From NCBI GenBank assembly GCA_947627175.1, contig CANQVA010000007.1:1050-65049 (forward strand): a stretch of 64,000 bases of DNA, written 5' to 3'. How positions within the stretch are numbered: the first letter of the stretch is position 1; every line of letters begins with the position of its first letter. Shown one piece after another: positions 1 to 64,000 of the stretch. Below the pieces are notes generated by a model. It saw nothing but the letters and a program-made list of their open reading frames with translations, ran no database searches and was not told the origin of the DNA. Source of the stretch: an uncultured Ruminococcus sp. GTDB taxonomy: Bacteria > Bacillota > Clostridia > Oscillospirales > Ruminococcaceae. The position numbers were made by a program, and so were the translations under genes.

Positions 1-2
1 TA

Positions 3-1346
3 GTTGAGGGTAAACAAGCAGAATCAGAAGTTAAATTTGCAATGGATATTTCAGGATTAGCAGAAAAATATCGTGAAGTAGTACCAAAACCTGATAAAAA
101 CGGAAAGATTCTTTTATCATCGGAACAAATCGAAACTATAAGTAAAAAAATTATTCATAAAAAAGAACAACAAATCAAAAACAAAAGAAAAATCGTATTG
201 CCAAAATTTATTTTTGATATTGAAAGCCGTGAAGCGAATCTGAATGGTAATCCGTTTAATTTATCACTCGATAACGAATCAGTCCGTAACGATGCACAAT
301 TATTTATTCAATATATGAAAGGCTATGAAAGATTCCATGGCGACTATGAGGAAATGCAGAGAAATTATTTTAATTTTCTTAACTGGATGTTCTGTTCGCC
401 ATTTATGGCTGTTCTGCGTGATAAAGCAAGTCATTATGGTAAGGAATACAGTTTCAGTTATCCTGTTTTTGGATTGATATGCGGTAATAGTAAGGGCGGA
501 AAAAGTAAATTTCTTGCTCTTTGTATGAAAATGATGTCGGGTATAAATGAAAATGAATCTTCTTTTCCAGTCAATCATTTTACAAAGACAATTGTCAACA
601 GTCTGCGAAATGAAGTAAGAGGACTGCCAATTATTTTTAATGATATTGTTAAAAAACGTTTTGACGAACATGCTGTTGAAATGATAAAAAATGATATTTT
701 CGGATTTGAAGAACATGATACAAACTATCCTGCGGTTGCAATCAGTGCCAATAGCGATTTAAAAGTTTTTTCAAGCGAAATCCGTAGAAGAATGATTATT
801 TGCCGTATAAACGGTGCAATTACAAATATGGAAATAAGAAAAGACAATATCACTCAAAAAGTAATGAAAAATATTGGTACTGCTCTATATTGCGAATATT
901 TTAGACGTATGCTTGATGCTGTTTTTCAAATTACAGAAAAAATACAGAACGATGACGACGAATCCCCCGATATTCTTCAAACATCTTCTGAAATTCTCTG
1001 TTCTGTACTGTATGAATTTTCAGGTTCGGAACTTCCTCAATATGTACGGAAAATTTCTCTTGCGGACTATTTCAGCGAAAAAGTCGTTGGCAAACATATC
1101 GTTGAATTTATTCGTATGGCTTGGAATACTGATAAGAGTAATTTTCAGATTGATAAAAAAAATAATCTTCTGACTTTCAATGCAGGAGAAACTTATGAAG
1201 CAAAAAGATTTGAAAAAGAACTTCCGGAGTCGCTTTTTCCAAAACAAGTAAGAGAATGTGTGATTATGAATCTTGACGCAGCAAGAGAATTTTTTGAACT
1301 TGATTTTAAAATCGGCGTCCTTGATAAATTAAAAAATAAAAAATAA
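3..1346 (+). CDS. 5'-truncated ORF: C-terminal part of a larger protein with a P-loop NTPase core (possibly SF3-helicase/primase-associated); function unknown
   Basis: The frame of the 42..1346 ORF stays open back to nt 3 (VEGKQAESEVKFA-MDISG), so the gene starts upstream of the window. Walker A-like GNSKGGKSKF, and LPIIFNDI as a Walker B candidate. Family not recognised with certainty. Confidence 0.5.
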   Translation, partial: VEGKQAESEVKFAMDISGLAEKYREVVPKPDKNGKILLSSEQIETISKKIIHKKEQQIKNKRKIVLPKFIFDIESREANLNGNPFNLSLDNESVRNDAQLFIQYMKGYERFHGDYEEMQRNYFNFLNWMFCSPFMAVLRDKASHYGKEYSFSYPVFGLICGNSKGGKSKFLALCMKMMSGINENESSFPVNHFTKTIVNSLRNEVRGLPIIFNDIVKKRFDEHAVEMIKNDIFGFEEHDTNYPAVAISANSDLKVFSSEIRRRMIICRINGAITNMEIRKDNITQKVMKNIGTALYCEYFRRMLDAVFQITEKIQNDDDESPDILQTSSEILCSVLYEFSGSELPQYVRKISLADYFSEKVVGKHIVEFIRMAWNTDKSNFQIDKKNNLLTFNAGETYEAKRFEKELPESLFPKQVRECVIMNLDAAREFFELDFKIGVLDKLKNKK

Positions 1347-1383
1347 TAACTAAATAGAGGATAATTTCAATATTCAAAAATAC

Positions 1384-1412
1384 TTGACATAGAAAAAATA
1401 TTATGATATAAT
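1384..1412 (+). promoter_or_regulatory. sigma-A type promoter of the CHAP/dockerin gene
   Basis: TTGACA 1384-1389, 17-nt spacer, TGaTATAAT 1404-1412. AAGGAG RBS at 1461-1466 ahead of ATG 1478. Confidence 0.75.
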
Positions 1413-1477
1413 CAAAATGATTTCTTCACACAATTAACGAAGACATCAACAATTATTATCAAGGAGATGAATAGTCT

Positions 1478-2944
1478 ATGGTACAAAAAAAATCAAAATT
1501 ACAACAGCTGGTATCTGTATTTTTGGTGATTTTGACAATGATAACACTTGTGAATTATATTGAACCACAGCAGGCATTTGCCTACACACCCCGAAAAGAA
1601 GCACCAGCTAAAGACAATAAGTATTATTATAGCAAAATAAACCCTTTTTATCCGACTTATGGTCTTCCGAACTGTACTTGTTATGCCTATGGCAGAGCAT
1701 ATGAAATTTTGGGAACTGACCCGAAACTTCCCACAGGCAACGCCGGAACATGGTATGAAAAAGATACGAAACATAAGAAAGGCAGTACTCCGCAACTTGG
1801 TGCTATTGCTTGTTGGAAAGGAAGCGGACAGTATAACGGTCATGTGGCTGTAGTTGAAGAAATTAACGGCAGCAAAATTTCTTTTTCTGAATCCAACTAT
1901 GGCGGCGACCTTTTCCGCTATCAGAAAAATATTGACCCTAATAAATACGCTTCCGGTGCACCTTATAATTATACTTTTCAGGGATATATCTACATCGGGG
2001 AAGCACCCGAACCTGTAAAGCCCGGAACAATTAGCGGTACTTACTTAATGAAAAACGTCGGTACAACTTCTTATGCTTATGTCAACGGTTCAGATGCGGA
2101 TAAAACGGATATTGCACTCGGAACTAATAAGTCAAATGATTCCTATAAGATGAAATTCACTGATGCCGGTTCAGGTACACAGCCAAGTTGTTTTATTCAG
2201 CCGGTTATTTCCTCAACAAGAGTTGTAAATCCGTATGCAGATACACCTGCCAACGGCACAAATGTAAATCTCTATAAAAAGTCAAGTGACGGTACGCAAC
2301 AATGGGTATTAGAGAGTGTCAGCGGCGGATATATCATCAGAAACTTTACAAATCAAAATCTTGTATTGACAGCAAACAGCAACACCGTTAAAGTGAATAC
2401 ATATTCTTCAGGAAATAAAAATCAAATATGGAGTTTAGAGTCACCCTCCGTTAGTGTGGATGCAGTATTCCACCGAAATCTAAATGCAAATGATACTACT
2501 ACCGTCACCGAAACTTTCACTACTGGTGTAAGCAATCAGAAATTCGGCTATGATGCGAACGGAAACGGACGATACCCTACAATGAATGAGGCTTCAGTTG
2601 GTTTTGGTCAATGGATAAATACAGGATATAAATTGCTCGGTTGGAGCGAAAATAAAAATGCCACTACTGCATCATGGAAAACATATTCCGATGTTGTTGA
2701 TTCATGGATTACAAAGCATTCACCGAAAATTGACTTGTATGCAGTCTGGGAACCTGTAACAACAGAGGGCGATGTAAACGAAGATGGTCAGTTTGATGAA
2801 CTTGACGCTGTTATACTTCAAAAATGGTTAATTTCAGCACCCGGCTTGAATCTTGAAAACTGGGAAACTGCTGATTTGAACGAAGACGGCAGGCTTGATT
2901 CTTTTGACCTTGTTATGATGAAGCGTAAATTGATAAACAAGTAA
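1478..2944 (+). CDS. secreted multidomain protein: CHAP-type peptidoglycan amidase/peptidase + ricin-type lectin + Listeria-Bacteroides repeat + type-I dockerin
   Basis: N-terminal signal/TM (LVSVFLVILTMITLV). CHAP Cys/His motifs (NCTCYAYGRAYEILG; GHVAVVEEI). QxW repeats (QQWVLE, QIWSLE). GYKLLGW...LYAVWEP module. Duplicated Ca-binding dockerin loops (DVNEDGQFDELD, DLNEDGRLDSFD). Confidence 0.85.
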   Translation: MVQKKSKLQQLVSVFLVILTMITLVNYIEPQQAFAYTPRKEAPAKDNKYYYSKINPFYPTYGLPNCTCYAYGRAYEILGTDPKLPTGNAGTWYEKDTKHKKGSTPQLGAIACWKGSGQYNGHVAVVEEINGSKISFSESNYGGDLFRYQKNIDPNKYASGAPYNYTFQGYIYIGEAPEPVKPGTISGTYLMKNVGTTSYAYVNGSDADKTDIALGTNKSNDSYKMKFTDAGSGTQPSCFIQPVISSTRVVNPYADTPANGTNVNLYKKSSDGTQQWVLESVSGGYIIRNFTNQNLVLTANSNTVKVNTYSSGNKNQIWSLESPSVSVDAVFHRNLNANDTTTVTETFTTGVSNQKFGYDANGNGRYPTMNEASVGFGQWINTGYKLLGWSENKNATTASWKTYSDVVDSWITKHSPKIDLYAVWEPVTTEGDVNEDGQFDELDAVILQKWLISAPGLNLENWETADLNEDGRLDSFDLVMMKRKLINK

Positions 2945-3010
2945 ATTTTTTATATTCATGTTCAAGGAGAAATTTGAACTGACTGCAAAAAATTCAGAAT
3001 AGAAACTATG

Positions 3011-3046
3011 AAAAGCGACTAAGAACAATTTTAGTCGCTTTTTCTA
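3011..3046. terminator. rho-independent terminator, bidirectional shape
   Basis: AGCGACTAA (3014-3022) pairs with TTAGTCGCT (3031-3039). It is flanked by an A-run upstream and TTTTTCT downstream. Confidence 0.7.
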
Positions 3047-3093
3047 TTTATCATTTTTCAGTGATAACATCAAAATAAAGTTTACCATAGAAA

Positions 3094-3125
3094 AAGCTGT
3101 CAAAAAAACTCTGACAGCATTTTTT
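3094..3125 (-). terminator. rho-independent terminator downstream of the histidine kinase gene
   Basis: GCTGTCA (3096-3102) pairs with TGACAGC (3112-3118). A-run and T-run lie on both sides. Confidence 0.6.
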
Positions 3126-3128
3126 AAA

Positions 3129-4007
3129 TCATAAATTAAAAGTAAGCCTTATTTCTAAAACATAATCTTTATATTCTGCTGAAATAGTACCGCCCATTTC
3201 TTCCGCAAGTGTACGTGCGATAGACAAGCCAAGACCTGTAGAATTTCTTGCTGTTTTTACAGTGTAAAATCTATCAAAAAGCCGTTCCACTTGTACAGAT
3301 GATAATTCTTTTGCTGTATTTGCAAAAATCATTTCACCGCTGTCTGTCAGCGTAATCTGTAAATCACCATCACTATATTTTACGGCATTGTTAAGCAGAT
3401 TTGAAATGATTCTTGCAAGATATTCCTTGTTTAATTTTGCAGTAATTTGTTTTTCTGTCATGTGTATTTCAGGCGAAATTCCTCTTCTTGTGAGAATTGA
3501 ATAATAATCCATAATGCTGTCTTCAAGTATCTGATTGATAAGTATTTCTTCTGTTTTTGGTTCTTTGTTGTCTGAAAGAATTACAGAATATCGGAATAAT
3601 TCTTCCGTGAGTTGTTTCATAAGTTCCGCACGTTCTTTCATGATAGAAATATATTCTTCTGTTTTTGCAATATCCGCATTATCCTGCAATAAATCAAGAT
3701 AACCGCAGATTGCTGTCAATGGTGTGCGTATATCGTGGGAAATATTTGTAATTGCTGTTTTCAGTTCAAAATCGCCCTGCTTATACCGGAGATATTCTTT
3801 CCGCAAGATTTTCAATTGCTTGTTGATATTGTCAGCAAGTTTTTTCATTTCTCTGTCATTGCTTGAAATAGTAATGAGTCTGTTTGTATCGGTTTTAAGG
3901 ATTTGTTCAAATTGTATATAGATTTCTTTTGCAGTTTTTTTCATCATCACAATTTTTACAATCAAAATTATTATCACAACAAAAAGAATCATACACAAAT
4001 ACAACAT
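3129..4007 (-). CDS. sensor histidine kinase with one N-terminal TM helix and no extracytoplasmic domain
   Basis: H-box SHDIRTPLTAI, N-box NLLNNAVKYS, G-box GLGLSIAR. GAGGT lies 6 nt before ATG 4007; the track start at 4010 is a GTG inside the RBS spacing. Confidence 0.85.
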   Translation of the reverse strand: MLYLCMILFVVIIILIVKIVMMKKTAKEIYIQFEQILKTDTNRLITISSNDREMKKLADNINKQLKILRKEYLRYKQGDFELKTAITNISHDIRTPLTAICGYLDLLQDNADIAKTEEYISIMKERAELMKQLTEELFRYSVILSDNKEPKTEEILINQILEDSIMDYYSILTRRGISPEIHMTEKQITAKLNKEYLARIISNLLNNAVKYSDGDLQITLTDSGEMIFANTAKELSSVQVERLFDRFYTVKTARNSTGLGLSIARTLAEEMGGTISAEYKDYVLEIRLTFNL

Positions 4008-4031
4008 CACATTACCTCATTTAATAAATTT

Positions 4032-4880
4032 TTATTTCAAATCTTTTTTGCGGAAAATTAAAATTCCTGCCGTTGTAATTACAATACCTTCAATAATTGA
4101 ATAAATAAATATTTTCTGAAAAGGATATTTCAAAATTTCAGATGAAATATAATTTTCTTTTTTATCATACATTGATTCTGATTCATAGTATGCCTGACCA
4201 CACGGGTCAATCAGCAATATATTTTCATAAATATTTCTCATATTTCCGCTTTGATACATTTTATTCGGTAATGGTTCGTTTATTTTTTCAACGACCTCAA
4301 ATTCATATGGCAGACGCATTTCAGGTTCTGCTAATTTATTGTGGGCATCTGTTCCGATTATACTAAAAATATAGAATACAACAAGCAAAGATATTAACGA
4401 TAGAATTTTTGACTTGCTGTTCATGGAAACAATCAGACAAATTGCAATAATTAACAATAAAGTACACAAACACATTACATAACTTCTGAATAATATATCA
4501 AACGAAAAATTGTATTTCCAACGTCGGATTACACCTGAAATTATTACGGATATTACAGATATATTGAATAAAATGACAACTGCAAGATAGTTAAGAATAA
4601 GCTCTGCAAAATAAATTTTTATTCTTGAATGACCTATTATAATTTTATTCCGCATTGTGTCATAAGCGTATTCATCTCCTATAAACTGTGAAACAAAAAA
4701 TAATGAAAAGAAACTTATTATTGTCATTATCCGAAATAAAAATCCGTCAATATCGGGAAGAATTGAATAATCATTTAACAATATCGGATATACCGCAAAA
4801 ATAATTACAGCAATACATTCAAGCCAATATAATTTAAAATGCAATAGTCTATAAAATTCACTGCGAAAAATTTTACTCAT
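4032..4880 (-). CDS. ABC-2 type permease, paralog 3
   Basis: Polytopic membrane protein. Shares MSK(I/L)..EFY N-terminus, the D/E-Y..T(M/I)RNK.I.GH(S/T)R motif and the IFRKKDLK C-terminus with the two upstream genes. GAGGG RBS before ATG 4880. Confidence 0.75.
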   Translation of the reverse strand: MSKIFRSEFYRLLHFKLYWLECIAVIIFAVYPILLNDYSILPDIDGFLFRIMTIISFFSLFFVSQFIGDEYAYDTMRNKIIIGHSRIKIYFAELILNYLAVVILFNISVISVIISGVIRRWKYNFSFDILFRSYVMCLCTLLLIIAICLIVSMNSKSKILSLISLLVVFYIFSIIGTDAHNKLAEPEMRLPYEFEVVEKINEPLPNKMYQSGNMRNIYENILLIDPCGQAYYESESMYDKKENYISSEILKYPFQKIFIYSIIEGIVITTAGILIFRKKDLK

Positions 4881-4888
4881 ATCAGCCC

Positions 4889-5740
4889 TCATTTCAAATC
4901 TTTTCTACGGAAAATAAAAATTCCTGCCCCGGTGACAATGGCAATAACACATATTGAATTTATAGGGAAATTTTTATCATTGTCGTTTTTCTGATAATAT
5001 ACTTGTACAATTTGGTCAACGGGGAGTGTGTCATGGAAAAATTGAAATACTTTTTTCTTTGTACCTGTAAGATATTTCGGGTTTTTCGTCAATGGTTGTT
5101 CAACTTCCTGTTCTGTTCCGTCCTCATTTGTCACTGTAAAAGTATATGGTTGAATATACTCTTTTGCAGAAAGTCTGTAATCTATTGTATTTGCAATGAA
5201 AATCAATAAAATTGAGAAAATCATTGCTGTAACAACACCTGCTGATTTTTTCGGAATAAGCATAGAAATAAACAAAATTATTGCAGTTATTGACAAAACA
5301 GAGAAAACAGTTATCAGGCACATACCTGCTATTTTTTCAGCGGACATTTTGCTTTTTCCAATAATTCCAAATACAGAACTTCCAATAATCACCACAATAA
5401 ACGCAATATGCATAATAACAGATGCAGTTGAACAAGTAATAAGATTTGACAGATACATTGACATTCTTGAATGTCCCATGATGTGCTTATTGCGAATTGT
5501 ACCGCTACTGTAATCTTCTCCGATGAAAATACTCACGAAAATAGCAATAACAATGCTGATATACATTGCTCCGACAAGAAAAATTTCATCTGCAAAACAG
5601 TAATAACCGGGGACTGTCCGCATAGCATTCCAACGTGTGAACACTATAAGCCCGGCAAGACCTGCCATGAAAAACACGCCTGCCCAAAAAATTTTGCTTT
5701 TGAACATTCTTACAAAATCAGCTCTTAAAAGTTTACTCAT
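4889..5740 (-). CDS. ABC-2 type permease, paralog 2
   Basis: Same conserved motifs (GEDYSSGTIRNKHIMGHSR; IFRRKDLK). Multiple TM segments. Confidence 0.75.
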   Translation of the reverse strand: MSKLLRADFVRMFKSKIFWAGVFFMAGLAGLIVFTRWNAMRTVPGYYCFADEIFLVGAMYISIVIAIFVSIFIGEDYSSGTIRNKHIMGHSRMSMYLSNLITCSTASVIMHIAFIVVIIGSSVFGIIGKSKMSAEKIAGMCLITVFSVLSITAIILFISMLIPKKSAGVVTAMIFSILLIFIANTIDYRLSAKEYIQPYTFTVTNEDGTEQEVEQPLTKNPKYLTGTKKKVFQFFHDTLPVDQIVQVYYQKNDNDKNFPINSICVIAIVTGAGIFIFRRKDLK

Positions 5741-5750
5741 AATTTACACT

Positions 5751-6503
5751 TCATTTCAAATCAGCTTTTCTGAATATCGCATAGCCGAGTGTTATCAGCA
5801 CAACCGAAAAAGCCGTTGAAAATAAAATATATTTCAGCGGTGAAAAATCAGATTCCGCTGAAAATTTCTCCATCAGAAATATCTGTGAAGACGGCAAAAC
5901 ATTATTGATAAATACAAATAATTTATTTTCAGGGAAAATTTCATCCAAAAGCGGTAATGAATTAAGTGTATACGCTGTAATTATAGTCACTCCACCGCCC
6001 AAACCGTTTTTTAGTGTCATCGAAATAAACACACCTAATGTTGTAAGTGAAGGCACTGCGACGAGGTAGACGGGCAAAGCTTTGAAAAAATTTTCTTTGT
6101 AAACCTTTAATACATCGGGGGCAGGCTGGTCTGTACGGAATACTTCTATGCAGGAAAACAATTTTCCGAACAAAATATATGCTCCGATAAAAACAGCCGT
6201 CATCAAAAAAGCGAGTACTGCAAAGGCAATCTGATAAGATAGATAGATATTAAACCTTGTATGTCCGACAATCAATTTGTTTCGCATCGTGTTGTTTGCA
6301 AAATCCTGACTTATAAAGACTCCTGTCATTCCACAGAAAATAAGTCCGAACATACAGGAAAATATGCTCACACCGATATAGACCGTACCGGTGGCTGACA
6401 TCGAACCAAACGCTCCGGCAACAGAAAATGCGATAGTTGTAATAAGAATTGTGACGAATTTTCTAAGGAGTTTATAAAACTCTGTAGATAAAAGTTTACT
6501 CAT
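5751..6503 (-). CDS. ABC-2 type permease, paralog 1 (shortest, lacks the long loop)
   Basis: Motifs SQDFANNTMRNKLIVGHTR and IFRKADLK. The MSKLL start at 6503 matches its paralogs and overlaps the ATPase stop by 8 nt. Confidence 0.75.
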   Translation of the reverse strand: MSKLLSTEFYKLLRKFVTILITTIAFSVAGAFGSMSATGTVYIGVSIFSCMFGLIFCGMTGVFISQDFANNTMRNKLIVGHTRFNIYLSYQIAFAVLAFLMTAVFIGAYILFGKLFSCIEVFRTDQPAPDVLKVYKENFFKALPVYLVAVPSLTTLGVFISMTLKNGLGGGVTIITAYTLNSLPLLDEIFPENKLFVFINNVLPSSQIFLMEKFSAESDFSPLKYILFSTAFSVVLITLGYAIFRKADLK

Positions 6504-7410
6504 GGTTTGCACCTCCCACAAGATTTACAAAAAAGCTCTCTAAATTTTCGTCATGCTCCTCCATGGAAATGACCTCACAATTTTCTTTGGAAAGTGCAAT
6601 GGCAAGCTGTGAAAAATTCGGTTTTGCGTAAACATCAGCCGTTTTCTCATCGAGAATTTTGTATGTAATTTCCATACCGTCCAGTACTCTTGCAAGAATT
6701 TTTGTGTCTGTAACAGTCATGTGCATACATTTTCGGCAGGCTTGCTCCAATTCTTCAGCACTCATTTCTTTTATAATTCTTCCGCTGTCAATAAATCCAT
6801 AATGCGTAGCAAGTTTTGAAAGTTCGTCAAGAATATGACTTGAAATTAAAACAGTGATTTGACGTTCACGGTTGAGTTTAAGAATAAGTTCACGTACTTC
6901 AATAATGCCTTGTGGGTCAAGACCGTTTATAGGTTCGTCCAGAATCAGAAAATCAGGATTTCCGCAAAGTGCAATTGCAATACCCAAACGCTGTTTCATA
7001 CCTAAAGAAAAATTCTTTGCTTTTTTCTTTCCCGTATTTTCCAGACCGACCAGTTTCAATAATTCCTGTATGCCGTCAAAGCTCGGCATACCAAGAAGGC
7101 GGTACTGCATTTTCAGGTTGTCCTCTGCCGTCATAGAGGGGTAAATTGATGGTGTTTCCACAACTGCCCCCATTCTGCTGCGTGAATCTGAAATTGCCTT
7201 ATCGGTATTTTTAACTCCGTACAATTCAAAATCTCCGCTTGTCGGATACTGTAATCCGCAGATTAAACGGATAAGTGTTGTTTTGCCTGCACCATTTCTT
7301 CCGACAAATCCATAAATTGCACCTTTCGGAATGTTCATTGTCACACCGTTAAGTGCTTTAAAATGGCGGTAATGCTTGCAAAGTGCGTTTGTTTTCAGAA
7401 TATAGTCCAT
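6496..7410 (-). CDS. ABC transporter ATP-binding protein (bacitracin/lantibiotic-protection type)
   Basis: Walker A GRNGAGKTT, signature LSLGMKQRL, Walker B FLILDEP, H-loop SSH. About 80-aa C-terminal regulatory-like tail. AAGGAGG RBS. Confidence 0.9.
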   Translation of the reverse strand: MDYILKTNALCKHYRHFKALNGVTMNIPKGAIYGFVGRNGAGKTTLIRLICGLQYPTSGDFELYGVKNTDKAISDSRSRMGAVVETPSIYPSMTAEDNLKMQYRLLGMPSFDGIQELLKLVGLENTGKKKAKNFSLGMKQRLGIAIALCGNPDFLILDEPINGLDPQGIIEVRELILKLNRERQITVLISSHILDELSKLATHYGFIDSGRIIKEMSAEELEQACRKCMHMTVTDTKILARVLDGMEITYKILDEKTADVYAKPNFSQLAIALSKENCEVISMEEHDENLESFFVNLVGGANHE

Positions 7411-7439
7411 AGTAAGACCTCCTTTTGTTTTCTGAAAAC

Positions 7440-7500
7440 ATTATATCATACAAAAGTCAAGAAAGTAGTCAAGAAAATGTCAAGATTTCGTCAAGATTTC
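7440..7500 (-). promoter_or_regulatory. internal promoter with four helically phased direct repeats (candidate response-regulator binding sites)
   Basis: On the minus strand TCTTGAC occurs four times (plus-strand GTCAAGA at 7456, 7468, 7479, 7490; spacing 12/11/11 nt). TGaTATAAT extended -10 at 7448-7440 and no -35 consensus at the 17-nt position. Repeat 4 overlaps the regulator stop codon. Confidence 0.6.
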
Positions 7501-8150
7501 ATTTTGAAACCGATTCCGTAAACTGCCTCAATATAGTCATTTCCGTCAACCGCCTGTAATTTGTGCCGAATATTGCTGATATGCTGTTTCAAAGAACGCT
7601 CCGTACAATCCGGTGTATCATAACTGATACTGTCAAGAATGGTAATTTTACCAATGGGCATATCGGGATTTTGCATAAGCAACTTCAAAATAGCACACTC
7701 TGTCCGTGTCAGACGAATTTCTGTTTTATCAAGCATAACTGTCAATTTATCAGGATATAGCGTTATATTCCGATAATTCAAAATACGGTTATCTGTATTT
7801 CTTTTCCGCAGTTGAACGGCAATTCTTGCAAGTAATTCATGTATATTGAACGGCTTTGTGACATAATCAGCCGCACCGCCAAGCAGAAGTCTGACTTTGT
7901 CCGTCACATCAGCTTTTGCACTTACCACAATAACGGGAATATCCTTTATTTTTGGTAATAACTCTTCACCACAAAGTCCCGGTAACATGAGGTCAAGCAA
8001 AATCAAATCAGGCTTATTTCCGGAAAGCATAAGCAATGCTTCTGTCCCTGAAAAAGCCTTATCTACTGTATAGCCCTCTCTTATCAGCGTTTCTGTCAAA
8101 AGATTGCTGATGTGTATATCATCATCTACAATAAGTATTCTGAACAACAT
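7491..8150 (-). CDS. OmpR/PhoB-family response regulator
   Basis: Receiver domain (IVDDD, LILLDLMLP, VSAK) and a winged-helix C-terminus (LTRTECAILKLL...YGIGFKM). AGAGGTG RBS places the start at ATG 8150. Confidence 0.9.
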   Translation of the reverse strand: MLFRILIVDDDIHISNLLTETLIREGYTVDKAFSGTEALLMLSGNKPDLILLDLMLPGLCGEELLPKIKDIPVIVVSAKADVTDKVRLLLGGAADYVTKPFNIHELLARIAVQLRKRNTDNRILNYRNITLYPDKLTVMLDKTEIRLTRTECAILKLLMQNPDMPIGKITILDSISYDTPDCTERSLKQHISNIRHKLQAVDGNDYIEAVYGIGFKMKS

Positions 8151-8297
8151 TTTCACCTCTAAATTGATTTATGATATTTACATTGTGCTTTTTCTTTTAT
8201 CATACCACAATATTCGTAAATTGTCCACTCCTTTTTTCTTTTTTGGTCATATCTATTGACAACGCAAATTTTTCACTAAAAAATTTCAAAAAAGTAC

Positions 8298-8326
8298 TTG
8301 ACAAATTTTTAATCTTGTGATATAAT
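8298..8326 (+). promoter_or_regulatory. consensus promoter of tRNA-Leu
   Basis: TTGACA 8298-8303, 17-nt spacer, TGaTATAAT 8318-8326. Confidence 0.75.
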
Positions 8327-8360
8327 ATTACTTGTTAAGTGCAAAGTATAAATTATTTAT

Positions 8361-8444
8361 GCGGATATGGCGGAATAGGCAGACGCGTTGGCTTCAGGTG
8401 CCAATCGGGGCAACTCGGTGCAGGTTCAACTCCTGTTATCCGCA
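8361..8444 (+). tRNA. tRNA-Leu(CAG)
   Basis: Acceptor GCGGATA/TATCCGC. Anticodon stem TTGGC/GCCAA with loop TTCAGGT (anticodon CAG). Long variable arm and T-loop GGTTCAACTCC. CCA is not encoded. Confidence 0.9.
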
Positions 8445-8450
8445 CTATGA

Positions 8451-8477
8451 AAAGTTCGGTTTTGCCGAACTTTTTTG
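8451..8477 (+). terminator. rho-independent terminator after tRNA-Leu
   Basis: GTTCGG (8454-8459) pairs with CCGAAC (8465-8470), followed by T6. Confidence 0.75.
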
Positions 8478-8482
8478 CATCT

Positions 8483-8520
8483 AAAAAAACGGCTGTATAT
8501 TTTACAGCCGTAATTTTTTT
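8483..8520. terminator. bidirectional terminator shared by tRNA-Leu and the convergent uptake operon
   Basis: ACGGCTGTA (8489-8497) pairs with TACAGCCGT (8503-8511). A-run upstream and T7 downstream. The stop codon of the minus-strand ATPase (8502-8504) lies inside the stem. Confidence 0.7.
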
Positions 8521-9623
8521 AATATATCATCAGTTTGAATAAGAAGTCCGAATTTTTCGGCAGTTTCAAGCAAAACGTCATTGCCCTTGTTCATAGTCCC
8601 CCATTTGTTACAAGTATTTATTACAGCAGAACATTTTTTCATTATCTCCAGTGCTTTTTTTACAGATAAATCGCTTACAGGTTCAAAAGCCTTTTCTATA
8701 ACTGTTTCGACTGCAAGTGACATAATTACAGGATATTCAATGTCATTTTCATGAACGACACCTGCGGAAAATGGTATTCCCATACGCTGTAAACGCCGAT
8801 AAACAGATATACCGTCACCGCCTCCCGATATAACAAATATCTGCGGTTTTCCTTGTGGACGTTCCAGTTCTGCGGAGCAATAATAATGATTAAAATTTTT
8901 ATTATTCATGTTATAAAGTCTGCTGATATAGTCACCTGAAAAAATTTCTTCAGGCGTGCCGTTTTTTTCTGCCATACCGTTATTTATGCAGATAATACGG
9001 TCAGAAACTTTCTGTGCAAGGTCAAGTTCATGCAGTGACATAATTACTGCAAGATTTTTTTCTTTCACAAGTTTTTTCAGTATATTCAGAAGTTCAAGTT
9101 TATGATGTATGTCAAGAAAAGATGTAGGCTCATCAAGTACAAGTATTTCAGGTTCTTGACATATCGCCCTTGCAAGCATTACACGCTGTCGCTGTCCGTC
9201 GCTTATACAGTTGAAATCAGTGTATTTCAAAGACTCTACACCGACAAGTTTCATCGCTTCATCAGTTTTTTTACTATCATTTTTTGAAAGTATTCCAAGT
9301 CTGTTTGTATACGGATAACGCCCCGATTCAACTACATCTCCGCAAGTCATAAGTTCAGGTTCAATGCGTTCCGTCATTACGGCAGACATACTTCTTGAAA
9401 CTTCGTTACCGCTCATTTCACGGATATTTTTGCCATTTATAAAAACCGCTCCGCCCATGATTTCAAGCTGTTGCAATATGCTTTTAAGTATTGTAGACTT
9501 TCCCGAACCATTAGCACCTATAATAGTAAGTATTTCTCCGTGACGTACTTTAAAATCAATATCACCGACTATTATTTTTTTTCCATACCCTACTGAAAGA
9601 TTTTCCGCACATATTACATTCAT
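8502..9623 (-). CDS. FecE/BtuD-type ABC ATPase with an extra ~125-aa C-terminal domain
   Basis: Walker A GANGSGKST, signature ISDGQRQRV, Walker B ILVLDEP, H-loop SLHEL within the first ~250 aa. An added alpha/beta-looking domain follows (IFVISGGGDG...IPFSAGVVHEND...AVINTC). Confidence 0.85.
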   Translation of the reverse strand: MNVICAENLSVGYGKKIIVGDIDFKVRHGEILTIIGANGSGKSTILKSILQQLEIMGGAVFINGKNIREMSGNEVSRSMSAVMTERIEPELMTCGDVVESGRYPYTNRLGILSKNDSKKTDEAMKLVGVESLKYTDFNCISDGQRQRVMLARAICQEPEILVLDEPTSFLDIHHKLELLNILKKLVKEKNLAVIMSLHELDLAQKVSDRIICINNGMAEKNGTPEEIFSGDYISRLYNMNNKNFNHYYCSAELERPQGKPQIFVISGGGDGISVYRRLQRMGIPFSAGVVHENDIEYPVIMSLAVETVIEKAFEPVSDLSVKKALEIMKKCSAVINTCNKWGTMNKGNDVLLETAEKFGLLIQTDDILKKLRL

Positions 9624-9624
9624 T

Positions 9625-10638
9625 TCACAATTTCCTCCGCTGTTTTTTAAGCATTATCCACATTACAACAGGTGAACCGAATACTGCTGTAACTGAACTT
9701 ATACTCAATTCTACAGGTGAAAAAAGCGTCCTTGCTATCAAATCACAAAAAAGACAGAAAACTGCTCCGCCAAGAAAAGACGCAGGAATTATAATTATCG
9801 GTTTTGCCGTTCCGAAAAGGCTTTTGACAAGATGCGGTACAGCTATCCCCACGAATGAAACAGGCCCTGCAAAAGCCGTTACACAGGCAGAAAGCAAGCT
9901 GGACAAAAGAATAAGTTCCGCACGGAATAGTTTTATATTTACGCCCATATTTATAGCATATCCCTCCCCCATTTGATACGCACTCATAGGTTTTGACATA
10001 AGAAATGCACACACAAGCAAAACAAATGATATAATGGAAATTACTTTTATATCGTCCCAATCCGTTCCCGAAAAAGTTCCCATAGACCAGTTATGAAGAT
10101 TGACAATGTTTGAATCATCCGCAAAGGTCACTATAATATCAGTCACAGCAGAACATATGTAACCAATCATTACACCGCTTATTATCAGAACTGACATTTT
10201 TTTTACTCTTCCCGAAATAATAAGAATAAATCCCATTGACATAATTGAACCGATAAACGCAGAAATTACAAGTGACGCTGAATTGAGAATAATTCCCCTG
10301 CTTAGAAAAAATATCATCACTGCCGCCGAAACAAGTTTTGCACCCGACGAAATTCCGAGTATAAAAGGCCCTGCAATGGGATTTGAAAAAAACGTCTGCA
10401 AAAGAAAGCCTGACAGCGATAACGCTCCGCCGAGAATCAAAGCCGATGTAATTCTTGGCAGTCTTATTTTGAATATTATATTATACTCTGAAATATCATT
10501 GCTTTTTCCGAAAAGTATGTCAATAACCTCATTCAGCGAAAATTTTACACTTCCTGATATAAGATTTAAAAAAAACAGTATACACATACAAGTAAGCAGA
10601 ATAAGAAAGCCTGTGAAATAACGTGATTTTTTATTCAT
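9625..10638 (-). CDS. FecCD/BtuC-family ABC permease
   Basis: Polytopic 337-aa protein with typical FecCD features (RLPRI, GxxLSLSG, GPVSFVGIAVPH). Confidence 0.85.
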   Translation of the reverse strand: MNKKSRYFTGFLILLTCMCILFFLNLISGSVKFSLNEVIDILFGKSNDISEYNIIFKIRLPRITSALILGGALSLSGFLLQTFFSNPIAGPFILGISSGAKLVSAAVMIFFLSRGIILNSASLVISAFIGSIMSMGFILIISGRVKKMSVLIISGVMIGYICSAVTDIIVTFADDSNIVNLHNWSMGTFSGTDWDDIKVISIISFVLLVCAFLMSKPMSAYQMGEGYAINMGVNIKLFRAELILLSSLLSACVTAFAGPVSFVGIAVPHLVKSLFGTAKPIIIIPASFLGGAVFCLFCDLIARTLFSPVELSISSVTAVFGSPVVMWIMLKKQRRKL

Positions 10639-10649
10639 AATTCCTCCAT

Positions 10650-11792
10650 TCAGTAAAGTCTGTGCATAAATTCAAGCTGTTTTTCAGTATCCGCTTTACC
10701 GGTGACTATAAGATAAATGTCATGTATCATTTCAGACGCTCCTGTTGTCTGCTGAAACATATTTTTTTCCGTACACCATACATTATTATTTTTTACGGCA
10801 CGGAAATCCGCAAGCAGTTCATTTTTTTCAATAAGCTGTGAAACGTTTTCAAGCTCTCCGTCGATTGTACTATTATATATTATATAATCTGCGTCCTTTG
10901 CTTTCTGATAGAAAGATTCCATTTCCATATTCATTGTTGAAAGGGCATTGTCCTCAATATTCAGGTCATCTTCCGTAAAAATATATCGTCCTCCCGCAAG
11001 TTCTATCATTTTTGAAATATAGTCATCAGGCTTGCGGATATTAGCATATCCGTTAGATGTTATATAGAAAAATGCAACTGTTTTCCGTTCGTTTTCGGGA
11101 ATATCTGTATCTTCTGATACTTCACCGAAAATTTTCATTTTTTCATTGAAAAATTCTTCTGCTTCTTTTTCACGTCCCATAATAAGACCGTAAAGTTTTA
11201 TCCATTCAAGCCGCCCGAGGGGGTGAGTTTCATAGCTTGACCGCTCAACCATTACGGGCACATCAAGACTTTCAAGCTGTTCCTTTGTTTCGGGGCTATG
11301 ATAAATCATTGTCGATTCAAGAGCAAGTCCGCAGTTTTCAGAAAGTATTGTTTCATAGTCAGGCGTGCTGTATTTCCCGACATACGTCATATTTCCGCTT
11401 TCAATGGCATTTTGTACAGACGGCAGACTCCAGTCACTTAATTTTGTAGAAGTCATTTTTACTTCATCAAGTGAACCTATACCGTCGAACAAATCCATTG
11501 ATGACGATGCGGCAACATATATATTTTCTACAGGTTGATGTATTACTGTAATATCACTGTCTGTTTCGGGTTCAGGTACACCCTCCGGAACAAGCAGAAA
11601 TTTCTGACCGTCAGCTATATTTATTTCATAACTTCCGTCGTCAAGAGAATACACCGAGAACTGTTCCGCATATTCAAGACTAATTTTGTTTTTTGAATGA
11701 ACATTTTCTGTAGATGTCTTTGCCGTACCGCACGAACAGCAAAAAATATTAAATACTATCAGCGGAATTATAAATTTAATTTTACTAATCAT
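10650..11792 (-). CDS. lipoprotein, type-III periplasmic-binding-protein (BtuF/FhuD-like) substrate-binding component
   Basis: Signal peptide with Cys-rich lipobox region (IFCCSCG). Position ahead of the FecCD permease and ATPase. 4-nt overlap with the upstream gene. Confidence 0.7.
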   Translation of the reverse strand: MISKIKFIIPLIVFNIFCCSCGTAKTSTENVHSKNKISLEYAEQFSVYSLDDGSYEINIADGQKFLLVPEGVPEPETDSDITVIHQPVENIYVAASSSMDLFDGIGSLDEVKMTSTKLSDWSLPSVQNAIESGNMTYVGKYSTPDYETILSENCGLALESTMIYHSPETKEQLESLDVPVMVERSSYETHPLGRLEWIKLYGLIMGREKEAEEFFNEKMKIFGEVSEDTDIPENERKTVAFFYITSNGYANIRKPDDYISKMIELAGGRYIFTEDDLNIEDNALSTMNMEMESFYQKAKDADYIIYNSTIDGELENVSQLIEKNELLADFRAVKNNNVWCTEKNMFQQTTGASEMIHDIYLIVTGKADTEKQLEFMHRLY

Positions 11793-12697
11793 AATTTTAC
11801 AATCGTAGACGAATCGAAATAAAGTGTATATTCTATTTCATGAGGTGTACTCATTGCAGTAGTATCGGCTGATACAGGCATTTTAAAATCAAACGATGAT
11901 ACGGGAATTTCAAATGTTGAATTTTCTACTTCCGATATAGGCAGATATTTTTCACTATCAACAATCATATAATCATAATTACTACTGTTCCATATTATTT
12001 TTGCCGTTGCCACGCCGTCTGCAATAGTCAATTGAGTATGCGGTAATATGCTTGCTTTTCCCGAACCGCCCTCAAGTGATACTTCAATTGTGTAATCGCC
12101 GTCAGTAAGTCCCAATGATTCAACAGTATTTACTGTGCCGTCCGCAAAGGCATCTGATGGGAGAGAATCTGCACGGAAAAGTATTGTGCGGTCATACCAT
12201 TTTTCTTTTTTGTCGCTGAATGCCGTGCAGTCTATTCCCATGTCAAGAGCCTCAACCGGCACTGTGAACTTATGAACGCCGTTATCTTCCACAAAATCTA
12301 TATATTCACTTTCATCTGCCGTTTCAGCTTCCGCACCTGTTCCCATAAAAAGATACCTGTAGCCTGTTCCGCTCATAGTCATAACAGCAGACATTTTGCC
12401 TTCCTTGACAGTAAGTTCACACGCCGTTATTTTAAACATTGAAGAACTTGAATTTACTTCAATCGGATATATTCCGTCCTTTATTTCGTCTGCATAAACG
12501 GGTGTCATTCCCTCTTCCACTACTTCAACAGGTGCAACTGTTCCGCCCTGAAAATCAACATTTTCTTCACTTTCAGCAACTTCTTCCTGTTCCGTAACTA
12601 ATGCTGAACTTTCTGTTTCTGATGACGTACTTTCACTGCATGACACAGACATTGATGCAAATACGCACATCATACATAATAATAAAATCTTTTTCAT
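11789..12697 (-). CDS. surface lipoprotein of unknown function with two homologous ~100-aa beta-rich modules
   Basis: Lipobox SVSC, then an acidic linker. Module 1 begins DGIYPIEVNSSSSMFKITACELTVKEGKMSAVMTMSGTGYRYLFMG. Module 2 begins DGDYTIEVSLEGGSGKASILPHTQLTIADGVATAKIIWNSSNYDYMIV. Confidence 0.7.
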   Translation of the reverse strand: MKKILLLCMMCVFASMSVSCSESTSSETESSALVTEQEEVAESEENVDFQGGTVAPVEVVEEGMTPVYADEIKDGIYPIEVNSSSSMFKITACELTVKEGKMSAVMTMSGTGYRYLFMGTGAEAETADESEYIDFVEDNGVHKFTVPVEALDMGIDCTAFSDKKEKWYDRTILFRADSLPSDAFADGTVNTVESLGLTDGDYTIEVSLEGGSGKASILPHTQLTIADGVATAKIIWNSSNYDYMIVDSEKYLPISEVENSTFEIPVSSFDFKMPVSADTTAMSTPHEIEYTLYFDSSTIVKL

Positions 12698-12749
12698 AAA
12701 TACCTCACATTAAAACAGCGGAAAGAAAATTTCCCTCCGCTATATTTTT

Positions 12750-13787
12750 TTATTTTATTGAATCAATAGCAGTCTGTGCATGGTCAACATAAATCTGTCT
12801 TATATCCTCATTTTCGCCCAGACCCCTTAAAATACACTCTACTTCATAGCCTTCCGCCTCAAAAACAGACTTCCATGAATCTTCTTCATCGCCTGCCATA
12901 TCGTTGTTTGCATGGTCACCACAAACTACCATAAGCGGTTCAAGGACAACCTTTTCATATTCACCATCTTTAACTTTTGCAAGTATGGTGTCAATTGAAG
13001 GTTCAGCCTCAACTGTTCCTATGAAATAATTTTCATATCCGTCGGCAATAAGTAAATCCTGCATTTTCTGATAAACGCCGTTTGACTCAGCCTCTGTACC
13101 GTGACCCATGAAACATATAGCTGTCTTTCCGTCATCATACTCGGCAGTCCAGTCAACTATTGCCTGCTCAACTCGCTTGAAATCGTCGTCACTTGTAAGA
13201 AGTGGTTCACCAAAAGCAACTTTTTCAAAAGCGTCTGAATACTGTGCAACTTCATCAATGATATCATTGTATTCAAGACCATTCATAAGGTGAGTTGGCT
13301 GTACAACAAGATTCTTTACTTCATTTGCAACAGCTCTGTCAAGTGATGCCTTTACATTATCTATAAGAACGTCATCACGCCTTTTAACGTGGTCAATGAT
13401 TATATCAGCAGTAAATCCACGCCTTACAGAATAATCAGGGAACGCCGTTTCAAGTGCATTTTCAATTGCACCTATAGTAAGACGGCGACTATCGTTAAAG
13501 CTTGTACCAAAACTTACAACAAGCAATTCATTTTCACCGATTTCGTTCTGATTTCTTACATTATCCAGAGACGCATCACCGGTATCATAATTTTCTTCGT
13601 CCTCTGATGTTTCTGCATCTGATTCTTCGGCATTTTCCGTTTCAGATTCAGATTCAGTTTCAGCCACTGTTTCGGAAACTGATGATTCAGAAACAGAACC
13701 GCTTTCGGAAACTGATGAATTATTATCTCCGCAAGCTGTAAACAATGTGCTTGCCATAGCAAGACAAAGTATAGTTAATTTTTTCAT
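12750..13787 (-). CDS. exported lipoprotein with a CbiK-type (class II chelatase) domain
   Basis: Lipoprotein signal MKKLTILCLAMASTLFTAC, then a ~60-aa Ser/Glu-rich linker. CbiK-like LLVVSFGTSFNDSRR, VVQPTHLMNGLEY and FMGHGTEAESN, so both chelatase His motifs are retained. Confidence 0.75.
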   Translation of the reverse strand: MKKLTILCLAMASTLFTACGDNNSSVSESGSVSESSVSETVAETESESETENAEESDAETSEDEENYDTGDASLDNVRNQNEIGENELLVVSFGTSFNDSRRLTIGAIENALETAFPDYSVRRGFTADIIIDHVKRRDDVLIDNVKASLDRAVANEVKNLVVQPTHLMNGLEYNDIIDEVAQYSDAFEKVAFGEPLLTSDDDFKRVEQAIVDWTAEYDDGKTAICFMGHGTEAESNGVYQKMQDLLIADGYENYFIGTVEAEPSIDTILAKVKDGEYEKVVLEPLMVVCGDHANNDMAGDEEDSWKSVFEAEGYEVECILRGLGENEDIRQIYVDHAQTAIDSIK

Positions 13788-13831
13788 AAGTAATTCAATC
13801 CTTTCTGTTATACAAAAAGGTAATCAATTGT

Positions 13832-13861
13832 AAAAAAAGCCTTCCGCACACGGCAGAAAGC
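13832..13861 (-). terminator. riboswitch expression-platform terminator
   Basis: On the minus strand GCTTTCTGCCG-TGTG-CGGAAGGC is an imperfect hairpin followed by T7, about 45 nt before the RBS/ATG at 13787. Confidence 0.55.
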
Positions 13862-13939
13862 ATTGCAAAGCAGACCGTGTGTAAACACAGCCTAAAAAAC
13901 AGTACAATCAATACCTCGTGACCTGAAAATAATAATATT

Positions 13940-14155
13940 TTCTGTACCAACATTCCGGCAGGTTTCCTGACTCAAGGTTCATCGTATACGGCAAGCCTTC
14001 CCGACTGAATATCAGTGACTTCACCATGAAAAATCACAGCAAAAAGCCGTACACTCCCCAATCACAGTGACGAGTTCGCACAGGATTCACACCTGTTTCC
14101 CTTTTACCTTTTGACCCCGCAGAAAGCGGACAAAAGCACCGGACTGCTATTTAAT
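13940..14155 (-). promoter_or_regulatory. cobalamin (B12) riboswitch
   Basis: On the minus strand: AAGGGAAACAGGTGTGAATCCTG (rc of 14083-14103), CACTGTGATTGGGGA, and B12 box AGTCAGGAAACCTGCCGG (rc of 13955-13972). It lies in a 478-nt non-coding gap. Boundaries are approximate. Confidence 0.85.
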
Positions 14156-14177
14156 TTTTTGTGATATCACATATATT

Positions 14178-14206
14178 ATTATAGCAGTATTCACAAACAA
14201 ATGCAA
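14178..14206 (-). promoter_or_regulatory. promoter of the riboswitch-controlled uptake operon
   Basis: TTGCAT (rc 14201-14206), 17-nt spacer, TATAAT (rc 14178-14183). Confidence 0.65.
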
Positions 14207-14265
14207 GCATTTTTGTAATTTTGTACAATAAATCAATTTGAATTAACTTTATATACTTTTTTTGC

Positions 14266-14889
14266 CTATTTTGTCATATAAAGTAAGGCATTACAAATTG
14301 CCGCCGCAACGTTGCTACCACCTTTACGTCCTTTTGCGACTATGTACGGCACGCCCGTCCGCATTATCATTTCCTTTGACTGTATAACATTCACAAAACC
14401 AACAGGCACGCCTATAACAAGTTCCGGAATAAAAGTCTTATTTTCTATGTGTTCACAAAGTCTTATCAAGGCAGTTGGAGCATTTCCAACCGCATATATA
14501 ATCGGTCTTTTAAGTTTGCTTGCCTTATCAACAGATGCAGACGCTCTTGTTGTGCCGTTTCTTTTCGCACATTCGGCAACGTCACTGTCAGCCATAAAAC
14601 ACATTGCCTCACAGCCAAGTCTTTCAAGTGCTTTTTTGTTTATTCCTGATTTTGTCATGTTCGTATCAGTGACAATTACTGCACCTTTTTTAAGCAAATT
14701 GACTGCATGGTCAATGACATTTTCCGAAAAACACATATTATTATAATAATCAAAATCGGCAGTTGTATGAATTACCCTCATAACAACAGGCTTTATATCG
14801 TCCGCAAGTTTTCTGTCACCGAGTTCACATTCTATTATTTCAAAACTTCTCTTTTCTATTTCGTCGGGCAATACATATTCAAGTTCCAA
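14266..14889 (-). CDS. cbiC: cobalt-precorrin-8 methylmutase
   Basis: VIHTTADFDY, VTDTNM, AVGNAPTAL motifs. 207 aa. Lies within the cob cluster. Confidence 0.9.
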   Translation of the reverse strand: MELEYVLPDEIEKRSFEIIECELGDRKLADDIKPVVMRVIHTTADFDYYNNMCFSENVIDHAVNLLKKGAVIVTDTNMTKSGINKKALERLGCEAMCFMADSDVAECAKRNGTTRASASVDKASKLKRPIIYAVGNAPTALIRLCEHIENKTFIPELVIGVPVGFVNVIQSKEMIMRTGVPYIVAKGRKGGSNVAAAICNALLYMTK

Positions 14890-14890
14890 A

Positions 14891-16354
14891 TTATTTCACT
14901 CCATTTTCAATAATTCTGTAAAGCATATCCATATTTATATTGTTTCTCACACTGTCAGCAAGTATGTCAAACTGCTTTTCCTTATATTCCCGACGGTCTG
15001 AATTTCCGCCCATATAATTTATGCCTTTTTCTTCAAAAAGTCTGCGTACTATTCTTTCGGAAACACTGTCAAAAATCCCGTGAACGTAACAACCGTAAAC
15101 ATTATTTTTATATGAACCTCCGCAGGACGTTAAAGTATTACCCATGTTTTCAGTAATTCCCATATGTATTTCATATCCCGAAAACTCAGCACCTGAAAGA
15201 CACGAAAAAAAACCCTCTATATCAAGAAACTTTCCGCTCACTTGTGACTGATTTTTTTCTCTGCTGAAAACCGTTGTACAATCAAGAAGATTCATTCCGT
15301 CAATACTTCCGCCGTTTTCTGTTTCAAGGGGGTCTGAAATTTTTCTTCCGAGCATCTGATACCCTCCGCATATAGCAAAAATCGGCACACCCTTTTCCGC
15401 ACGTTTTTTTATCATTGCTTCAATACCGTTTTCACGAATCCATTTCATATCGGAAATTGTGCTTTTAGTTCCCGGAATTATTATCATATCGGCTTTTTCA
15501 AGTTCTGTATATTTTGTCACATAGCGAACGCTTACACCGTCATATTGTGAAAATACGTCAAAGTCCGTAAAATTTGATATTCGTGGCAGTCTTATAACTA
15601 CAATGTCAATAATTCCGTTGCTGTTGTTTTCAAGTTTATGCGAAAGGCTGTCCTCATCCTCAATATCACAGTTTATATACGGCACTACACCGAGAACGGC
15701 TTTATTGCTACGCTGACGCAGAATGTCCACACCGCTGTTAAACAGCGATTTGTCACCCCTGAATTTATTCACAACAAGCCCTTTAACAAGATTGCGTTCA
15801 TCAGATTCAAGAAGATTAAGAGTGCCGATAAGCTGTGCAAAAATACCGCCCCTGTCAATATCGCCCACAAGAAGTACGGGAGATTCAGCAAGTTTTGCCA
15901 TACCCATATTTACAATATCGTCTTGTTTCAGATTGAGTTCTACAGGACTTCCTGCACCCTCTATTACTATTATATCGCTATGTGCTGAAAGTTCATTGTA
16001 CGCTTTCATAATATCAGGAATAAATTCTTTCTTTCTCCTGAAATATTCCCTTGCACTCATATTTCCTATTGGTCTGCCGTTTACTATAACTTGTGAGCCG
16101 GTATCAGTTGTAGGTTTAAGCAAAATAGGATTCATAAGCGGTGACGGTTCTGCACCTGCCGCTTCAGCCTGCATTGCCTGTGCCCGTCCTATTTCACTGC
16201 CGTTTCTTGTTATGTACGAATTAAGAGCCATATTTTGCGATTTGAACGGTACACACAAATAACCGTCCTGTCTGAATATTCTGCAAAGTGCGGCAGTAAA
16301 AAAACTTTTTCCGACGTTTGACATCGTCCCTTGAATCATTATAGATTTAGCCAT
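14891..16354 (-). CDS. cbiP: cobyric acid synthase
   Basis: N-terminal IMIQGTMSNVGKS P-loop and a C-terminal GATase-like domain (ICGGYQMLG). 487 aa. Confidence 0.9.
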   Translation of the reverse strand: MAKSIMIQGTMSNVGKSFFTAALCRIFRQDGYLCVPFKSQNMALNSYITRNGSEIGRAQAMQAEAAGAEPSPLMNPILLKPTTDTGSQVIVNGRPIGNMSAREYFRRKKEFIPDIMKAYNELSAHSDIIVIEGAGSPVELNLKQDDIVNMGMAKLAESPVLLVGDIDRGGIFAQLIGTLNLLESDERNLVKGLVVNKFRGDKSLFNSGVDILRQRSNKAVLGVVPYINCDIEDEDSLSHKLENNSNGIIDIVVIRLPRISNFTDFDVFSQYDGVSVRYVTKYTELEKADMIIIPGTKSTISDMKWIRENGIEAMIKKRAEKGVPIFAICGGYQMLGRKISDPLETENGGSIDGMNLLDCTTVFSREKNQSQVSGKFLDIEGFFSCLSGAEFSGYEIHMGITENMGNTLTSCGGSYKNNVYGCYVHGIFDSVSERIVRRLFEEKGINYMGGNSDRREYKEKQFDILADSVRNNINMDMLYRIIENGVK

Positions 16355-17381
16355 TCAAAATCCTCCTCAGTGCTGATACAAGAATAATATTTTCCTCATG
16401 ATTTCTGACAGCAGTCCTGAAAAAACCTTTTTCAAGTCCTCTGTAATTACTACAATTTCTTATCAGAATTTTATCCCTTTCAAGAAGTACATCAAGAGGT
16501 AAATCACTTTTGAAAAAAATAAAATTTGCCTCCGGTTGAAATACTTTCAGTCCCATTTCTGAAAATTCATTTATAAGAAACTCACGTTCTTTTCTGATAA
16601 GTTCAACAGTTTTCAATAAATAATCAGTTTCGCCAAGTGCAGAAATTCCTGCGGACTGTGCAGGCACGGAAACACTCCAATATTGCCCTGTATGCTGTAC
16701 TTTTTCAGCTAATTCACTGCTTCCGAAAACAGCATATCCAAGTCTTAAACCTGCCATGGCATATATTTTTGTGAAAGCCTTCAGAATAATTATTTTACTG
16801 TTAAGAAAATTATGTGAACTTTTATTTTTTCCGTCACATACAAAGTCCATAAAGCACTCGTCACATACAAGTATAATATCATTTTTCAGGCATTTTTCAG
16901 CGATATTTTCAAGCAAAACGGAATTTACAGTTTTCCCTGTGGGATTGTTCGGACTGCAAAGAAAAACAATGTCAATATCATTTGTAAGCAGTTCGACAAA
17001 ATCAGGCATGACATCAAAATTATTTTTTTCAGACAAAATATATTCTGTGATTTTACAATTGTTTTCTGTAAGTGCTTTTCCGTACTCTGCAAAAGACGGC
17101 GAACAGATAACAGCATTTTCAGGTTTCATAGCTGCAATAATTCTGTATATAAGGTCGTCCGCACCGTTTCCGCAGACAATACAGCCTGATGGAACATTTT
17201 CATAATCTGAAATTTTCCCGACAAGTTCAGTACAAAAAGGGTCAGGATATTTGTTACATAAATAAGCCGATTCAATAACGGCATTTCTTACACTCTCAGG
17301 CATTCCAAGAGGATTGATATTTGCCGAAAAATCAAGATAATTTTTATATTTATATATATTTCCTCCGTGTTCGTCCGTCAT
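16347..17381 (-). CDS. cobD: threonine-phosphate decarboxylase (class I/II aminotransferase fold)
   Basis: HGGNIY start motif, PLP-enzyme layout, position between cbiB and cbiP. Confidence 0.8.
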   Translation of the reverse strand: MTDEHGGNIYKYKNYLDFSANINPLGMPESVRNAVIESAYLCNKYPDPFCTELVGKISDYENVPSGCIVCGNGADDLIYRIIAAMKPENAVICSPSFAEYGKALTENNCKITEYILSEKNNFDVMPDFVELLTNDIDIVFLCSPNNPTGKTVNSVLLENIAEKCLKNDIILVCDECFMDFVCDGKNKSSHNFLNSKIIILKAFTKIYAMAGLRLGYAVFGSSELAEKVQHTGQYWSVSVPAQSAGISALGETDYLLKTVELIRKEREFLINEFSEMGLKVFQPEANFIFFKSDLPLDVLLERDKILIRNCSNYRGLEKGFFRTAVRNHEENIILVSALRRILNG

Positions 17382-18343
17382 TTGAGTATTCCTCCGAAAA
17401 CCGTCATTCTGAAAATTATTCCCAATAAAAGCACTATCACTGACGACATATACATAAGTTTATTTACACGTCGTATATCTTCATTTTCAATCTTTCTCAC
17501 ATCGTCGCCTATGAATTGTTTTTTATGGAGTTCACCGAAATAATAAGCATCGCCTGCAAGCTGTACATTCAATGCACCTGCACATACAGATTCTGTCTGT
17601 GCTGAATTTGGGCTTGCGTGATTTCGTCTGTCACGTTTCCATATTCTGTATGCATTTTTTCCGTCAAATCCTAATATATAGGCTGAAAAAATCATGACAA
17701 CAGCCGTTATTCTTGACGGCAAAAAATTAGCAACATCGTCCAGCTTAGCGGAAAAACGCCCTATATCCGCATATTTTTCATTTTTATATCCAATCATTGA
17801 ATCCATTGTGTTTACTGATTTGTAGAAAAATCCGCCAATTGCTCCGAAAAGTGACATATACATAACAGGTGCGGTTACGCCGTCGCAAGTATTTTCCGCA
17901 ACAGTTTCAACAGTTGCCTTTATAATGCCTTTTTTATCAAGTACATCTGTATCACGTCCCACTATCATTGAAACAGCATATCTTGCCTTTTCAGTATCTC
18001 CCTCACTTACAGCATTGAAAACTTTCATACTTTCCGTTTTAAGGCACTTCGGGGCAATCATATAATAACACATTATCCCTTCAATGATAACGCCGATATT
18101 GAATTTATAACAGAAAATCAGAATTATAAGCGGTATTCCTACTGAAAACAAAATGACCGTCATTGCAAGAATTATTCCGCCTAAACGCAGTTTATTCGGC
18201 ATTGATTTTCTGATATTTTTCTCCATAAATGAAATAAGTCTGCCTATTGCCCTTATAGGGTGCGGGAGTTTATAAGGGTCGCCGAGCAGGCAGTCAATTA
18301 AAAAACCGATAACAAGCGGTGCAGTTAAAATAATACTCTTCAT
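17378..18343 (-). CDS. cbiB: adenosylcobinamide-phosphate synthase
   Basis: LLGDPYKLPHPIRAIGRLI signature. Membrane protein of 321 aa. Confidence 0.9.
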   Translation of the reverse strand: MKSIILTAPLVIGFLIDCLLGDPYKLPHPIRAIGRLISFMEKNIRKSMPNKLRLGGIILAMTVILFSVGIPLIILIFCYKFNIGVIIEGIMCYYMIAPKCLKTESMKVFNAVSEGDTEKARYAVSMIVGRDTDVLDKKGIIKATVETVAENTCDGVTAPVMYMSLFGAIGGFFYKSVNTMDSMIGYKNEKYADIGRFSAKLDDVANFLPSRITAVVMIFSAYILGFDGKNAYRIWKRDRRNHASPNSAQTESVCAGALNVQLAGDAYYFGELHKKQFIGDDVRKIENEDIRRVNKLMYMSSVIVLLLGIIFRMTVFGGILK

Positions 18344-18897
18344 ATTTCCTCCGATATGGTTATTTTTCTGTCACTGTATTCAGTGACAAAACCATGACCG
18401 TTTTTTACCTGCCAATCATAATAATTTCTATGTGGAATTGCAAATTTTTCCATTATTGACATAATTGTTCCGCCATGAACAACAAATGAAAGTTTTTTGT
18501 CACTGTATTTTCTGACCGTCTTAATAAAAATATCAATGCACCTTTTACGAAAGTCATGCGGATTTTCACCATAAGGAAAAGTATCTATGCCGTTGCTATC
18601 AATCCATTTCTGATAGTCGGGATTTTCTGAAAGTTCAATATAATTTTTCCCCTCAAAGTTACCAAAATCACATTCACGCAAATCGTCGCATATAATAATT
18701 TTTTTATCAGGATATATAATTTCTGTCGTCTGAATACAACGTTTCATTGGACTTGAAATTACTATATCACAGTCAGGATATTTATTGTTTTTTATTTCTT
18801 CTTTTCCCTCTGTACACAATTGCTCATCAGTTCTGCCTATGTACCTTTTTTCAATATTTCCTACTGTTTTTCCGTGACGTATAAAATTTATAATCAT
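18340..18897 (-). CDS. cobC: histidine-phosphatase family, alpha-ribazole phosphatase
   Basis: FIRHGKTVGN (RHG motif) and HGG later in the protein. ATGA start/stop overlap with the upstream gene at 18894-18897. Confidence 0.75.
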   Translation of the reverse strand: MIINFIRHGKTVGNIEKRYIGRTDEQLCTEGKEEIKNNKYPDCDIVISSPMKRCIQTTEIIYPDKKIIICDDLRECDFGNFEGKNYIELSENPDYQKWIDSNGIDTFPYGENPHDFRKRCIDIFIKTVRKYSDKKLSFVVHGGTIMSIMEKFAIPHRNYYDWQVKNGHGFVTEYSDRKITISEEI

Positions 18898-19280
18898 ACA
18901 TTTTTCCCCTTTATATACGTCCCTATTCCGCATATTACCCTTACAACACTACAAGAATTTTCCGCAATGATACAACCGCACTTTCCGCACATCTCACGCC
19001 ATATTCTTTCACCCTTTTCAATGGGAATTATTCCACAGCCGACTTCATTCATAATAACAGTAATATCATCGTTTTCTGAACATAGTCTGACAGTAAATTC
19101 AACAGGGTCAATATTTTCGTCCATTAACCTCCTGATAAGAATATGATAATTCTTTATACACTTTGTTGTAAAGACTTCTGATATATTACATTTTTCACCG
19201 TCTTTAATTTCTGATATGCCAAATTCTGAAACGGCAAATTTCGTTTTTCCCTGATAAACTCCCCCGATAATCATTTTCAT
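18894..19280 (-). CDS. short CobU-like paralog lacking the guanylyl-histidine segment
   Basis: IIGGVYQGKT P-loop. The C-terminus VIMNEVGCGIIPIEKGERIWREMCGKCGCIIAENSCSVVRVICGI aligns with VIVTNEVGNDGISYEKGTEEYIACMGKINRKIAEAAENVIECVYGI of the full CobU at 20044-20565. GGGAGGTG RBS before ATG 19280. Confidence 0.65.
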   Translation of the reverse strand: MKMIIGGVYQGKTKFAVSEFGISEIKDGEKCNISEVFTTKCIKNYHILIRRLMDENIDPVEFTVRLCSENDDITVIMNEVGCGIIPIEKGERIWREMCGKCGCIIAENSCSVVRVICGIGTYIKGKNV

Positions 19281-20053
19281 TTTATAAGCACCTCCCATAA
19301 GCAAGCGGAAATTACAGCCGAAGCAAGTACAGATATTTCACACACCTGCAAAAACCAACCGCAAATATCCCCCGTAATTCCGCCGAAAGTCTTGTAAGAA
19401 AATTTTCTGTAGTAAATCATCACACATACAGCTGTAATTATACTTATAGTCCCTGAAAAACAGTCAGACAGAATCATTCCCGAAAAACACATCATAATAA
19501 AAAATACCATTACAGCCATAATTATTTTTTTGTGAGCAGGTTTCACAAAGTTTTTAAGACTGCTTTCCGATTTTGCAGGTTTAAAAAAAATTGCCGAAAG
19601 TCCGCTCATAGACCTTGAAAGCACAAAACCACAAGCAACAATAAAAGCTGTTTTCCATTTATCCAATTGCGAAAACAACGCAGTCTGAATAATAAAATAC
19701 ATACACAGATGAATTACTGCAAATGCTCCTATATGTGAATCTTTCATTATGGAAAGACGTTTTTCAATATCTACGTATGATGACTTTGCATCAGTAACAT
19801 CACAGAAACCGTCAATATGAATACCGCCCGTTACAATAACCGGTATCATCGTCGAGCCTGCTCCAAACAGAAAAGAATTGATATTCAATTTTATACATAT
19901 AAACCGCCAAAGCAGAAAAATTCCCCCGATAACTGCACCTATCAGCGGAAAAAAACAAAGGGCATAACGCCTGTTTTCCTCTTTCCATTCAACACGTGGC
20001 ATTGGTATGCGTGAATACATAAGAAATGCAGAAAAAAATGATTTCAATAACAT
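19277..20053 (-). CDS. cobS: adenosylcobinamide-GDP ribazoletransferase (cobalamin synthase)
   Basis: Polytopic membrane protein with FLMYSRIPMP near the N-terminus. The start at 20053 (MLLKSFF) overlaps the cobU stop. Confidence 0.85.
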   Translation of the reverse strand: MLLKSFFSAFLMYSRIPMPRVEWKEENRRYALCFFPLIGAVIGGIFLLWRFICIKLNINSFLFGAGSTMIPVIVTGGIHIDGFCDVTDAKSSYVDIEKRLSIMKDSHIGAFAVIHLCMYFIIQTALFSQLDKWKTAFIVACGFVLSRSMSGLSAIFFKPAKSESSLKNFVKPAHKKIIMAVMVFFIMMCFSGMILSDCFSGTISIITAVCVMIYYRKFSYKTFGGITGDICGWFLQVCEISVLASAVISACLWEVLIK

Positions 20054-20565
20054 AATTCTCCTTTCAGAACAAAAGGTATTCCATAAACACATTCTATGAC
20101 ATTTTCAGCGGCTTCAGCAATTTTTCTGTTTATTTTACCCATACAGGCAATATATTCTTCCGTTCCTTTTTCATAGGAAATACCGTCGTTTCCAACCTCA
20201 TTCGTGACTATAACAAGATGTTCTGCAATGCTGTCAAGATATTTAATATCTCTTATAATTTTTTCTGTAGGATTTATTATTCTGCCGTCAACAAACATCT
20301 CATTTGCACATAGATTTCCCATACATTCAAGCAAAACAACACACTTTTCAGGTAGAGTTATTTCACTCAGATTATTATATTTTCCTATTGTTTTAAAACC
20401 CTTTCCTTTACGCATTTCACGATGTCTTTCAATCGCCTGAAAAGCCTCATCACCGTATGGCTTCATAGTTGCAATGTAGAATTTTTTCCCCGAAAAACCG
20501 CATATTATCCTTTCAGCAAGTGAGGATTTCCCACATTTTGAACCGCCTGTTATAAGTGTAATCAT
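20044..20565 (-). CDS. cobU: adenosylcobinamide kinase / adenosylcobinamide-phosphate guanylyltransferase
   Basis: ITGGSKCGKSSLAE P-loop, IERHREMR His segment, TNEVG motif. 173 aa. Confidence 0.9.
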   Translation of the reverse strand: MITLITGGSKCGKSSLAERIICGFSGKKFYIATMKPYGDEAFQAIERHREMRKGKGFKTIGKYNNLSEITLPEKCVVLLECMGNLCANEMFVDGRIINPTEKIIRDIKYLDSIAEHLVIVTNEVGNDGISYEKGTEEYIACMGKINRKIAEAAENVIECVYGIPFVLKGELCY

Positions 20566-21611
20566 TTAAGTTCAACATACCTTTCCATGCCGATTTCGTC
20601 AAACCTATGGGCATTTCTGTAAAGTGAAACAGCACCGTCCAACAACGGCAACAACATTATACCGCCTGTACCCTCACCAAGACGCAGACCGGCATTTATA
20701 ACTGCTTTAAGCCCCATAGATTCAAGGAGTTTTATATCGGCAGGTTCGTCCGAAACGTGTCCGGCAAGCATATATTCAACACACAAAGCATTCATTCTAT
20801 AAGCAATAAATGCCGCCACCGCAGAAATTACACCGTCTATTATTACAGGAATATTATAAACTGCTCCGCCTAAAAAAAGACCTACCATTCCGGCAATGTC
20901 AAATCCGCCGACTTTTGCAAGAACTTCAAGCGGATTATCTTTGTCAGGACGATTAAACGCAATAGCACGTTTTATTGCAGAAATCTTTCTTTCAAGTCCG
21001 TCAGTTGTAAGACCTGCTCCACGTCCTGTTACTTCCTCAACGGGCATATTAAGAAGTACCGACGAAACTGCACTTGACGTTGTAGTATTTCCTATACCCA
21101 TTTCACCGGCAACAATAATTTTGAATCCCTTATTTTTCAGGTCTTGCACAATGTCAATTCCTGTACAGATTGCTTTTTCTGCCTGATTTATAGTCATTGC
21201 AGGTGAAACAGTTATATTATTTGTACCATAAGCAATTTTTCTGTTTATAATATTTCTGTTTTCTATATCGTGATTTATTCCTATATCAATTGATATAACG
21301 TCTGCACTGTAAACGTCTGCAAGGGCATTTATATTAGAATGTCCCTCTGCAATTGATACAGCACTTAACGCTGTAATTTCACTTCCCGTCTGCGTAACGC
21401 CCTCACATACAACGCCGTTGTCTGCACACATTATTACAACTGCTCTTTTTGAAATATCAATGTCATAAGTTCTCTGAACAGATGCTATTTTCTGAATAAA
21501 TTCCTCCAGCATTCCGAAACTTCCGAGAGGTTTTGCAATGCTGTCCCACTGTTTTTTTGCCGAAACCGCTGACAATTTGTCAGTCGGTTTTATTCTGCTT
21601 ATTCTATACAT
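20562..21611 (-). CDS. cobT: nicotinate-nucleotide--dimethylbenzimidazole phosphoribosyltransferase
   Basis: GEMGIGNTT motif, 349 aa, cluster context. Confidence 0.9.
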   Translation of the reverse strand: MYRISRIKPTDKLSAVSAKKQWDSIAKPLGSFGMLEEFIQKIASVQRTYDIDISKRAVVIMCADNGVVCEGVTQTGSEITALSAVSIAEGHSNINALADVYSADVISIDIGINHDIENRNIINRKIAYGTNNITVSPAMTINQAEKAICTGIDIVQDLKNKGFKIIVAGEMGIGNTTTSSAVSSVLLNMPVEEVTGRGAGLTTDGLERKISAIKRAIAFNRPDKDNPLEVLAKVGGFDIAGMVGLFLGGAVYNIPVIIDGVISAVAAFIAYRMNALCVEYMLAGHVSDEPADIKLLESMGLKAVINAGLRLGEGTGGIMLLPLLDGAVSLYRNAHRFDEIGMERYVELK

Positions 21612-22945
21612 TTTTTTCCTCCGTATTCAGCACAAGCACGTGCAAAACGTTCTGCAATTTCAATGTCTGTATAAAAATAAATGTGCGGAAAACCTGCATA
21701 CATTTTTTCACTGCATTTACAGCATTTCCATGACCTGCCGTCATGTTTTACAGCGGTAAGACTTTTTCCGCAGTCTGTACTGTCCCAATAATGAAACTCA
21801 TGTGCATTTATTCTGTTGCCCTTTTTAAAAAGCAGACTGTCATTTTCAGAATTAAGAGTAACATAACCGAACCGCTGAAGTCTGTCTGTTCTGTAAACAT
21901 ATGATTCAAAAATCCCTGCCATATTATAAATTTCATTATTTTTCTCTATGTATTTATGAAGATACATAAATCCGCCACATTCCGCAATTATCGGAATACC
22001 GCCATTTATAAGTGTTTTTACAGACTCACGCATTGAAACGTTGTCCGAAAGTTGTTCGGCATAAAGTTCCGGATAGCCTCCACACAGAATAAGTCCGTCC
22101 GCACATTCGGGAACACGTTCGTCAGCAAGAGGAGAAAAATATATTATTTTACAGCCGATTTTTTCAAGCAGTTCAATGTTATCCTTATATAAAAAACAAA
22201 AAGCCTTGTCCTTTGCCACTGCCACAACAGGCGGACTGTCTGATATTTTTTTAATATCAATCTCTGAAAATTCCGGAAATTTCCTTTCAGAACAATTTAT
22301 AATTCTGTCAAGCAGAATATTTTTTTCCGCAAGTTCTCCTAAAAATTTAATTCTGTCCTTTATATCTGAAATTTCGTCAGCCGTCACAAGTCCGAGGTGA
22401 CGGCTTTCAACTGTGTATTTATGAACAGGCAGAAAACCGAAATAATTCGTATTAAATTCACTACATATTTTCTTTGCAGACGGAACAAGCTTTTCAGTAA
22501 GTCTGTTGAAAATAACTCCACATATATTATTAGGCACTCTGTACGTAAGAAAACCTTTTATTACTGCACCTATAGAATCACTCATACCCTTACAGTCAAC
22601 AATAAGAATAACATTTGTATCAGTAATTTCAGAAACTGAATAAGCCGAGCCTTTGCCGTCTACTCCGTCATAAAAGCCCATAACCCCCTCAATTACTGAA
22701 ATATCACTGTCTTTGCCGTTTTCATAAAGTATATATTTGATTGTATTTTCATCACAAAAAAAAGTGTCAAGATTATGTGAATCAGTTCCTGTTATTTTCT
22801 CATAGAACATAGGGTCTATATAATCAGCACCGCACTTGAAAGATGATACTTTCATTCCACGTCTGCACAATGCCTCCATAATCGCACAGGTTATTGTAGT
22901 TTTTCCGCAGCCACTCCCCGTTCCCGCAATTATTATTCTCTTCAT
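21599..22945 (-). CDS. cbiA: cobyrinate a,c-diamide synthase
   Basis: IIAGTGSGCGKTT P-loop and a C-terminal glutamine amidotransferase (ECGGFMYL). Confidence 0.9.
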   Translation of the reverse strand: MKRIIIAGTGSGCGKTTITCAIMEALCRRGMKVSSFKCGADYIDPMFYEKITGTDSHNLDTFFCDENTIKYILYENGKDSDISVIEGVMGFYDGVDGKGSAYSVSEITDTNVILIVDCKGMSDSIGAVIKGFLTYRVPNNICGVIFNRLTEKLVPSAKKICSEFNTNYFGFLPVHKYTVESRHLGLVTADEISDIKDRIKFLGELAEKNILLDRIINCSERKFPEFSEIDIKKISDSPPVVAVAKDKAFCFLYKDNIELLEKIGCKIIYFSPLADERVPECADGLILCGGYPELYAEQLSDNVSMRESVKTLINGGIPIIAECGGFMYLHKYIEKNNEIYNMAGIFESYVYRTDRLQRFGYVTLNSENDSLLFKKGNRINAHEFHYWDSTDCGKSLTAVKHDGRSWKCCKCSEKMYAGFPHIYFYTDIEIAERFARACAEYGGKKCIE

Positions 22946-24114
22946 TTTATTTTCCTCTTTATCACAAACACCGGATTTTCTGCCGAAAACATAGTATGAC
23001 TACCGGCTTTCCGTGTTCTTGTAATGGCAATTTGAATAATTTCAGCATCAAAAACATTCATACACTCATTAAGCGTTTCAAGTGAAACAGCCGTTGCAAC
23101 TATTTCGGCATACGGATTCAATCCGATAACATATTTTACTATATCCGCAATTTTTCCTGACGAACCACCTATGAAAACACAGTCCGGAACAGAAATATCT
23201 TTCGGAATATCATAAGGAAACGCACTGCCATACACATGGATATTGTCACAACTGAATTTTAAAGCGTTTTCAGTAGTAAGTTTCACGGCTTCTGAATTTT
23301 TGTCAAATGCATAAACACAACCTTCCGAACACTTCAACGCCATTTCAATCGATACCGAACCGGTACCGCAACCAATATCCCAGCAGATACTCTTTTTTCC
23401 GATATTAAGCCGTGAAACAACAACAGCACGAACTTCTGCTTTTGTCATCGGAATTTTAGTTCTTATAAAATCCCTATCATCAATCCCTGACGGAATAATA
23501 TAATTTTTATTTTCGGCAATGACCGCACATAAATTTTCTGTCTTGACGTTTTTCAAATTTTCTGCCGTTCCTGATATAATGCGTTCATTTTCATAACCGA
23601 GATTTTCACCGATAAAAATATTGACTTCACTCAGACCATACCGACAAAGTGTTTCACATATTACAGCAGGTGTAATTTTTCCTCCGAGAAGAAAAAAACA
23701 CATTTCGTTCTGCATGACATTTACGGCAATATTTCCGTTTTTTCCGTGTAGACTGACAAATTTCATATTTTCCCACTGTCTGCCAATCTTTGAACATAAA
23801 TAGACAGGTGTTGAAATTCCGCTGATAATTTCACAGTCTGTACAATATTCGGAAAGTTTTTTTGCTCCGCTGTAAAATCCGCAATCTCCCGACATTAAAA
23901 CCGCAATTTTATCACGTCCGCAGTTATTTATATAATCTTTTATTTTTTCTGCTGAATATTCACAAAACATATCTTTGTGAAGATGTTCAAACGGTTCAAG
24001 CATACGTTCTGCACCAATAAGAACATCAGCCGAATTTATAATTTCATATGCTTCACGGGTAATCGTTTTTATACCGTCCATACCCGTCCCGACTATGTAA
24101 ACCATTTCAATCAC
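22942..24114 (-). CDS. cbiET: fused cobalt-precorrin-7 C5-methyltransferase / cobalt-precorrin-6B C15-methyltransferase (decarboxylating)
   Basis: N-terminal tetrapyrrole methylase fold (IVGTGMDG) and a C-terminal SAM MTase (WDIGCGTGSVSIE). Confidence 0.85.
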   Translation of the reverse strand: MIEMVYIVGTGMDGIKTITREAYEIINSADVLIGAERMLEPFEHLHKDMFCEYSAEKIKDYINNCGRDKIAVLMSGDCGFYSGAKKLSEYCTDCEIISGISTPVYLCSKIGRQWENMKFVSLHGKNGNIAVNVMQNEMCFFLLGGKITPAVICETLCRYGLSEVNIFIGENLGYENERIISGTAENLKNVKTENLCAVIAENKNYIIPSGIDDRDFIRTKIPMTKAEVRAVVVSRLNIGKKSICWDIGCGTGSVSIEMALKCSEGCVYAFDKNSEAVKLTTENALKFSCDNIHVYGSAFPYDIPKDISVPDCVFIGGSSGKIADIVKYVIGLNPYAEIVATAVSLETLNECMNVFDAEIIQIAITRTRKAGSHTMFSAENPVFVIKRKIK

Positions 24115-24853
24115 CTGTTTCCATGATAATATTTTTCACTTCCTCAATGCTGTAACCATTTTCAGCCGGTCTTTTCAGAACAACCAAATCAATTCCGCAT
24201 TTTTTGACTGCTGATACTTTTTCAGGATAACCACCCACTGCACCGCTGTCTTTTGTGACAAGAATTTCCGCACCACTCCGCTTTATATGAGAAATATTTT
24301 CCTCCTCTGTAAAAGGAGGTTTTTGAAATATCAGCCTGTTTTCGTCATAACCAAGATTCACACAAAGTTCCCTGATATTGTCCGACGGCAGTATTCTTGC
24401 CCATATCCTTTTACGGAAATTCCTTACTTCTGTTAGCTTTTCAATTTCTTTACTACCGAGAGTACTTAAAACAATCTTTTCATTTTGATTCAAAATGTCA
24501 ATAATTTCATCCATATTTTCTGCAAAAGTTCCGCATGAAATTTCTGTATTCTCACGGACAAGCCGTATATATTCAACGTCTGCTTCTTCACACGCAAACT
24601 TTATATTTTCTGTTGCTTCAACTGCATAAGGGTGTGTAGCATCAATAACATATCCATATTTATTTTTAATAATTTCTCTCATCTGAATACTGTTCAGCCG
24701 TCCGCTGATTATTTTTATATTTCTGCTTTTCGGCAAAAGTCTTGCACCGTAGTCTGTAGTTACGCATATACTTACAGGTATATTTCTTTTGTCGCAAAAT
24801 TCCGCAAGTTCTCTGCCTTCTGTCGTTCCGCCGAAAATAAGCAATTCAGACAT
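24107..24853 (-). CDS. cbiJ: cobalt-precorrin-6A reductase
   Basis: LIFGGTTEGRELAE N-terminus, 248 aa, cluster position. Confidence 0.85.
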   Translation of the reverse strand: MSELLIFGGTTEGRELAEFCDKRNIPVSICVTTDYGARLLPKSRNIKIISGRLNSIQMREIIKNKYGYVIDATHPYAVEATENIKFACEEADVEYIRLVRENTEISCGTFAENMDEIIDILNQNEKIVLSTLGSKEIEKLTEVRNFRKRIWARILPSDNIRELCVNLGYDENRLIFQKPPFTEEENISHIKRSGAEILVTKDSGAVGGYPEKVSAVKKCGIDLVVLKRPAENGYSIEEVKNIIMETGD

Positions 24854-25571
24854 TTCTGTACCCCCTCGGCGTTACCATTTTCCCGTTTATAACCATTGTT
24901 TCAGCGTTGCCGACAAAAACAGTTGTGAACATATCAACCGAAGTTTCACGTAATCGGTCAAGTGTCAAGATACAGCTTTTCTGCCCGTCCCTGCCTATAT
25001 TCCGTACATATCCGCAGACCGTTTCAGGCGGTTTATATTCAAGCATTATGTCACAGACTTTACGTAGATATTCCGCACGATTTTTTGACGACGGATTATA
25101 CAGAACTATCGTAAAATCAGCCTCAGACGCACAGCGGATTCTCTTAATTATTTTTTCAATGGGAGTAAGCAAATCCGAAAGACTTATAACAGCAAAGTCA
25201 TTTGTAAGAGGTGAACCCAGCACCGCACCACCGCTAATTGCGGAAGTAACTCCGGCAACTATTTCAATATCAATATCGGGGTAATTTTTTGACATTTCAA
25301 TTGCAAGTCCTGCCATGCCGTAAACTCCGCTGTCACCACTGCATACAAGTGAAACTGTTCTGTTTCGTGACTCTTTAAATGCAATTTCAACCCTTTCACA
25401 TTCTTTTTTCATTCCGGTTGATATATATTCCTTTTCCGGAAAAATTTTTTTAATAAGGTCAATATATATAGTATATCCTACAATCAATTCACTTTTTCTT
25501 ATAGCAATTTCCGCCTCTATTGTCATGCCCTCATAATTACCGCCACCGAATCCGACAACATAAAGTTTCAT
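24846..25571 (-). CDS. cbiH: cobalt-factor III / precorrin-3B C17-methyltransferase
   Basis: Tetrapyrrole methylase fold (LYVVGFGGG...SGDSGVYGMA). 241 aa. Confidence 0.85.
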   Translation of the reverse strand: MKLYVVGFGGGNYEGMTIEAEIAIRKSELIVGYTIYIDLIKKIFPEKEYISTGMKKECERVEIAFKESRNRTVSLVCSGDSGVYGMAGLAIEMSKNYPDIDIEIVAGVTSAISGGAVLGSPLTNDFAVISLSDLLTPIEKIIKRIRCASEADFTIVLYNPSSKNRAEYLRKVCDIMLEYKPPETVCGYVRNIGRDGQKSCILTLDRLRETSVDMFTTVFVGNAETMVINGKMVTPRGYRNV

Positions 25572-26602
25572 ATTATTTTCCTTTCAAAATCAATAATAAC
25601 AGGTTTTTCTGCAACGGCAACAGTTACACCACCACCTGCATTCTTCCTCATAACAAGCTGTCCACCACTTAAAATTACTGCACTTCTTTCACATACATTA
25701 TCTGCACCTGTTATTTTCGTAACAAATTCAGATGTTGTAAAATCTCCCTGTACTTTCATAAGTTCGTCAGCTGTAAAGCATTTCAGGACAAAATTATTTT
25801 TTCTGCAATATTCATTAAGCCCTTTTTCACCTGCTTTTATATCAATAGTTGCAACTCCGCAAATTCTGTCCGCAGAAAGTCCCGCAGACAAAAAACTTTC
25901 CGAAATCCTCTTTTCAATCATCTCACATGAAATACCTTTTTTACAGCCTATTCCTATAATCAGATTTTTCGGTATAAGATTAAGTGTTACCGGAAAAGGC
26001 TTTAAATTTTCATTACCTATATATATACCGATACGGCAAGTATTTTCAAAAGTTATTTCTTCAGGAATATTCCGACAATTATAATCACTCACAAGACCGA
26101 TTTTTTCGCCGTCCAGCACTGCCGCCGAAATTTCCTTTGCATTTTTCATATCTGAAATAATCAGATTATTCGCCACGGCAAAAGAATCAGGGGAAAATTT
26201 TCTGCCCATGTCCGTCGCTGTAGTGACAACGGGAACAGCGTTTATTTTTTCGGCTATTATTTCAGAAAGCCTGTTTGCACCGCCGATATGTCCCGAAAGT
26301 ACAGGAATGACAAATTTTCCGCAGTCGTTGATGACAATAACCGCAGGGTCTGAAACTTTTGATACAATATGCGGTGAAATTGCCCTTACAGCAATACCTG
26401 ACGCACATATAAAAACAAGTGCATCAGACTGTGTGAAAATCTTACTTGTAATCTGATAAATGCTGTCAAAAGTTTCAGCTGATTCGTCTGTGTGTTTTCT
26501 GAAACAATACCGTTTTACATTGTGACTATCTTTCAGAAGATATTCAAGTTCAACAGAAAGAATACGTCCGTTTTCTGTGAGGGAAATAACCGAAATATTC
26601 AT
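25568..26602 (-). CDS. cbiG: cobalt-precorrin-5A hydrolase
   Basis: CbiG-like N- and C-domains (LSGHIGGANRL; IGIGCKKG). 344 aa. Confidence 0.85.
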   Translation of the reverse strand: MNISVISLTENGRILSVELEYLLKDSHNVKRYCFRKHTDESAETFDSIYQITSKIFTQSDALVFICASGIAVRAISPHIVSKVSDPAVIVINDCGKFVIPVLSGHIGGANRLSEIIAEKINAVPVVTTATDMGRKFSPDSFAVANNLIISDMKNAKEISAAVLDGEKIGLVSDYNCRNIPEEITFENTCRIGIYIGNENLKPFPVTLNLIPKNLIIGIGCKKGISCEMIEKRISESFLSAGLSADRICGVATIDIKAGEKGLNEYCRKNNFVLKCFTADELMKVQGDFTTSEFVTKITGADNVCERSAVILSGGQLVMRKNAGGGVTVAVAEKPVIIDFERKII

Positions 26603-27351
26603 TTTCTGTACTCCGTTGTGAATGATACGTCATAAAGTTTTGAAAGTGAATAATCGTCACCAAGAAAGTCACCTACAGTTATGAGAGCAGTTTTTTTAAT
26701 ATTATTTACACGTGCAGTTTCGGCAAGTGTCCTGACGGTACAACGCATGACTTTTTCATCTTTCCAGCTTGCTTTATATACTATTGCCGCAGGAGTATTT
26801 TCACTGTATCCGCCTGAAATAAGTTTTTCGGAAAGTTCATCAATCATACCGATACTGAGGAAAATAACCATAGTCGCATGATGTAAAGCAAGTTTTTCTA
26901 TGCTTTCGCTTTCGGGTACAGGTGTACGCCCTGCCATTCGTGTTATAATAACAGTCTGTGAAACGTCGGGTAGAGTATATTCTGCTTTTAAAGCCGCCGC
27001 CGCTCCGCAGAAAGAACTTACCCCTGCACACACTTCATAATTTATTCCCAATTCTGAAAGTGCGTCCATTTGTTCACGTATCGCACCATAAATTGACGGG
27101 TCGCCCGTATGAAGTCTTACTGTATTTTTACTGTTTTTTTCGGCTTTTTCCATAATTGAAATTATTTCATCAAGTGTCATATAAGCACTGTTATATATTT
27201 CGCAGTCAGATTTTGCAAAATCAAGAAGTTCAGGATTCACAAGTGAACCTGCATAAATTATCACGTCTGCCTCTTCAATAAGTCTTTTTCCCCTGAGTGT
27301 TATCATATCAACTGCACCACAGCCTGCTCCTACAAAATTAACCATATTCAT
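26599..27351 (-). CDS. cbiF: cobalt-precorrin-4 C11-methyltransferase
   Basis: VGAGCGAVDMITLRG and HTGDPSIYGA motifs. 250 aa. Confidence 0.9.
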   Translation of the reverse strand: MNMVNFVGAGCGAVDMITLRGKRLIEEADVIIYAGSLVNPELLDFAKSDCEIYNSAYMTLDEIISIMEKAEKNSKNTVRLHTGDPSIYGAIREQMDALSELGINYEVCAGVSSFCGAAAALKAEYTLPDVSQTVIITRMAGRTPVPESESIEKLALHHATMVIFLSIGMIDELSEKLISGGYSENTPAAIVYKASWKDEKVMRCTVRTLAETARVNNIKKTALITVGDFLGDDYSLSKLYDVSFTTEYRK

Positions 27352-28478
27352 TCCTCCGAAATTGCTCTGATAAGTATATCAGCCTTACTTGTCTTTACAG
27401 TAATATTATGCTGATAAGAAAAAATTACTGCTGCTGTTTTTATTTCGTTCTTAACTTTTGCATTCAGATAATATTCAACTCTGTCTGTCAGAACGTCAAG
27501 AACCTTTTCCAAAACTCCTGCCTGACGAAATATGTCAAGTGCTGAATCAACAGTTACACATGACGGAATTTTTTTAAGTACATCAGTTTCTACATCTGCA
27601 AGTACCCCACACGTTACAAGAACGTCCATTCTGCCGTCTGCACAAGCTGAATGAGTATTCATTATTCCTGCACCGAGTTTTACCATTTTACCAATATGAC
27701 CTATAATAAGTATACTTTCAAAACCTGTTTCAAGACCAATATCAATAGCATCACCTATGAAATTACTGCATTTTATACTTCTGTCCAAAGAAAAAGGCAT
27801 TTCAGACTGCACAAAGCTGTCACTGTAATTTCCAAGAGTGAGGAGCATATTTTTATCACCGATTGAACGCCTTACTCTTGCTTCAGTGCGGATTGTTTCA
27901 ATAAGTGCTGAATTACTCATAGGTTCAACAATTCCTGTAGTTCCGATAATAGAAATACCGCCATATATTCCCATTCTTGAATTATACGTTTTCACGGCGA
28001 TTTTCTCCCCATCGGGTACAGAAATCACGACTTTAAAACCGCCTTTATATTCATAAAGTTCTGATATTTCCGCAAGTGCGGATTCAATCATTTTTCGGGG
28101 AACGGAATTTATTGCCCATTCCCCTATCGGCTGGTCAAGACCTGCTTTTGTAACTTTTCCTATGCCCTCACCGCCTGAAATTTCTATACCCTTTTCAATA
28201 AGCGAAACTTCCGCAAATACTTTTATTCCGTTTGTAACGTCGGGGTCGTCACCGCTGTCCTTAACAACACAGCATGATGCTTTATTACCGCTGATTTTTT
28301 GCTCGTCCGTTTCAAGAATAAGTTTTATGCCTTTTGGTGTCATAATCTCTGTACTATAAATAATACGTCTGTTAAGAACCATTTCGGCAGAAGCCTTTGA
28401 CGCTCCGGCAGCACATGAACCTGTAGTATATCCGCACCTTAATTTCTGTTTTCCCTTATATATGTATTCTTTTAGCAT
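27348..28478 (-). CDS. cbiD: cobalt-precorrin-5B C1-methyltransferase
   Basis: LRCGYTTGSCAAGASKAS signature. 376 aa. Confidence 0.9.
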   Translation of the reverse strand: MLKEYIYKGKQKLRCGYTTGSCAAGASKASAEMVLNRRIIYSTEIMTPKGIKLILETDEQKISGNKASCCVVKDSGDDPDVTNGIKVFAEVSLIEKGIEISGGEGIGKVTKAGLDQPIGEWAINSVPRKMIESALAEISELYEYKGGFKVVISVPDGEKIAVKTYNSRMGIYGGISIIGTTGIVEPMSNSALIETIRTEARVRRSIGDKNMLLTLGNYSDSFVQSEMPFSLDRSIKCSNFIGDAIDIGLETGFESILIIGHIGKMVKLGAGIMNTHSACADGRMDVLVTCGVLADVETDVLKKIPSCVTVDSALDIFRQAGVLEKVLDVLTDRVEYYLNAKVKNEIKTAAVIFSYQHNITVKTSKADILIRAISEE

Positions 28479-28479
28479 T

Positions 28480-29160
28480 TCACACTTTCACCACAAACAC
28501 AGTAAAATATCCGCACTGAACCATTTCACTTATATTATTATAAATCCTTTCATTAGGCAAACCGCAGTTTTCAACCGCATAAATACTTCCATCAAGTCCC
28601 TTTTCATACAGAATTTCTACAAGCTCATGTGTATTTTTTCCACACTTCATTATAACATAAGTACCGTCCGAAAAATCGGTACTTCTTATTTTTTCCGCAC
28701 TGTACGGTATAATATGAAGTGATTCATTTTCTTTGACAAGAGGTTTTCCGACGATTGCAGACACTGCACAGAAACTTGTTACTCCTGCACATATTTCAGT
28801 CTCAAATCCTTTTTCTTCAACAAGTACAGCAATATAACTGAATGTCGAATATATGGAAACGTCGCCTATATTAAGCATTGCAACATCATCTTTTTCAAGT
28901 TCACGGCATATTATTTCAGAAATACGCCCGTAATTTTCCGCAAGAACTTTCCTGTCACGTACCATAGGAAAATCAATATATATTATTTTCTTATCCGACA
29001 AATCAACAGTTTTTTCAACAACTGACAATGCAAGTGTATTTTCGCCTTTTGTCCTCGGAACAGCTATAACACGACATCTTTCAATTATTCTGACCGCCTT
29101 TAAGGTAATAAGTTCGGGGTCGCCTGAACCGATACTGACACCATATAATTTACCTGACAT
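28480..29160 (-). CDS. cbiL: cobalt-precorrin-2 C20-methyltransferase
   Basis: LYGVSIGSGDPELITLKA motif. 226 aa. Its ATG overlaps the rsmA stop by 1 nt (TAATG). Confidence 0.85.
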   Translation of the reverse strand: MSGKLYGVSIGSGDPELITLKAVRIIERCRVIAVPRTKGENTLALSVVEKTVDLSDKKIIYIDFPMVRDRKVLAENYGRISEIICRELEKDDVAMLNIGDVSIYSTFSYIAVLVEEKGFETEICAGVTSFCAVSAIVGKPLVKENESLHIIPYSAEKIRSTDFSDGTYVIMKCGKNTHELVEILYEKGLDGSIYAVENCGLPNERIYNNISEMVQCGYFTVFVVKV

Positions 29161-30017
29161 TACTTTATTTTCCTCAAACTTTCAGAAAAATTTATCAATT
29201 GTTCCATGTTGAGAGATTCAATTCTTGCATTTTCGGAAAGTCCGTTTTCCTTTAGTGCCGTACAGATTTTTTCTTTGCTTATTCCAAGTTGTGACGAAAC
29301 TGCATTTACAGCCGTTTTTCTTCTTTGTGAAAAACCTGATTTTACTACTCTGAAAAAAAATTTTTCCCCGTCCTCGTCAAGTCTGTAACGACAGTCAACA
29401 TCAATTCTGATAACAGCAGAATCAACATTAGGCGACGGCATGAAATTCCCTCTTGAAACACTGAAAAGTTGTTTTGCCGTACCATAATAATTAACTCCGA
29501 CAGTAATCGCCCCTGCATCTCTTGTACCTATTTCAGCACAAAGTCTTTGTGCTGCTTCTTTCTGCACCATGACCGTTACCGACTCAATCGGCAGACGGCT
29601 TTCAAGCAGTTTCATTATAACAGGTGACGTGATATAATATGGTAAATTCGCACATACTGCCACACGCAGACCGTCAAATTCCTCTTTGATTATTTGATTA
29701 AGGTCAGCCTTCATAATATCTTGATTGATAATTTTTATATTGTCGAACTCCGAAAGTGTTTCATTAAGAACAGGCATAAGCCTTGTATCAATTTCAATTG
29801 CTGTTACTTTGTCTGCACGCTTTGCAAGTTCAGCCGTAAGAACGCCTATTCCCGTACCTATTTCAAGTATTCCAAATCCCTCGCCGGCATTGCCTTCTTC
29901 CGCTATTTTCGGGCATATATTCGGATTTATTATAAAATTCTGTCCAAGTCCCTTTGAAAAACTGAATCCATGACGGGACATTATTTCCTTTATCGTTCCA
30001 ATATCGGTTAAATTCAT
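29160..30017 (-). CDS. rsmA: 16S rRNA (adenine1518/1519-N6)-dimethyltransferase
   Basis: LGQNFI, LEIGTGIGVLT and NLPYYITSP motifs. Confidence 0.9.
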   Translation of the reverse strand: MNLTDIGTIKEIMSRHGFSFSKGLGQNFIINPNICPKIAEEGNAGEGFGILEIGTGIGVLTAELAKRADKVTAIEIDTRLMPVLNETLSEFDNIKIINQDIMKADLNQIIKEEFDGLRVAVCANLPYYITSPVIMKLLESRLPIESVTVMVQKEAAQRLCAEIGTRDAGAITVGVNYYGTAKQLFSVSRGNFMPSPNVDSAVIRIDVDCRYRLDEDGEKFFFRVVKSGFSQRRKTAVNAVSSQLGISKEKICTALKENGLSENARIESLNMEQLINFSESLRKIK

Positions 30018-30020
30018 TTA

Positions 30021-30293
30021 TCAATCTCCTTGAATGCCGTGACGTTCTTTTTGTGAAAACTCACATTTTTTAGCATCATTCAGCTTTTCCATATCATTAA
30101 CAAGATAGTCGGCTGAACGATACGCATGCTGAAAATCAGTATCTTTAAAATGACATTTAAGGTCAATAAATTCGCCGTCAATAGTAATATCAAGTTGTTT
30201 TATCTGTCTGCCGGTATATTTTTCATTGACATATTTTATATATTCGTCAATTTCCTGCCTGCTCATTTCTCCGCCAATTACATTTACTTTCAT
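30021..30293 (-). CDS. small hypothetical protein (90 aa)
   Basis: MKVNVIGGEMSRQEIDEYIKYV... The start at 30293 abuts the upstream stop. No family recognised. Confidence 0.45.
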   Translation of the reverse strand: MKVNVIGGEMSRQEIDEYIKYVNEKYTGRQIKQLDITIDGEFIDLKCHFKDTDFQHAYRSADYLVNDMEKLNDAKKCEFSQKERHGIQGD

Positions 30294-31894
30294 AATTTTT
30301 CTCCTTTGTTGTTTATATTTTTGATTACAGCTTCCGCACATTTCATGCCATCAACCGCCGCTGAAATTATTCCCCCTGCATATCCTGCACCCTCTCCGCA
30401 CGGAAAAAGCCCTTCCACGGAAACGGACTGTAAATTTTCGTTGCGGTCAATACGTACAGGCGAACTACTGCGACTTTCTATACCTGTAAGTACTGCTTCC
30501 GGGTCATCAAATCCGCTGATTTTCTTGCCCATTTCCTTTATGCCAAGCCGTAAACTTTCACATACAAAATCAGGCAGATAACTTTCAGGATTAGCAAATT
30601 TTACAGACGGACGGTATGAGGGTTTCACCTTTCCGAAACTCTCTGAAATTTTTCCGTCCATAAAATCACCAGAAAGTGTGACGGGTGCAGAATAGTCCGC
30701 ACCTCCTGCAATAAAGGCTTTTTCTTCAAGTTCACGCTGAAAATGCATTCCTGCAAGGACATGACTACTTTTATAGTCGTCCGTATTTATTCCGACAAGT
30801 AACGCACTGTTTGAATTTTCTGCATCACGTGCAAAACAACTCATTCCATTAACAGCAAGGCGTTTTTCCTCTGATACTGCTGATATGACTTCACCGCCGG
30901 GACACATACAAAAAGTGTACAGTGTACGACCGTTAGGCAGATGAACGGCGAGCTTATAGTCAGCGGATTTCAATGCAGAGTGTTCGGCAAAATCTCCGTA
31001 CATAGCCTTGTTTATATCTTTTCTAAGGTGTTCGATTCTGACACCCACTGAAAAATTTTTCTGCGAAAGTTTGACATTATGGCTGTAAAGCATTTCAAAA
31101 ACGTCCCTTGCACTATGACCTGATGCAAGTATAAGATTATCTGTATTTATGACATGAACACCGTTTTTATCAGTATAATGAACTGCTGATATTCCATTTT
31201 CTCCTACGTCAAAATCACAAAGTTTTGAATTAAAGTGTATTTCTCCGCCATACTTTTTGACTTCTTCACGGATATTTTTTACTACTTTTCTTAAATTGTC
31301 CGTGCCGATGTGTGCCTTAGCAAGATAAATTATTTCTTCAGGTGAACCAAATTCAACGAGTTTTTCAAGAATCCAACTTATGCGTTTATCTTTTATGCCT
31401 GTTGTGAGTTTACCGTCAGAAAAAGTACCTGCTCCGCCCTCTCCGAACTGTACATTGCATTCAGGGTCAATTTTTCCGCCAAAACGGAAACTTTCAACAG
31501 CTTTACAGCGTGTATCAACGTCCGCACCTCTTTCAAGTACTATTGGACAAGCACCTGCCATAGCAAGAACAAGTGAAGCAAACATTCCGGCAGGTCCGAA
31601 ACCGACAATTACAGGACGTTGTACATTTTTTGAAACTTTATCAATATGATAAACATATTTTTCAATACTTACGGAATTTTTTATCTTCTTTAAAAGCTGT
31701 TGTTCATTCTTTGCCTCAATGTCAAGAGAGATTATAAAATGTACGTCCGTTTTTTTGCGTGCGTCAACCGACTTTTTTGAAAGTCTCACACTTTTTATTC
31801 TTTCGTGGGAAATCCTAAACTTTTCGGCACAAAATTTTTTCAAATCCGAAAAATCAAATTCCAGCGGTACACGTATATTATTTATTCTTATCAT
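30290..31894 (-). CDS. FAD-dependent oxidoreductase, uncharacterised (COG2509-like)
   Basis: Dinucleotide-binding VGFGPAGMFASLVLA. C-terminal CGEGAGYAGGI typical of this flavoprotein family. Confidence 0.75.
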   Translation of the reverse strand: MIRINNIRVPLEFDFSDLKKFCAEKFRISHERIKSVRLSKKSVDARKKTDVHFIISLDIEAKNEQQLLKKIKNSVSIEKYVYHIDKVSKNVQRPVIVGFGPAGMFASLVLAMAGACPIVLERGADVDTRCKAVESFRFGGKIDPECNVQFGEGGAGTFSDGKLTTGIKDKRISWILEKLVEFGSPEEIIYLAKAHIGTDNLRKVVKNIREEVKKYGGEIHFNSKLCDFDVGENGISAVHYTDKNGVHVINTDNLILASGHSARDVFEMLYSHNVKLSQKNFSVGVRIEHLRKDINKAMYGDFAEHSALKSADYKLAVHLPNGRTLYTFCMCPGGEVISAVSEEKRLAVNGMSCFARDAENSNSALLVGINTDDYKSSHVLAGMHFQRELEEKAFIAGGADYSAPVTLSGDFMDGKISESFGKVKPSYRPSVKFANPESYLPDFVCESLRLGIKEMGKKISGFDDPEAVLTGIESRSSSPVRIDRNENLQSVSVEGLFPCGEGAGYAGGIISAAVDGMKCAEAVIKNINNKGEKL

Positions 31895-33150
31895 TTTTTA
31901 CCGCCTTTCAACGATTCTGCACAATGTTTGCCTGCCCATATTCCCGACGACCAAGCCCATTGAAGATTATAACCGCCGCAGTCGCCTACCGTATCGAGAA
32001 TTTCTCCGCAGAAATAAATTCCCTTGTGAAGTTTTGATTCAAGATATTCCGTTACACACTCACTTAAAATTCCGCCGCAAGTTGCCTGTGCATTCTGCCA
32101 AGGTGAACAGCCTGTCACTTCAAATTCAAGACACTTTACAGCCCTTGCAAGCCTTTTTATTTCGTTTTCGTCAACATTATTTATTTTTTCTGTCATAGGT
32201 TTGCAAAGTGTATTTTTCACAAGATAAACTGAAAGATTTTTTGCAAATATACCTGTCAATAGTTCTTCAATACTGTATTCAGCACGTTTTTCCCGTATTC
32301 TTTCAAGATAGTATATCAAATCACTTTCGTTCATTTCAGGCAGTAAATCCGCACGAAGAATCATTTTCCCTTCATACTTCTGAAACAGATACGCAAGATT
32401 GAAAACACATATTCCGGAGATATTATTTTCATTGAACTGAATTTCACCTATTTCTGTTTTCAGAATTTTTCCGTCAGAAACCGCCGATACACTGCCCTTT
32501 GCACGAACACCTTTAAGACCTTTAAGCCTGTTAGGGCTTACTTTCAACGGTGCAACTGCGGGACATATTTTAGCGGTTTTATAACCCATATTTTTAAGTA
32601 TACGGAGCATTGAACCGTCTGTGCCGAATGATGTACCGGCATACCCTCCGCACGCAATTATGACTTTTCGGCAGATAATTTCATCTTTTTCAGAACTTAA
32701 AATATATTTTCCGTTTTTCTGTGATATGGCTTTTACTTCAAAGCCGCATATTTCCTTTACACCGAGATACTTAAGTTTCAGGCGGAAAGCGTTGACAACT
32801 GTTGTTGAACTGTTGCTGTGCGGATATATTCCGCCCTCTCTTCCCTCACTTCCTGAAATACACATTATATCCATTCCCCTGACAAAAAAATCATTGTAAT
32901 CAGGTGTTTTATCAATTATTTTCATTGCATCAACAGAACCGTGGTAATTTTCCGACTTTAATGACCTATTGCTTAAATTGCATTTTCCATTGCCTGTAGC
33001 AATCAATTTTTTTCCTGTTCTTGAAAGTCTTTCAACAATTACAATTTCAGCATTCGGGCATATTTCCGCCGACACGACCGCCGCCGCATATCCCGAAGCC
33101 CCTCCTCCTATTACAACTATATCTGCATACATTGTTTCACCTTTTTTCAT
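31891..33150 (-). CDS. HI0933/YhiN-like flavoprotein (aminoacetone-oxidase family)
   Basis: DIVVIGGGASGYAAA, GKCNLSN, and GEILDTVGDCGGYNLQWAWSSG C-terminus. Confidence 0.8.
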   Translation of the reverse strand: MKKGETMYADIVVIGGGASGYAAAVVSAEICPNAEIVIVERLSRTGKKLIATGNGKCNLSNRSLKSENYHGSVDAMKIIDKTPDYNDFFVRGMDIMCISGSEGREGGIYPHSNSSTTVVNAFRLKLKYLGVKEICGFEVKAISQKNGKYILSSEKDEIICRKVIIACGGYAGTSFGTDGSMLRILKNMGYKTAKICPAVAPLKVSPNRLKGLKGVRAKGSVSAVSDGKILKTEIGEIQFNENNISGICVFNLAYLFQKYEGKMILRADLLPEMNESDLIYYLERIREKRAEYSIEELLTGIFAKNLSVYLVKNTLCKPMTEKINNVDENEIKRLARAVKCLEFEVTGCSPWQNAQATCGGILSECVTEYLESKLHKGIYFCGEILDTVGDCGGYNLQWAWSSGIWAGKHCAESLKGGKK

Positions 33151-33153
33151 TAT

Positions 33154-34026
33154 TTATTCTGGTTCTATATCTATGACCGCTATTTCAGGACGATTATTAA
33201 ATCTCACAGGTACAGGAGAAACTCCTATTCCGGACGTTATGAACATTGTACCGTTGGGATAGTCAAAAAGCCCCTTGTCATAGACCGTATTATTTCCGAA
33301 TATTTCGGGGAACCACTCCATAGTTGACGAATCAATAAGACAACCAAGACCGAAAGGAAGTTGAACCATTCCGCCGTGAGTATCCGCACACACTGTCAAG
33401 TCTGCACCAAAATCTGAAAACTTTTCATAATTTGGTATATGTGCTAAAAGTATATTATAATAATTCTCATCAGGTGTAAAAACTGTTTTCAGGTCAAACG
33501 TCGGTGAATAGTATACATTGTCTATTCCGAAAATCTGTATATTGTTCCCATTTACGCTTATTTTTTCAGAATTATAATTCATTACGTTCGCACCCGTTTC
33601 AGCTATTGCCTTAATATATTCTTCATCTGTATCGTGGTCACCCGTGACAAAATAAACAGGGTAGCCGTCATCAATTATTGACTGCGTAAGTTCAATTGCT
33701 ATTTCAATAATATCCCATGAACTGTTTCTTGTATACATATCGCCAAGCATAAAAACTATGTCAGGCTTTGACTTTTCGACTTTATTAAGTATTTTTTTAG
33801 CACTTATGCCGTGTTTCGTGAAATGGCAATCGCTTATTACCGCAATACGCAACGGATTTGTAATTTTCCCTGAAACAAGTTCCACATGATTTATTTTCAG
33901 CGTATAATTATTGAACCACCACACAAGAAACAATATCAAAATAACAGCACAAAAACGGCGAAAACGCAGTTTTGCATTTGATACTCTTTTCTTTCTGTAT
34001 GAATGAAATTCGCCCTTATCGTCCAT
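33154..34026 (-). CDS. membrane-anchored metallophosphoesterase
   Basis: N-terminal TM. ISDCHF, LGDMY, TGDHD and DTHGG motifs. Confidence 0.8.
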   Translation of the reverse strand: MDDKGEFHSYRKKRVSNAKLRFRRFCAVILILFLVWWFNNYTLKINHVELVSGKITNPLRIAVISDCHFTKHGISAKKILNKVEKSKPDIVFMLGDMYTRNSSWDIIEIAIELTQSIIDDGYPVYFVTGDHDTDEEYIKAIAETGANVMNYNSEKISVNGNNIQIFGIDNVYYSPTFDLKTVFTPDENYYNILLAHIPNYEKFSDFGADLTVCADTHGGMVQLPFGLGCLIDSSTMEWFPEIFGNNTVYDKGLFDYPNGTMFITSGIGVSPVPVRFNNRPEIAVIDIEPE

Positions 34027-34038
34027 ATAGCCTCCATG

Positions 34039-34950
34039 TTAATTTTTTATATGCACATCGAGTTGACTGAAAGGTATTTCCACGCCCTCTCTGTCAAATG
34101 CAGACTTTACATTTTCAATTATACTATATCTTACAGAATTATAATCTTCATTTTTCACCCATACAAGAGTATCAACCGCAACTGAACTGTCTTTGTGCAT
34201 ACTCATTCTTACAATCGGAGCAGGCTCATCAATAACAAAAGGGTCATTTTCCAGTATGTCAAGAATAATCAGCCGTGCCTTTTCATAATCGGAAGAATAG
34301 CTTATATCAAAAGCAAGGTCTATACGTCTTGTCGGACTTTCAGTATAATTTATTATTTTAGCATCTGAAATTTTACCGTTCGGAATAAAAACTGTCTTTC
34401 CGTCAAAAGTTTTTATTTTGGTATAAAGAACGCTTATTGTTTCAACCACTCCCACAACGCCGTCTAATTCAATTGTATCACCCGCAGTGAATGGTTTTGA
34501 AAAGAGTATTATAAACCCTCCGCAGAGATTTGAAAGACAATTCTGAAGTGCAAGGCTGACAGCAAGACCTGCCGCACCGAAAATTGTTATTATTGATGAC
34601 ATAGGGACATTCAAAAGCGACAATGACATAATTATAACAACAACATACAAAATTATCCGCACAAGTGATACAAGAAAATTTCTTGCCGCAATGTTTATAT
34701 TTGACTTTTTCATTGCCTTTGCTGTAAAACGTGCAATAATCTTTGCAATCAATATACCGATAATAAGTACTATTACCGCCGTTATCAGTGACGGAAGCAG
34801 ACCTGTAAAATATTGTGCCATTTCCGAAAATATACTTGATGCTTTGTTTACTTGTTCTTGTATTGTTTCAACCGCATTCACAACCGGTTCAGTTGTCGTT
34901 ACCGTTTCAGATATGGCAGAGGTTACTGTTTCCTCCATTTTTTGAATCAC
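34039..34950 (-). CDS. MscS-family mechanosensitive channel
   Basis: Three TM helices followed by FTAGDTIELDGVVGVVETISVLYTKIKTFDGKTVFIPNG. Confidence 0.85.
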   Translation of the reverse strand: MIQKMEETVTSAISETVTTTEPVVNAVETIQEQVNKASSIFSEMAQYFTGLLPSLITAVIVLIIGILIAKIIARFTAKAMKKSNINIAARNFLVSLVRIILYVVVIIMSLSLLNVPMSSIITIFGAAGLAVSLALQNCLSNLCGGFIILFSKPFTAGDTIELDGVVGVVETISVLYTKIKTFDGKTVFIPNGKISDAKIINYTESPTRRIDLAFDISYSSDYEKARLIILDILENDPFVIDEPAPIVRMSMHKDSSVAVDTLVWVKNEDYNSVRYSIIENVKSAFDREGVEIPFSQLDVHIKN

Positions 34951-34964
34951 TCCTTCTATATACT

Positions 34965-34992
34965 ATTATATCAGAAAGACAGAAAATGTCAA
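34965..34992 (-). promoter_or_regulatory. promoter heading the 24-gene mscS-to-cbiC array
   Basis: TTGACA (rc 34987-34992), 16-nt spacer, TGaTATAAT (rc 34965-34973). Confidence 0.65.
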
Positions 34993-35034
34993 TCTCAGTG
35001 GAATTTGATAAAAAAATAAATTTTTTCAAAACTA

Positions 35035-35063
35035 TTGAAATTCTTATTCGAATGTGATATAAT
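35035..35063 (+). promoter_or_regulatory. promoter of tRNA-Arg
   Basis: TTGAAA 35035-35040, 17-nt spacer, TGaTATAAT 35055-35063. Confidence 0.7.
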
Positions 35064-35072
35064 ATGTATTGT

Positions 35073-35146
35073 GTCCCGATAGCTCAGCAGGATAGAGCGG
35101 CTGCCTCCTAAGCAGCAGGCCGGAGGTTCAAATCCTCTTCGGGACG
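35073..35146 (+). tRNA. tRNA-Arg(CCU)
   Basis: Acceptor GTCCCGA/TCGGGAC. D-arm GCTC/GAGC. Anticodon stem GCTGC/GCAGC with loop CTCCTAA. T-loop GGTTCAAATCC. Confidence 0.9.
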
Positions 35147-35156
35147 TTAATTAAAA

Positions 35157-35182
35157 ACTGTCTTTATAAAGGCAGTTTTTTT
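35157..35182 (+). terminator. rho-independent terminator after tRNA-Arg
   Basis: ACTGTCTT pairs with AAGGCAGT (one G-U pair), loop TATA, followed by T6. Confidence 0.7.
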
Positions 35183-35241
35183 GTTTTTAATTATGTTTGT
35201 ATAAGATAACAACGTATTTTACAAAAAATTCCGTCTAACAC

Positions 35242-35270
35242 TTGACGTTTTTTACAAAAAGGTGTAAAAT
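35242..35270 (+). promoter_or_regulatory. promoter of pduL
   Basis: TTGACG 35242-35247, 17-nt spacer, TAAAAT 35265-35270. Confidence 0.55.
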
Positions 35271-35328
35271 ATATTTTAGAATATCCGGTTTCAGCCGGAC
35301 AATAAAAAAATATGGAGGTATTTTTAAA

Positions 35329-35910
35329 ATGTCAAACAAATTCATCATCGAAACATCTGCAAGACACGTTCATGTTACACAGGAACATCTTGAAATCCTT
35401 TTCGGAAAGGGTTATGAACTTACAAAGAAAAAAGACCTTTCACAGCCCGGTCAGTTCGCTTGTGAAGAAAGAGTTACAGTGGTAGGTTCTAAGAAAGAAC
35501 TCGCAGGAGTTTCAATTCTCGGTCCTGTCCGTCCCGAAACTCAAGTTGAACTCTCAGCAACAGATGCACGCTCAATCGGTATTACTGCACCTGTAAGAGA
35601 ATCAGGCGATATTGCAGGTTCAGGAGCTTGCAAACTTATAGGACCCGCCGGAGAAGTAGAAATCTCAGAGGGCGTTATTGTTGCAAAAAGACATATTCAT
35701 CTCACTCCTGCTGATGCTGAAGAACTCGGCGTTAAAGACAAGCAGGTTGTATGGGTAAAAGTTGAAACTCCTGAAAGAAGTGCAATTCTCGGTGACGTTG
35801 TATGCCGTGTTTCTGAAAAATATGCACGTGCAATGCACATTGATACAGACGAATCAAACGCTATCGGTGCCCCCCGTGAACTTTACGGTGAAATCGTTAC
35901 AATTGATTAG
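35329..35910 (+). CDS. pduL: phosphate acyltransferase PduL (phosphate propanoyl/acetyl-transferase)
   Basis: Duplicated PduL motifs (SARHVHVTQEHLEILFG; AKRHIHLTPADAEELG). GGAGGT RBS before ATG 35329. The track ORF start at 35242 is upstream of the RBS and overlaps the promoter. Confidence 0.85.
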   Translation: MSNKFIIETSARHVHVTQEHLEILFGKGYELTKKKDLSQPGQFACEERVTVVGSKKELAGVSILGPVRPETQVELSATDARSIGITAPVRESGDIAGSGACKLIGPAGEVEISEGVIVAKRHIHLTPADAEELGVKDKQVVWVKVETPERSAILGDVVCRVSEKYARAMHIDTDESNAIGAPRELYGEIVTID

Positions 35911-35918
35911 TTGAAACA

Positions 35919-35950
35919 GGAGCGTACATATAAAGTACGCTCTTTTTTTT
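35919..35950. terminator. bidirectional rho-independent terminator
   Basis: GAGCGTAC pairs with GTACGCTC, followed by T8. It sits between the convergent pduL and nfo genes. Confidence 0.75.
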
Positions 35951-35960
35951 ATAACTGTTC

Positions 35961-36794
35961 CTATTCGCTGTAATTTTCACGCAGGAAATTTATTTCTTTT
36001 ATATAACCTTCCATATCGTTCGGAGTTTCAAGAATAACAGGCAGACCCTTTAATTCAGGACGATTTATAAATTTAACAATAGCGTCCGCACCTATATTTC
36101 CCTCACCGATTTTTGCGTGCCTGTCCTTATGTGAACCAAGTTTATTCATGCTGTCATTAAGATGAACGGCTTTAAGCCTGTCAAGACCGATAATTTTATC
36201 AAACTTTTCAAGAACGCCGTCAAGGTCATTCACTATATCATAACCGCCGTCCCATACATGGCAAGTATCAAAACATACACCGAGTTTTTCTTTCAATTCA
36301 ACTCTGTCTATTATTGCACGCAGTTCTTCAAAACTCCTGCCGATTTCAGAACCCTTTCCCGCCATTGTTTCAAGAAGAACTATAGTTGACTGTTCCGTCG
36401 TAAGGACGCTGTTAAGCTGTTGTGCGATAAATTCTATACCGACATCAACACCCTGATTTACGTGTGAACCGGGGTGAAAATTATAGTAATTGTGCGGTAT
36501 GTTCTCCATACGCTTCAAATCGTCTGCCATTGCCTGACATGAAAAATTCCTTATTTTTTCGTTGGCAGAACATGGGTTCATTGTATAGGGAGCATGAGCA
36601 ACAAGTTTTCCGAAAGCGAGTTTTTCTGATAGTTTTTTAAATTCCGCAATATCGGAAAAATTTATCTCCTTTGCAGAACCGCCACGTGGATTTCTTGTAA
36701 AAAATGCAAATGTATTTGCACCAAGTTCCTCCGCCTGTTTGCCCATAGCCATATAACCTTTTGAAGCAGAAAGATGACAGCCTATATACAGCAT
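35961..36794 (-). CDS. nfo: endonuclease IV (deoxyribonuclease IV)
   Basis: IGCHLS, HAPY, ETMAGKG, CFDTCH, HLNDS motifs. The longer track ORF would run through an upstream hairpin, so ATG 36794 was chosen. Confidence 0.85.
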
Positions 36795-36820
36795 AAAAAA
36801 ATCATTCCTTTCATAAATAT

Positions 36821-36849
36821 AATGCCGGAAAGAAAAAAATTCCGGCATT
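36821..36849 (-). terminator. hairpin between ppiB and nfo (possible attenuator/terminator)
   Basis: AATGCCGGA (36821-36829) pairs with TCCGGCATT (36841-36849). The flanking T-content is only moderate. Confidence 0.45.
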
Positions 36850-36855
36850 TTCTCA

Positions 36856-37326
36856 TTATTCAATTGTAACCTTTTTCATTACCTGCGGGTTAAGGGGTTT
36901 ATCGTTGTAATCTACATCAGTTTCTGCAATTTCGTCAACAACGTCCATTCCCTCAACTACTTTGCCGAAAGCAGCATACTGACCGTCAAGGTGCGGAGCA
37001 TCTTTATGCATGATAAAGAACTGTGAACCTGCCGAATCAGGCATCATTGAACGAGCCATAGAAATTACGCCTCTTGTGTGTTTGAGGTCATTTTTAACTC
37101 CGTTTGAGGAAAATTCCCCTTTGATATTCCAGCCGGGATTTCCTGTGCCGTTGCCTTTAGGACAACCGCCCTGAATCATAAAACCTGAAATAACTCTGTG
37201 AAAAATAAGACCATCATAAAAACCGCTCTTTACGAGCTTTTCAAAGTTTTCGCAAGTAATCGGTGCAATTTCGGGATAAAGTTCAATCTTAATCTTCTTT
37301 CCGTTTTGCATTTCAATAGTAACCAT
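36856..37326 (-). CDS. ppiB: cyclophilin-type peptidyl-prolyl cis-trans isomerase
   Basis: [25 protein letters not shown] motifs. 156 aa. Confidence 0.9.
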
Positions 37327-37342
37327 TTTTTACCTCCGTAAT

Positions 37343-37894
37343 TTAATTTATTGTTATTTTTATTTCAGACGGAATCTGATAATTTTCGTTCTTTTTTACT
37401 GAATTATTTGAATTTCCGTTCTGAACTTCATTCTGAATCTGATTATTCTGTTTTTGTTCATTGTACTCATCGAGAATAGATTTCCATTCAGTTGTCGTTT
37501 CTACCTGTGTTTCTTCTGAATATTCTCCGTTTTCATTAGTTGCAGGCTGTACAGCGGTCGTTGTAGGTTCAGCCGTTCCTACAATTTCGCCAATAAGATT
37601 TGTGACGTATTCAACCGACGGTTCTGTAACGACCTGTTCTTGAACGGCTTTTGTCTGAACCTGATTATTTTGTTGAGGAGCATTATTATAATTATTGTTG
37701 TAATTGTTATTATAATTGTTATTCTCCGGAACTGCTTGCGACGATGTAGTCGAAAATTGTACAGATTTCGCCTGTTTTTTCTTCATTGTGCTATCTGTGC
37801 AGGCTTTTCCAATCATCATTATAACCATAGCAACTATAAAAGCCGCAATAAATGCAACTTGCCTGTGTTTATCCACATTATCACCCGTTTTCAC
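37343..37894 (-). CDS. membrane-anchored low-complexity protein (Asn/Gln/Thr-rich)
   Basis: One TM (VAFIAAFIVAMVIMMIG) followed by low-complexity sequence including NNYNNNYNNNYNN. No family recognised. Confidence 0.45.
   Translation of the reverse strand: MKTGDNVDKHRQVAFIAAFIVAMVIMMIGKACTDSTMKKKQAKSVQFSTTSSQAVPENNNYNNNYNNNYNNAPQQNNQVQTKAVQEQVVTEPSVEYVTNLIGEIVGTAEPTTTAVQPATNENGEYSEETQVETTTEWKSILDEYNEQKQNNQIQNEVQNGNSNNSVKKNENYQIPSEIKITIN
37682..37724 (-). repeat. imperfect 12-nt tandem repeat encoding (NNNY)n
   Basis: The plus strand reads attattataattattgttgtaattgttattataattgttatt. In frame it encodes the NNYNNNYNNNYNN tract. Confidence 0.6.
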
Positions 37895-37966
37895 TAAAAA
37901 ATCAATATAATAATTATATACAATTTTATCCGAAAAGTCAATACCCTAATGTCGTTTTAATAATAA

Positions 37967-39325
37967 CTATTTCAGTTCTGAAACAAGCTTTTTGAAAGCG
38001 TCGCCACGTTCTTCAAAATTCTTAAAAATACCATAGCTTGCCGACGCAGGCGAAAGCACACAACTTGAACCTGACGGTGTTATTTCATAGGCAAGTTCAA
38101 CAGCTTCGTCAAGATGCTGAACATAGTAAACACGTTCGGGCTTTACAAAATTCATATTTTTAATCATCTCAAAAATACGTTTTCCGGAAGTTTCCATACA
38201 GATTACATTTACTTCAGAATTATTCAAGAAGTCTATCAGAGGAGTATAATCAATACCTCTGTCCATACCGCCTATGAGAATAGTTTTTGCGTTGGGAATA
38301 CTTTTCAATGCCTCAATTGCAGTTGCACAAGCGGTTGAAATGGAGTCATCATAATAACGTACTCCGTCAACGGTGTCAACGTATTCAAGACGATGTGCAA
38401 GCGGATTGAATGTATAAAGTGCCTTTATAACTTTCTCCTGCTCCACGTAGAAATAAGCAACGGCACACGCAACAGCAATATTATAATAATTGTGAACACC
38501 TAAAAGTCTTATACCATCAGTCGGGATATTACAAATATTATCATTGATAGTATGAATATGAATTTTGTCTTTAATTCCGCTGTAAACGTAAATATCGGCA
38601 TTCGGATTATTCATTGAAACTGTATAAATATAATAGGGGTAGTCTTTAGGTGCTATGTCATAATTTATAAAAAGACAATCATGTTTTTTCTGATGCAGAT
38701 ATATATTTTTCTTTGCATTGTAATATTTTTCCATAGTGCCGTAATGGTCAAGGTGTTCTTCATAGAGATTAAGGAAAACCGCCATTTCAGGTGAAACGGT
38801 CATATATTCAAGCTGGTGACATGAAAGTTCACATACTATAACAGTATCTTTCTTAACGTTCTCTGCAATGTCAAAAACAGGAACACCTATATTTCCGACA
38901 AGATATGTATCTTTTCCACATTCTTTCAGTATATGGTAAATCAGCGACGAAACAGTGCTTTTGCCCTTAGTACCCGTAATGCCTATAATTTGTTCTCTGT
39001 AGACTGTAAAGAAAACCTGCGTTTCAGAAGTTATTTCACACATGAGTTCAGACGGCTGTTTTTTAAGAACAATTCCGGGTGACTTAAAAACAATGTCATA
39101 ATCGTCAAGGCAATCCTGATAATTTTCGCCTGTAATAATTCTGACTTTTTCCGGCAGGTTATTTGAAATTCTGTCAACGGAATTTAAATCAGCTATTGTG
39201 ACTGACTCAGGATTACAATATTTTTCTAAAAGCCTGTATGTAGACTTTCCCTCACGTCCGAATCCAAGTATGCAGACGGACTTATTTTCAGTATAATTTT
39301 TCAGATATTCCGTGAAATTATTCAA
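37967..39325 (-). CDS. Mur ligase family, MurD-like (candidate UDP-MurNAc-L-Ala--glutamate ligase, possibly MurD2 type)
   Basis: N-terminal Rossmann ILGFGREGKS, ATP P-loop GITGTKGKST, Mur-ligase middle and C-terminal domains. 4-nt overlap with the upstream PP-loop gene. Confidence 0.7.
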   Translation of the reverse strand: MNNFTEYLKNYTENKSVCILGFGREGKSTYRLLEKYCNPESVTIADLNSVDRISNNLPEKVRIITGENYQDCLDDYDIVFKSPGIVLKKQPSELMCEITSETQVFFTVYREQIIGITGTKGKSTVSSLIYHILKECGKDTYLVGNIGVPVFDIAENVKKDTVIVCELSCHQLEYMTVSPEMAVFLNLYEEHLDHYGTMEKYYNAKKNIYLHQKKHDCLFINYDIAPKDYPYYIYTVSMNNPNADIYVYSGIKDKIHIHTINDNICNIPTDGIRLLGVHNYYNIAVACAVAYFYVEQEKVIKALYTFNPLAHRLEYVDTVDGVRYYDDSISTACATAIEALKSIPNAKTILIGGMDRGIDYTPLIDFLNNSEVNVICMETSGKRIFEMIKNMNFVKPERVYYVQHLDEAVELAYEITPSGSSCVLSPASASYGIFKNFEERGDAFKKLVSELK

Positions 39326-40698
39326 AGAAGTCTCTCCATTTCATTTAAAAGTATTTCCCTGAAATAATCGGGGAGAAGATTTTCCGTATTGAAATATTTG
39401 CAGTATTCATCATTTTTTTCGTCAAGTTTTTCGGGGCGGTAAAAACCACTTTTCCTGTATCTGTCAAACAAAAGCGGAAGTTTTTTATTTTCCTGTTCAC
39501 GTTTCCTTACAGCAAGTGAAACAGCAAGATTAACTTCATCAATACTGCCCACGCACTCAAACGGCTTATGTGTAGAATTTCCGATAAGTTCATCAAAATA
39601 TTCAGTCATTGAAATATCATCTAAAAGATTCTTTCCGAAAATTCCTGTAAGTTCATCATCTGTAAGAAACGGCGAAAGAATAAGACATACAAAAAGACAT
39701 TTCGGACATTCGGCACACCATATATCAGGTGAAACTTTTCCGCCGAGATTACAACTTCTGAATACAGGTAAATATTTTCTATGGGAAGAAAACATCTTAG
39801 CTATCTGAAATTCCGAAAGCGGTCTCAGAAAACTGAAATAATAAATTCCGGTACAGAGATACTTTTCTTCATATAAGCGGAAATCCGTTTCAAACTCAAA
39901 ACTCTTTGAATACTGGTGGTTTACACTCTGTCCGACAACAGTGCTTTCATTTGCACTTGATTCATTTGAAAGAACAATGTATTTAAGTCTGTTAAGATAT
40001 GCAGTAATTTCGGCAGAAAATGCCACTATTGAAGAAAACGGCGTATGACCGTTAAGAAATCCCTGATTATTAAAATCTATAAGTGAACGGTCAAATTTCC
40101 GCTGTGCAGTAATGAGCGATTCAGGCGGAAGTCCTGCTGTTTCAACTGTTGCTGTTATTGAATTACGCTTGTTTATTGAATAGCATTTACATTCAACGCC
40201 TGCATTTGTCAGTGTTTCAAGAGTGAGAGCAGAATCTTTTCCGCCTCCGACCGTAACAAGACAACCGGAAAGTGACGGAAATTCAGCTTTTTCCGTAATA
40301 TGTGACTTTCCCTCAGAAACGATATTCACGAAATTATTATAATCAGCGTTTATATTATTTACATAAAAAAATTCACCAAGGCCGTTGAAATAAAGTTTTT
40401 TCCACCATTGCACCTGCTCCGCTGAAAGATGCCCGCATTCAACACGCATTTCATGCGAACACACGGCTTTCCAGTAACTAACGGCTTCTGCCATTCCGAG
40501 AGAAAATACAAGTCTTTCAAGCGTCGGGTCAATGCTTATATTATGAGGTTTCGGAAAACTCCATGAAGGGCGAAAATCAGCAAGCGACGGTATGGAAAAT
40601 TCATAGTTCACATCAATTGAATTTTCGTTTTCTGTTATTTTATATGACTTATATATAAATACGGGATATTTTTCCCTGAACGTTTCATATTTACCCAT
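39322..40698 (-). CDS. PP-loop (SGGxDS-like) ATP-pyrophosphatase-fold protein with Cys cluster; candidate MurL-type epimerase
   Basis: VTVGGGKDSALT PP-loop-like motif and the CAECPKC cysteine cluster. GGAGG lies 5 nt before ATG 40698. Translationally coupled to the MurD-like gene. Confidence 0.5.
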   Translation of the reverse strand: MGKYETFREKYPVFIYKSYKITENENSIDVNYEFSIPSLADFRPSWSFPKPHNISIDPTLERLVFSLGMAEAVSYWKAVCSHEMRVECGHLSAEQVQWWKKLYFNGLGEFFYVNNINADYNNFVNIVSEGKSHITEKAEFPSLSGCLVTVGGGKDSALTLETLTNAGVECKCYSINKRNSITATVETAGLPPESLITAQRKFDRSLIDFNNQGFLNGHTPFSSIVAFSAEITAYLNRLKYIVLSNESSANESTVVGQSVNHQYSKSFEFETDFRLYEEKYLCTGIYYFSFLRPLSEFQIAKMFSSHRKYLPVFRSCNLGGKVSPDIWCAECPKCLFVCLILSPFLTDDELTGIFGKNLLDDISMTEYFDELIGNSTHKPFECVGSIDEVNLAVSLAVRKREQENKKLPLLFDRYRKSGFYRPEKLDEKNDEYCKYFNTENLLPDYFREILLNEMERLL

Positions 40699-40717
40699 TA
40701 TAGCCTCCGAACAAAAA

Positions 40718-41110
40718 TTATTCAGCCTTTTTGTCTGATTTTCCTGCAAGTTCAAGATAATGTGCTTTCAGTAAAGAATATGTTTCGTCTGAAAGGTCAT
40801 GTTCTATTTTACAGGCATCTTCAACTGCATTCTTTTTTGATGCACCGAGAAGCATAAAAAATTCTGAAAGTACATTGTGGCGGTCATAGATATGTTCAGC
40901 AACGTCACGCCCTTTTCCGGTCAGGGTAATATGGTTGAAACTGTCAACAAGAACGAGATTGTCTTTTTTCATTTTCTTCAGGACAATGGAAACTGTCGGA
41001 CGTGAATATCCGAGATAAGAACATATATCAATTGCATGAACATCAGGCTGTTTCTTTGAAAGAATAAGTATTGTTTCAAGATAATTTTCAACTGCTTCTG
41101 TGATAGCCAT
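40718..41110 (-). CDS. DtxR/MntR-family metal-dependent transcriptional regulator
   Basis: AVENYLETILIL N-terminus, wHTH (ICSYLGYSRPTVSIVLKKM), and candidate metal ligands (E..E N-terminal, RH, EDACKIEH). Confidence 0.8.
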   Translation of the reverse strand: MAITEAVENYLETILILSKKQPDVHAIDICSYLGYSRPTVSIVLKKMKKDNLVLVDSFNHITLTGKGRDVAEHIYDRHNVLSEFFMLLGASKKNAVEDACKIEHDLSDETYSLLKAHYLELAGKSDKKAE

Positions 41111-41146
41111 TTTTTCATCTCCCTTATAATAATTTTTACAATAGAA

Positions 41147-41175
41147 ATTATATCATATTCCGAATGAAATTACAA
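41147..41175 (-). promoter_or_regulatory. promoter of the mntR-like / PP-loop / MurD-like operon
   Basis: TTGTAA (rc 41170-41175), 17-nt spacer, TGaTATAAT (rc 41147-41155). Confidence 0.55.
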
Positions 41176-41207
41176 GTAAATTTTACAAAATTTATCAGAA
41201 AACAATG

Positions 41208-41642
41208 TCAGTCCTTAATTTCATAATTGAGATAGCCGATAATAGTATTATACAATTCAGGATACTTATTTTTTATGCGTAAAGGTTTTAAATTTCCGTC
41301 AGTAAAGCACTGTGAGGTACTGCCTGTAATGCAGACTGTTTCTGTTTTACGGCTTACTAATTTATAATTCATATCAAGCCTTACACCGTTAAATTTTGTA
41401 ATCATACCATAAACGGCAAAAGGTTCATCAAAAACAAGTGCTTTCTTGTAATTCAAGTCTACTGAAAGAATAGGTACAAGCAGTCCATATGATTCAATTT
41501 TTGAATAGGGCATACCAATCTGTTCAAGAAAATTCATTCTTGCCTCTTCAAAAATTCTTACATAGTTTGAATGGTGGACTATACCCATTTTATCAGTTTC
41601 ATAGTAATATACTTTACGTTCATACGGATAAATTTTTTTCAT
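41208..41642 (-). CDS. hotdog-fold acyl-CoA thioesterase (YbgC/4HBT type)
   Basis: VYYYETDKMGIVHHSNYVRIFEEAR motif. 144 aa. Confidence 0.8.
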   Translation of the reverse strand: MKKIYPYERKVYYYETDKMGIVHHSNYVRIFEEARMNFLEQIGMPYSKIESYGLLVPILSVDLNYKKALVFDEPFAVYGMITKFNGVRLDMNYKLVSRKTETVCITGSTSQCFTDGNLKPLRIKNKYPELYNTIIGYLNYEIKD

Positions 41643-41689
41643 AAAAAAATCTTCTTTCTATCAATTTTATTCAGGGAAACTATAATTTT

Positions 41690-42388
41690 TTATAATCTCT
41701 GAATTATATCAGTTCTTGCTGTATGAGTTTCAAGGTCGGCGAGCCTCGTCGGCACGGGAATATGACTGTCTTTTCCGACTAAATTCATAGTAATTTCAGT
41801 TGCGGTATTGAGTGAAATAAAGTTTCCGACAGACACAAAAACAGGTTTTACGCCTGTATGTGTTCTCAATACTCTGCCGTACACTTCACTATCACAAACT
41901 ATATCCGTGAAACTTCCCGCTGTCATGCCGGGTTCTGTATAGTCAAGACCTTCACGCACACGGTAATAACTTTTTGCGACACCTATAGTAGCCTTTTTAA
42001 GATAAAATGACGCATGAGTTGCGATACCCATATGACGGGGGTGAAGAAAACCGTTTCCGTCGAACATGAACAAATCAGGCTCTATATTCAGTTTTTTTAC
42101 AGTTTCAAGAATTAATGGCAGTTCACGGAATGCAAGAAAACCTGCAATATACGGCACTTTTATTTTTCCGCTGTACTGCTGTTTTTCAATCACTTCATGC
42201 GTTTTATATTCAATTACCACTATACAACAGACGGCATATTCATGACCGTCTTTTGTCCAATACGCCAAATCAACACCGGCAACGTTTTTAATATTATCTT
42301 TTTCAAAACAGTCCGTAAGATTTATTTTTTCTCTTAAAGAATTTTGTATATCAAGAAATTCCTGTTCATTCATAACTTTCATCATCAA
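41690..42388 (-). CDS. nfi: endonuclease V
   Basis: AGVDLAY, YIAGFLAFRELP, DGNGFLHPRHMGIATH motifs. Confidence 0.85.
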   Translation of the reverse strand: MMMKVMNEQEFLDIQNSLREKINLTDCFEKDNIKNVAGVDLAYWTKDGHEYAVCCIVVIEYKTHEVIEKQQYSGKIKVPYIAGFLAFRELPLILETVKKLNIEPDLFMFDGNGFLHPRHMGIATHASFYLKKATIGVAKSYYRVREGLDYTEPGMTAGSFTDIVCDSEVYGRVLRTHTGVKPVFVSVGNFISLNTATEITMNLVGKDSHIPVPTRLADLETHTARTDIIQRL

Positions 42389-44019
42389 CTGTGTATCTGT
42401 GAGGCAACAAGACCCTCTTTACAGTAAATTTCACGGAGTTTAGGCTTTTCGATTTTTCCTGTAGGATTTCGGGGAACGTCCGCAAAAATAATTTTATGCG
42501 GTCTTTTATAACGTGGGAGTTTCTGACAGAAAGTATTTATTTCATTTTCTGTACAGTTGCATTCCTCTTTTATGGAAATAACAGCCGCCGTTATTTCGCC
42601 GAGTCTTTTATCGGGTAAACCGATAACGGCAACATCTTTTATTGCAGGGTGACTTCTCAAAAAGTCCTCAATCTGAACAGGATAGATATTTTCACCACCG
42701 CTTATAATAACATCTTTCTTGCGGTCAACGAGATAAATAAAACCGTCCTCATCTTCCTGAGCCATATCTCCTGTAAATAACCAACCGTCACGGAGAGTTT
42801 CAGCAGTTGCTTTTTCGTCATGGTAATAACAAGTCATAACACCTGCACCCTTTACACAAAGTTCGCCAACTTCTCCACGTTTAACAGTAACGCCGTTTTC
42901 GTCAACTATCTTTATTTCCCAACCATAGCCCGCTTTGCCTATCGCACCGACTTTATGAATATTTTCAACACCGAGATGCACACAGCCGGGTCCTATTGAT
43001 TCACTTAAACCGTAGTTTGTATCATATTTATGATTCGGAAAAATTTTTTTCCAACGTGCAATAAGCGACGGCGGAACAGGTTGTGCTCCTATGTGCATAA
43101 GTCGCCATTGTGAAAGACTGTAATCTTCAATTCTTACATCTCCCCTATCAACAGCATCAAGAATATCTTGTGCCCATGGCACTAAAAGCCATACAATTGT
43201 ACAGCCTTCTTCTGAAACGGTACGAAGAATTGAATCAGGCTTTACACCTTTCAGAAGAACTGCCTTACTTCCTGAATAAAGACTTCCAAACCAGTGCATT
43301 TTTGCACCCGTATGATACAAAGGAGGAATACAGAGAAAAACATCGTCCCTTGTCTGCCCATGATGATTATATTCAACTTTTGCGGAATGCATAAGGCTTT
43401 CATGATTATGAAGTATTGCTTTCGGAAAACCTGTTGTACCTGAAGAAAAATAAATAGCCGCATCATCTGAATCTTTAAGTTCAATTTCAGGTGCAGAACT
43501 GCAACAATTAGCTGTAAGACTGTCATAATGTTCCGCAAATGAGGGGCAACCCTCACCCACATAGAAAAGCAGTCTGTTTCGGCTTATTTCCTCGGCTATT
43601 TCCTCTACACGTCCTATAAATTCAGAACCAAACATAAGCACGTCCACTTCTGCAAGGTCAAGGCAATATTTTATTTCGTCCGCAGTATATCTGAAATTAA
43701 GCGGTACAGCTAAAGCACCTGTTTTAAGTATTCCGAAATAAACGGGGAGCCATTCAAGGCAATTCATAAGGAGTATACCAACCTTATCCCCCTTGTGTAC
43801 ACCTCTTTCAAGGAGCAGGTTCGCAAAACGGTTTGCCTTTTCATCAAAGACTTTCCATGTAATTTCCCGTCTGTAATGACAAAGCGGGTTAGGTTCAATC
43901 AATTCATATTCTTTCCATGTAACACGTCTGACTTCTGTAATTGTCGGATTCACTTCAACAAGTGCAACATCATCGCCATATAGTTCAGCGTTTCTTTTTA
44001 ATAAATCTGTAATTGGCAT
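42385..44019 (-). CDS. AMP-forming acyl-CoA synthetase / fatty-acid--CoA ligase
   Basis: AMP-binding motif YFSSGTTGFPKA, TGD and GGENIYP motifs, C-terminal PRNPTGKI. Confidence 0.85.
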   Translation of the reverse strand: MPITDLLKRNAELYGDDVALVEVNPTITEVRRVTWKEYELIEPNPLCHYRREITWKVFDEKANRFANLLLERGVHKGDKVGILLMNCLEWLPVYFGILKTGALAVPLNFRYTADEIKYCLDLAEVDVLMFGSEFIGRVEEIAEEISRNRLLFYVGEGCPSFAEHYDSLTANCCSSAPEIELKDSDDAAIYFSSGTTGFPKAILHNHESLMHSAKVEYNHHGQTRDDVFLCIPPLYHTGAKMHWFGSLYSGSKAVLLKGVKPDSILRTVSEEGCTIVWLLVPWAQDILDAVDRGDVRIEDYSLSQWRLMHIGAQPVPPSLIARWKKIFPNHKYDTNYGLSESIGPGCVHLGVENIHKVGAIGKAGYGWEIKIVDENGVTVKRGEVGELCVKGAGVMTCYYHDEKATAETLRDGWLFTGDMAQEDEDGFIYLVDRKKDVIISGGENIYPVQIEDFLRSHPAIKDVAVIGLPDKRLGEITAAVISIKEECNCTENEINTFCQKLPRYKRPHKIIFADVPRNPTGKIEKPKLREIYCKEGLVASQIHS

Positions 44020-44116
44020 TATAAAAAATCCTTTCCAAAAGAGCTTTACAAATGTAAAGTTTAAAAGTGATAGTATTATTTTATCATAAAAAAGTATAAA
44101 AGTAAATACCTTTGAT

Positions 44117-44154
44117 AAAAAAAATGCCGGATATTACAGTCCGGCATTTATTTT
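44117..44154. terminator. bidirectional-shaped terminator after the zinc-ribbon gene
   Basis: AATGCCGGA (44123-44131) pairs with TCCGGCATT (44140-44148). A8 upstream and T-rich downstream. Confidence 0.75.
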
Positions 44155-44156
44155 AA

Positions 44157-44726
44157 TTAAAACTTCTTTCCGCAGTTTTCGCAGAATATCTGACTCATAG
44201 CAGCAGGCTTTCCGCACTCTGAACAAATCTTTACTTCTTCTGAAATTTCGGGTTTTGCGTCTGTATCAACAACAATTTCCTTTGCTTCCTCTGATTCTTT
44301 TTCCGCATCGCTGACAACAGGTTCAGCTTCAAGCGGTTCAGCAACTGCAATATTTTCAATCTTAGCACCGCACTTATCGCAGAATTTCTGTTCCTTTGAG
44401 ATGCTTGCCCCGCAGTTTGGACAAGCCTGTTTGTCTTCAAGACTGTCAAGAATTTGACGGAGTTGTTCCACTCTTGCACCCTTGCTTACTATCGTTTCAA
44501 CAGCGTTTGCACATTCCGGTTCAGGATTTTCGGAAATTCTTGAAAAATAGACTTTTCCTATGCTGATATATGCCGAAGTGATTTCGCTTTCAAGAGAAGA
44601 AATTTCTTTTTTAATTCTTGACTTTTCAGCCATTTTCTTAGAACCGTCAGAAACGCTCTTAGCACCTTTTTCAACGGTATTGCCGACTTTTTCGGCTAAT
44701 CCCTTTACCTGATCAAGAAAACTCAT
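44157..44726 (-). CDS. double zinc-ribbon protein with N-terminal coiled-coil-like region
   Basis: CPNCGASISKEQKFCDKCG and CSECGKPAAMSQIFCENCG motifs. GGAGGT RBS before ATG 44726; the track start at 44828 is rejected. Confidence 0.7.
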   Translation of the reverse strand: MSFLDQVKGLAEKVGNTVEKGAKSVSDGSKKMAEKSRIKKEISSLESEITSAYISIGKVYFSRISENPEPECANAVETIVSKGARVEQLRQILDSLEDKQACPNCGASISKEQKFCDKCGAKIENIAVAEPLEAEPVVSDAEKESEEAKEIVVDTDAKPEISEEVKICSECGKPAAMSQIFCENCGKKF

Positions 44727-44934
44727 AATAAAGTACCTCCATAGAGAATAAATATAACATACTCTCACCACTTTAAAAAGTGAGAGTTTCTCATTTGATA
44801 GTACATTTATATAATTCATAATTCGCAATTCATAATATGTAATTGATGTACGATAATTACGAATTAAGTATTACGCATTAACAGATGTACTAATCATAAT
44901 CGAAACAGAACCCCATGTGTCCTGCTTTATTTAT

Positions 44935-44963
44935 ATTGTATCACATATTTCTGCAATAGTCAA
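44935..44963 (-). promoter_or_regulatory. promoter about 200 nt upstream of the zinc-ribbon gene
   Basis: TTGACT (rc 44958-44963), 17-nt spacer, TGaTACAAT (rc 44935-44943). Confidence 0.55.
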
Positions 44964-44977
44964 TAGAAAAAATAATA

Positions 44978-46240
44978 TTATATACTACAAAATTTCAGAG
45001 AACTTACCGCCCTGAAAACTGCTTCCGAAAAGTCACTGCAAGTTGAGGAATAAAGCGTCATAATAGTATCTTCCGCAGAAATACAGTCACCGACTGAACA
45101 ATTCATAACAATGCCTGCCGACATATCAATTGTATCTTCCTTTGTAAGTCTGCCTGCTCCGAGCATAAGGGAAGTCATTCCTATTTCCTCACTGTTTATT
45201 CCGAGAATTTTCATATCATGCACTGCACGCACTTCATAACTGTATTTCGGTTGCGGTAGGAGTGAAACGTCGTCACATATACGGCAGTCACCGCCATGCA
45301 ATCTTATAGTTTCCCGTAGAACTTCAAGAGCTTTACCGGATGAAACAGCATTTTCTGAAAGCTTTAAACATTCTTCATATGTGCCTTTTCCGGCAAGTTC
45401 AAGCATATTTGCAGAAAGTTCCATACACAAATCATAAAGTTTACCCTTATATTTTCCCTGAAGAATTTCAACAACTTCTTTCACTTCAAGGGCGTTTCCG
45501 ATATTATTGCCGAGGGGGTTGTCCATATCCGTTACAACCGCACGACACTTTTTCCCTGCTGATTTACCGACCTTTTCCATAAGTCCTGCAAGTTTTTCTG
45601 CATCACTGCGTGTTTTCATAAAAGCCCCTGAACCGCATTTCACATCAAGAAGGAGACAATCTGCATTGAGTGCAAGTTTTTTGCTCATTATACTTGAACA
45701 TATCAGCGGAATACTATCAACAGTACCCGTTGCATTTCTCAGGGCATATATTTTTTTATCAGCAGGGCATAAATTTCCACTCTGTGAGATTATTGAAAAT
45801 CCTGTTTTACGTACTATTTTCAAAAATTCGTCAAACGGTAATTCTGTTCTGTAACCGTTTATGCTTTCAAGTTTGTCAATAGTTCCCCCGGTATGACCGA
45901 GTCCCCTGCCCGACATTTTCGGAACGGCAACTCCGCAAGCCGCAACTGCCGACCCTATTATAAGACTTGTTTTGTCACCGACACCGCCCGTGCTGTGCTT
46001 GTCTGCCGTTACCATGCCTATTCCGCTAAGGTCAAGTATATCACCACTATCACGCATTGCTTCTGTGAGGCATATTGTTTCCCGTTCAGTAAGACCGTTA
46101 AGACATACAGCCATAAGCCACGCCGACATCTGATAGTCAGGAATTTCGCCGTCCGTATAATTTTTAACGAGCCATTTTATTTCTCCGTCTGTAAGTTCAG
46201 CAGATTTTTTTGTTTTGTTTATAATATCAACAATATTCAT
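44978..46240 (-). CDS. pdp: pyrimidine-nucleoside (thymidine) phosphorylase
   Basis: DKHSTGGVGDKTSL and SGRGLGHTGGTIDKLE motifs. 420 aa. Confidence 0.9.
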   Translation of the reverse strand: MNIVDIINKTKKSAELTDGEIKWLVKNYTDGEIPDYQMSAWLMAVCLNGLTERETICLTEAMRDSGDILDLSGIGMVTADKHSTGGVGDKTSLIIGSAVAACGVAVPKMSGRGLGHTGGTIDKLESINGYRTELPFDEFLKIVRKTGFSIISQSGNLCPADKKIYALRNATGTVDSIPLICSSIMSKKLALNADCLLLDVKCGSGAFMKTRSDAEKLAGLMEKVGKSAGKKCRAVVTDMDNPLGNNIGNALEVKEVVEILQGKYKGKLYDLCMELSANMLELAGKGTYEECLKLSENAVSSGKALEVLRETIRLHGGDCRICDDVSLLPQPKYSYEVRAVHDMKILGINSEEIGMTSLMLGAGRLTKEDTIDMSAGIVMNCSVGDCISAEDTIMTLYSSTCSDFSEAVFRAVSSLKFCSI

Positions 46241-46264
46241 AAAGTTTCACCTCCTGTTACATTT

Positions 46265-46293
46265 ATTTTAACATATCCACAACAGTTTTTCAA
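46265..46293 (-). promoter_or_regulatory. promoter of pdp
   Basis: TTGAAA (rc 46288-46293), 17-nt spacer, TGtTAAAAT (rc 46265-46273). Confidence 0.55.
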
Positions 46294-46321
46294 GTGCTTT
46301 TATAAAAAAAATGTCATAAAT

Positions 46322-46576
46322 CTACAAATATTTCAATATTACAAGCCCTACCACAAACGGCACACCAAGAACTGTACTACCGCAGATGTTAAAAAGATTA
46401 AGAGGAATGTCCGCCCCTATAAAACCGCCATACTTATTAAGTATAAAGAGTGCAGCTGCTCCGGTAAACGCCCCGAAAATAAATGAAAGTACTTTTCTTT
46501 TACGTTTCATGTAATATATAAGCATTATCAGCACAACAACAATGCATATAAGTGCAAAAATTAAATCTGTCCTCAT
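46322..46576 (-). CDS. bofA: BofA-family membrane protein (pro-sigma-K processing inhibitor-like)
   Basis: About 85 aa with two TM segments. LNLFNICGSTVLGVPFVVGLVIL resembles the BofA C-terminal motif. The start (46576 vs 46594) is uncertain. Confidence 0.55.
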   Translation of the reverse strand: MRTDLIFALICIVVVLIMLIYYMKRKRKVLSFIFGAFTGAAALFILNKYGGFIGADIPLNLFNICGSTVLGVPFVVGLVILKYL

Positions 46577-46590
46577 TTTTTCAGCCTTTC

Positions 46591-46866
46591 TCAAAATAGT
46601 ATGTAGCCGAGAGCAAGAATAAGTTTCATGTCAGCACCTTCTTTTAAAAGAAGAAATATAAGTGCAATGACAAGAAGTTTATCGCTGTCAGGGCTTTTTC
46701 CGATAATATTTTCAATAATCTGTTTCAATGAATCCATTGTTGTTTTTTCCTTGTTCTGAAAGTCAGACAACAGAGGTTCACTGATATTATTCTGTTTGAC
46801 CGGCGGTATATCCGCCCTGCGAAAATATTCATTGCTATATCTCCGGCTATTGTCAAATACCGACAT
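46591..46866 (-). CDS. small hypothetical protein with C-terminal hydrophobic segment
   Basis: 91-aa ORF overlapping the bofA ORF by 4 nt (long-start model). C-terminus KLLVIALIFLLLKEGADMKLILALGYILF. Confidence 0.45.
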   Translation of the reverse strand: MSVFDNSRRYSNEYFRRADIPPVKQNNISEPLLSDFQNKEKTTMDSLKQIIENIIGKSPDSDKLLVIALIFLLLKEGADMKLILALGYILF

Positions 46867-46886
46867 CAGCTTTTCCTCCCTGTCTG

Positions 46887-47252
46887 CTATAGAATATCAT
46901 TCAGCAATCCGCTTTCTTTGGCAATTTTCAAGACTGCCGCTAATTTAAGCAGTTTTATTGCCTTGTCAACTTTCTGTTGTCGTTCTTCTTTCAGATGCGG
47001 TTTAAGAGCAAGGAGAAGTTCTGTATTTTTATCGTTTTGTGAAAACGTCCCCATAAGTTCAGTAATTTTCATAATTGAACTTATATCGGGAAAACTGTTT
47101 CCCCCACTCTCACCGCATTCATTGTTTTCTGTAACGTTTTCACTTTCAGAAGATTTTGTTTCGTTCATAAGTAACTGTGCAAGTTCGGAAAGTTGTTTCA
47201 TGCTTTCCTCATCTGAAAGCAACTTCCCTATTTTTTCCATTGTATCGTCCAC
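46887..47252 (-). CDS. small hypothetical protein (acidic N-terminal part, basic C-terminal part)
   Basis: 121-aa ORF, co-directional and closely spaced with its neighbours. No family recognised. Confidence 0.45.
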   Translation of the reverse strand: MDDTMEKIGKLLSDEESMKQLSELAQLLMNETKSSESENVTENNECGESGGNSFPDISSIMKITELMGTFSQNDKNTELLLALKPHLKEERQQKVDKAIKLLKLAAVLKIAKESGLLNDIL

Positions 47253-47270
47253 ATAAAAAACCCCTTTTTA

Positions 47271-47531
47271 TTATTCACCTGAAAGTTTTTTATAGAGTGC
47301 CTTTGCCTGCGGAGTACTCATCATTTTTTCGATAAGTTTCGGATTGTTTACCGCCTGCTGAAACTTTGCCGCATCGTTCTTGTTCATTGAAGAAATGGCA
47401 CTGTCAAACTTTCCTGCTTCAAGTTCTTTTTTGAGTTTTTCAGGCGGAACACCTATTTTTTTACTTACTGCCTCAAGAAGTCCGTTTATTTTTTTAGGGT
47501 CAATATTATTACTATTCATAATTACCTCCAT
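47271..47531 (-). CDS. small hypothetical Lys-rich helical protein
   Basis: 86-aa ORF with a GGAGG-like RBS (atggaggtaattatg). No family recognised. Confidence 0.45.
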   Translation of the reverse strand: MEVIMNSNNIDPKKINGLLEAVSKKIGVPPEKLKKELEAGKFDSAISSMNKNDAAKFQQAVNNPKLIEKMMSTPQAKALYKKLSGE

Positions 47532-47620
47532 AAATTCACTTTATATACTTGCAATTTCTGATTTTATGTGTTATAATTAAACAACAGATTTTTTTCTGAT
47601 ATTAAGGGGGTTTTCTTTCT

Positions 47621-48115
47621 ATGCGTATAATAGTCATATCAGACACTCACGGAAATTATTCCGCTATTGAAAATGTTTTTCTCCGCAATACAGATGCGGA
47701 CTGGTTTTTCCATCTCGGCGACGGTGAACGTGAACTCGACCGTTTCGCTGTATCATATCCTATGTTTGCACCAAAAATTATACACGTTGCAGGCAACTGC
47801 GATTACGGCAGTTTAAGTCACGATGTTTTCACACTTCCTGCTATGAACTGCAAAATCTTAGCAACACACGGTCATCAACTCGGCGTGAAAAGTTCACTCG
47901 AACCGCTTAAAAAACTCGCTATGGAAAACGGCTGTAACATCGCACTTTATGGACATACTCACTCACGTTTCATGAGTTTTGAAGACGGTATTTACATAAT
48001 GAATCCGGGGAGTGCATCATGTCCCCGTGACGATAAGCCCGCATCTTTTGGTCATATAGACATATTGTCTACAGGTGTCATAATGAATATTGCTGATGTC
48101 CGCCCTCTTAAATAG
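47621..48115 (+). CDS. YfcE/MJ0936-family metallophosphoesterase
   Basis: IVISDTHGN, LGDGE, GNCD, THGH, GHTH motifs. 164 aa. Confidence 0.85.
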   Translation: MRIIVISDTHGNYSAIENVFLRNTDADWFFHLGDGERELDRFAVSYPMFAPKIIHVAGNCDYGSLSHDVFTLPAMNCKILATHGHQLGVKSSLEPLKKLAMENGCNIALYGHTHSRFMSFEDGIYIMNPGSASCPRDDKPASFGHIDILSTGVIMNIADVRPLK

Positions 48116-48147
48116 TATATTCAAGATTCTGAAAGAATGTGACACTT

Positions 48148-48699
48148 ATGGAAAATAATTATTTAAAAAATCTGAGAATGCTGAAAAGATGCAAAAAAAT
48201 CTATACTCTTATTTTCTGGGCTTATTTTATATCATGCATTCCGCTTGCTTTTATGACGTTGATATATGGCACTATGGCTCTCGCAAATAGTATAGGCAGT
48301 GTTTTCTTATTCGCCGCAACAATGATTTTATTGCTTGCACTTTTCGTAACGGGGTTTTTAAGTGTCTACAGGAAAGAAAAAAAGTTCACATATCTGCCTT
48401 TGCCTATTGCGATTCTGATTTATTTTGTTAATTGTTTTGATGATATGTTTTTTCTGAACGCTCTCACACTTTATTCTATGGAAAGTATACATATTGTTAT
48501 AGCAGTAGTTTCTTCGGTACTTCTCACATTTACACACAAAAATTACAGATACCTTGAACAACAGGAGGGCTTTCCATATTTCAACGAACGTTTCGAGAAA
48601 AATAAAAACGCTCTGAATGAATACAATAACAATAATCCATATCAACAGATAATGGAAAGATATAAAAATTCATCAAGCGGAAAAATGGACGATATATAA
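48148..48699 (+). CDS. hypothetical integral membrane protein
   Basis: About four hydrophobic segments. The track start at 48139 is a GTG; ATG 48148 (MENNYL) is preferred. Confidence 0.5.
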   Translation: MENNYLKNLRMLKRCKKIYTLIFWAYFISCIPLAFMTLIYGTMALANSIGSVFLFAATMILLLALFVTGFLSVYRKEKKFTYLPLPIAILIYFVNCFDDMFFLNALTLYSMESIHIVIAVVSSVLLTFTHKNYRYLEQQEGFPYFNERFEKNKNALNEYNNNNPYQQIMERYKNSSSGKMDDI

Positions 48700-48700
48700 T

Positions 48701-48735
48701 AAAAAACGGTCATATCAGATATGACCGCCTTTTTG
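48701..48735. terminator. bidirectional terminator between the membrane-protein gene and hydA
   Basis: CGGTCATAT (48707-48715) pairs with ATATGACCG (48719-48727). A6 upstream and CCTTTTTG downstream. Confidence 0.8.
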
Positions 48736-48743
48736 TATATTGA

Positions 48744-50486
48744 TTAGTTTATTGTTCTCTTTACGTATGATGTATGAAGAACTTCATGTGCCTTATGACT
48801 TCCGGGTTCACCGAAATAATTATCATAAATTTCCTTTATTGCAGGATTTTCATGCGACTTTCTGACCGGCATTGATTTGTCAATATCATAAAGAACTTTT
48901 GCCCTTTCAGCTCTTATGTCAACAAAGTTTCTGATACTTGCAGGCTGTTGAGGCTGTCCGCCACCGTTTACGCAACCACCGGGACAACCCATAATTTCAA
49001 TAAACTGATAGTCTGCTTCGCCTTTTTGAACCTTTTCAAGAAGTTCCTTTGCATTTTTAAGACCGCTGACAACAGCAACCTTAATGTCCATATCGCAGAC
49101 TTTGTAAACAGCTTCTTTAATACCTTTTGTTCCTCTGAGTTCAGGCAGGTCAACAACGTCCTCACCTGTAAGTGTATGAACAGCAGTTCTGAGAGCGGCT
49201 TCCATAACACCGCCTGTTGCACCGAATATAACGCCTGCACCTGAAGAAATTCCGAGAGGTTCGTCAAATTTTTCGTCGGGGAGTGCATGGAAATTTATAC
49301 CTGCACGTTCAATCATTCTGCCGAGTTCACGTGTAGTAAGAGCATAATCAACGTCAGGAACACCTGCGGCATTCTGATTATCTCTGCCCGTTTCAAACTT
49401 CTTTGCAGTACACGGCATAATTGAAACCATTACTATATTTTTCGGGTCTATTCCCATTTTTTCGGCATAATAAGTCTTTGTGGCTGCTCCGAACATCTGT
49501 TGAGGAGATTTGCAAGTTGAAAGATTTTCTGTCATTTCAGGGAAATAATGTTCGCAGTACTTAACCCAGCCGGGAGAACATGATGTTATCATAGGCAAAA
49601 CACCGCCGTTTTTTACACGGTCAATAAATTCATGTGCCTCTTCCATAATAGTAAGGTCTGCTCCAAAATCAGTATCAAATACTTTATCAAAACCGAGTTT
49701 TCTAAGGGCGGAAACCATTTTACCTTCAACGTTAGTTCCAATTGGCAAGCCGAAACACTCACCGAGTGCGGCACGCACTGCCGGAGCAGTTTGAACAATA
49801 ACTGTCTTTTCAGGGTCTGCAATTGCATCAAATACTTCCTTTGTGAAGTCCTTTTCAGAAATTGCACCTACAGGACATACTGCGATACACTGTCCGCATG
49901 ATACACAACTTGTTTCACCAAGTCCCATATCAAAAGCAGAGCCGATAAAGGTCTTGAAACCTCTTTCATTTGCACCTATTACGCCGATTCCCTGAACTTC
50001 TGAACAAACTGCCACACATCTTCTGCAAAGAACACATTTATTATTGTCACGGTACATATGAGCCGCAGAATTGTCAATTTCATAATTATTTCTGATACCG
50101 TCATAAACGCTTGCATCCTGAATATCATAGTCACGGCAAAGTTTCTGAAGTTCACAGTTTCCGCTTCTGACGCATGAGAGACATTTTCTGTCATGAGTTG
50201 AAAGAATGAGTTCAAGAGTTTTCTTCCTTGATTCAATTACTTTCGGCGAATTAGTACAGATTTCCATTTTATCTGAACAGGGATAAACGCAGGCGGCAAC
50301 AAGTCTGAAACCTTTGCCCTCATTTACTTCCGTAACACATATACGGCACGCACCGATTGCGTTGATTTCTTTCATATAACAAAGTGTCGGAATCTCAATA
50401 CCTGCTATGTGAGCCGCCTCAAGGACAGTAGTTCCTTTAGGTACAGAGAGTTCAGCACCATTGATTTTAACTGTAATATTTTCCAT
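48744..50486 (-). CDS. hydA: [FeFe]-hydrogenase catalytic subunit (HydA of a HydABC-type complex)
   Basis: N-terminal 2Fe-2S ferredoxin fold and His-ligated plus 2x[4Fe-4S] motifs. H-cluster motifs TSCSPGW (variant), MPCTAKKFE, EIMGCPGGCVNGGGQP. Confidence 0.9.
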   Translation of the reverse strand: MENITVKINGAELSVPKGTTVLEAAHIAGIEIPTLCYMKEINAIGACRICVTEVNEGKGFRLVAACVYPCSDKMEICTNSPKVIESRKKTLELILSTHDRKCLSCVRSGNCELQKLCRDYDIQDASVYDGIRNNYEIDNSAAHMYRDNNKCVLCRRCVAVCSEVQGIGVIGANERGFKTFIGSAFDMGLGETSCVSCGQCIAVCPVGAISEKDFTKEVFDAIADPEKTVIVQTAPAVRAALGECFGLPIGTNVEGKMVSALRKLGFDKVFDTDFGADLTIMEEAHEFIDRVKNGGVLPMITSCSPGWVKYCEHYFPEMTENLSTCKSPQQMFGAATKTYYAEKMGIDPKNIVMVSIMPCTAKKFETGRDNQNAAGVPDVDYALTTRELGRMIERAGINFHALPDEKFDEPLGISSGAGVIFGATGGVMEAALRTAVHTLTGEDVVDLPELRGTKGIKEAVYKVCDMDIKVAVVSGLKNAKELLEKVQKGEADYQFIEIMGCPGGCVNGGGQPQQPASIRNFVDIRAERAKVLYDIDKSMPVRKSHENPAIKEIYDNYFGEPGSHKAHEVLHTSYVKRTIN

Positions 50487-50500
50487 TATTGTTCCTCCGC

Positions 50501-52399
50501 TTATTTGTTGATAATTGCCTTGAACTTACAAGTACCGATACAAGCACCGCACTTTATACATTTTTCCTTGTCGATATGGTAAGCCGCTTTCTTCTTGCCC
50601 GGAGCAATATAATCCGTCTGGGTAATAGCATCAGCCGGGCAGTGTCTTGCACAAAGACCACAGCCGAAACATTTATCCTTGATAATTTCAAAGTGAAGTA
50701 AATCTTTGCAGACTCCTGCAGGACATCTCTTTTCAACAACATGGGCAATATATTCATCTCTGAAATAACGGAGCGTTGAAAGTACCGGGTTAGGAGCTGT
50801 TTGACCAAGACCGCAGAGAGAATTTGACTTGATATGATAACAGAGTTCTTCAAGTTTGTCAATATCTTCAAGAGTGCCTTTGCCCTTTGTGATTCTGTCA
50901 AGAATTTCATACATTCTCTTTGTACCGATACGACACGGCGTACACTTTCCGCATGATTCGTCAACAGTAAATTCAAGGAAAAACTTTGCAATATCAACCA
51001 TACAATTATCTTCGTCCATGACTATAAGACCGCCTGAACCCATCATTGAACCGATTCCTATAAGGTTATCATAATCAATCGGAATATCAAAATGTTCAGC
51101 AGGAATACATCCGCCCGATGGACCTCCTGTCTGTGCGGCTTTAAACTTCTTTCCGTTCGGAATGCCTCCGCCGATTTCCTCAATTACTTCACGCAGAGTT
51201 GTACCCATAGGAACTTCAACAAGACCTGTATTATTTATCTTTCCGCCGAGAGCGAAAACCTTAGTACCCTTTGACTTTTCAGTACCCATTGATGCAAACC
51301 ATTCAGCACCGTTGAGAATAATCTGCGGAATATTTGCATAAGTTTCAACATTGTTAAGTACGGAAGGTTTCTGATAAAGACCTTTTTCAGCCGGGAACGG
51401 AGGACGGGGACGGGGTTCGCCACGGTTGCCTTCAATTGAAGTCATGAGAGCCGTTTCCTCACCGCACACAAAAGCACCTGCACCAAGTCGCAAGTCAATA
51501 TCGAAATTAAAACCTGTACCGAAAATATTTTTGCCGAGCATACCTGCTTCACGTGCCTGACCTATAGCAATATTAAGTCTTTCAACTGCAATAGGATATT
51601 CTGCACGGACATATATGAAACCTTGACTTGCTCCAACAGCATAGCCGGCAATTGCCATTGCTTCAATAACAACGTGCGGGTCACCTTCAAGTACAGAACG
51701 ATCCATAAATGCACCGGGGTCGCCCTCATCGGCATTACAGCATACATATTTCATATCAGCGTCCGGAACGATAGTTCTTGCAAGTCTCCACTTCAGACCT
51801 GTCGGGAATCCTGCTCCGCCACGTCCTCTTATACCGCTGTCAAGGACTGTCTGAATAACTTCTTCAGGTGTCATTTCTGTAAGAACCTTTCCGAGAGCCT
51901 TATAACCGTCCCTGCCTATGTATTCGTTTATATCTTCAGGATTTATAACACCGCAGTTTCTGAGTGCTATACGCTTTTGTTTCTTATAGAAAGAAGTTTC
52001 ATCAAGTGATTTTATATTATCACCGTCAACTGTTTCATCATAAAGAAATTCCTTAACAGGTTTTCCGCCGATAATATGTTCATCTATAATTCTTGGTATT
52101 TCGTCTATATCGACACGGGAATAAAAAGCACCCTCCGGATATACAATCATAATAGGGCCAAGTTCACAAAGTCCGAAACAACCCGTTTTTACAATCTGCA
52201 CCTTATCTGTAAGACCCTTTTCAGCAAGTTCCTTTTCGAGTTTTTCTATAATTTTCGGAGAACCTGAAGATGTACAGCCTGTACCTCCGCAAACAAGAAT
52301 ATGTTTCTCATATTTTGAAGAAGCGTTGCCATGTGTTCTGAGAGCGACTTCACCCTTCATTTTTTCTCTGATGGTCTTGAGTTCCTCAAGATTTTTCAT
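50501..52399 (-). CDS. hydB: NuoF-like NAD(P)H-binding flavoprotein subunit of the hydrogenase
   Basis: Thioredoxin-like 2Fe-2S (VCGGTGCTSSG), FMN/NADH site GRGGAGFPTGLKW, C-terminal CFGCGLCARHCP and CIKCGACIGTC. Confidence 0.9.
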   Translation of the reverse strand: MKNLEELKTIREKMKGEVALRTHGNASSKYEKHILVCGGTGCTSSGSPKIIEKLEKELAEKGLTDKVQIVKTGCFGLCELGPIMIVYPEGAFYSRVDIDEIPRIIDEHIIGGKPVKEFLYDETVDGDNIKSLDETSFYKKQKRIALRNCGVINPEDINEYIGRDGYKALGKVLTEMTPEEVIQTVLDSGIRGRGGAGFPTGLKWRLARTIVPDADMKYVCCNADEGDPGAFMDRSVLEGDPHVVIEAMAIAGYAVGASQGFIYVRAEYPIAVERLNIAIGQAREAGMLGKNIFGTGFNFDIDLRLGAGAFVCGEETALMTSIEGNRGEPRPRPPFPAEKGLYQKPSVLNNVETYANIPQIILNGAEWFASMGTEKSKGTKVFALGGKINNTGLVEVPMGTTLREVIEEIGGGIPNGKKFKAAQTGGPSGGCIPAEHFDIPIDYDNLIGIGSMMGSGGLIVMDEDNCMVDIAKFFLEFTVDESCGKCTPCRIGTKRMYEILDRITKGKGTLEDIDKLEELCYHIKSNSLCGLGQTAPNPVLSTLRYFRDEYIAHVVEKRCPAGVCKDLLHFEIIKDKCFGCGLCARHCPADAITQTDYIAPGKKKAAYHIDKEKCIKCGACIGTCKFKAIINK

Positions 52400-52415
52400 A
52401 AATCAACCTCCTGCA

Positions 52416-52910
52416 TCAAACGTATTTTGCAATAATTTTATCAACATCGTCAACTGTAAGACGACCGTAAACGTCCTCATTTACCGTAAGGACGGGGGCA
52501 AGTCCGCACGCACCTATACAACGGCAGGCTTCAAGTGAGAATTTGCCGTCCTCTGTGCATTCTCCGCCTGAAATGCCGAGCATTTCCTGAAGTTTGTCAA
52601 AAATATCCCCCGAACCTTTGACATAGCAGGCTGTTCCAAGACAGACAGAAATTGTATATTCGCCCTTCGGATAAAGAGAAAACTGGGCGTAAAAAGTAAC
52701 TACGCCATATATTTTTTCAAGCGGAATGCCCGTGTTGTCGGAAATAATCTTCTGAACCTCAACAGGCAGATAACCGTAAATTTCCTGAGCTTTTTGAAGA
52801 ATAGGCATGAGAGCACCCTTGTCATTCTTTTTCTCCCTGATAAAATCAAGGAGTTCTGTTTCCTGTTCCGGAGTACCTTTGAACTGAACAGTTGATTTAG
52901 CTGTATTCAT
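52416..52910 (-). CDS. hydC: NuoE-like [2Fe-2S] subunit of the hydrogenase
   Basis: CLGTACYVKG...CRCIGACGLAP motif. AAGGAGG RBS before ATG 52910. Confidence 0.9.
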   Translation of the reverse strand: MNTAKSTVQFKGTPEQETELLDFIREKKNDKGALMPILQKAQEIYGYLPVEVQKIISDNTGIPLEKIYGVVTFYAQFSLYPKGEYTISVCLGTACYVKGSGDIFDKLQEMLGISGGECTEDGKFSLEACRCIGACGLAPVLTVNEDVYGRLTVDDVDKIIAKYV

Positions 52911-53124
52911 TAAATAAACCTCCTTAAAATTGCTGTATGTAATGTAATACACCATTTCTATTATAACATATTATAAATAAAAATTCTATTCCTAATTTAG
53001 ACTAAATAAAGCGTTCATTTTAGTGCAGATTTCACAAACTGCAAGCAACAGTGAATGTATTTTCTAAATGTAATATTATATATCAAATTTACAAAAAATT
53101 CACCTATCAGTTTTTCTATATTTT

Positions 53125-53154
53125 ATTGACAAAACAGAATAATTATTGTATAGT
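53125..53154 (+). promoter_or_regulatory. promoter of the DUF4250/dockerin-protein pair
   Basis: TTGACA 53125-53130, 18-nt spacer, TGTATAGT 53147-53154. Confidence 0.5.
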
Positions 53155-53191
53155 TATTTTAATGAATATACGAAAAGGAGTATATAAAAAA

Positions 53192-53368
53192 ATGAATATC
53201 CCGAATGACCCTGCAATACTTTTAAGTTATATAAATACTATGCTGAGAGATAACTATAGTTCTCTTGAAGAACTCTGTAAAAGTCTTTGCGTTTCACAGG
53301 AAGAAATTGAAGAAAAACTTTCTTCAATCGGATATAATTACAATAAGAAACAAAATCGTTTTACTTAA
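53192..53368 (+). CDS. DUF4250-like small protein
   Basis: MNIPNDPAILLSYINTMLRDNYSSLEELC matches my recollection of DUF4250 family members. AAAGGAG RBS before ATG 53192. Confidence 0.6.
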   Translation: MNIPNDPAILLSYINTMLRDNYSSLEELCKSLCVSQEEIEEKLSSIGYNYNKKQNRFT

Positions 53369-53384
53369 TTAACAGGAGGTAAAT

Positions 53385-54767
53385 ATGAAAAAATTATTAA
53401 ACAAATTTACAGCCGTTGTATCGGTATGTGCAATTGCGATGTGCAGCAGCACAATGTTCCCCGTATCGGCAGAAGATGCAGACACTATTGAAGAAATAAC
53501 AATATCATTTGACTATAAGTCAGACGGTGCAACAGTAAAAGATGAATCTGTCTTTGCACCGATAAAAGTAAAGCCAAATTCTTCAATAACAATCCCCGAA
53601 GGAACGCTTGAACGTGATGGCTATTTCTTTTCAGGCTGGACATATGATGACATTCACGCCTATTCATACGGCGATACATTCCGTTCACCCGATGGAAATG
53701 ATGTTGTTCTGAAACCGATATGGGGCGAAAAAAATCAGGAAAAAACTTACACCGTTGAATATGTAGTAGAAATAGACGGCGAACTTGTAGATACATCAAA
53801 ACTTCTCCCCCCGAAAAAATACTATTCAGGACAAGTCGCTGAAGTGTCTTTAATGTCTTTTGACCGTGCAGACGCTGCTCAGGTCGGCTGGACTGATGGA
53901 ACTAATTCTTTTTTAGGTCAGGAAAGTTTTATAATTCATGACCATGATATTACACTTACTCCGGACTGGCACAATAAATATAAGATAACATATACAGTCG
54001 GAGATGTTGACCGTGTTGTAGGTGCTAAATTTATGGAATACGAACAGCCTGAAAAACTCCCTACAGGACTTCAGGCAGCAGACCGTTTTTCACGCAATGG
54101 TTTTAAAATTTCAGGCTGGCTCTGCGATGATGACAACAAAATTTATGCACCGCATACACCGACTTATATTATGCCAAGTCATGATGTAACTTTTACTGCC
54201 GTATGGGAACCGAAAGAATATACCGTACTTTTCAAACAAGATAAAGATTCAAAAAACAATATTAAAATAAAAGGTCTTACAGATACAGCTATTGTAACAC
54301 CGGAGGCTACTATAACAGTTGACGGAAAATACCTTGCCGGCTGGAAATTTGAAGATACAGTATATCCTGTCGGAACAGAATTTGTAATTCCGGGAGCTAT
54401 TGCCGGAGCAGGAATAAGTCTTGAAGCAGTATGGGAAGAAGGCACACCACCCGAAACTACAGCTACTACTACTACTACTACTACACAACAGACAACAACA
54501 ACTACAACTACTACTGATAATATAGTAAATCCCGAAGTAGTATATGGTGATGTAAATGTAGATGGTGAAGTAAATATCTCCGATGCTGTACTTATCATGC
54601 AGTCTATTGCAAATCCCGATGAGTTCAATTTATCTGAACAAGGAAAATTAAATGCTGATGTTACAGGAAACGGAGACGGCGTAACAGCAAATGATGCTTA
54701 TGTAATTCAGCTTATTGAAATAAAGACGATTACAGTCAATGACCTTCCCTATACATTAACAGAATAA
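53385..54767 (+). CDS. secreted protein with several Listeria-Bacteroides (Flg_new) repeats, Thr-rich linker and type-I dockerin
   Basis: Signal peptide. Repeated ..G(Y/F)xFxGW.. modules (GYFFSGWTYDD, GFKISGWLCDD, YLAGWKFED). T-rich linker. Dockerin loops DVNVDGEVNISD and DVTGNGDGVTAND. Confidence 0.85.
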   Translation: MKKLLNKFTAVVSVCAIAMCSSTMFPVSAEDADTIEEITISFDYKSDGATVKDESVFAPIKVKPNSSITIPEGTLERDGYFFSGWTYDDIHAYSYGDTFRSPDGNDVVLKPIWGEKNQEKTYTVEYVVEIDGELVDTSKLLPPKKYYSGQVAEVSLMSFDRADAAQVGWTDGTNSFLGQESFIIHDHDITLTPDWHNKYKITYTVGDVDRVVGAKFMEYEQPEKLPTGLQAADRFSRNGFKISGWLCDDDNKIYAPHTPTYIMPSHDVTFTAVWEPKEYTVLFKQDKDSKNNIKIKGLTDTAIVTPEATITVDGKYLAGWKFEDTVYPVGTEFVIPGAIAGAGISLEAVWEEGTPPETTATTTTTTTQQTTTTTTTTDNIVNPEVVYGDVNVDGEVNISDAVLIMQSIANPDEFNLSEQGKLNADVTGNGDGVTANDAYVIQLIEIKTITVNDLPYTLTE

Positions 54768-54775
54768 ATAAAAAT

Positions 54776-54803
54776 ACTGCCTGAATTTATCAGGCAGTTT
54801 TTT
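54776..54803 (+). terminator. rho-independent terminator
   Basis: CTGCCTGA (54777-54784) pairs with TCAGGCAG (54790-54797), followed by T6. Confidence 0.8.
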
Positions 54804-55359
54804 ACAGTATACCCTCAAGAAACAGCTTTACCCCCAATATTATAAGGACAATTCCTCCGACAGCTTCGGCTTTTGTCCCTAAACGACCGCCGAAACGATT
54901 TCCTATTATAACACCTAAAAGGGAAAGCAGAAATGTTACAGTGCCTATTACTGAAACGGAAAATACAATATCTGACTGTTGTGCGGAAAAGACTATCCCA
55001 ACCGCCATAGCGTCAATACTTGTCGCAACCGCAAGTAAAATAAGTTCTCTGATATTTATACGATAAACTTTTTCTTCTGTACTTTCCGTATGAAACGATT
55101 CAACAAACATTTTCCCTCCGATAATTCCAAGCAGTATAAATGCAATCCAGTGGTCAAACGCAGTAGTGACATCAGAAAAACGTTTTGCAAGAAAATATCC
55201 GATAAGTGGCATTACAGCCTGAAATACACCGAAAAATAACGCTGTAAGAAACGTGCCGAAACGGTCAGGCTTTTTCATTTTAAACCCCTCACAGACCGAA
55301 GCAGAAAAAGCGTCCGCCGAAAGTCCTGCTGAAAGCAGTAACAATTCTGTCATATTCAT
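54802..55359 (-). CDS. mntP: manganese efflux pump MntP family
   Basis: GLSADAFSASV and TSIDAMAVGI duplicated half-motifs. Six TM helices. 185 aa. Confidence 0.8.
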   Translation of the reverse strand: MNMTELLLLSAGLSADAFSASVCEGFKMKKPDRFGTFLTALFFGVFQAVMPLIGYFLAKRFSDVTTAFDHWIAFILLGIIGGKMFVESFHTESTEEKVYRINIRELILLAVATSIDAMAVGIVFSAQQSDIVFSVSVIGTVTFLLSLLGVIIGNRFGGRLGTKAEAVGGIVLIILGVKLFLEGIL

Positions 55360-55360
55360 A

Positions 55361-55411
55361 AAAAAATTCCTCTCTGCAATTATTTTCTCAAATAATTATA
55401 TTGCAGAGAGG
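55361..55411 (-). terminator. terminator of the GNAT gene abutting the mntP start
   Basis: 12-bp stem CCTCTCTGCAAT (55369-55380) pairs with ATTGCAGAGAGG (55400-55411). On the minus strand it is followed by AATTTTTTT and then the mntP ATG. Confidence 0.7.
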
Positions 55412-55420
55412 ATAAATATA

Positions 55421-55918
55421 TTACAGTTTGTACTCCATAATATAATCGTCCATAACAAAACCGTTTCCAATATCTGTCACAACTGAATCAATAATTTCAA
55501 AACCTTTTTTTCTGTAAACGGCTATAGCGTGTTCATTATGCTTATTGACTGTAAGATATACAGATGTTTTCCCACTATTCAACGCTTCCGAAAAAACACG
55601 GTTAAGCATTTCAGAGGCAATACCCTGCCCCCGTTTATCACTTCTGAGATAAATCTTACTAAGGAAAAAACGGTTGTCCTTTTCAGGCTTTACAGCGAAA
55701 TATCCGCATATGCCGTCATTATCACTGACTGAAAAATAACAGTAATCCTGATGCAGTGTCTGTTCTTTCATTGCGTCATAGGACTGAAATTTTTCAACCA
55801 TGTAGTCAATTTGTTCTTCCGAAATAATACCCGGAAAAAACTCATGCCATATTTTTTCGGCAAGTTCCGCAATTTCACGGAGCTTTTCATCTGTTTCAAC
55901 CCTGTCTGTTTTAATCAT
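55421..55918 (-). CDS. GNAT-family N-acetyltransferase
   Basis: Acetyl-CoA motif RGQGIASEML. 165 aa. Confidence 0.8.
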   Translation of the reverse strand: MIKTDRVETDEKLREIAELAEKIWHEFFPGIISEEQIDYMVEKFQSYDAMKEQTLHQDYCYFSVSDNDGICGYFAVKPEKDNRFFLSKIYLRSDKRGQGIASEMLNRVFSEALNSGKTSVYLTVNKHNEHAIAVYRKKGFEIIDSVVTDIGNGFVMDDYIMEYKL

Positions 55919-55921
55919 AAA

Positions 55922-56656
55922 TCATTCCTCAGCAGGCATTTCCCAGTTGTGATACACATTTTGAACGTCGTCATTGTCCTCAAGATGTTCAAGAAGAAGA
56001 TTCATTTTCTTTATGTGTTCTTCATCTGTAAGTGTTGTGTAATTTGCCGGAATCTGTTCAATTTCAGCGGACATTACATTGTAACCCTTTTCTGTAAGAC
56101 CCTCACGGAGTGCGTGAAGATTTTCGGGAGCACACTCAATTTCAACGGTTTCTTCGTTAACGTCCAAATCGTCGCCACCGCATTCAAAAACATCTTCCAT
56201 AACAGCATCTTCGTCAAGACCGTTATTTTCAATAATTACTATTCCTTTCTTACTGAACATGAACGACACACAACCCGTAGTTCCGAGATTTCCGCCGAAT
56301 TTGTCGAAATAGTGGCGTATATCTCCGGCGGTTCTGTTTTTGTTGTCTGTAAGACATTCAACGATTACAGCAACACCGTCAGGACCATAACCCTCATATA
56401 CCATATTTTCGTAATTGTTTTTATCTTCACCGCCTGCGGCTTTCTTGATAACTCTTTCAATATTGTCATTAGGAACATTATTTGCTTTTGCCTTAGCGAT
56501 AAGGTCACGGAGTTTACTATTATTATTCGGGTCAGGTCCTCCCTCCCTTACAACAACTGTAATTTCACGTCCGATTTTCGTAAAGATTTTACCCTTCACC
56601 GCATCGGTAGCTTCTTTTTTACGCTTTATATTGTTCCACTTTGAATGACCAGACAT
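55922..56656 (-). CDS. yebC: YebC/PmpR-family protein
   Basis: MSGHSKWNNIKRKK N-terminus. 244 aa. Confidence 0.9.
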   Translation of the reverse strand: MSGHSKWNNIKRKKEATDAVKGKIFTKIGREITVVVREGGPDPNNNSKLRDLIAKAKANNVPNDNIERVIKKAAGGEDKNNYENMVYEGYGPDGVAVIVECLTDNKNRTAGDIRHYFDKFGGNLGTTGCVSFMFSKKGIVIIENNGLDEDAVMEDVFECGGDDLDVNEETVEIECAPENLHALREGLTEKGYNVMSAEIEQIPANYTTLTDEEHIKKMNLLLEHLEDNDDVQNVYHNWEMPAEE

Positions 56657-56694
56657 TATTTCACTACTCCTTTATTTATAAAATAAAATGATTG

Positions 56695-56919
56695 TTAATC
56701 CGTTGTATAATAATAGTTTTCATTAGACGCTTTTTCAATGCGGCTCATTTCACTATGCTTTTCATCATAGTAATCAATAACGGCAACAATCAATGCACCA
56801 ACCGCAAAACCTGCAACAAAACCTACTCCCGTACCTGCCCAGAAACTTTTCGGGCATTTTTTGATTGAGAGTTTTTTTACTTTTACAGGCTTTACTTTTT
56901 TAGCCGAAACTTTTTTCAT
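56695..56919 (-). CDS. small basic membrane protein
   Basis: MKKVSAKKVKPVKVKKL followed by one TM (GVGFVAGFAVGALIVAVI). Overlaps the 3' end of the AIM24-like gene. Confidence 0.4.
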   Translation of the reverse strand: MKKVSAKKVKPVKVKKLSIKKCPKSFWAGTGVGFVAGFAVGALIVAVIDYYDEKHSEMSRIEKASNENYYYTTD

Positions 56920-57730
56920 ATCTTTTATCCCCCTTTGCAGAAACATTATTAGTTGCTTGTGAAAGCGATTCAGACGACGTTATGGGCGACATTAAAACCT
57001 TTCCCGTTCCCCTGTAAACATTCACGAAACCTTCACCGCTTGCCGCTGAACCGATAAGCGACTTTGACGCTTTTTCAACAGTAAAACTAAGTCCGCCCGA
57101 CCAGCATACAGCCATATTTCCGTCTATTCTCAATTCGTCATTTTCAAGTTCCACTTCAATAAGTTCATCTTCAGGCACATTGCTTTCCAGTGCGACAACG
57201 CCTTTTCCTCTGAGTAAAAGATTAAATAATCCCTCTCCGCCGAGAACAGCAGATGACACATTTTTTCTTGCGGAAACACTTTGATTCACAGTATCATCAC
57301 TTGCAAGGAACATACCATCTTCAATTACAAGACCTGTTTCCCATTGACTAACGTCTTTAAGGATAATATGCTTGTAAGTAGGTTCAAGGACAAGTATACC
57401 GTTTCCGCTGTATTTCGGTTTTATTACCGATTCCTTTGTAACAGCACTTTTAAGCACCTTTCCCATAAAGTCACCTACGCCCTTTACATCGGTAGCGAGA
57501 TTTATATTTCCTGCTGTCCACTGCATAGCACCAGCCTGTAAAATAGCTGAATTTGAACCGGTCATATTTATAACAACCTGTCTGCGACGTACTCCCATTT
57601 CTGCCATAAAATATTCTGTCACGGCATTATATGAAGAAACGCTTGCATCACGCTTATATTCAAGCACGCTGAAATTTCCAAGTGTCTTTACGATACTTCT
57701 TGTTTTGTTTTCAAGATTAAGAACGTTCAT
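56900..57730 (-). CDS. AIM24/DUF124-family protein
   Basis: GEGLFNLLLRGKGVVALES and GEGFVNVYRGTGKVLM repeat-like motifs typical of the family as I recall it. Confidence 0.6.
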   Translation of the reverse strand: MNVLNLENKTRSIVKTLGNFSVLEYKRDASVSSYNAVTEYFMAEMGVRRRQVVINMTGSNSAILQAGAMQWTAGNINLATDVKGVGDFMGKVLKSAVTKESVIKPKYSGNGILVLEPTYKHIILKDVSQWETGLVIEDGMFLASDDTVNQSVSARKNVSSAVLGGEGLFNLLLRGKGVVALESNVPEDELIEVELENDELRIDGNMAVCWSGGLSFTVEKASKSLIGSAASGEGFVNVYRGTGKVLMSPITSSESLSQATNNVSAKGDKRYEKSFG

Positions 57731-57801
57731 TTTTTCTTTCCTTTCAGATTATATTTTTATTGATATACTTATTTTACAACAAAATACATATATTGTCAAG
57801 T

Positions 57802-58233
57802 TTATTCTGAATTATTTTGTAGAAAATTATCTGAAATCAAAAAGTTATTTATAATAATATTGAACAATTCACTAATTCTGTCATATCTGCCAAGAAGAAA
57901 CAAGTACCCGAAAAGACATTCAATAGCCGTTGCTCTGCGGTAATCGGCAGCATCGGCGTGTTTCGGTACAGTATTACCCGTTGCATTTCGTCCACGTTTA
58001 AGAACGGCAAGTTCCTTTTCAGAAAGATTTTTTGCTATTATATCATAAACTGATGACTGAAACTCCGCACATACAAGTTTTATCTTTGCGGAATGAAGTT
58101 TTGAAACAGGCATATTCGCCTGCTTTAGTAAAAAGTCTCTTACAAGCGTATCATAAACACTGTCACCAAGAAAAGCCAGAGATAGCGGACTGTACTGACT
58201 GACTTCACGTTCAGTTAAAATTTTTCTGTCCAT
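57802..58233 (-). CDS. mrnC: mini-ribonuclease III
   Basis: LAFLGDSVYDTLVRDFL motif. ATG 58233 abuts the obg stop. Confidence 0.8.
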   Translation of the reverse strand: MDRKILTEREVSQYSPLSLAFLGDSVYDTLVRDFLLKQANMPVSKLHSAKIKLVCAEFQSSVYDIIAKNLSEKELAVLKRGRNATGNTVPKHADAADYRRATAIECLFGYLFLLGRYDRISELFNIIINNFLISDNFLQNNSE

Positions 58234-58234
58234 A

Positions 58235-59581
<1,347 letters not shown>

Positions 59582-59860
59582 CTATTCTGCATAAACAGAA
59601 ACCTTCTTGCGGTCACGTCCATAACGTTCAAATTTTACTTTACCGCTTACTGTAGCGAATAATGTATCATCAGAACCGATACCTACGCCAACGCCCGGGT
59701 GAATGTGTGTTCCTCTCTGACGAACGATAATATTGCCTGCCTTAACAAACTGACCGTCTGCTCTCTTTACACCGAGTCTTTTAGCTTCTGAATCACGTCC
59801 GTTTTTAGTAGAACCAACACCCTTTTTATGAGCGAAGAACTGCATACTAATTTTAAACAT
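59582..59860 (-). CDS. rpmA: 50S ribosomal protein L27 with cleavable N-terminal extension
   Basis: [10 protein letters not shown]|[14 protein letters not shown]. The extension plus FFA-HKK junction is typical of Firmicutes pro-L27. Confidence 0.9.
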
Positions 59861-59862
59861 AC

Positions 59863-60174
59863 TTACACCTCCGAAATAGTAATTTTAATTGTTTTGGGAA
59901 ATTCTTCAAGAACAGCCTCAAAATGAACTTTTAAAATATTCAACATACGTGAAGAATCTTTGCAGGATTTTTTCAACATACATTTTATTACATTATCACC
60001 GACTGAAACATCAGGTTCAAAAGCGAAACCGTCCAACATATTTACTGTAAGCTGAACCGCTGACGAAACTGCCGAACATACAACATCACTGCCTTTTTCA
60101 GCATAACCAGCGTGTCCGCTTATTTCAAAGCCTTTCAGAAATCCCTGTGACTTATAGAATTTTGCAAGAATCAT
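59863..60174 (-). CDS. prp: ribosomal-processing cysteine protease Prp
   Basis: [18 protein letters not shown] motif. 103 aa. Lies between rplU and rpmA. Confidence 0.85.
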
Positions 60175-60176
60175 GA

Positions 60177-60488
60177 TTAAGCCTTAATAGCTTCAATCTT
60201 GACCTGAGTGTAAGGCTGTCTGTGACCCTGCTTTTTCTTTTCACCTTTCTTTGGCTTATAAGTGAAAACAGTAATTTTCTTAGCCTTGCCGTTCTTAATA
60301 ACCTTAGCTTCAACTGTTGCACCGTCAACATAGGGAGTACCTATTTTGATACCGTCATCTGCTCCAAGAGCGATAACCTTGTCAAAAGTAACTGTTTCAT
60401 CAGCTTCAACTGCAAGCTTTTCGATGAAAACAACGTCCCCTTCATTAACCTGATACTGTTTTCCGCCTGTTTCAATAACTGCGTACAT
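60177..60488 (-). CDS. rplU: 50S ribosomal protein L21
   Basis: [13 protein letters not shown]-terminus. RBS AGGTAGGTG upstream. Confidence 0.9.
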
Positions 60489-60600
60489 ATTCAGCACCTA
60501 CCTTTTCAATAAACTCGCTGCAACAGGCGTGCAAACACAACTTAATATGCCCGTTCACAAGCGGCAATAATATTCTATCACATAACAGACGGCTTGTCAA
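60489..60600 (-). promoter_or_regulatory. rplU promoter plus ~75-nt structured leader (possible L21 ribosomal-protein leader)
   Basis: TTGACA (rc 60595-60600), 17-nt spacer, TGaTAGAAT (rc 60572-60580). The leader contains CCGCTTGTGAACGGG and GCACGCCTGTTGCAGCGAG segments. The leader call is not verified. Confidence 0.4.
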
Positions 60601-60622
60601 GTATTTTTTTCAAATTTTTCCG

Positions 60623-60662
60623 AAAAAAATAAAAGGAACAGCCGATTATTACGACTGTCCCC
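60623..60662 (-). terminator. terminator after the GH13 gene
   Basis: On the minus strand GGACAGTCG-TAATAA-TCGGCTGTTCC is an imperfect stem followed by TTTTATTTTTTT. Confidence 0.6.
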
Positions 60663-60676
60663 ATTTTTAGGCGTAA

Positions 60677-62266
60677 TCAGAGTTTTACAAATCTTCTTAC
60701 TTCTCCTGCTTTTCCGATAAACATTGACTTCGGTCTTGCCCATGTTTCGCCATTTTCAAGAGATTTATATATAACAAGTTCTTCATTTGTTTCGCTGTGA
60801 TGAGCAACTGCTGTCACTTCATATTCTCCGCCTTTGAAATGACGGTATTTAGCACCGATAACAATTTCCGTGTCTTTGTCCTCCACTGTCTGCTGAGCGG
60901 AAATATTTTCAGGTTCAACATTGACAATATCATCTGAAACTATAATCATTGATGAGAACGGAGGCATTTTAACGCAGGCATTTCCGTTATCAACTTGAAT
61001 CATTTTACCTGAAATTACATCAACAAGCCCGGGGAGATGAGTTCCGAAATTAACGTCATACTCATAATCAGCGAGATTGAGAGCAACATAAACTGTCTGG
61101 TCACCCTGAACTTTTCTAAAAAGTAACTGCTGATTAGTGATGTGCATTCTTTCATAAATGCCTGTACGGAGTGCAGGATATGCACGGTAAATTCTGCCGA
61201 GTTTGACAATATGGCGGTAAAGAGCCATGTTTTCCTTTTCCATATCAGGCAGATAAAGACATGGGCGAAGTCCGTCATCAGAATGATTTTCATGTTTGCC
61301 GTAAATACCGTATTCACTTCCATAATAGATTGACGGAATACCGGGCATTGTATAAAGAAGTGTATAGATAATGGGCAGATGCATCTGATTTACAACAGTA
61401 CTTGCAAGACGGTTTACATCGTGATTATCAACGAAAGTATAAAGGTTAATATTTTTATAAATGCCACCGTTTGCACCTGACTGTCTGTTAATTGAATAAT
61501 CAATTTCGTAATAGTTTTTATCATTGTGTGATGAATATATACCCTTGTAACACTCATAATTTGTAACACTATCGAACATTTCAGGATTTGCCCAACGGTT
61601 GTAATCGCCGTGAATAATTTCGCCCATAAGCCAGAAATCAGGCTTTTTTGATTTACAGAAATTACGTATTCTTCTGATAAAATCAAAATCGAGACAATCA
61701 GCGGCATCAAATCTTATACCATCAATTTTAAATTCTTCAATCCAATAGTTCACAGCATCTATAAGATGGTCACATACGCCGATATTTCTAAGATTGAGTT
61801 TTACAAGGTTGTAATGACCGTTCCAACCCTCATACCAGAAAGGGTCTCCGCAGGGACTTTGTCCGCCGAAATTGAGATTCTGAAACCAGTCACAATAACC
61901 CGAACCCTGACCTTTCTGTTGAATGTCAACGAATTGAGGGAATTTTCTGCCGACATGATTGAAAACACCATCAAGAATAATTCTGATACCGTTTTCATGA
62001 AGTTTTTCGCAGATATTTCTGAAAGAATTGTTATCACCAAGACGGCGGTCAATTGTTTTATAGTCTGTTGTATCATAACCATGTTCAACAGATTCAAAAA
62101 CAGGGCCAAAATATACAGCGTCAACGTTCATTTCCTTAAAATGCGGAATCCATTCAAGAACTTTGTCAAGCCTGTAAACTACTTCCCCTCCGTCATTAAA
62201 TTTTGGTGCTCCGCAGAAACCGAGCGGATAAATATGATAAATTATCGCATTATCATACCAGTTCAT
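60677..62266 (-). CDS. cytoplasmic GH13 alpha-amylase-family enzyme fused to a C-terminal DUF1653-like domain
   Basis: GH13 regions DGVFNHVG, GIRFDAADCL, WLMGEIIHG, FVDNHD. No signal peptide. C-terminal YRHFKGGEYEV...VIYKSLENGETWARPKSMF. Confidence 0.8.
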   Translation of the reverse strand: MNWYDNAIIYHIYPLGFCGAPKFNDGGEVVYRLDKVLEWIPHFKEMNVDAVYFGPVFESVEHGYDTTDYKTIDRRLGDNNSFRNICEKLHENGIRIILDGVFNHVGRKFPQFVDIQQKGQGSGYCDWFQNLNFGGQSPCGDPFWYEGWNGHYNLVKLNLRNIGVCDHLIDAVNYWIEEFKIDGIRFDAADCLDFDFIRRIRNFCKSKKPDFWLMGEIIHGDYNRWANPEMFDSVTNYECYKGIYSSHNDKNYYEIDYSINRQSGANGGIYKNINLYTFVDNHDVNRLASTVVNQMHLPIIYTLLYTMPGIPSIYYGSEYGIYGKHENHSDDGLRPCLYLPDMEKENMALYRHIVKLGRIYRAYPALRTGIYERMHITNQQLLFRKVQGDQTVYVALNLADYEYDVNFGTHLPGLVDVISGKMIQVDNGNACVKMPPFSSMIIVSDDIVNVEPENISAQQTVEDKDTEIVIGAKYRHFKGGEYEVTAVAHHSETNEELVIYKSLENGETWARPKSMFIGKAGEVRRFVKL

Positions 62267-62323
62267 AAAAATTAACTCCTTTTTTATTATATTTTTATAA
62301 TAGTCCTCAGACTTATTTATAAC

Positions 62324-62920
62324 TTATTTTATACTGCCTTCCATAAAATATGAGGCTTCCATATCGGCAACATTCAACGCACAGGCAAGAGGATACATTT
62401 CTAACGCCCTGCCGATAGTATTTTTATCTTCAATTCCGGAAAATCCCATGTGATACCTTATAGCGAAAGCCTCTTCACGTGTAAGCCTGCCGTTTCCGTA
62501 AAGATATCCCGAAATTATGTATACAGATTTTTCACCATGACCATAAGGTAAAGTGTCATTTATGGTGTAGAATGGGACTTTTTCCCATTTTCCCGTTTCA
62601 TCGTTCTTGCGGTTACGCATTTCTGTTGTATAGAAATTCACTTTGCACACATCATGCAACAGAGAAACTATTGCAATTGTTTCTTCCGAATAATTCATAC
62701 CATAAAGTTCTTTTACTCTTGGGCGGGAAAGATAATCTTTAAGACAATGATAAACATTCACACTATGTTCAACAAGTCCGCCCTCATAACTTCCGTGATA
62801 GCGTGTACTGCTCGGAGCGGTAAAGAAATCGCTTTTTTTCAGAAATTCAAGAAGTTTGTCCGCACCCTCTCTTTTGATATTTTCGGTATAAATTGAAATA
62901 AATTCTTCTTTTGCCGTCAT
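62324..62920 (-). CDS. HD-domain phosphohydrolase
   Basis: YHGSYEGGLVEHSVNVYH and LLHDVCK motifs. 198 aa. Confidence 0.7.
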   Translation of the reverse strand: MTAKEEFISIYTENIKREGADKLLEFLKKSDFFTAPSSTRYHGSYEGGLVEHSVNVYHCLKDYLSRPRVKELYGMNYSEETIAIVSLLHDVCKVNFYTTEMRNRKNDETGKWEKVPFYTINDTLPYGHGEKSVYIISGYLYGNGRLTREEAFAIRYHMGFSGIEDKNTIGRALEMYPLACALNVADMEASYFMEGSIK

Positions 62921-63150
62921 ATTAACATCTCCTTTTTTAAGACATCGTATTATAATTATACCACATTATAAAAATATATTCAAGTCCCCAAAGAATTTTT
63001 TGGTATTTTTATTCAAAAAAAATCCCCGATATTGTAAACAATATACAGATAACGGAAATTTTTTATTAAGAAAAATTTATGAATTTTATTTTGATTTTGT
63101 TAAGAACTCCATGATAATATTAAAATATACTATTCAAAGGAGACTTAAAT

Positions 63151-63789
63151 ATGAAAAGGAAAAACAAAATCTTAAAATTTCTGATTATAGCAATTTTTAT
63201 ACTTGCAGGAATGGCAACACTTAAATTCATACAGCCCGAAAAAATTCCGAATGACTATACAATAATACTTGTGAACGAAAAACACGCTATTCCTGAAAAT
63301 TACAATCCGAAACTCACACAACTTTCAAACGGTATATACATAGATTCAAAGATATATCCCGATTTGCAGAAAATGTTTGACGACGCACGAAATGACGGCG
63401 TATATCCTGTTGTCAGTGAGGGTTACAGAACGCATGAACAACAATATCAGATGATGAAAGATAAAATCAACAGTTTCATAAATGAGGGATATTCCGGAAA
63501 TGAGGCTGAAAGACTTGCGAAAAATTGGGTGGCGGAAGTCGGAAAAAGTGAACATGAACTTGGTCTTGCAGTTGACATAAATGCAGACCTGTTATATTCA
63601 TCTGATGAAGAAGTTTATAGTTGGCTTGCGGACAATGCCTATAAATACGGCTTTATACTGCGTTATCCGCCTGATAAGGAAGATATAACCGGTATTGACT
63701 ATGAGCCGTGGCATTACCGATATGTAGGCATTGACACGGCTCTTGAAATTTACGAACAGCAGATTACACTTGAAGAATATCTTTCATAA
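63151..63789 (+). CDS. membrane-anchored VanY/M15B-family D-alanyl-D-alanine carboxypeptidase
   Basis: N-terminal TM. SEGYRTHEQQ, SEHELGLAVDI and EPWHYRYVG zinc-peptidase motifs. Confidence 0.85.
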   Translation: MKRKNKILKFLIIAIFILAGMATLKFIQPEKIPNDYTIILVNEKHAIPENYNPKLTQLSNGIYIDSKIYPDLQKMFDDARNDGVYPVVSEGYRTHEQQYQMMKDKINSFINEGYSGNEAERLAKNWVAEVGKSEHELGLAVDINADLLYSSDEEVYSWLADNAYKYGFILRYPPDKEDITGIDYEPWHYRYVGIDTALEIYEQQITLEEYLS

Positions 63790-64000
63790 TTATTTATTTT
63801 TAATTCTTTCAATAGAAAGAATATAGTACTGCCAGTCAGGATCAACAGGAACTTCTACTGTTCTATATTCACAATCCGAGTTTTTCCATTTTTCAGGTAC
63901 AAATCTATTAAATTTATTGTTCCATAGTCTTTTTACTGTCTGCATCTTTCCTTTTTTTGTGTTGACCAGCTTAGGCTTTACTTTGAATTTTTTGCCTTCA
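63790..64000 (-). CDS. 3' end of an ORF running off the right edge of the window (unknown basic protein)
   Basis: My manual translation is open from nt 63999 down to the TAA at 63792-63790: ...EGKKFKVKPKLVNTKKGKMQTVKRLWNNKFNRFVPEKWKNSDCEYRTVEVPVDPDWQYYILSIERIKNK*. It is absent from the ORF track. It could also start at the internal Met. Confidence 0.3.
   Translation of the reverse strand, partial: EGKKFKVKPKLVNTKKGKMQTVKRLWNNKFNRFVPEKWKNSDCEYRTVEVPVDPDWQYYILSIERIKNK

Follow-up and report, generated by a model that had tools for sequence, protein, structure and literature searches.

The operon at this locus, which lies within a 64-kb stretch of DNA analysed as a whole (the window), raises the question of what is captured and imported by a transporter that is headed by a cobalamin riboswitch and two unusual lipoproteins. 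The preliminary description had proposed that these lipoproteins form a capture and relay layer for corrinoids or corrinoid precursors. Domain searches identified the five co-directional genes and the families that had been named. All five are on the minus strand after a cobalamin riboswitch and a terminator with a T7 tract, and the intervals between them are, in order, 52 nt, a 4-nt overlap, 11 nt, and 1 nt. On balance we favor the idea that the operon encodes a surface capture and relay layer plus a type II ABC importer, that it is repressed by cobalamin, and that it imports B12-type cobalt tetrapyrroles (cobamides, cobinamide, or other corrinoids).

The leader passed the Rfam covariance model for the cobalamin riboswitch (RF00174) at 93.2 bits (gathering score, 31.5; E 7.4e-22) and with positions 1–189 of 189 in the model aligned. 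This aptamer spans 13940–14158 on the minus strand, contains both GGGAAACAGGTGTGAATCC and AGTCAGGAAACCTGCCGG, and has its B12 box, AGUCAGGAAACCUGCCGG, at about 13971–13954. The hairpin and T7 tract reported downstream of the riboswitch were recovered by a terminator scan as an intrinsic terminator at 13832–13861, with a 9-bp stem (13861–13839) and the T7 at 13838–13832, and the minimum-free-energy fold includes this hairpin. Because the terminator follows the aptamer and precedes the start codon (13787), we infer a transcriptional OFF switch. Low intracellular adenosylcobalamin would then permit read-through and transcription of the five genes. The promoter that had been described is less certain. 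On the minus strand, the hexamers TTGCAT (14206–14201) and TATAAT (14183–14178) occur with the 17-nt spacer at an appropriate distance from the aptamer, which lies about 20 nt farther downstream. However, this putative sigma-70 promoter (14178–14206) was not called by a consensus scan because, although its –10 element agrees perfectly with the consensus, its –35 element shares only 3/6 positions with TTGACA. This AT-rich DNA is not enriched in promoter-like sites relative to shuffled sequences (25 observed versus 19 ± 4.4), so the operon promoter, as read from the sequence, is plausible but weakly evidenced. At the other end of the operon, the terminator scan found a bidirectional hairpin on both strands (8489–8511). 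This hairpin overlaps the stop codon of gene 5, and a convergent tRNA gene (8361–8444, plus strand) faces it.

Gene 1 (12750–13787, minus strand) encodes a lipoprotein of 345 aa with the CbiK (class II chelatase) fold that had been proposed for it (PF06180, E 8e-81). Its translation contains the lipobox LFTAC and an acidic tether, about 65 residues long and rich in Ser and Glu, and its relatives in the PDB are CbiK (1qgo), FetB (9b86), and CbiKP (2xvx). The catalytic residues H229, E260, and H292 are invariant in 78/78 homologues. Two extracytoplasmic CbiK homologues, FetB/IhtB of P. gingivalis (PDB 9B86) and CbiKP of D. vulgaris (2XVX), share with gene 1 the fold, export to the envelope, the catalytic residues, and adjoining genes for FecCD-type transporters. 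By contrast, FetB and CbiKP are Gram-negative outer-membrane or periplasmic proteins studied in the context of haem or porphyrin and have no reported NEAT partner, whereas the gene 1 product is a Gram-positive lipoprotein that has a long acidic tether, is paired with and sometimes fused to a NEAT protein, and is gated by B12. Haem binding or porphyrin metalation has been described for FetB and CbiKP, and FetB acts in vitro as a chelatase for Co and Mn; the FetB paper does not mention a riboswitch (PMC13065792). Directly after the gene 1 stop codon there is a GC-rich hairpin followed by TTTT (12715–12743, minus strand; terminator scan), and 65/77 related loci have an equivalent hairpin of –12 kcal/mol or lower after the CbiK stop codon. 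This hairpin may be a partial terminator or a 3' stabilizer and may permit an excess of the CbiK lipoprotein over the downstream gene products.

Gene 2 (11789–12697, minus strand) encodes the lipoprotein of 302 aa that had been noted as internally duplicated. The repeat is significant (E 6e-5) and, moreover, has a tandem NEAT fold. The protein had no family match in Pfam/NCBIfam domain searches and is itself below the Pfam NEAT model, but its homologues reach this model (PF05031). Its profile matches IsdX2-N5 and IsdX1, and the top Foldseek matches to its AlphaFold2 model (pLDDT 87.9) are all NEAT proteins, namely IsdH, IsdB, IsdX, and Hal. From these data we conclude that gene 2 encodes a divergent tandem NEAT protein with the fold confirmed at the level of the predicted structure. 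Domain 1 (approximately residues 70–178) has an SSSSMF lip and K164xxW167Y168xR170, and domain 2 (approximately residues 195–301) has a GGSGK lip and H286xxxY290. Domains 1 and 2 thus have KxxxY and HxxxY, respectively, in place of the canonical haem-iron motif YxxxY. Residue 286 is His in 78/81 sequences and the canonical ligand Tyr in 3/81. The residues that are invariant in the family are in the lip loop and the last strand, both of which are elements of the NEAT ligand pocket.

Because gene 2 has this fold, the system is homologous to the Gram-positive Isd haem relay with which it had been compared, and the resemblance goes beyond analogy. Relays of this type include IsdH/IsdB/IsdA/IsdC, IsdE, and IsdF of S. 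aureus, IsdX1/IsdX2 of B. anthracis, and Hbp2 and Lmo2184 of Listeria. They share with this operon NEAT-fold surface proteins that adjoin genes for an IsdE-like class III substrate-binding protein (SBP) and a FecCD permease. The unit of two NEAT domains with a metal ligand in the C-terminal domain only resembles IsdH-N2N3 and IsdB.

The remaining genes, all on the minus strand, encode the importer. Gene 3 (10650–11792) encodes a class III substrate-binding lipoprotein of 380 aa (Peripla_BP_2, PF01497, E 5e-29) with an extra N-terminal beta-rich segment at about residues 35–93. Its best profile matches in the PDB are Lmo2184 (5joq) and IsdE, and the top structural matches to its model (pLDDT 89) are CeuE, HutB, Lmo2184, RhuT, PhuT, and ShuT, with BtuF absent from the top 50. 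The SBP is therefore closest to haem and siderophore SBPs and not to BtuF. Gene 4 (9625–10638) encodes a FecCD-family type II permease of 337 aa (PF01032, E 2e-80) for which the best NCBIfam match is BtuC. Gene 5 (8502–9623) encodes an ABC ATPase (ABC_tran) of 373 aa with the additional domain that had been described, a C-terminal extension of about 120 residues. Residues 4–367, including this extension, align with the archaeal corrinoid BtuD model NF007082 (corrinoid ABC transporter ATPase), and homologous ATPases at two related loci (L083 and L087) carry PF27219 (MJ0874). The label BtuFCD-type thus holds for a type II importer under a cobalamin riboswitch, as in BtuFCD/BtuCDF of E. coli and Halobacterium, but not for the SBP, which is unlike BtuF in both sequence and structure. 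In addition, all equivalog cut-offs were missed (201 bits versus 334 for BtuC and 203 versus 537 for BtuD), and this operon has two extra surface components.

We examined 80 loci, the best-scoring relatives (53–73% identity), in Ruminococcaceae, Oscillospiraceae, Lachnospiraceae, Butyricicoccaceae, Enterocloster, and others; cultured carriers include Ruminococcus flavefaciens 007c, R. callidus, Butyricicoccus porcorum, and [Clostridium] asparagiforme DSM 15981. Gene order was kept. A cobalamin riboswitch is upstream in 72/72 evaluable loci (7/7 sampled ones were confirmed by the Rfam model at 76–119 bits), the CbiK gene immediately precedes the NEAT gene in 76/77, and SBP, permease, and ATPase are downstream in 64/65. 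Since these are best-scoring relatives, the near-100% figures hold for the clade and not for every NEAT-like protein. CbiK+NEAT fusions (P0138, P0211, P0245) and NEAT+SBP fusions (P0127, P0129, P0132, P0139, P0141; also at L030, L058, L076, and L089) recur independently. Divergent relatives with 33–47% identity have other architectures, including a 10-repeat giant, an FMN_bind fusion, and a double CbiK, and still have the riboswitch and importer; an exception is the divergent member P0263 (L084/L085), which lacks a nearby riboswitch. The arrangement is conserved in gut and rumen Clostridia. Together, the leader that passes the Rfam model and the homologues of both lipoproteins, which almost always adjoin riboswitches and FecCD importers, support the idea of a capture and relay layer for corrinoids or precursors.

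NEAT domains bind haem, and each extracytoplasmic part of this system is closest to characterized haem systems (the NEAT fold; Lmo2184 and IsdE; FetB and CbiKP). It could be that the operon is an Isd-type system for haem, porphyrin, or iron that is incidentally under a cobalamin riboswitch, for instance to coordinate the tetrapyrrole economy, and that the CbiK lipoprotein acts on haem or porphyrin as FetB or CbiKP do. The canonical YxxxY in domain 2 at three loci fits with this. However, at least 96% of sequences have another residue in place of the haem-iron Tyr ligand in each of the two domains, and there is no obvious logic for repression of haem uptake by B12 at every evaluable locus and in three divergent architectures. 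Isd systems use Fur, sortase anchoring, and YxxxY motifs, whereas this operon has a riboswitch, lipobox anchoring, and a leading CbiK lipoprotein, contains no haem oxygenase, IsdG-like, or sortase gene, and shows physical linkage to cob and cbi genes, at some loci within one operon. We therefore consider haem acquisition quite improbable.

This linkage is seen in the window, where a co-directional operon for anaerobic cobamide biosynthesis (14266–29160, minus strand; NCBIfam) ends 60 nt before the promoter region. Its order is cbiL-D-F-G-H-J-ET-A, cobT-U-S-C, cbiB, cobD, cobQ, and cbiC, with no cobaltochelatase gene. Of the 80 loci, 23 have cobamide biosynthesis genes within 10 kb, and none of these 23 also has a second CbiK. 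Directly after the ATPase and on the same strand are cbi genes at L010, L058, L080, L065, and L083 and cobQ/T/U/S at L062–L064, L068, L074, and L087. No second CbiK/CbiX-like open reading frame was found in the window or within 10 kb in any of 89 loci, even where the importer shares an operon with cbi ring genes.

Such a pathway, which runs from cbiL to cbiC without a chelatase, would fit with an active surface CbiK that inserts Co2+ into an early ring intermediate from the environment (sirohydrochlorin/factor II or a related isobacteriochlorin) or that captures cobalt-loaded early intermediates. The planar, carboxylate-rich product would pass via NEAT protein, SBP, and importer to the cytoplasmic pathway at CbiL, and the ring and cobalt would be supplied together. 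The invariant catalytic triad, the chelatase activity of FetB as the closest characterized surface homologue, and the invariant K164 and R170 at the domain 1 pocket are consistent with this, and NEAT pockets and haem-type SBPs fit planar tetrapyrroles better than complete cobamides. Furthermore, tetrapyrrole-precursor salvagers, mostly Firmicutes, are a recognized class with no known uptake route (PMC6461909). Against this, two loci (L087 and L088) pair the system only with the lower-pathway genes cobT/U/S, which fits salvage of cobinamide or cobamide better, and the system is otherwise kept where the CbiK gene is missing (L054 and L083). A cytoplasmic CbiK or CbiX may also lie beyond the 64-kb window and 10-kb flanks surveyed; a separate hem, cysG, cbiK cluster is common. 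We regard precursor salvage as rather unlikely.

B12 riboswitches commonly control cobalt transporters, and no CbiMNQO-type cobalt transporter was found in the window. The invariant metal-binding triad could thus serve to capture Co2+ that is imported as a chelate on a tetrapyrrole or other carrier. This seems very improbable given that FecCD type II importers carry bulky chelates rather than ions, that a tandem NEAT protein would have no role in ion capture, and that the cell would need a means to free cobalt from the carrier.

Our best reading remains that a capture and relay system of the Isd type was re-tasked to cobalt tetrapyrroles, whether corrinoids or others. Candidate ligands are complete corrinoids, cobalt-ring precursors, and other metallo-tetrapyrroles. 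The CbiK-fold protein, with its intact His/Glu/His metal site, and the tandem NEAT protein would be displayed outside the membrane on long tethers. The NEAT pocket appears to be re-tooled from the haem-type motif, with the domain 2 His a probable ligand to cobalt. Domain 1 has KxxxY, hence no metal ligand, and its probable role is docking or pre-binding, by analogy with IsdH and IsdB. The lipoproteins would catch the tetrapyrrole and pass it to the IsdE-like SBP for delivery to the permease and ATPase.

Three observations sit less easily with corrinoids. Characterized relatives of all three extracytoplasmic parts handle haem, porphyrins, or siderophores, the nearest solved relatives of the SBP being Lmo2184, IsdE, HutB, and CeuE. 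A complete cobamide, which carries a nucleotide loop, may not fit into a NEAT pocket sized for planar porphyrins. The invariant CbiK triad also seems surplus for a passive corrinoid binder.

In the searchable literature we found no description of a B12-gated NEAT/CbiK importer arrangement. The same functional logic is seen in BtuG, BtuH, and BtuJ and the extracellular relay feeding BtuB in Bacteroides. Reports on this system describe riboswitch-controlled surface lipoproteins that capture corrinoids for transfer to a transporter (PMC6143338, PMC10404256, PMC13616437), as we propose here. However, no Pfam/NCBIfam match of the operon proteins to the BtuG/BtuH/BtuJ families was found and the proteins appear unrelated, the folds here being NEAT and CbiK. 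The Bacteroides relay feeds an outer-membrane TonB-dependent transporter, whereas in this monoderm it would feed the SBP and ABC importer directly. Another riboswitch-controlled Firmicute operon, operon-2 of Dehalobacter restrictus, encodes a chelatase whose role is unexplained alongside putative corrinoid ABC transporters and is induced by corrinoid starvation (PMC4285132). It differs in having no NEAT or CbiK lipoproteins, in including CbiZ, and in that its chelatase is cytoplasmic and of the CobN/Mg-chelatase type.

The five co-directional genes that the preliminary description of this DNA had proposed for the importer operon lie on the minus strand with spacings of 52, -4, 11, and 1 nt. 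In order of transcription they encode a CbiK-family lipoprotein (gene 1, 12750-13787(-)), an internally duplicated NEAT-like lipoprotein (gene 2, 11789-12697(-)), a Peripla_BP_2 substrate-binding protein (SBP; gene 3, 10650-11792(-)), a FecCD permease (gene 4, 9625-10638(-)), and an ABC ATPase with an extra C-terminal domain (gene 5, 8502-9623(-)). A terminator scan placed a bidirectional terminator at the end of the operon (8489-8511, both strands). A tRNA gene of 84 nt whose variable arm is long (8361-8444(+)) is convergent with the operon and uses the same terminator.

The cobalamin riboswitch proposed for the leader was recovered as a match to RF00174 at 13940-14158(-) (93.2 bits, gathering score 31.5; E 7e-22; positions 1-189 of the 189-position model). 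The B12 box lies within this alignment, and both sequence strings that had been cited for the riboswitch fall inside the match. Terminator scanning and folding also located the hairpin with T7 that had been noted, as a 9-bp GC-rich stem at 13861-13839(-) with the T7 run continuing through 13832. Transcriptional OFF switches usually have this arrangement of aptamer and terminator, which predicts corrinoid-dependent repression. Folding of the expression platform gave the terminator and no clear antiterminator. A putative promoter (TTGCAT, a 17-nt spacer, and TATAAT; 14206-14178(-)) was read from the sequence approximately 20 nt 5' of the aptamer. Because its -35 element has 3/6 consensus positions, it was not among the calls of the promoter scan, and this DNA shows no enrichment of promoter-like sites over shuffled sequence, we consider a promoter ahead of the riboswitch to be plausible rather than demonstrated.

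The product of gene 2 had no match in Pfam or NCBIfam, and the NEAT model (PF05031) gave no match to it even at E <= 10. With PF05031, whose gathering score is 32.8, homologues at 55-60% identity scored 32-35 bits. When a 44-sequence family profile was compared with the PDB, the best matches were IsdX2-NEAT5 and IsdX1 from B. anthracis, with E values of only 0.03-0.1. The AlphaFold2 model has a mean pLDDT of 87.9, with values above 90 in both domains, and its top Foldseek matches are all NEAT (IsdH-N2N3, IsdB, IsdX1, IsdX2-N5, Hal, Hbp2, and IsdA; probability 1.00, TM <=0.69 per domain). The internal duplication reported for this protein was borne out by an internal repeat alignment. Matches to designed 'Pizza' propellers from a single-sequence PDB search were discarded as spurious (E > 0.02) and are superseded by the profile and fold searches. 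Judging from the modelled structure, lipoprotein 2 is a diverged tandem NEAT-fold protein. The preliminary description had named haem-relaying NEAT proteins as a related known system; that comparison stands, but not as mere analogy, since lipoprotein 2 itself belongs to the NEAT fold.

We used the alignment with IsdX2-N5 and the internal repeat alignment to locate the position of the canonical haem-iron Tyr. The first Tyr of the YxxxY motif is replaced by Lys164 in domain 1 (K164xxxY168) and by His286 in domain 2 (H286xxxY290), and the canonical haem-iron motif is absent from both domains of the window protein. The Lys is found in 80 of 81 sequences and the His in 78 of 81, with Tyr at the latter position in 3 of 81; the partner residues Y168 and Y290 are invariant across the family. 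Further family-invariant motifs (SSSSMF, GGSGK, and W167/R170) map to two elements of each domain, its lip loop and its last strand, which form the ligand pocket in known NEAT domains. We infer the placement of these motifs in the pocket from their secondary-structure positions in the model. These substitutions re-tool the NEAT pocket, in domain 2 most likely to a His ligand. With its predicted metal ligand confined to the C-terminal of two domains, the gene 2 product parallels IsdH and IsdB, to which structural similarity was found. In IsdH and IsdB, docking of the donor falls to the N-terminal NEAT domain, and the haem is accepted by the C-terminal one. The three loci with Tyr at the 286-equivalent position (L014, L018, and L020) regain the canonical YxxxY motif in an identical riboswitch-gated operon setting and are a useful natural variant for ligand chemistry.

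Genes 4 and 5, a FecCD permease and an ABC ATPase, fit the type II importer class, and to this extent the 'BtuFCD-type' importer of the preliminary description can be retained. The rest of that label cannot, as the SBP is not BtuF-like and the equivalog scores for BtuC and BtuD were missed: the permease scored 201 bits with the BtuC equivalog (cut-off 334) and the ATPase 203 bits with the corrinoid ATPase equivalog (cut-off 537). The ATPase aligns over its full length, extra C-terminal domain included, with an archaeal 'corrinoid ABC transporter ATPase' model. This extra domain, also recognized earlier, is approximately 120 aa long (residues ~250-373; 8502-8870(-)). It had no match in a Pfam search; in homologues it is annotated as PF27219 (MJ0874), which also occurs in the archaeal corrinoid BtuD model. 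By sequence, the ATPase appears closest to those of corrinoid-type importers; for the permease this resemblance is only marginal.

Searched as a single sequence against the PDB, the SBP gave no match. Its family profile was nearest to IsdE and to the Listeria SBP Lmo2184, which belongs to the NEAT/srtB locus. Structurally, the SBP model (pLDDT 89) is similar to SBPs for siderophores and haem, and its top 50 matches do not include BtuF. Because the SBP resembles haem and siderophore SBPs rather than BtuF, an Isd-type haem relay appears to be the ancestor of the extracytoplasmic half of the system. In the model, residues ~35-93 of the SBP (11515-11690(-)) form an extra N-terminal beta-rich segment before the Peripla_BP_2 domain; the NEAT protein might dock on this segment.

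The NEAT-like family comprises 1,864 representatives at 50% identity (E <= 1e-3). A scan of one genome per species gave at least 583 confirmed matches, and the best 80 loci were analysed. These are from Ruminococcus, Oscillospiraceae, Lachnospiraceae, Butyricicoccus, Coprococcus, Enterocloster, Lacrimispora, Blautia, and others, and the order riboswitch-CbiK-NEAT-SBP-permease-ATPase is almost invariant among them. The association of the two leading lipoproteins with B12 riboswitches and FecCD importers that had been proposed from one locus was upheld by the neighbourhood survey of the best 80: the riboswitch is upstream in 72 of the 72 loci for which the upstream sequence was long enough, CbiK is directly 5' of the NEAT gene in 76 of 77, and the FecCD importer is 3' of it in 64 of the 65 that could be evaluated. 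Seven sampled riboswitches, including the weakest nhmmer matches, scored 76-119 bits with the Rfam model. Scavenging of cobalt ions as the function of these loci would leave both the NEAT protein and the type II importer unexplained.

Gene fusions join the same components. CbiK and NEAT are fused in three homologous proteins (P0138, P0211, and P0245), and NEAT and SBP in P0127, P0129, P0132, P0139, and P0141, as well as in loci L030, L058, L076, and L089. More divergent members include a 1,965-residue NEAT-like protein with approximately 10 repeats (L083, 1268-7165), a NEAT-like domain fused to an FMN_bind domain (L087, 3816-5447), and a NEAT-like domain 3' of a double-CbiK protein (L088, 838-2733). 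All three have a cobalamin riboswitch upstream and an SBP/FecCD/ATPase set downstream. There are exceptions. L054 is without CbiK, and L057 (8084-13129) has the riboswitch, CbiK, and NEAT-like genes with no adjoining ABC importer. In L057 a gene for an ECF-transporter S-component lies 1.5 kb downstream, and the lipoproteins there may serve an ECF-type B12 transporter. The context of the NEAT-like protein P0263 has no riboswitch and an adjoining ABC-2 exporter; thus, the riboswitch association is not universal in the wider NEAT-like family. The contigs encoding P0231 were too short for gene context.

The importer operon directly follows a co-directional operon for anaerobic cobamide biosynthesis (cbiL to cbiC, 14266-29160(-)), which begins right at the rsmA/ksgA stop codon (rsmA/ksgA, 29160-30017) and has neither a cobaltochelatase gene nor a riboswitch of its own in the window. 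Genes of the cob/cbi pathway are within 10 kb in 23 of the 80 loci, in several arrangements. On the same strand and 3' of the ATPase gene there are ring-synthesis genes in L010, L058, L080, L065, and L083, and CobQ/T/U/S genes in L062-L064, L068, L074, and L087. A second cobalamin riboswitch on the opposite strand, pointing away from the transport operon, is present in L020 (23-257(-)) and L069 (7222-7367(-)); the one in L069 leads into a divergent cbiC-cbiD-cbiF... operon. A plain haem or iron function would agree with the ancestry of the parts, yet it is at odds with the cob linkage, with the cobalamin riboswitch found throughout the surveyed loci, and with the loss of the Tyr ligand.

Gene 1 encodes a class II chelatase (PF06180, 271.6 bits, E 8e-81). 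It matches S. enterica CbiK (1qgo) with an E value of 8e-44, and its solved relatives also include FetB, an outer-membrane lipoprotein from P. gingivalis (9B86), and the periplasmic CbiKP from D. vulgaris. The score with the CbiK equivalog (NF047852) was 227 bits, below the cut-off of 400. In the alignment, the catalytic residues His145, Glu175, and His207 (S. enterica numbering) are kept within FMGHG, GTVE, and GDH, and this triad is unchanged in 78 of 78 homologues. The N-terminus has a signal peptide with a lipobox followed by an acidic tether of approximately 65 residues, and most homologues have a lipobox or signal peptide. Based on the lipobox, the tether, and the fusions to extracellular NEAT domains, we rejected the idea that gene 1 encodes the cytoplasmic chelatase of the pathway. 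Directly 3' of the CbiK stop codon, inside the operon, there is a GC-rich hairpin with TTTT (12715-12743(-)), and 65 of 77 related loci have a strong equivalent. This hairpin may be a partial terminator or a 3' stabilizer that raises the stoichiometry of CbiK over the downstream genes. Its conservation suggests that CbiK would be made in excess, as expected of the outermost component of a capture system.

In the reading that these data support best, a surface system repressed by B12 captures B12-type cobalt tetrapyrroles and relays them to a type II ABC importer. The riboswitch would permit expression of the operon at times of cobamide scarcity. The conserved synteny and the fusions point to CbiK, NEAT, and SBP acting together outside the membrane. 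Both the identity of the cargo and the order of transfer are what we infer from these features.

Alternatively, the CbiK tethered at the surface might function as an extracellular cobaltochelatase in gut and rumen Clostridia. It would metalate an early ring precursor from the environment (sirohydrochlorin or a relative), and the planar cobalt tetrapyrrole would pass along the re-tooled NEAT relay, be imported, and enter the cytoplasmic pathway at CbiL. The invariant His/Glu/His triad favours this, as does the lack of a chelatase in any adjoining cbi cluster: even with lenient thresholds, there was no second CbiK/CbiX-like gene in the 64-kb window or in any surveyed locus, and the sole CbiK in the 64 kb is the lipoprotein. 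It also draws on the demonstrated Co and Mn chelatase activity of FetB (PMC13065792) and on the 'tetrapyrrole precursor salvagers', mostly Firmicutes, for which no uptake route is known (PMC6461909). We nevertheless regard an extracellular chelatase as improbable. If true, it would supply the missing uptake route of these salvagers, ring and cobalt would be gained in a single step, and many genomes counted as de novo B12 producers on the strength of a CbiK gene would in fact rely on a shared precursor. Pipelines that equate a PF06180 match with the cobalt chelatase of the pathway may mis-score B12 producers.

The cobalamin riboswitch, NEAT fold, class II chelatase, and type II importer are all of kinds already known; what is new is their conserved combination and the re-tooled NEAT pocket. 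In public annotation the proteins of the module are given as hypothetical protein, generic ABC binding protein, or cobaltochelatase. A search of literature outside subscription journals found no work that connects corrinoids with NEAT domains or with CbiK lipoproteins from Firmicutes, although earlier comparative-genomic mentions may exist. Matches on Dehalobacter either used 'neat' in the sense of an undiluted solvent or dealt with iron-type S-layer NEAT domains, and were set aside as not relevant to corrinoids. Gut and rumen communities are shaped by competition for B12-family cofactors. To our knowledge, surface capture of corrinoids is known only in Bacteroidota (BtuG, BtuH, and BtuJ), and corrinoid competition by the abundant Clostridia (Ruminococcaceae, Lachnospiraceae, and Oscillospiraceae) is essentially unstudied. 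If capture and relay of B12-type tetrapyrroles is the correct reading, NEAT, the textbook haem-piracy module of Gram-positive pathogens, would reach a second class of tetrapyrroles and extracytoplasmic CbiK homologues would gain a physiological role. It would also provide a concrete and easily testable candidate for capture of corrinoids or corrin precursors in Firmicutes.

The remaining genes in the window are housekeeping genes. The window also encodes a dockerin type I protein (53385-54767(+)), with a nearby three-gene cluster that resembles an electron-bifurcating [FeFe]-hydrogenase (48744-52955(-)). The dockerin type I protein suggests a host similar to cellulosomal Ruminococcus.

Follow-up and report, generated by a model that had tools for sequence, protein, structure and literature searches.

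The only cobalt-chelatase gene beside the B12 pathway in the window (the whole 64-kb stretch of DNA analyzed) encoded a lipoprotein tethered outside the cell. This CbiK lipoprotein gene headed an operon, and the four genes after it encoded two further lipoproteins (one tandem NEAT-like, one a BtuF/IsdE-type binding protein), a BtuC-like permease, and an ATPase. Judging from its leader, the five-gene operon is predicted to be repressed by B12 through a riboswitch, with the CbiK lipoprotein as its first product. It is highly probable that the protein works outside the cytoplasm under B12 control and acts together with the importer on a tetrapyrrole or a corrinoid. More tentatively, we favor a working chelatase at the outer face of the membrane, which would load cobalt into a salvaged ring precursor, the product being imported for CbiL. 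The results suggest that such rumen-type Ruminococcus bacteria capture the building blocks of B12 extracellularly, and perhaps insert the cobalt there too. The features of the locus are listed in Table 1.

Table 1. Features of the CbiK lipoprotein operon and of the adjacent cbi/cob operon, with positions in the window.
Feature	Position	Strand	Basis
Gap-free cbi/cob operon, cbiL to cbiC	14266..29160	-	Pfam scans
Cobalamin riboswitch aptamer in the operon leader	13940..14158	-	Rfam RF00174
Intrinsic terminator of the riboswitch expression platform (9-bp stem, then TTTTTTT)	13832..13861	-	Terminator scan
Shine-Dalgarno-like GAAAGGA, 11 nt 5' of the ATG	13799..13805	-	Read from the sequence
Exported CbiK-type class II chelatase lipoprotein, 345 aa	12750..13787	-	ORF, Pfam, PDB matches, AF2/Foldseek
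Lipoprotein signal peptide and lipobox, residues 1-19, lipidated Cys19 (predicted)	13731..13787	-	Rule-based test
Ser/Glu-rich low-complexity tether, residues 20-64	13596..13730	-	Composition; AF2 pLDDT < 50
Family-specific conserved N-terminal motif ENYxTGDASLDxxRNQDxIGExE, residues 65-87	13527..13595	-	Alignments
CbiK domain, residues 88-341, with H166, H229, E260, H292	12765..13526	-	Pfam, PDB matches, alignments
13-bp hairpin between the cbiK stop and the next gene; possible partial terminator (function inferred)	12715..12743	-	Terminator scan
Tandem NEAT-like lipoprotein, 302 aa, unannotated family	11789..12697	-	AF2/Foldseek; Pfam NEAT matches of homologues
Substrate-binding lipoprotein, Peripla_BP_2, BtuF/IsdE class	10650..11792	-	Pfam E=5e-29
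FecCD/BtuC-type permease	9625..10638	-	Pfam E=2e-80
ABC ATPase with C-terminal extension	8502..9623	-	Pfam ABC_tran
Operon-end terminator	8489..8511	-	Terminator scan

Export Signal and N-Terminal Region

The ORF of the CbiK lipoprotein started with ATG. Its N-terminus (MKKLTILCLAMASTLFTAC) contained K2 and K3, a hydrophobic core, and the sequence L-F-T-A-C ending in Cys19, in agreement with the lipobox rule applied here (a basic n-region, a hydrophobic h-region, and [LVI..][ASTG..][AGS]C with the Cys within residues 15-35). The lipobox was found in 67 of the 82 homologous ORFs; the remaining ones mostly had a type-I signal peptide or were cut at contig ends. Among the in-frame starts 5' of the CbiK domain, the only one with a Shine-Dalgarno-like element was the ATG at residue 1, and an internal start codon was rejected because none of the other in-frame starts before the domain had such an element. 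The lipoprotein signal described in the earlier note was therefore upheld, and a start downstream of the signal, which that note had considered as a possible objection, was not seen. Because the host is a monoderm (a cellulosomal Ruminococcus), the protein is predicted to be located on the outer face of the cytoplasmic membrane.

Ser and Glu each accounted for 13 of the 45 residues of the tether. The Ser/Glu-rich linker of about 60 residues that had been proposed before was right for residues 20-64 but not for residues 65-87, which formed a conserved motif. No structure was placed by AF2 in this motif (pLDDT about 40-60). In the alignments, the motif was absent from S. enterica CbiK, FetB, and CbiKP, and in relatives with tandem CbiK domains it preceded every domain.

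CbiK Domain and Catalytic Residues

Pfam CbiK (PF06180) matched the domain with 271.6 bits (cut-off 26.2, E=8e-81). The AF2 model had the two-lobed alpha/beta chelatase fold, and the Foldseek TM values against 1qgo, 2xvx, and 9b86 were 0.90, 0.91, and 0.88, respectively; the assignment of a CbiK-like domain in the earlier note was thus in agreement with both profile and model. The NCBIfam CbiK equivalog (NF047852) matched with 227.4 bits, which was below the cut-off of 400 that marks the same function as the characterized CbiK. The sequence matches in the PDB were 1qgo, 9b86, and 2xvx, the best of them being the S. enterica CbiK (1qgo, E=8e-44). The identity was 35.8% with S. enterica CbiK, 33.5% with FetB, and 29.8% with CbiKP. 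Judged by pairwise identities only, the lipoprotein appears to be no closer to the exported CbiKP and FetB than to the cytoplasmic Salmonella CbiK.

The catalytic His145, Glu175, and His207 of the S. enterica enzyme corresponded to H229 (GHGTE), E260 (TVEAE), and H292 (CGDHANND), and these three residues, together with H166, were invariant in the alignment (81/81 family members). Both His motifs noted previously were present, but H166 of the QPTH motif was not the second catalytic His; this was H292, and H166 was a further conserved residue outside the catalytic set. The haem ligand His96 of CbiKP was replaced by Asn174, and N, D, T, E, S, A, or H was found at this position across the family. 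Class II chelatases are ATP-independent. The four invariant residues and the modeled fold suggest that the protein may be catalytically competent.

Riboswitch, Operon, and Adjacent B12 Genes

The riboswitch matched RF00174 over the full model (positions 1-189) with 93.2 bits against a gathering score of 31.5, and its terminator was placed between the aptamer and the ribosome-binding site. With both elements directly upstream of the gene, the B12 regulation suggested earlier was supported. Downstream, a Peripla_BP_2 protein, a FecCD permease, and an ABC ATPase stood together under B12 control, which is the composition of a BtuFCD-type importer. The top NCBIfam match of the permease was BtuC with 201 bits (equivalog cut-off 334), and that of the ATPase was 'corrinoid ABC transporter ATPase' with 203 bits (cut-off 537). 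For the binding lipoprotein, IsdE was the only NCBIfam match and was weak (24 bits), and the sequence search of the PDB gave no significant relative. Hence, no component of the importer had an equivalog-level NCBIfam match to BtuC, BtuD, or BtuF.

Read from 14266 to 29160, the genes of the adjacent operon were cbiC, P, cobD, cbiB, cobC, cobS, U, T, cbiA, ET, J, H, G, F, D, and L. The scan of the window covered ORFs of at least 120 aa (nearly all of those that did not overlap a longer ORF), and among these no second CbiK, no CbiX, no hem or cobA/sirC gene, and no cbiMNQO was found. The earlier statement that this is the only CbiK-type chelatase in the window held within this scope.

NEAT-Like Lipoprotein

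The second protein of the operon had no match in Pfam (E<=0.001) or NCBIfam, and the sequence search of the PDB gave nothing significant; the NEAT fold emerged through structure prediction. The AF2 model (pLDDT 81) showed two beta domains, and the top Foldseek matches were NEAT domains of IsdX1, IsdX2, Hbp2, IsdH, and IsdB with TM values of 0.66-0.70 (3sik 0.70, 4h8q 0.69, 4myp 0.66), including two-domain matches to IsdH-N2N3 and IsdB. In addition, 32 of 40 close homologues matched Pfam NEAT (PF05031; E<=0.01, best 8.9e-9), all below or near the cut-off. The YxxxY haem-ligating motif was not seen on the last strands, where the invariant Y168 and Y290 were found in the contexts WYDRTxxF and EYTLYF. 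The protein carried a lipobox instead of the sortase LPXTG.

Distribution in Clostridia

The family was surveyed by one scan of a genome collection, which gave about 80 loci (numbered with the prefix L). The operon layout was found in about 80 species of Oscillospiraceae and Lachnospiraceae. A cobalamin riboswitch was directly upstream in 66 of 74 homologous loci, and also in R. flavefaciens (GCA_000526795.1). Downstream, the NEAT-like gene came next in 74/77 loci, and the counts for the other partners were 64/69 (binding protein), 62/67 (permease), and 56/62 (ATPase). There were natural fusions of CbiK with the NEAT-like protein (five) and of the NEAT-like protein with the binding protein (five), and some relatives had tandem CbiK or tandem NEAT-like domains. 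The proposal of the earlier note that the protein acts outside the cell on corrinoids or other tetrapyrroles was strengthened by these fusions, by the recurrence of the unit, and by the predicted co-transcription with three transport components and a NEAT-fold lipoprotein.

Ring-synthesis cbi genes without any chelatase often adjoined the operon. At least three ring genes lay within 10 kb in 22 of the 46 long loci; ring genes continued directly downstream of the operon in 14 loci, and 14 loci had a same-strand ring gene within 700 nt upstream. In L028 and L071, the CbiK lipoprotein gene came directly after cbiF or cbiJ. The operon was also found apart from cbi genes, for example in L011, L012, L018, L038, L056, and L084. 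When the 80 loci were searched with the CbiK query, no locus gave a second match, and no chelatase, hem gene, or cobalt transporter recurred among 125 flanking ORFs. In L061, hemC, cobA-hemD, hemB, and hemL were located downstream of the operon, and one Lachnospiraceae genome contained a cytoplasmic hemC-cbiK fusion. L077 (273 aa; without signal, riboswitch, or partner genes) was considered as a cytoplasmic paralogue and rejected as an isolated truncation: its 120 nearest relatives had at least 327 aa, except one 98%-identical copy of the short form.

In the open-access literature, no earlier proposal of an exported Gram-positive CbiK, a link between NEAT and cobalamin, or a salvage route for precorrin-2 was found. 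The supplements of Rodionov 2019 and Shelton 2019 contained no legible per-genome assignments of chelatases or cobalt transporters.

Comparison with Known Systems

The CbiK lipoprotein is a Gram-positive form of the exported CbiKs of Desulfovibrio (CbiKP) and Porphyromonas (IhtB/FetB), with an export signal on a CbiK domain beside the genes of a binding-protein-dependent ABC importer. The CbiKP of D. vulgaris (2xvx) likewise has the exported CbiK fold and keeps the catalytic His/Glu/His. However, it was no closer in identity than the cytoplasmic CbiK, it is a soluble periplasmic protein of a diderm rather than a lipoprotein of a monoderm, and it has the haem-bridging His96, which is not kept in the Ruminococcus protein, and neither a NEAT-like partner nor the ENYxTGDAS motif. 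D. vulgaris is also said, in work credited to Lobo et al. 2008, to possess a cytoplasmic CbiK. A further likeness is that cbiK-cbiL and btuCDF of Desulfovibrio share a controlling B12 element (PMC545781).

The IhtB/FetB of P. gingivalis (9b86), which is encoded with IhtACDE, is also an extracytoplasmic CbiK-type lipoprotein with a co-encoded binding protein, permease, and ATPase, and P. gingivalis keeps the later B12 pathway without precorrin-2 synthesis. In contrast to the Ruminococcus protein, IhtB/FetB lies on the outer membrane, where its partner is a TonB-dependent receptor and not a NEAT-like protein, and it has been read as part of a haem/iron or Mn-porphyrin system. The CbiK of S. enterica (1qgo/2xwp) is the textbook anaerobic sirohydrochlorin cobaltochelatase and was the best match in sequence and structure, with identical catalytic residues. 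It differs in being cytoplasmic, in the absence of the signal, linker, and N-terminal motif, and in being encoded among cbi genes with a cysG-derived substrate supply and cbiMNQO; moreover, the lipoprotein did not reach the NCBIfam equivalog cut-off.

The passage from a surface NEAT protein to a Peripla_BP_2 lipoprotein and a FecCD permease resembles the Isd relays (S. aureus IsdA/B/C/H-IsdE-IsdF; B. anthracis IsdX1/2), and the arrangement of two NEAT domains is like that of IsdH and IsdB. The Isd relays are under iron/Fur control and use a sortase anchor, whereas the Ruminococcus operon has B12 control and a lipid anchor. Furthermore, the NEAT-like protein has no clear YxxxY, the relay is headed by a chelatase-fold protein, and its ligand is presumably a cobalt tetrapyrrole. 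The Bacteroides literature describes BtuG, BtuH, and related proteins as accessory lipoproteins of riboswitch-controlled B12 uptake loci that capture the ligand extracellularly. These proteins differ in having unrelated folds (beta-propeller, DUF4465), an outer-membrane position with BtuB, and no chelatase ancestry.

Possible Functions of the Exported CbiK

When cellular adenosylcobalamin is low, the terminator would be bypassed and the relay would be made. The exported CbiK would take a tetrapyrrole into its chelatase cleft and hand it on, first to the NEAT-like protein and from there to the binding protein, an order proposed because the natural fusions give it, and the ABC importer would carry the ligand into the cell. 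Cobalt insertion is the committed step of anaerobic B12 synthesis. If the exported CbiK is still catalytic, it would insert Co2+ into a ring precursor that is salvaged without a metal, most likely sirohydrochlorin (oxidised precorrin-2). The resulting cobalt-sirohydrochlorin would be taken up as a substrate for CbiL, which acts first among the enzymes of the adjacent, chelatase-less cbi operon.

Previous studies offer several points for cobalt insertion outside the cell. FetB, the homologue at the cell surface, acts as a Co/Mn chelatase and is required for the formation of Mn-porphyrin there (PMC13065792). R. flavefaciens SAb67 and Ruminococcus sp. HUN007 were classified by Shelton et al. 2019 as 'precorrin-2 salvagers', which are without HemA/L/B/C/D and precorrin-2 synthase, and the route of precursor uptake was left open there (PMC6461909). 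P. gingivalis is likewise without precorrin-2 synthesis, and the best homologue of a chelatase in this species is FetB/IhtB, a lipoprotein at the surface. A narrower proposal, possible but rather unlikely, is that in the 'precorrin-2-salvaging' Clostridia (e.g., R. flavefaciens) the exported CbiK is the sole chelatase of the pathway, cobalt being inserted into sirohydrochlorin extracellularly and the product passing through the NEAT relay and the BtuFCD-type importer to CbiL.

Several observations count against cobalt insertion. The operon is also present where intracellular synthesis of precorrin-2 is possible, as in L061 and in Enterocloster citroniae (L056), a 'PBG salvager' with HemC, HemD, and precorrin-2 synthase (PMC6461909). 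Because of these internal synthesis genes and the cytoplasmic hemC-cbiK, the exported copy cannot serve as the pathway chelatase in all cases. In addition, the tandemly duplicated CbiK and NEAT domains are reminiscent of a receptor, the score for the CbiK equivalog was well short of its cut-off (227 bits vs 400), and the invariant residues could act as cobalt ligands for a finished corrinoid. Elsewhere in the genome there may be a gene for a cytoplasmic CbiK or CbiX, and perhaps also a separate importer of the precursor. We know of no documentation of free sirohydrochlorin in the rumen or gut. Finally, the accessory lipoproteins of Bacteroides B12 uptake loci are plain B12 binders.

A real, if somewhat doubtful, possibility is a corrinoid receptor, in which the CbiK and NEAT folds would have been co-opted without catalysis to bind cobamides or cobinamide for the BtuFCD-type importer. 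The protein would then be the Gram-positive counterpart of Bacteroides BtuG/BtuH, and the conserved His would ligate the cobalt of the ligand. A riboswitch-controlled BtuFCD-like operon follows the usual logic of cobamide uptake, the tandem domains and fusions look like avidity modules, the operon is found in genomes with internal precursor synthesis and apart from cbi genes, and multi-protein extracellular B12 relays have precedents in Bacteroides. On the other hand, a receptor leaves the supply of the chelatase-less cbiL-to-cbiC operon unexplained in a lineage said to be without precorrin-2 synthesis. It also has to account for a complete catalytic set in which even Glu260 is invariant, and for FetB, the characterized exported homologue, being an active chelatase. 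To our knowledge, no CbiK-family protein is known to bind cobalamin.

The acquisition of haem or iron, in which haem would be bound, stripped, or metal-exchanged and taken up through the NEAT-like protein and the importer, is improbable. NEAT domains and IsdE-class binding proteins do form the classic haem relays, FetB and CbiKP bind haem, and such a role has been put forward both for the IhtB/FetB of P. gingivalis and for the CbiKP of D. vulgaris. However, the prevalent cobalamin riboswitch and the clustering with cbi genes would make no sense for iron supply, the best transporter matches were BtuC and a corrinoid ATPase, the residue aligned with the haem ligand of CbiKP is variable in the family, and FetB was without dechelatase activity on haemin (PMC13065792). 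Haem was rejected as the main function because of the B12 control and the missing CbiKP haem ligand.

Very improbable is the capture of cobalt ions, with extracellular Co2+ bound at the His/Glu/His site and the operon serving B12-regulated cobalt uptake. FecCD/BtuC importers and Peripla_BP_2 proteins carry chelates (siderophores, haem, B12) and not free ions, and the NEAT-like partner points to a tetrapyrrole. In favor of cobalt capture, no cobalt transporter was found in the window or recurred in the loci, and riboswitch control is common among cobalt importers (PMC7689651). An ordinary cytoplasmic pathway CbiK, whose N-terminus would be non-functional, uncleaved, or untranslated owing to a downstream start, is hardly credible: the database name 'sirohydrochlorin cobaltochelatase' of the protein and its homologues and the position next to the cbi operon agree with it, but the signal peptide is kept across about 80 species despite sequence divergence, no internal start has a ribosome-binding site, the domain is fused to lipoproteins or NEAT-like domains, two further lipoproteins adjoin, and the one signal-less relative (L077) is a truncated outlier.

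Implications for B12 Metabolism

Thousands of such proteins are named 'sirohydrochlorin cobaltochelatase' in databases, and genome-based predictions of B12 synthesis may take them for the cytoplasmic enzyme. If no copy other than the extracellular one exists, many rumen and gut Clostridia may have been called B12 'producers' wrongly, or the call may hold only conditionally. Should the narrower proposal of the exported CbiK as sole chelatase be right, the tetrapyrrole and the cobalt would enter together without a separate cobalt transporter, and the same logic would explain the surface CbiK (FetB) and the B12 pathway 'enigma' of P. gingivalis, which reportedly dates from 2000. The operon is a testable candidate for how 'tetrapyrrole precursor salvagers' obtain and metalate their precursor. 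It combines the CbiK and NEAT folds, both of which bind tetrapyrroles, in a Gram-positive surface relay under B12 regulation, and the exported CbiKs of Desulfovibrio and Porphyromonas, which have long been puzzling, gain a wider B12-linked context from it.

Export Signal and Domain Architecture of CbiK

The CbiK ORF began with MKKLTILCLAMASTLFTAC, in which a hydrophobic core stands between a basic n-region and the lipobox L-F-T-A-C (Cys19); this bore out the lipoprotein signal proposed in the earlier note. Among 82 related CbiK ORFs in the best 80 surveyed loci, 67 had a lipobox, and most of the others had a type-I signal or were truncated by contig ends. A Shine–Dalgarno-like GAAAGGA lay 11 nt 5′ of the ATG. 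No such sequence was found at the other in-frame ATG/GTG/TTG codons before the CbiK domain (11, 15, 41, and 88), where a real start downstream of the signal, the objection raised earlier, had been sought.

Residues 20–64 were of low complexity (13 Ser and 13 Glu per 45 residues), in agreement with part of the Ser/Glu linker described before; residues 65–87 proved instead to be a conserved acidic motif of the family. The motif preceded every CbiK domain in the exported family, including each domain of the tandem proteins, and was not found in aligned S. enterica CbiK, P. gingivalis surface FetB, or Desulfovibrio periplasmic CbiKP. AF2 structure prediction gave it no confident placement; a role in docking or in the handling of metal is possible.

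The Pfam CbiK match covered residues 88–341 (271.6 bits, cut-off 26.2). The closest solved structure by sequence was S. enterica CbiK (1qgo, E = 8e-44), followed by P. gingivalis FetB (9b86, E = 7e-40) and D. vulgaris periplasmic CbiK (2xvx, E = 2e-31). The AF2 model (overall pLDDT 73, disordered across residues 1–73) superposed on all three with target-normalised TM scores of 0.88–0.91. The catalytic His145, Glu175, and His207 of S. enterica aligned with H229 (GHGTE), E260 (TVEAE), and H292 (CGDHANND), and these residues and H166 were invariant in 81/81 family members. The chelatase active site is thus intact, as judged from the alignment. Both His motifs pointed out earlier, GHGTE (H229) and QPTH (H166), were present and conserved, but the His of QPTH does not belong to the catalytic set. 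The nearest named relative was WP_024859518.1 from Ruminococcus flavefaciens (GCA_000526795.1), where the gene order and riboswitch were the same.

Organization of the Transport and cbi Operons

Four genes followed cbiK at its 3′ side, all in its orientation and either overlapping or separated by short gaps. Behind the cbiK stop and ahead of the NEAT-like gene lay a 13-bp hairpin whose T tail is weak (12715–12743, −); it may act as a partial terminator and would then make CbiK more plentiful than the transporter. The ATPase was about 120 residues beyond the usual length, and its homologues carried a C-terminal PF27219 (MJ0874) domain.

Coordinates of the exported-CbiK operon, its control elements, and the cbi/cob operon
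Feature	Position	Strand	Basis or remark
Cobalamin riboswitch RF00174	13940–14158	−	93.2 bits, cut-off 31.5; same strand as cbiK
9-bp hairpin with T7 tail	13861–13839	−	Terminator scan; between riboswitch and ribosome-binding site
CbiK lipoprotein ORF	12750–13787	−	345 aa, ATG start
Motif ENYxTGDASLDxxRNQDxIGExE, residues 65–87	13527–13595	−	Alignments
302-aa lipoprotein	11789–12697	−	Without Pfam or NCBIfam match
Peripla_BP_2 binding lipoprotein	10650–11792	−	Pfam
FecCD permease	9625–10638	−	Best NCBIfam match BtuC
Long ABC ATPase	8502–9623	−	Best match "corrinoid ABC transporter ATPase"
Terminator closing operon	8511–8489	−	Terminator scan
Gap-free cbi/cob operon	14266–29160	−	Pfam scans

The 302-aa partner lipoprotein is NEAT-like according to its predicted fold. 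Its AF2 model (pLDDT 81) had two all-beta domains, with haem-binding NEAT domains as top PDB matches (IsdX1, TM 0.70; IsdX2-N5, 0.69; Hbp2-N2, 0.66) and IsdH-N2N3 and IsdB as two-domain matches. Its homologues often had a precomputed NEAT (PF05031) match. Among 40 aligned members, 32 matched NEAT at E ≤ 0.01 (best 8.9e-9), and the window protein itself did not. The canonical YxxxY motif was not evident. The last strand of each domain held an invariant Tyr (Tyr168 and Tyr290), and an invariant SSSxMF segment followed the first strands of domain 1; these are putative ligand residues.

The cbi operon encoded, in transcription order, cbiL, D, F, G, H, J, ET, A, cobT, U, S, a CobU-tail ORF, cobC, cbiB, cobD, cbiP, and cbiC. 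It lacked a chelatase and began with cbiL, whose product acts on cobalt-sirohydrochlorin. The absence of cbiK and cbiX from this cluster, reported earlier, extended to the window: among its scanned ORFs (≥120 aa across 64 kb, covering nearly all of those free of overlap with a longer ORF), no second CbiK, CbiX, hemA/L/B/C/D, cobA, sirC, or cbiMNQO-type cobalt transporter was found. No riboswitch of the cbi operon's own was found in the regions 14158–14266 and 29160–30017. The terminator scan found no terminator between cbiC and the riboswitch, and therefore read-through transcripts from the cbi operon may also be riboswitch-gated. The operon start overlapped the ksgA stop. The CobU-tail ORF (136 aa, 18894–19304, −), between cobS and cobC, matched CobU over its final ~55 residues only; since its equivalent was kept in four surveyed loci (L008, L014, L020, and L032), it is probably a real gene, not debris.

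Secreted dockerin proteins were encoded at 1478–2944 (+) and 53385–54767 (+), one of which carried CHAP and ricin-type lectin domains, indicating that the host is a cellulosomal, i.e., monoderm, Ruminococcus. A bacitracin/lantibiotic-resistance-like module (3129–8156, −; histidine kinase, ABC-2 permeases, ABC ATPase, and OmpR-type response regulator) was separated from the transport operon by a tRNA gene (8361–8444). Genes for a HydABC-type three-subunit [FeFe] hydrogenase, electron-bifurcating by domain content, were located at 48744–52955 (−).

Distribution across Species

With one genome per species, at least 593 related places were found, and counts were taken from the best 80. These came from Ruminococcus, other Oscillospiraceae, Lachnospiraceae, Enterocloster citroniae, Evtepia gabavorous, and others. 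A cobalamin riboswitch lay directly upstream in 16/18 loci by Rfam and in 66/74 by a profile made from those Rfam matches; loci without it, such as L028 and L071, had the gene within a cbi operon, where it came straight after cbiF or cbiJ. Next in order was the NEAT-like gene in 74/77 loci, followed by the binding protein (64/69), permease (62/67), and ATPase (56/62). Five loci carried a natural fusion of CbiK with the NEAT-like protein (with two CbiK domains in one of them), and another five a fusion of the NEAT-like protein with the binding protein. Tandem relatives with two CbiK domains (about 580–900 aa) occurred at L067, L080, and L084 (survey proteins P0001, P0013, P0030, and P0052); a NEAT-like domain followed the tandem in L080, and the NEAT-like partner in L084 was apparently divided between two ORFs, each about 175 aa long.

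Of 46 long loci, 22 had three or more ring-synthesis genes within 10 kb. In 14 loci, ring genes (cbiD-L-F-G-H-J-ET-A) came immediately after the ATPase in the same orientation, and in 14 a ring gene lay within 700 nt upstream. None of the best 80 loci had a second match to the CbiK query, and among 125 flanking ORFs surveyed with Pfam, neither a chelatase nor a hem gene or cobalt transporter recurred. In Candidatus Merdiplasma (L061, 6300–10949), hemC, a cobA-hemD fusion, hemB, and hemL followed the operon; in some genomes, then, the operon accompanies internal precorrin-2 synthesis. One relative of 273 aa, from an uncultured Ruminococcus (L077, 9992–10813), lacked signal peptide, riboswitch, and transport genes. 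Its near relatives were all of the long exported type, except one 98%-identical short copy, and therefore it looks like a secondary truncation.

Proposed Function

These results confirm the exported CbiK. It is linked by co-transcription and fusion to a NEAT-fold lipoprotein and a type II ABC importer under B12-riboswitch control. Accordingly, the earlier suggestion of work outside the cell on tetrapyrroles or corrinoids was supported and extended: the protein very probably acts on such a compound at the membrane's outer face, feeding the importer.

In Desulfovibrio, the exported CbiKP resides in the periplasm, and cbiK-cbiL and btuCDF are governed by a B12 element (PMC545781); Porphyromonas IhtB/FetB is encoded with IhtACDE (PMC12094164). 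With 29.8% identity to CbiKP, 33.5% to IhtB/FetB, and 35.8% to cytoplasmic S. enterica CbiK, the window protein is, by sequence, no closer to the exported CbiKs than to the cytoplasmic one. Compared with CbiKP and FetB, it is a monoderm lipoprotein with an N-terminal motif and an obligate NEAT-like partner. The relay architecture is like that of the Isd haem systems, but control is by B12. In the open-access literature (subscription literature lay outside the search), no prior description was found of a Gram-positive exported CbiK, a NEAT–corrinoid link, or an exported CbiK as salvage chelatase.

A non-catalytic corrinoid receptor is conceivable, and only slightly less likely than the chelatase reading below. 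Finished cobamides are the usual cargo of BtuFCD-type operons under riboswitch control, Bacteroides accessory lipoproteins bind B12, and the tandem domains resemble avidity modules. Moreover, the operon is also present where precorrin-2 is made internally, as the hemC, cobA-hemD, hemB, and hemL genes after the L061 operon illustrate; E. citroniae is a "PBG salvager", and one Lachnospiraceae genome encodes hemC-cbiK as a cytoplasmic fusion. Receptor and chelatase functions are not mutually exclusive. Control by B12 and the missing CbiKP haem ligand make a role in haem or iron supply unlikely. Very unlikely, too, is a cytoplasmic enzyme whose start was mis-called, given the lipobox in most homologous ORFs, the internal start codons without a Shine–Dalgarno-like sequence, and the signal-less L077 being a truncated outlier among long exported relatives.

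We tentatively favour, by a narrow margin, the reading that the exported CbiK may be a working chelatase outside the cell. Class II chelatases can work there because they need no ATP. FetB, the homologue at the P. gingivalis surface, introduces Co and Mn into porphyrin, and the formation of Mn-porphyrin at that surface depends on it (PMC13065792). The "precorrin-2 salvagers" of Shelton et al., without HemA/L/B/C/D and precorrin-2 synthase, include R. flavefaciens SAb67 and Ruminococcus sp. HUN007, and their uptake route was unknown to those authors (PMC6461909). P. gingivalis shows a matching combination, lacking precorrin-2 synthesis and having as its CbiK a surface protein within a transport operon. 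In such salvagers, the exported CbiK would insert Co into scavenged sirohydrochlorin outside the cell, and the cobalt complex would then be imported, closing the gap before CbiL with the genes at hand.
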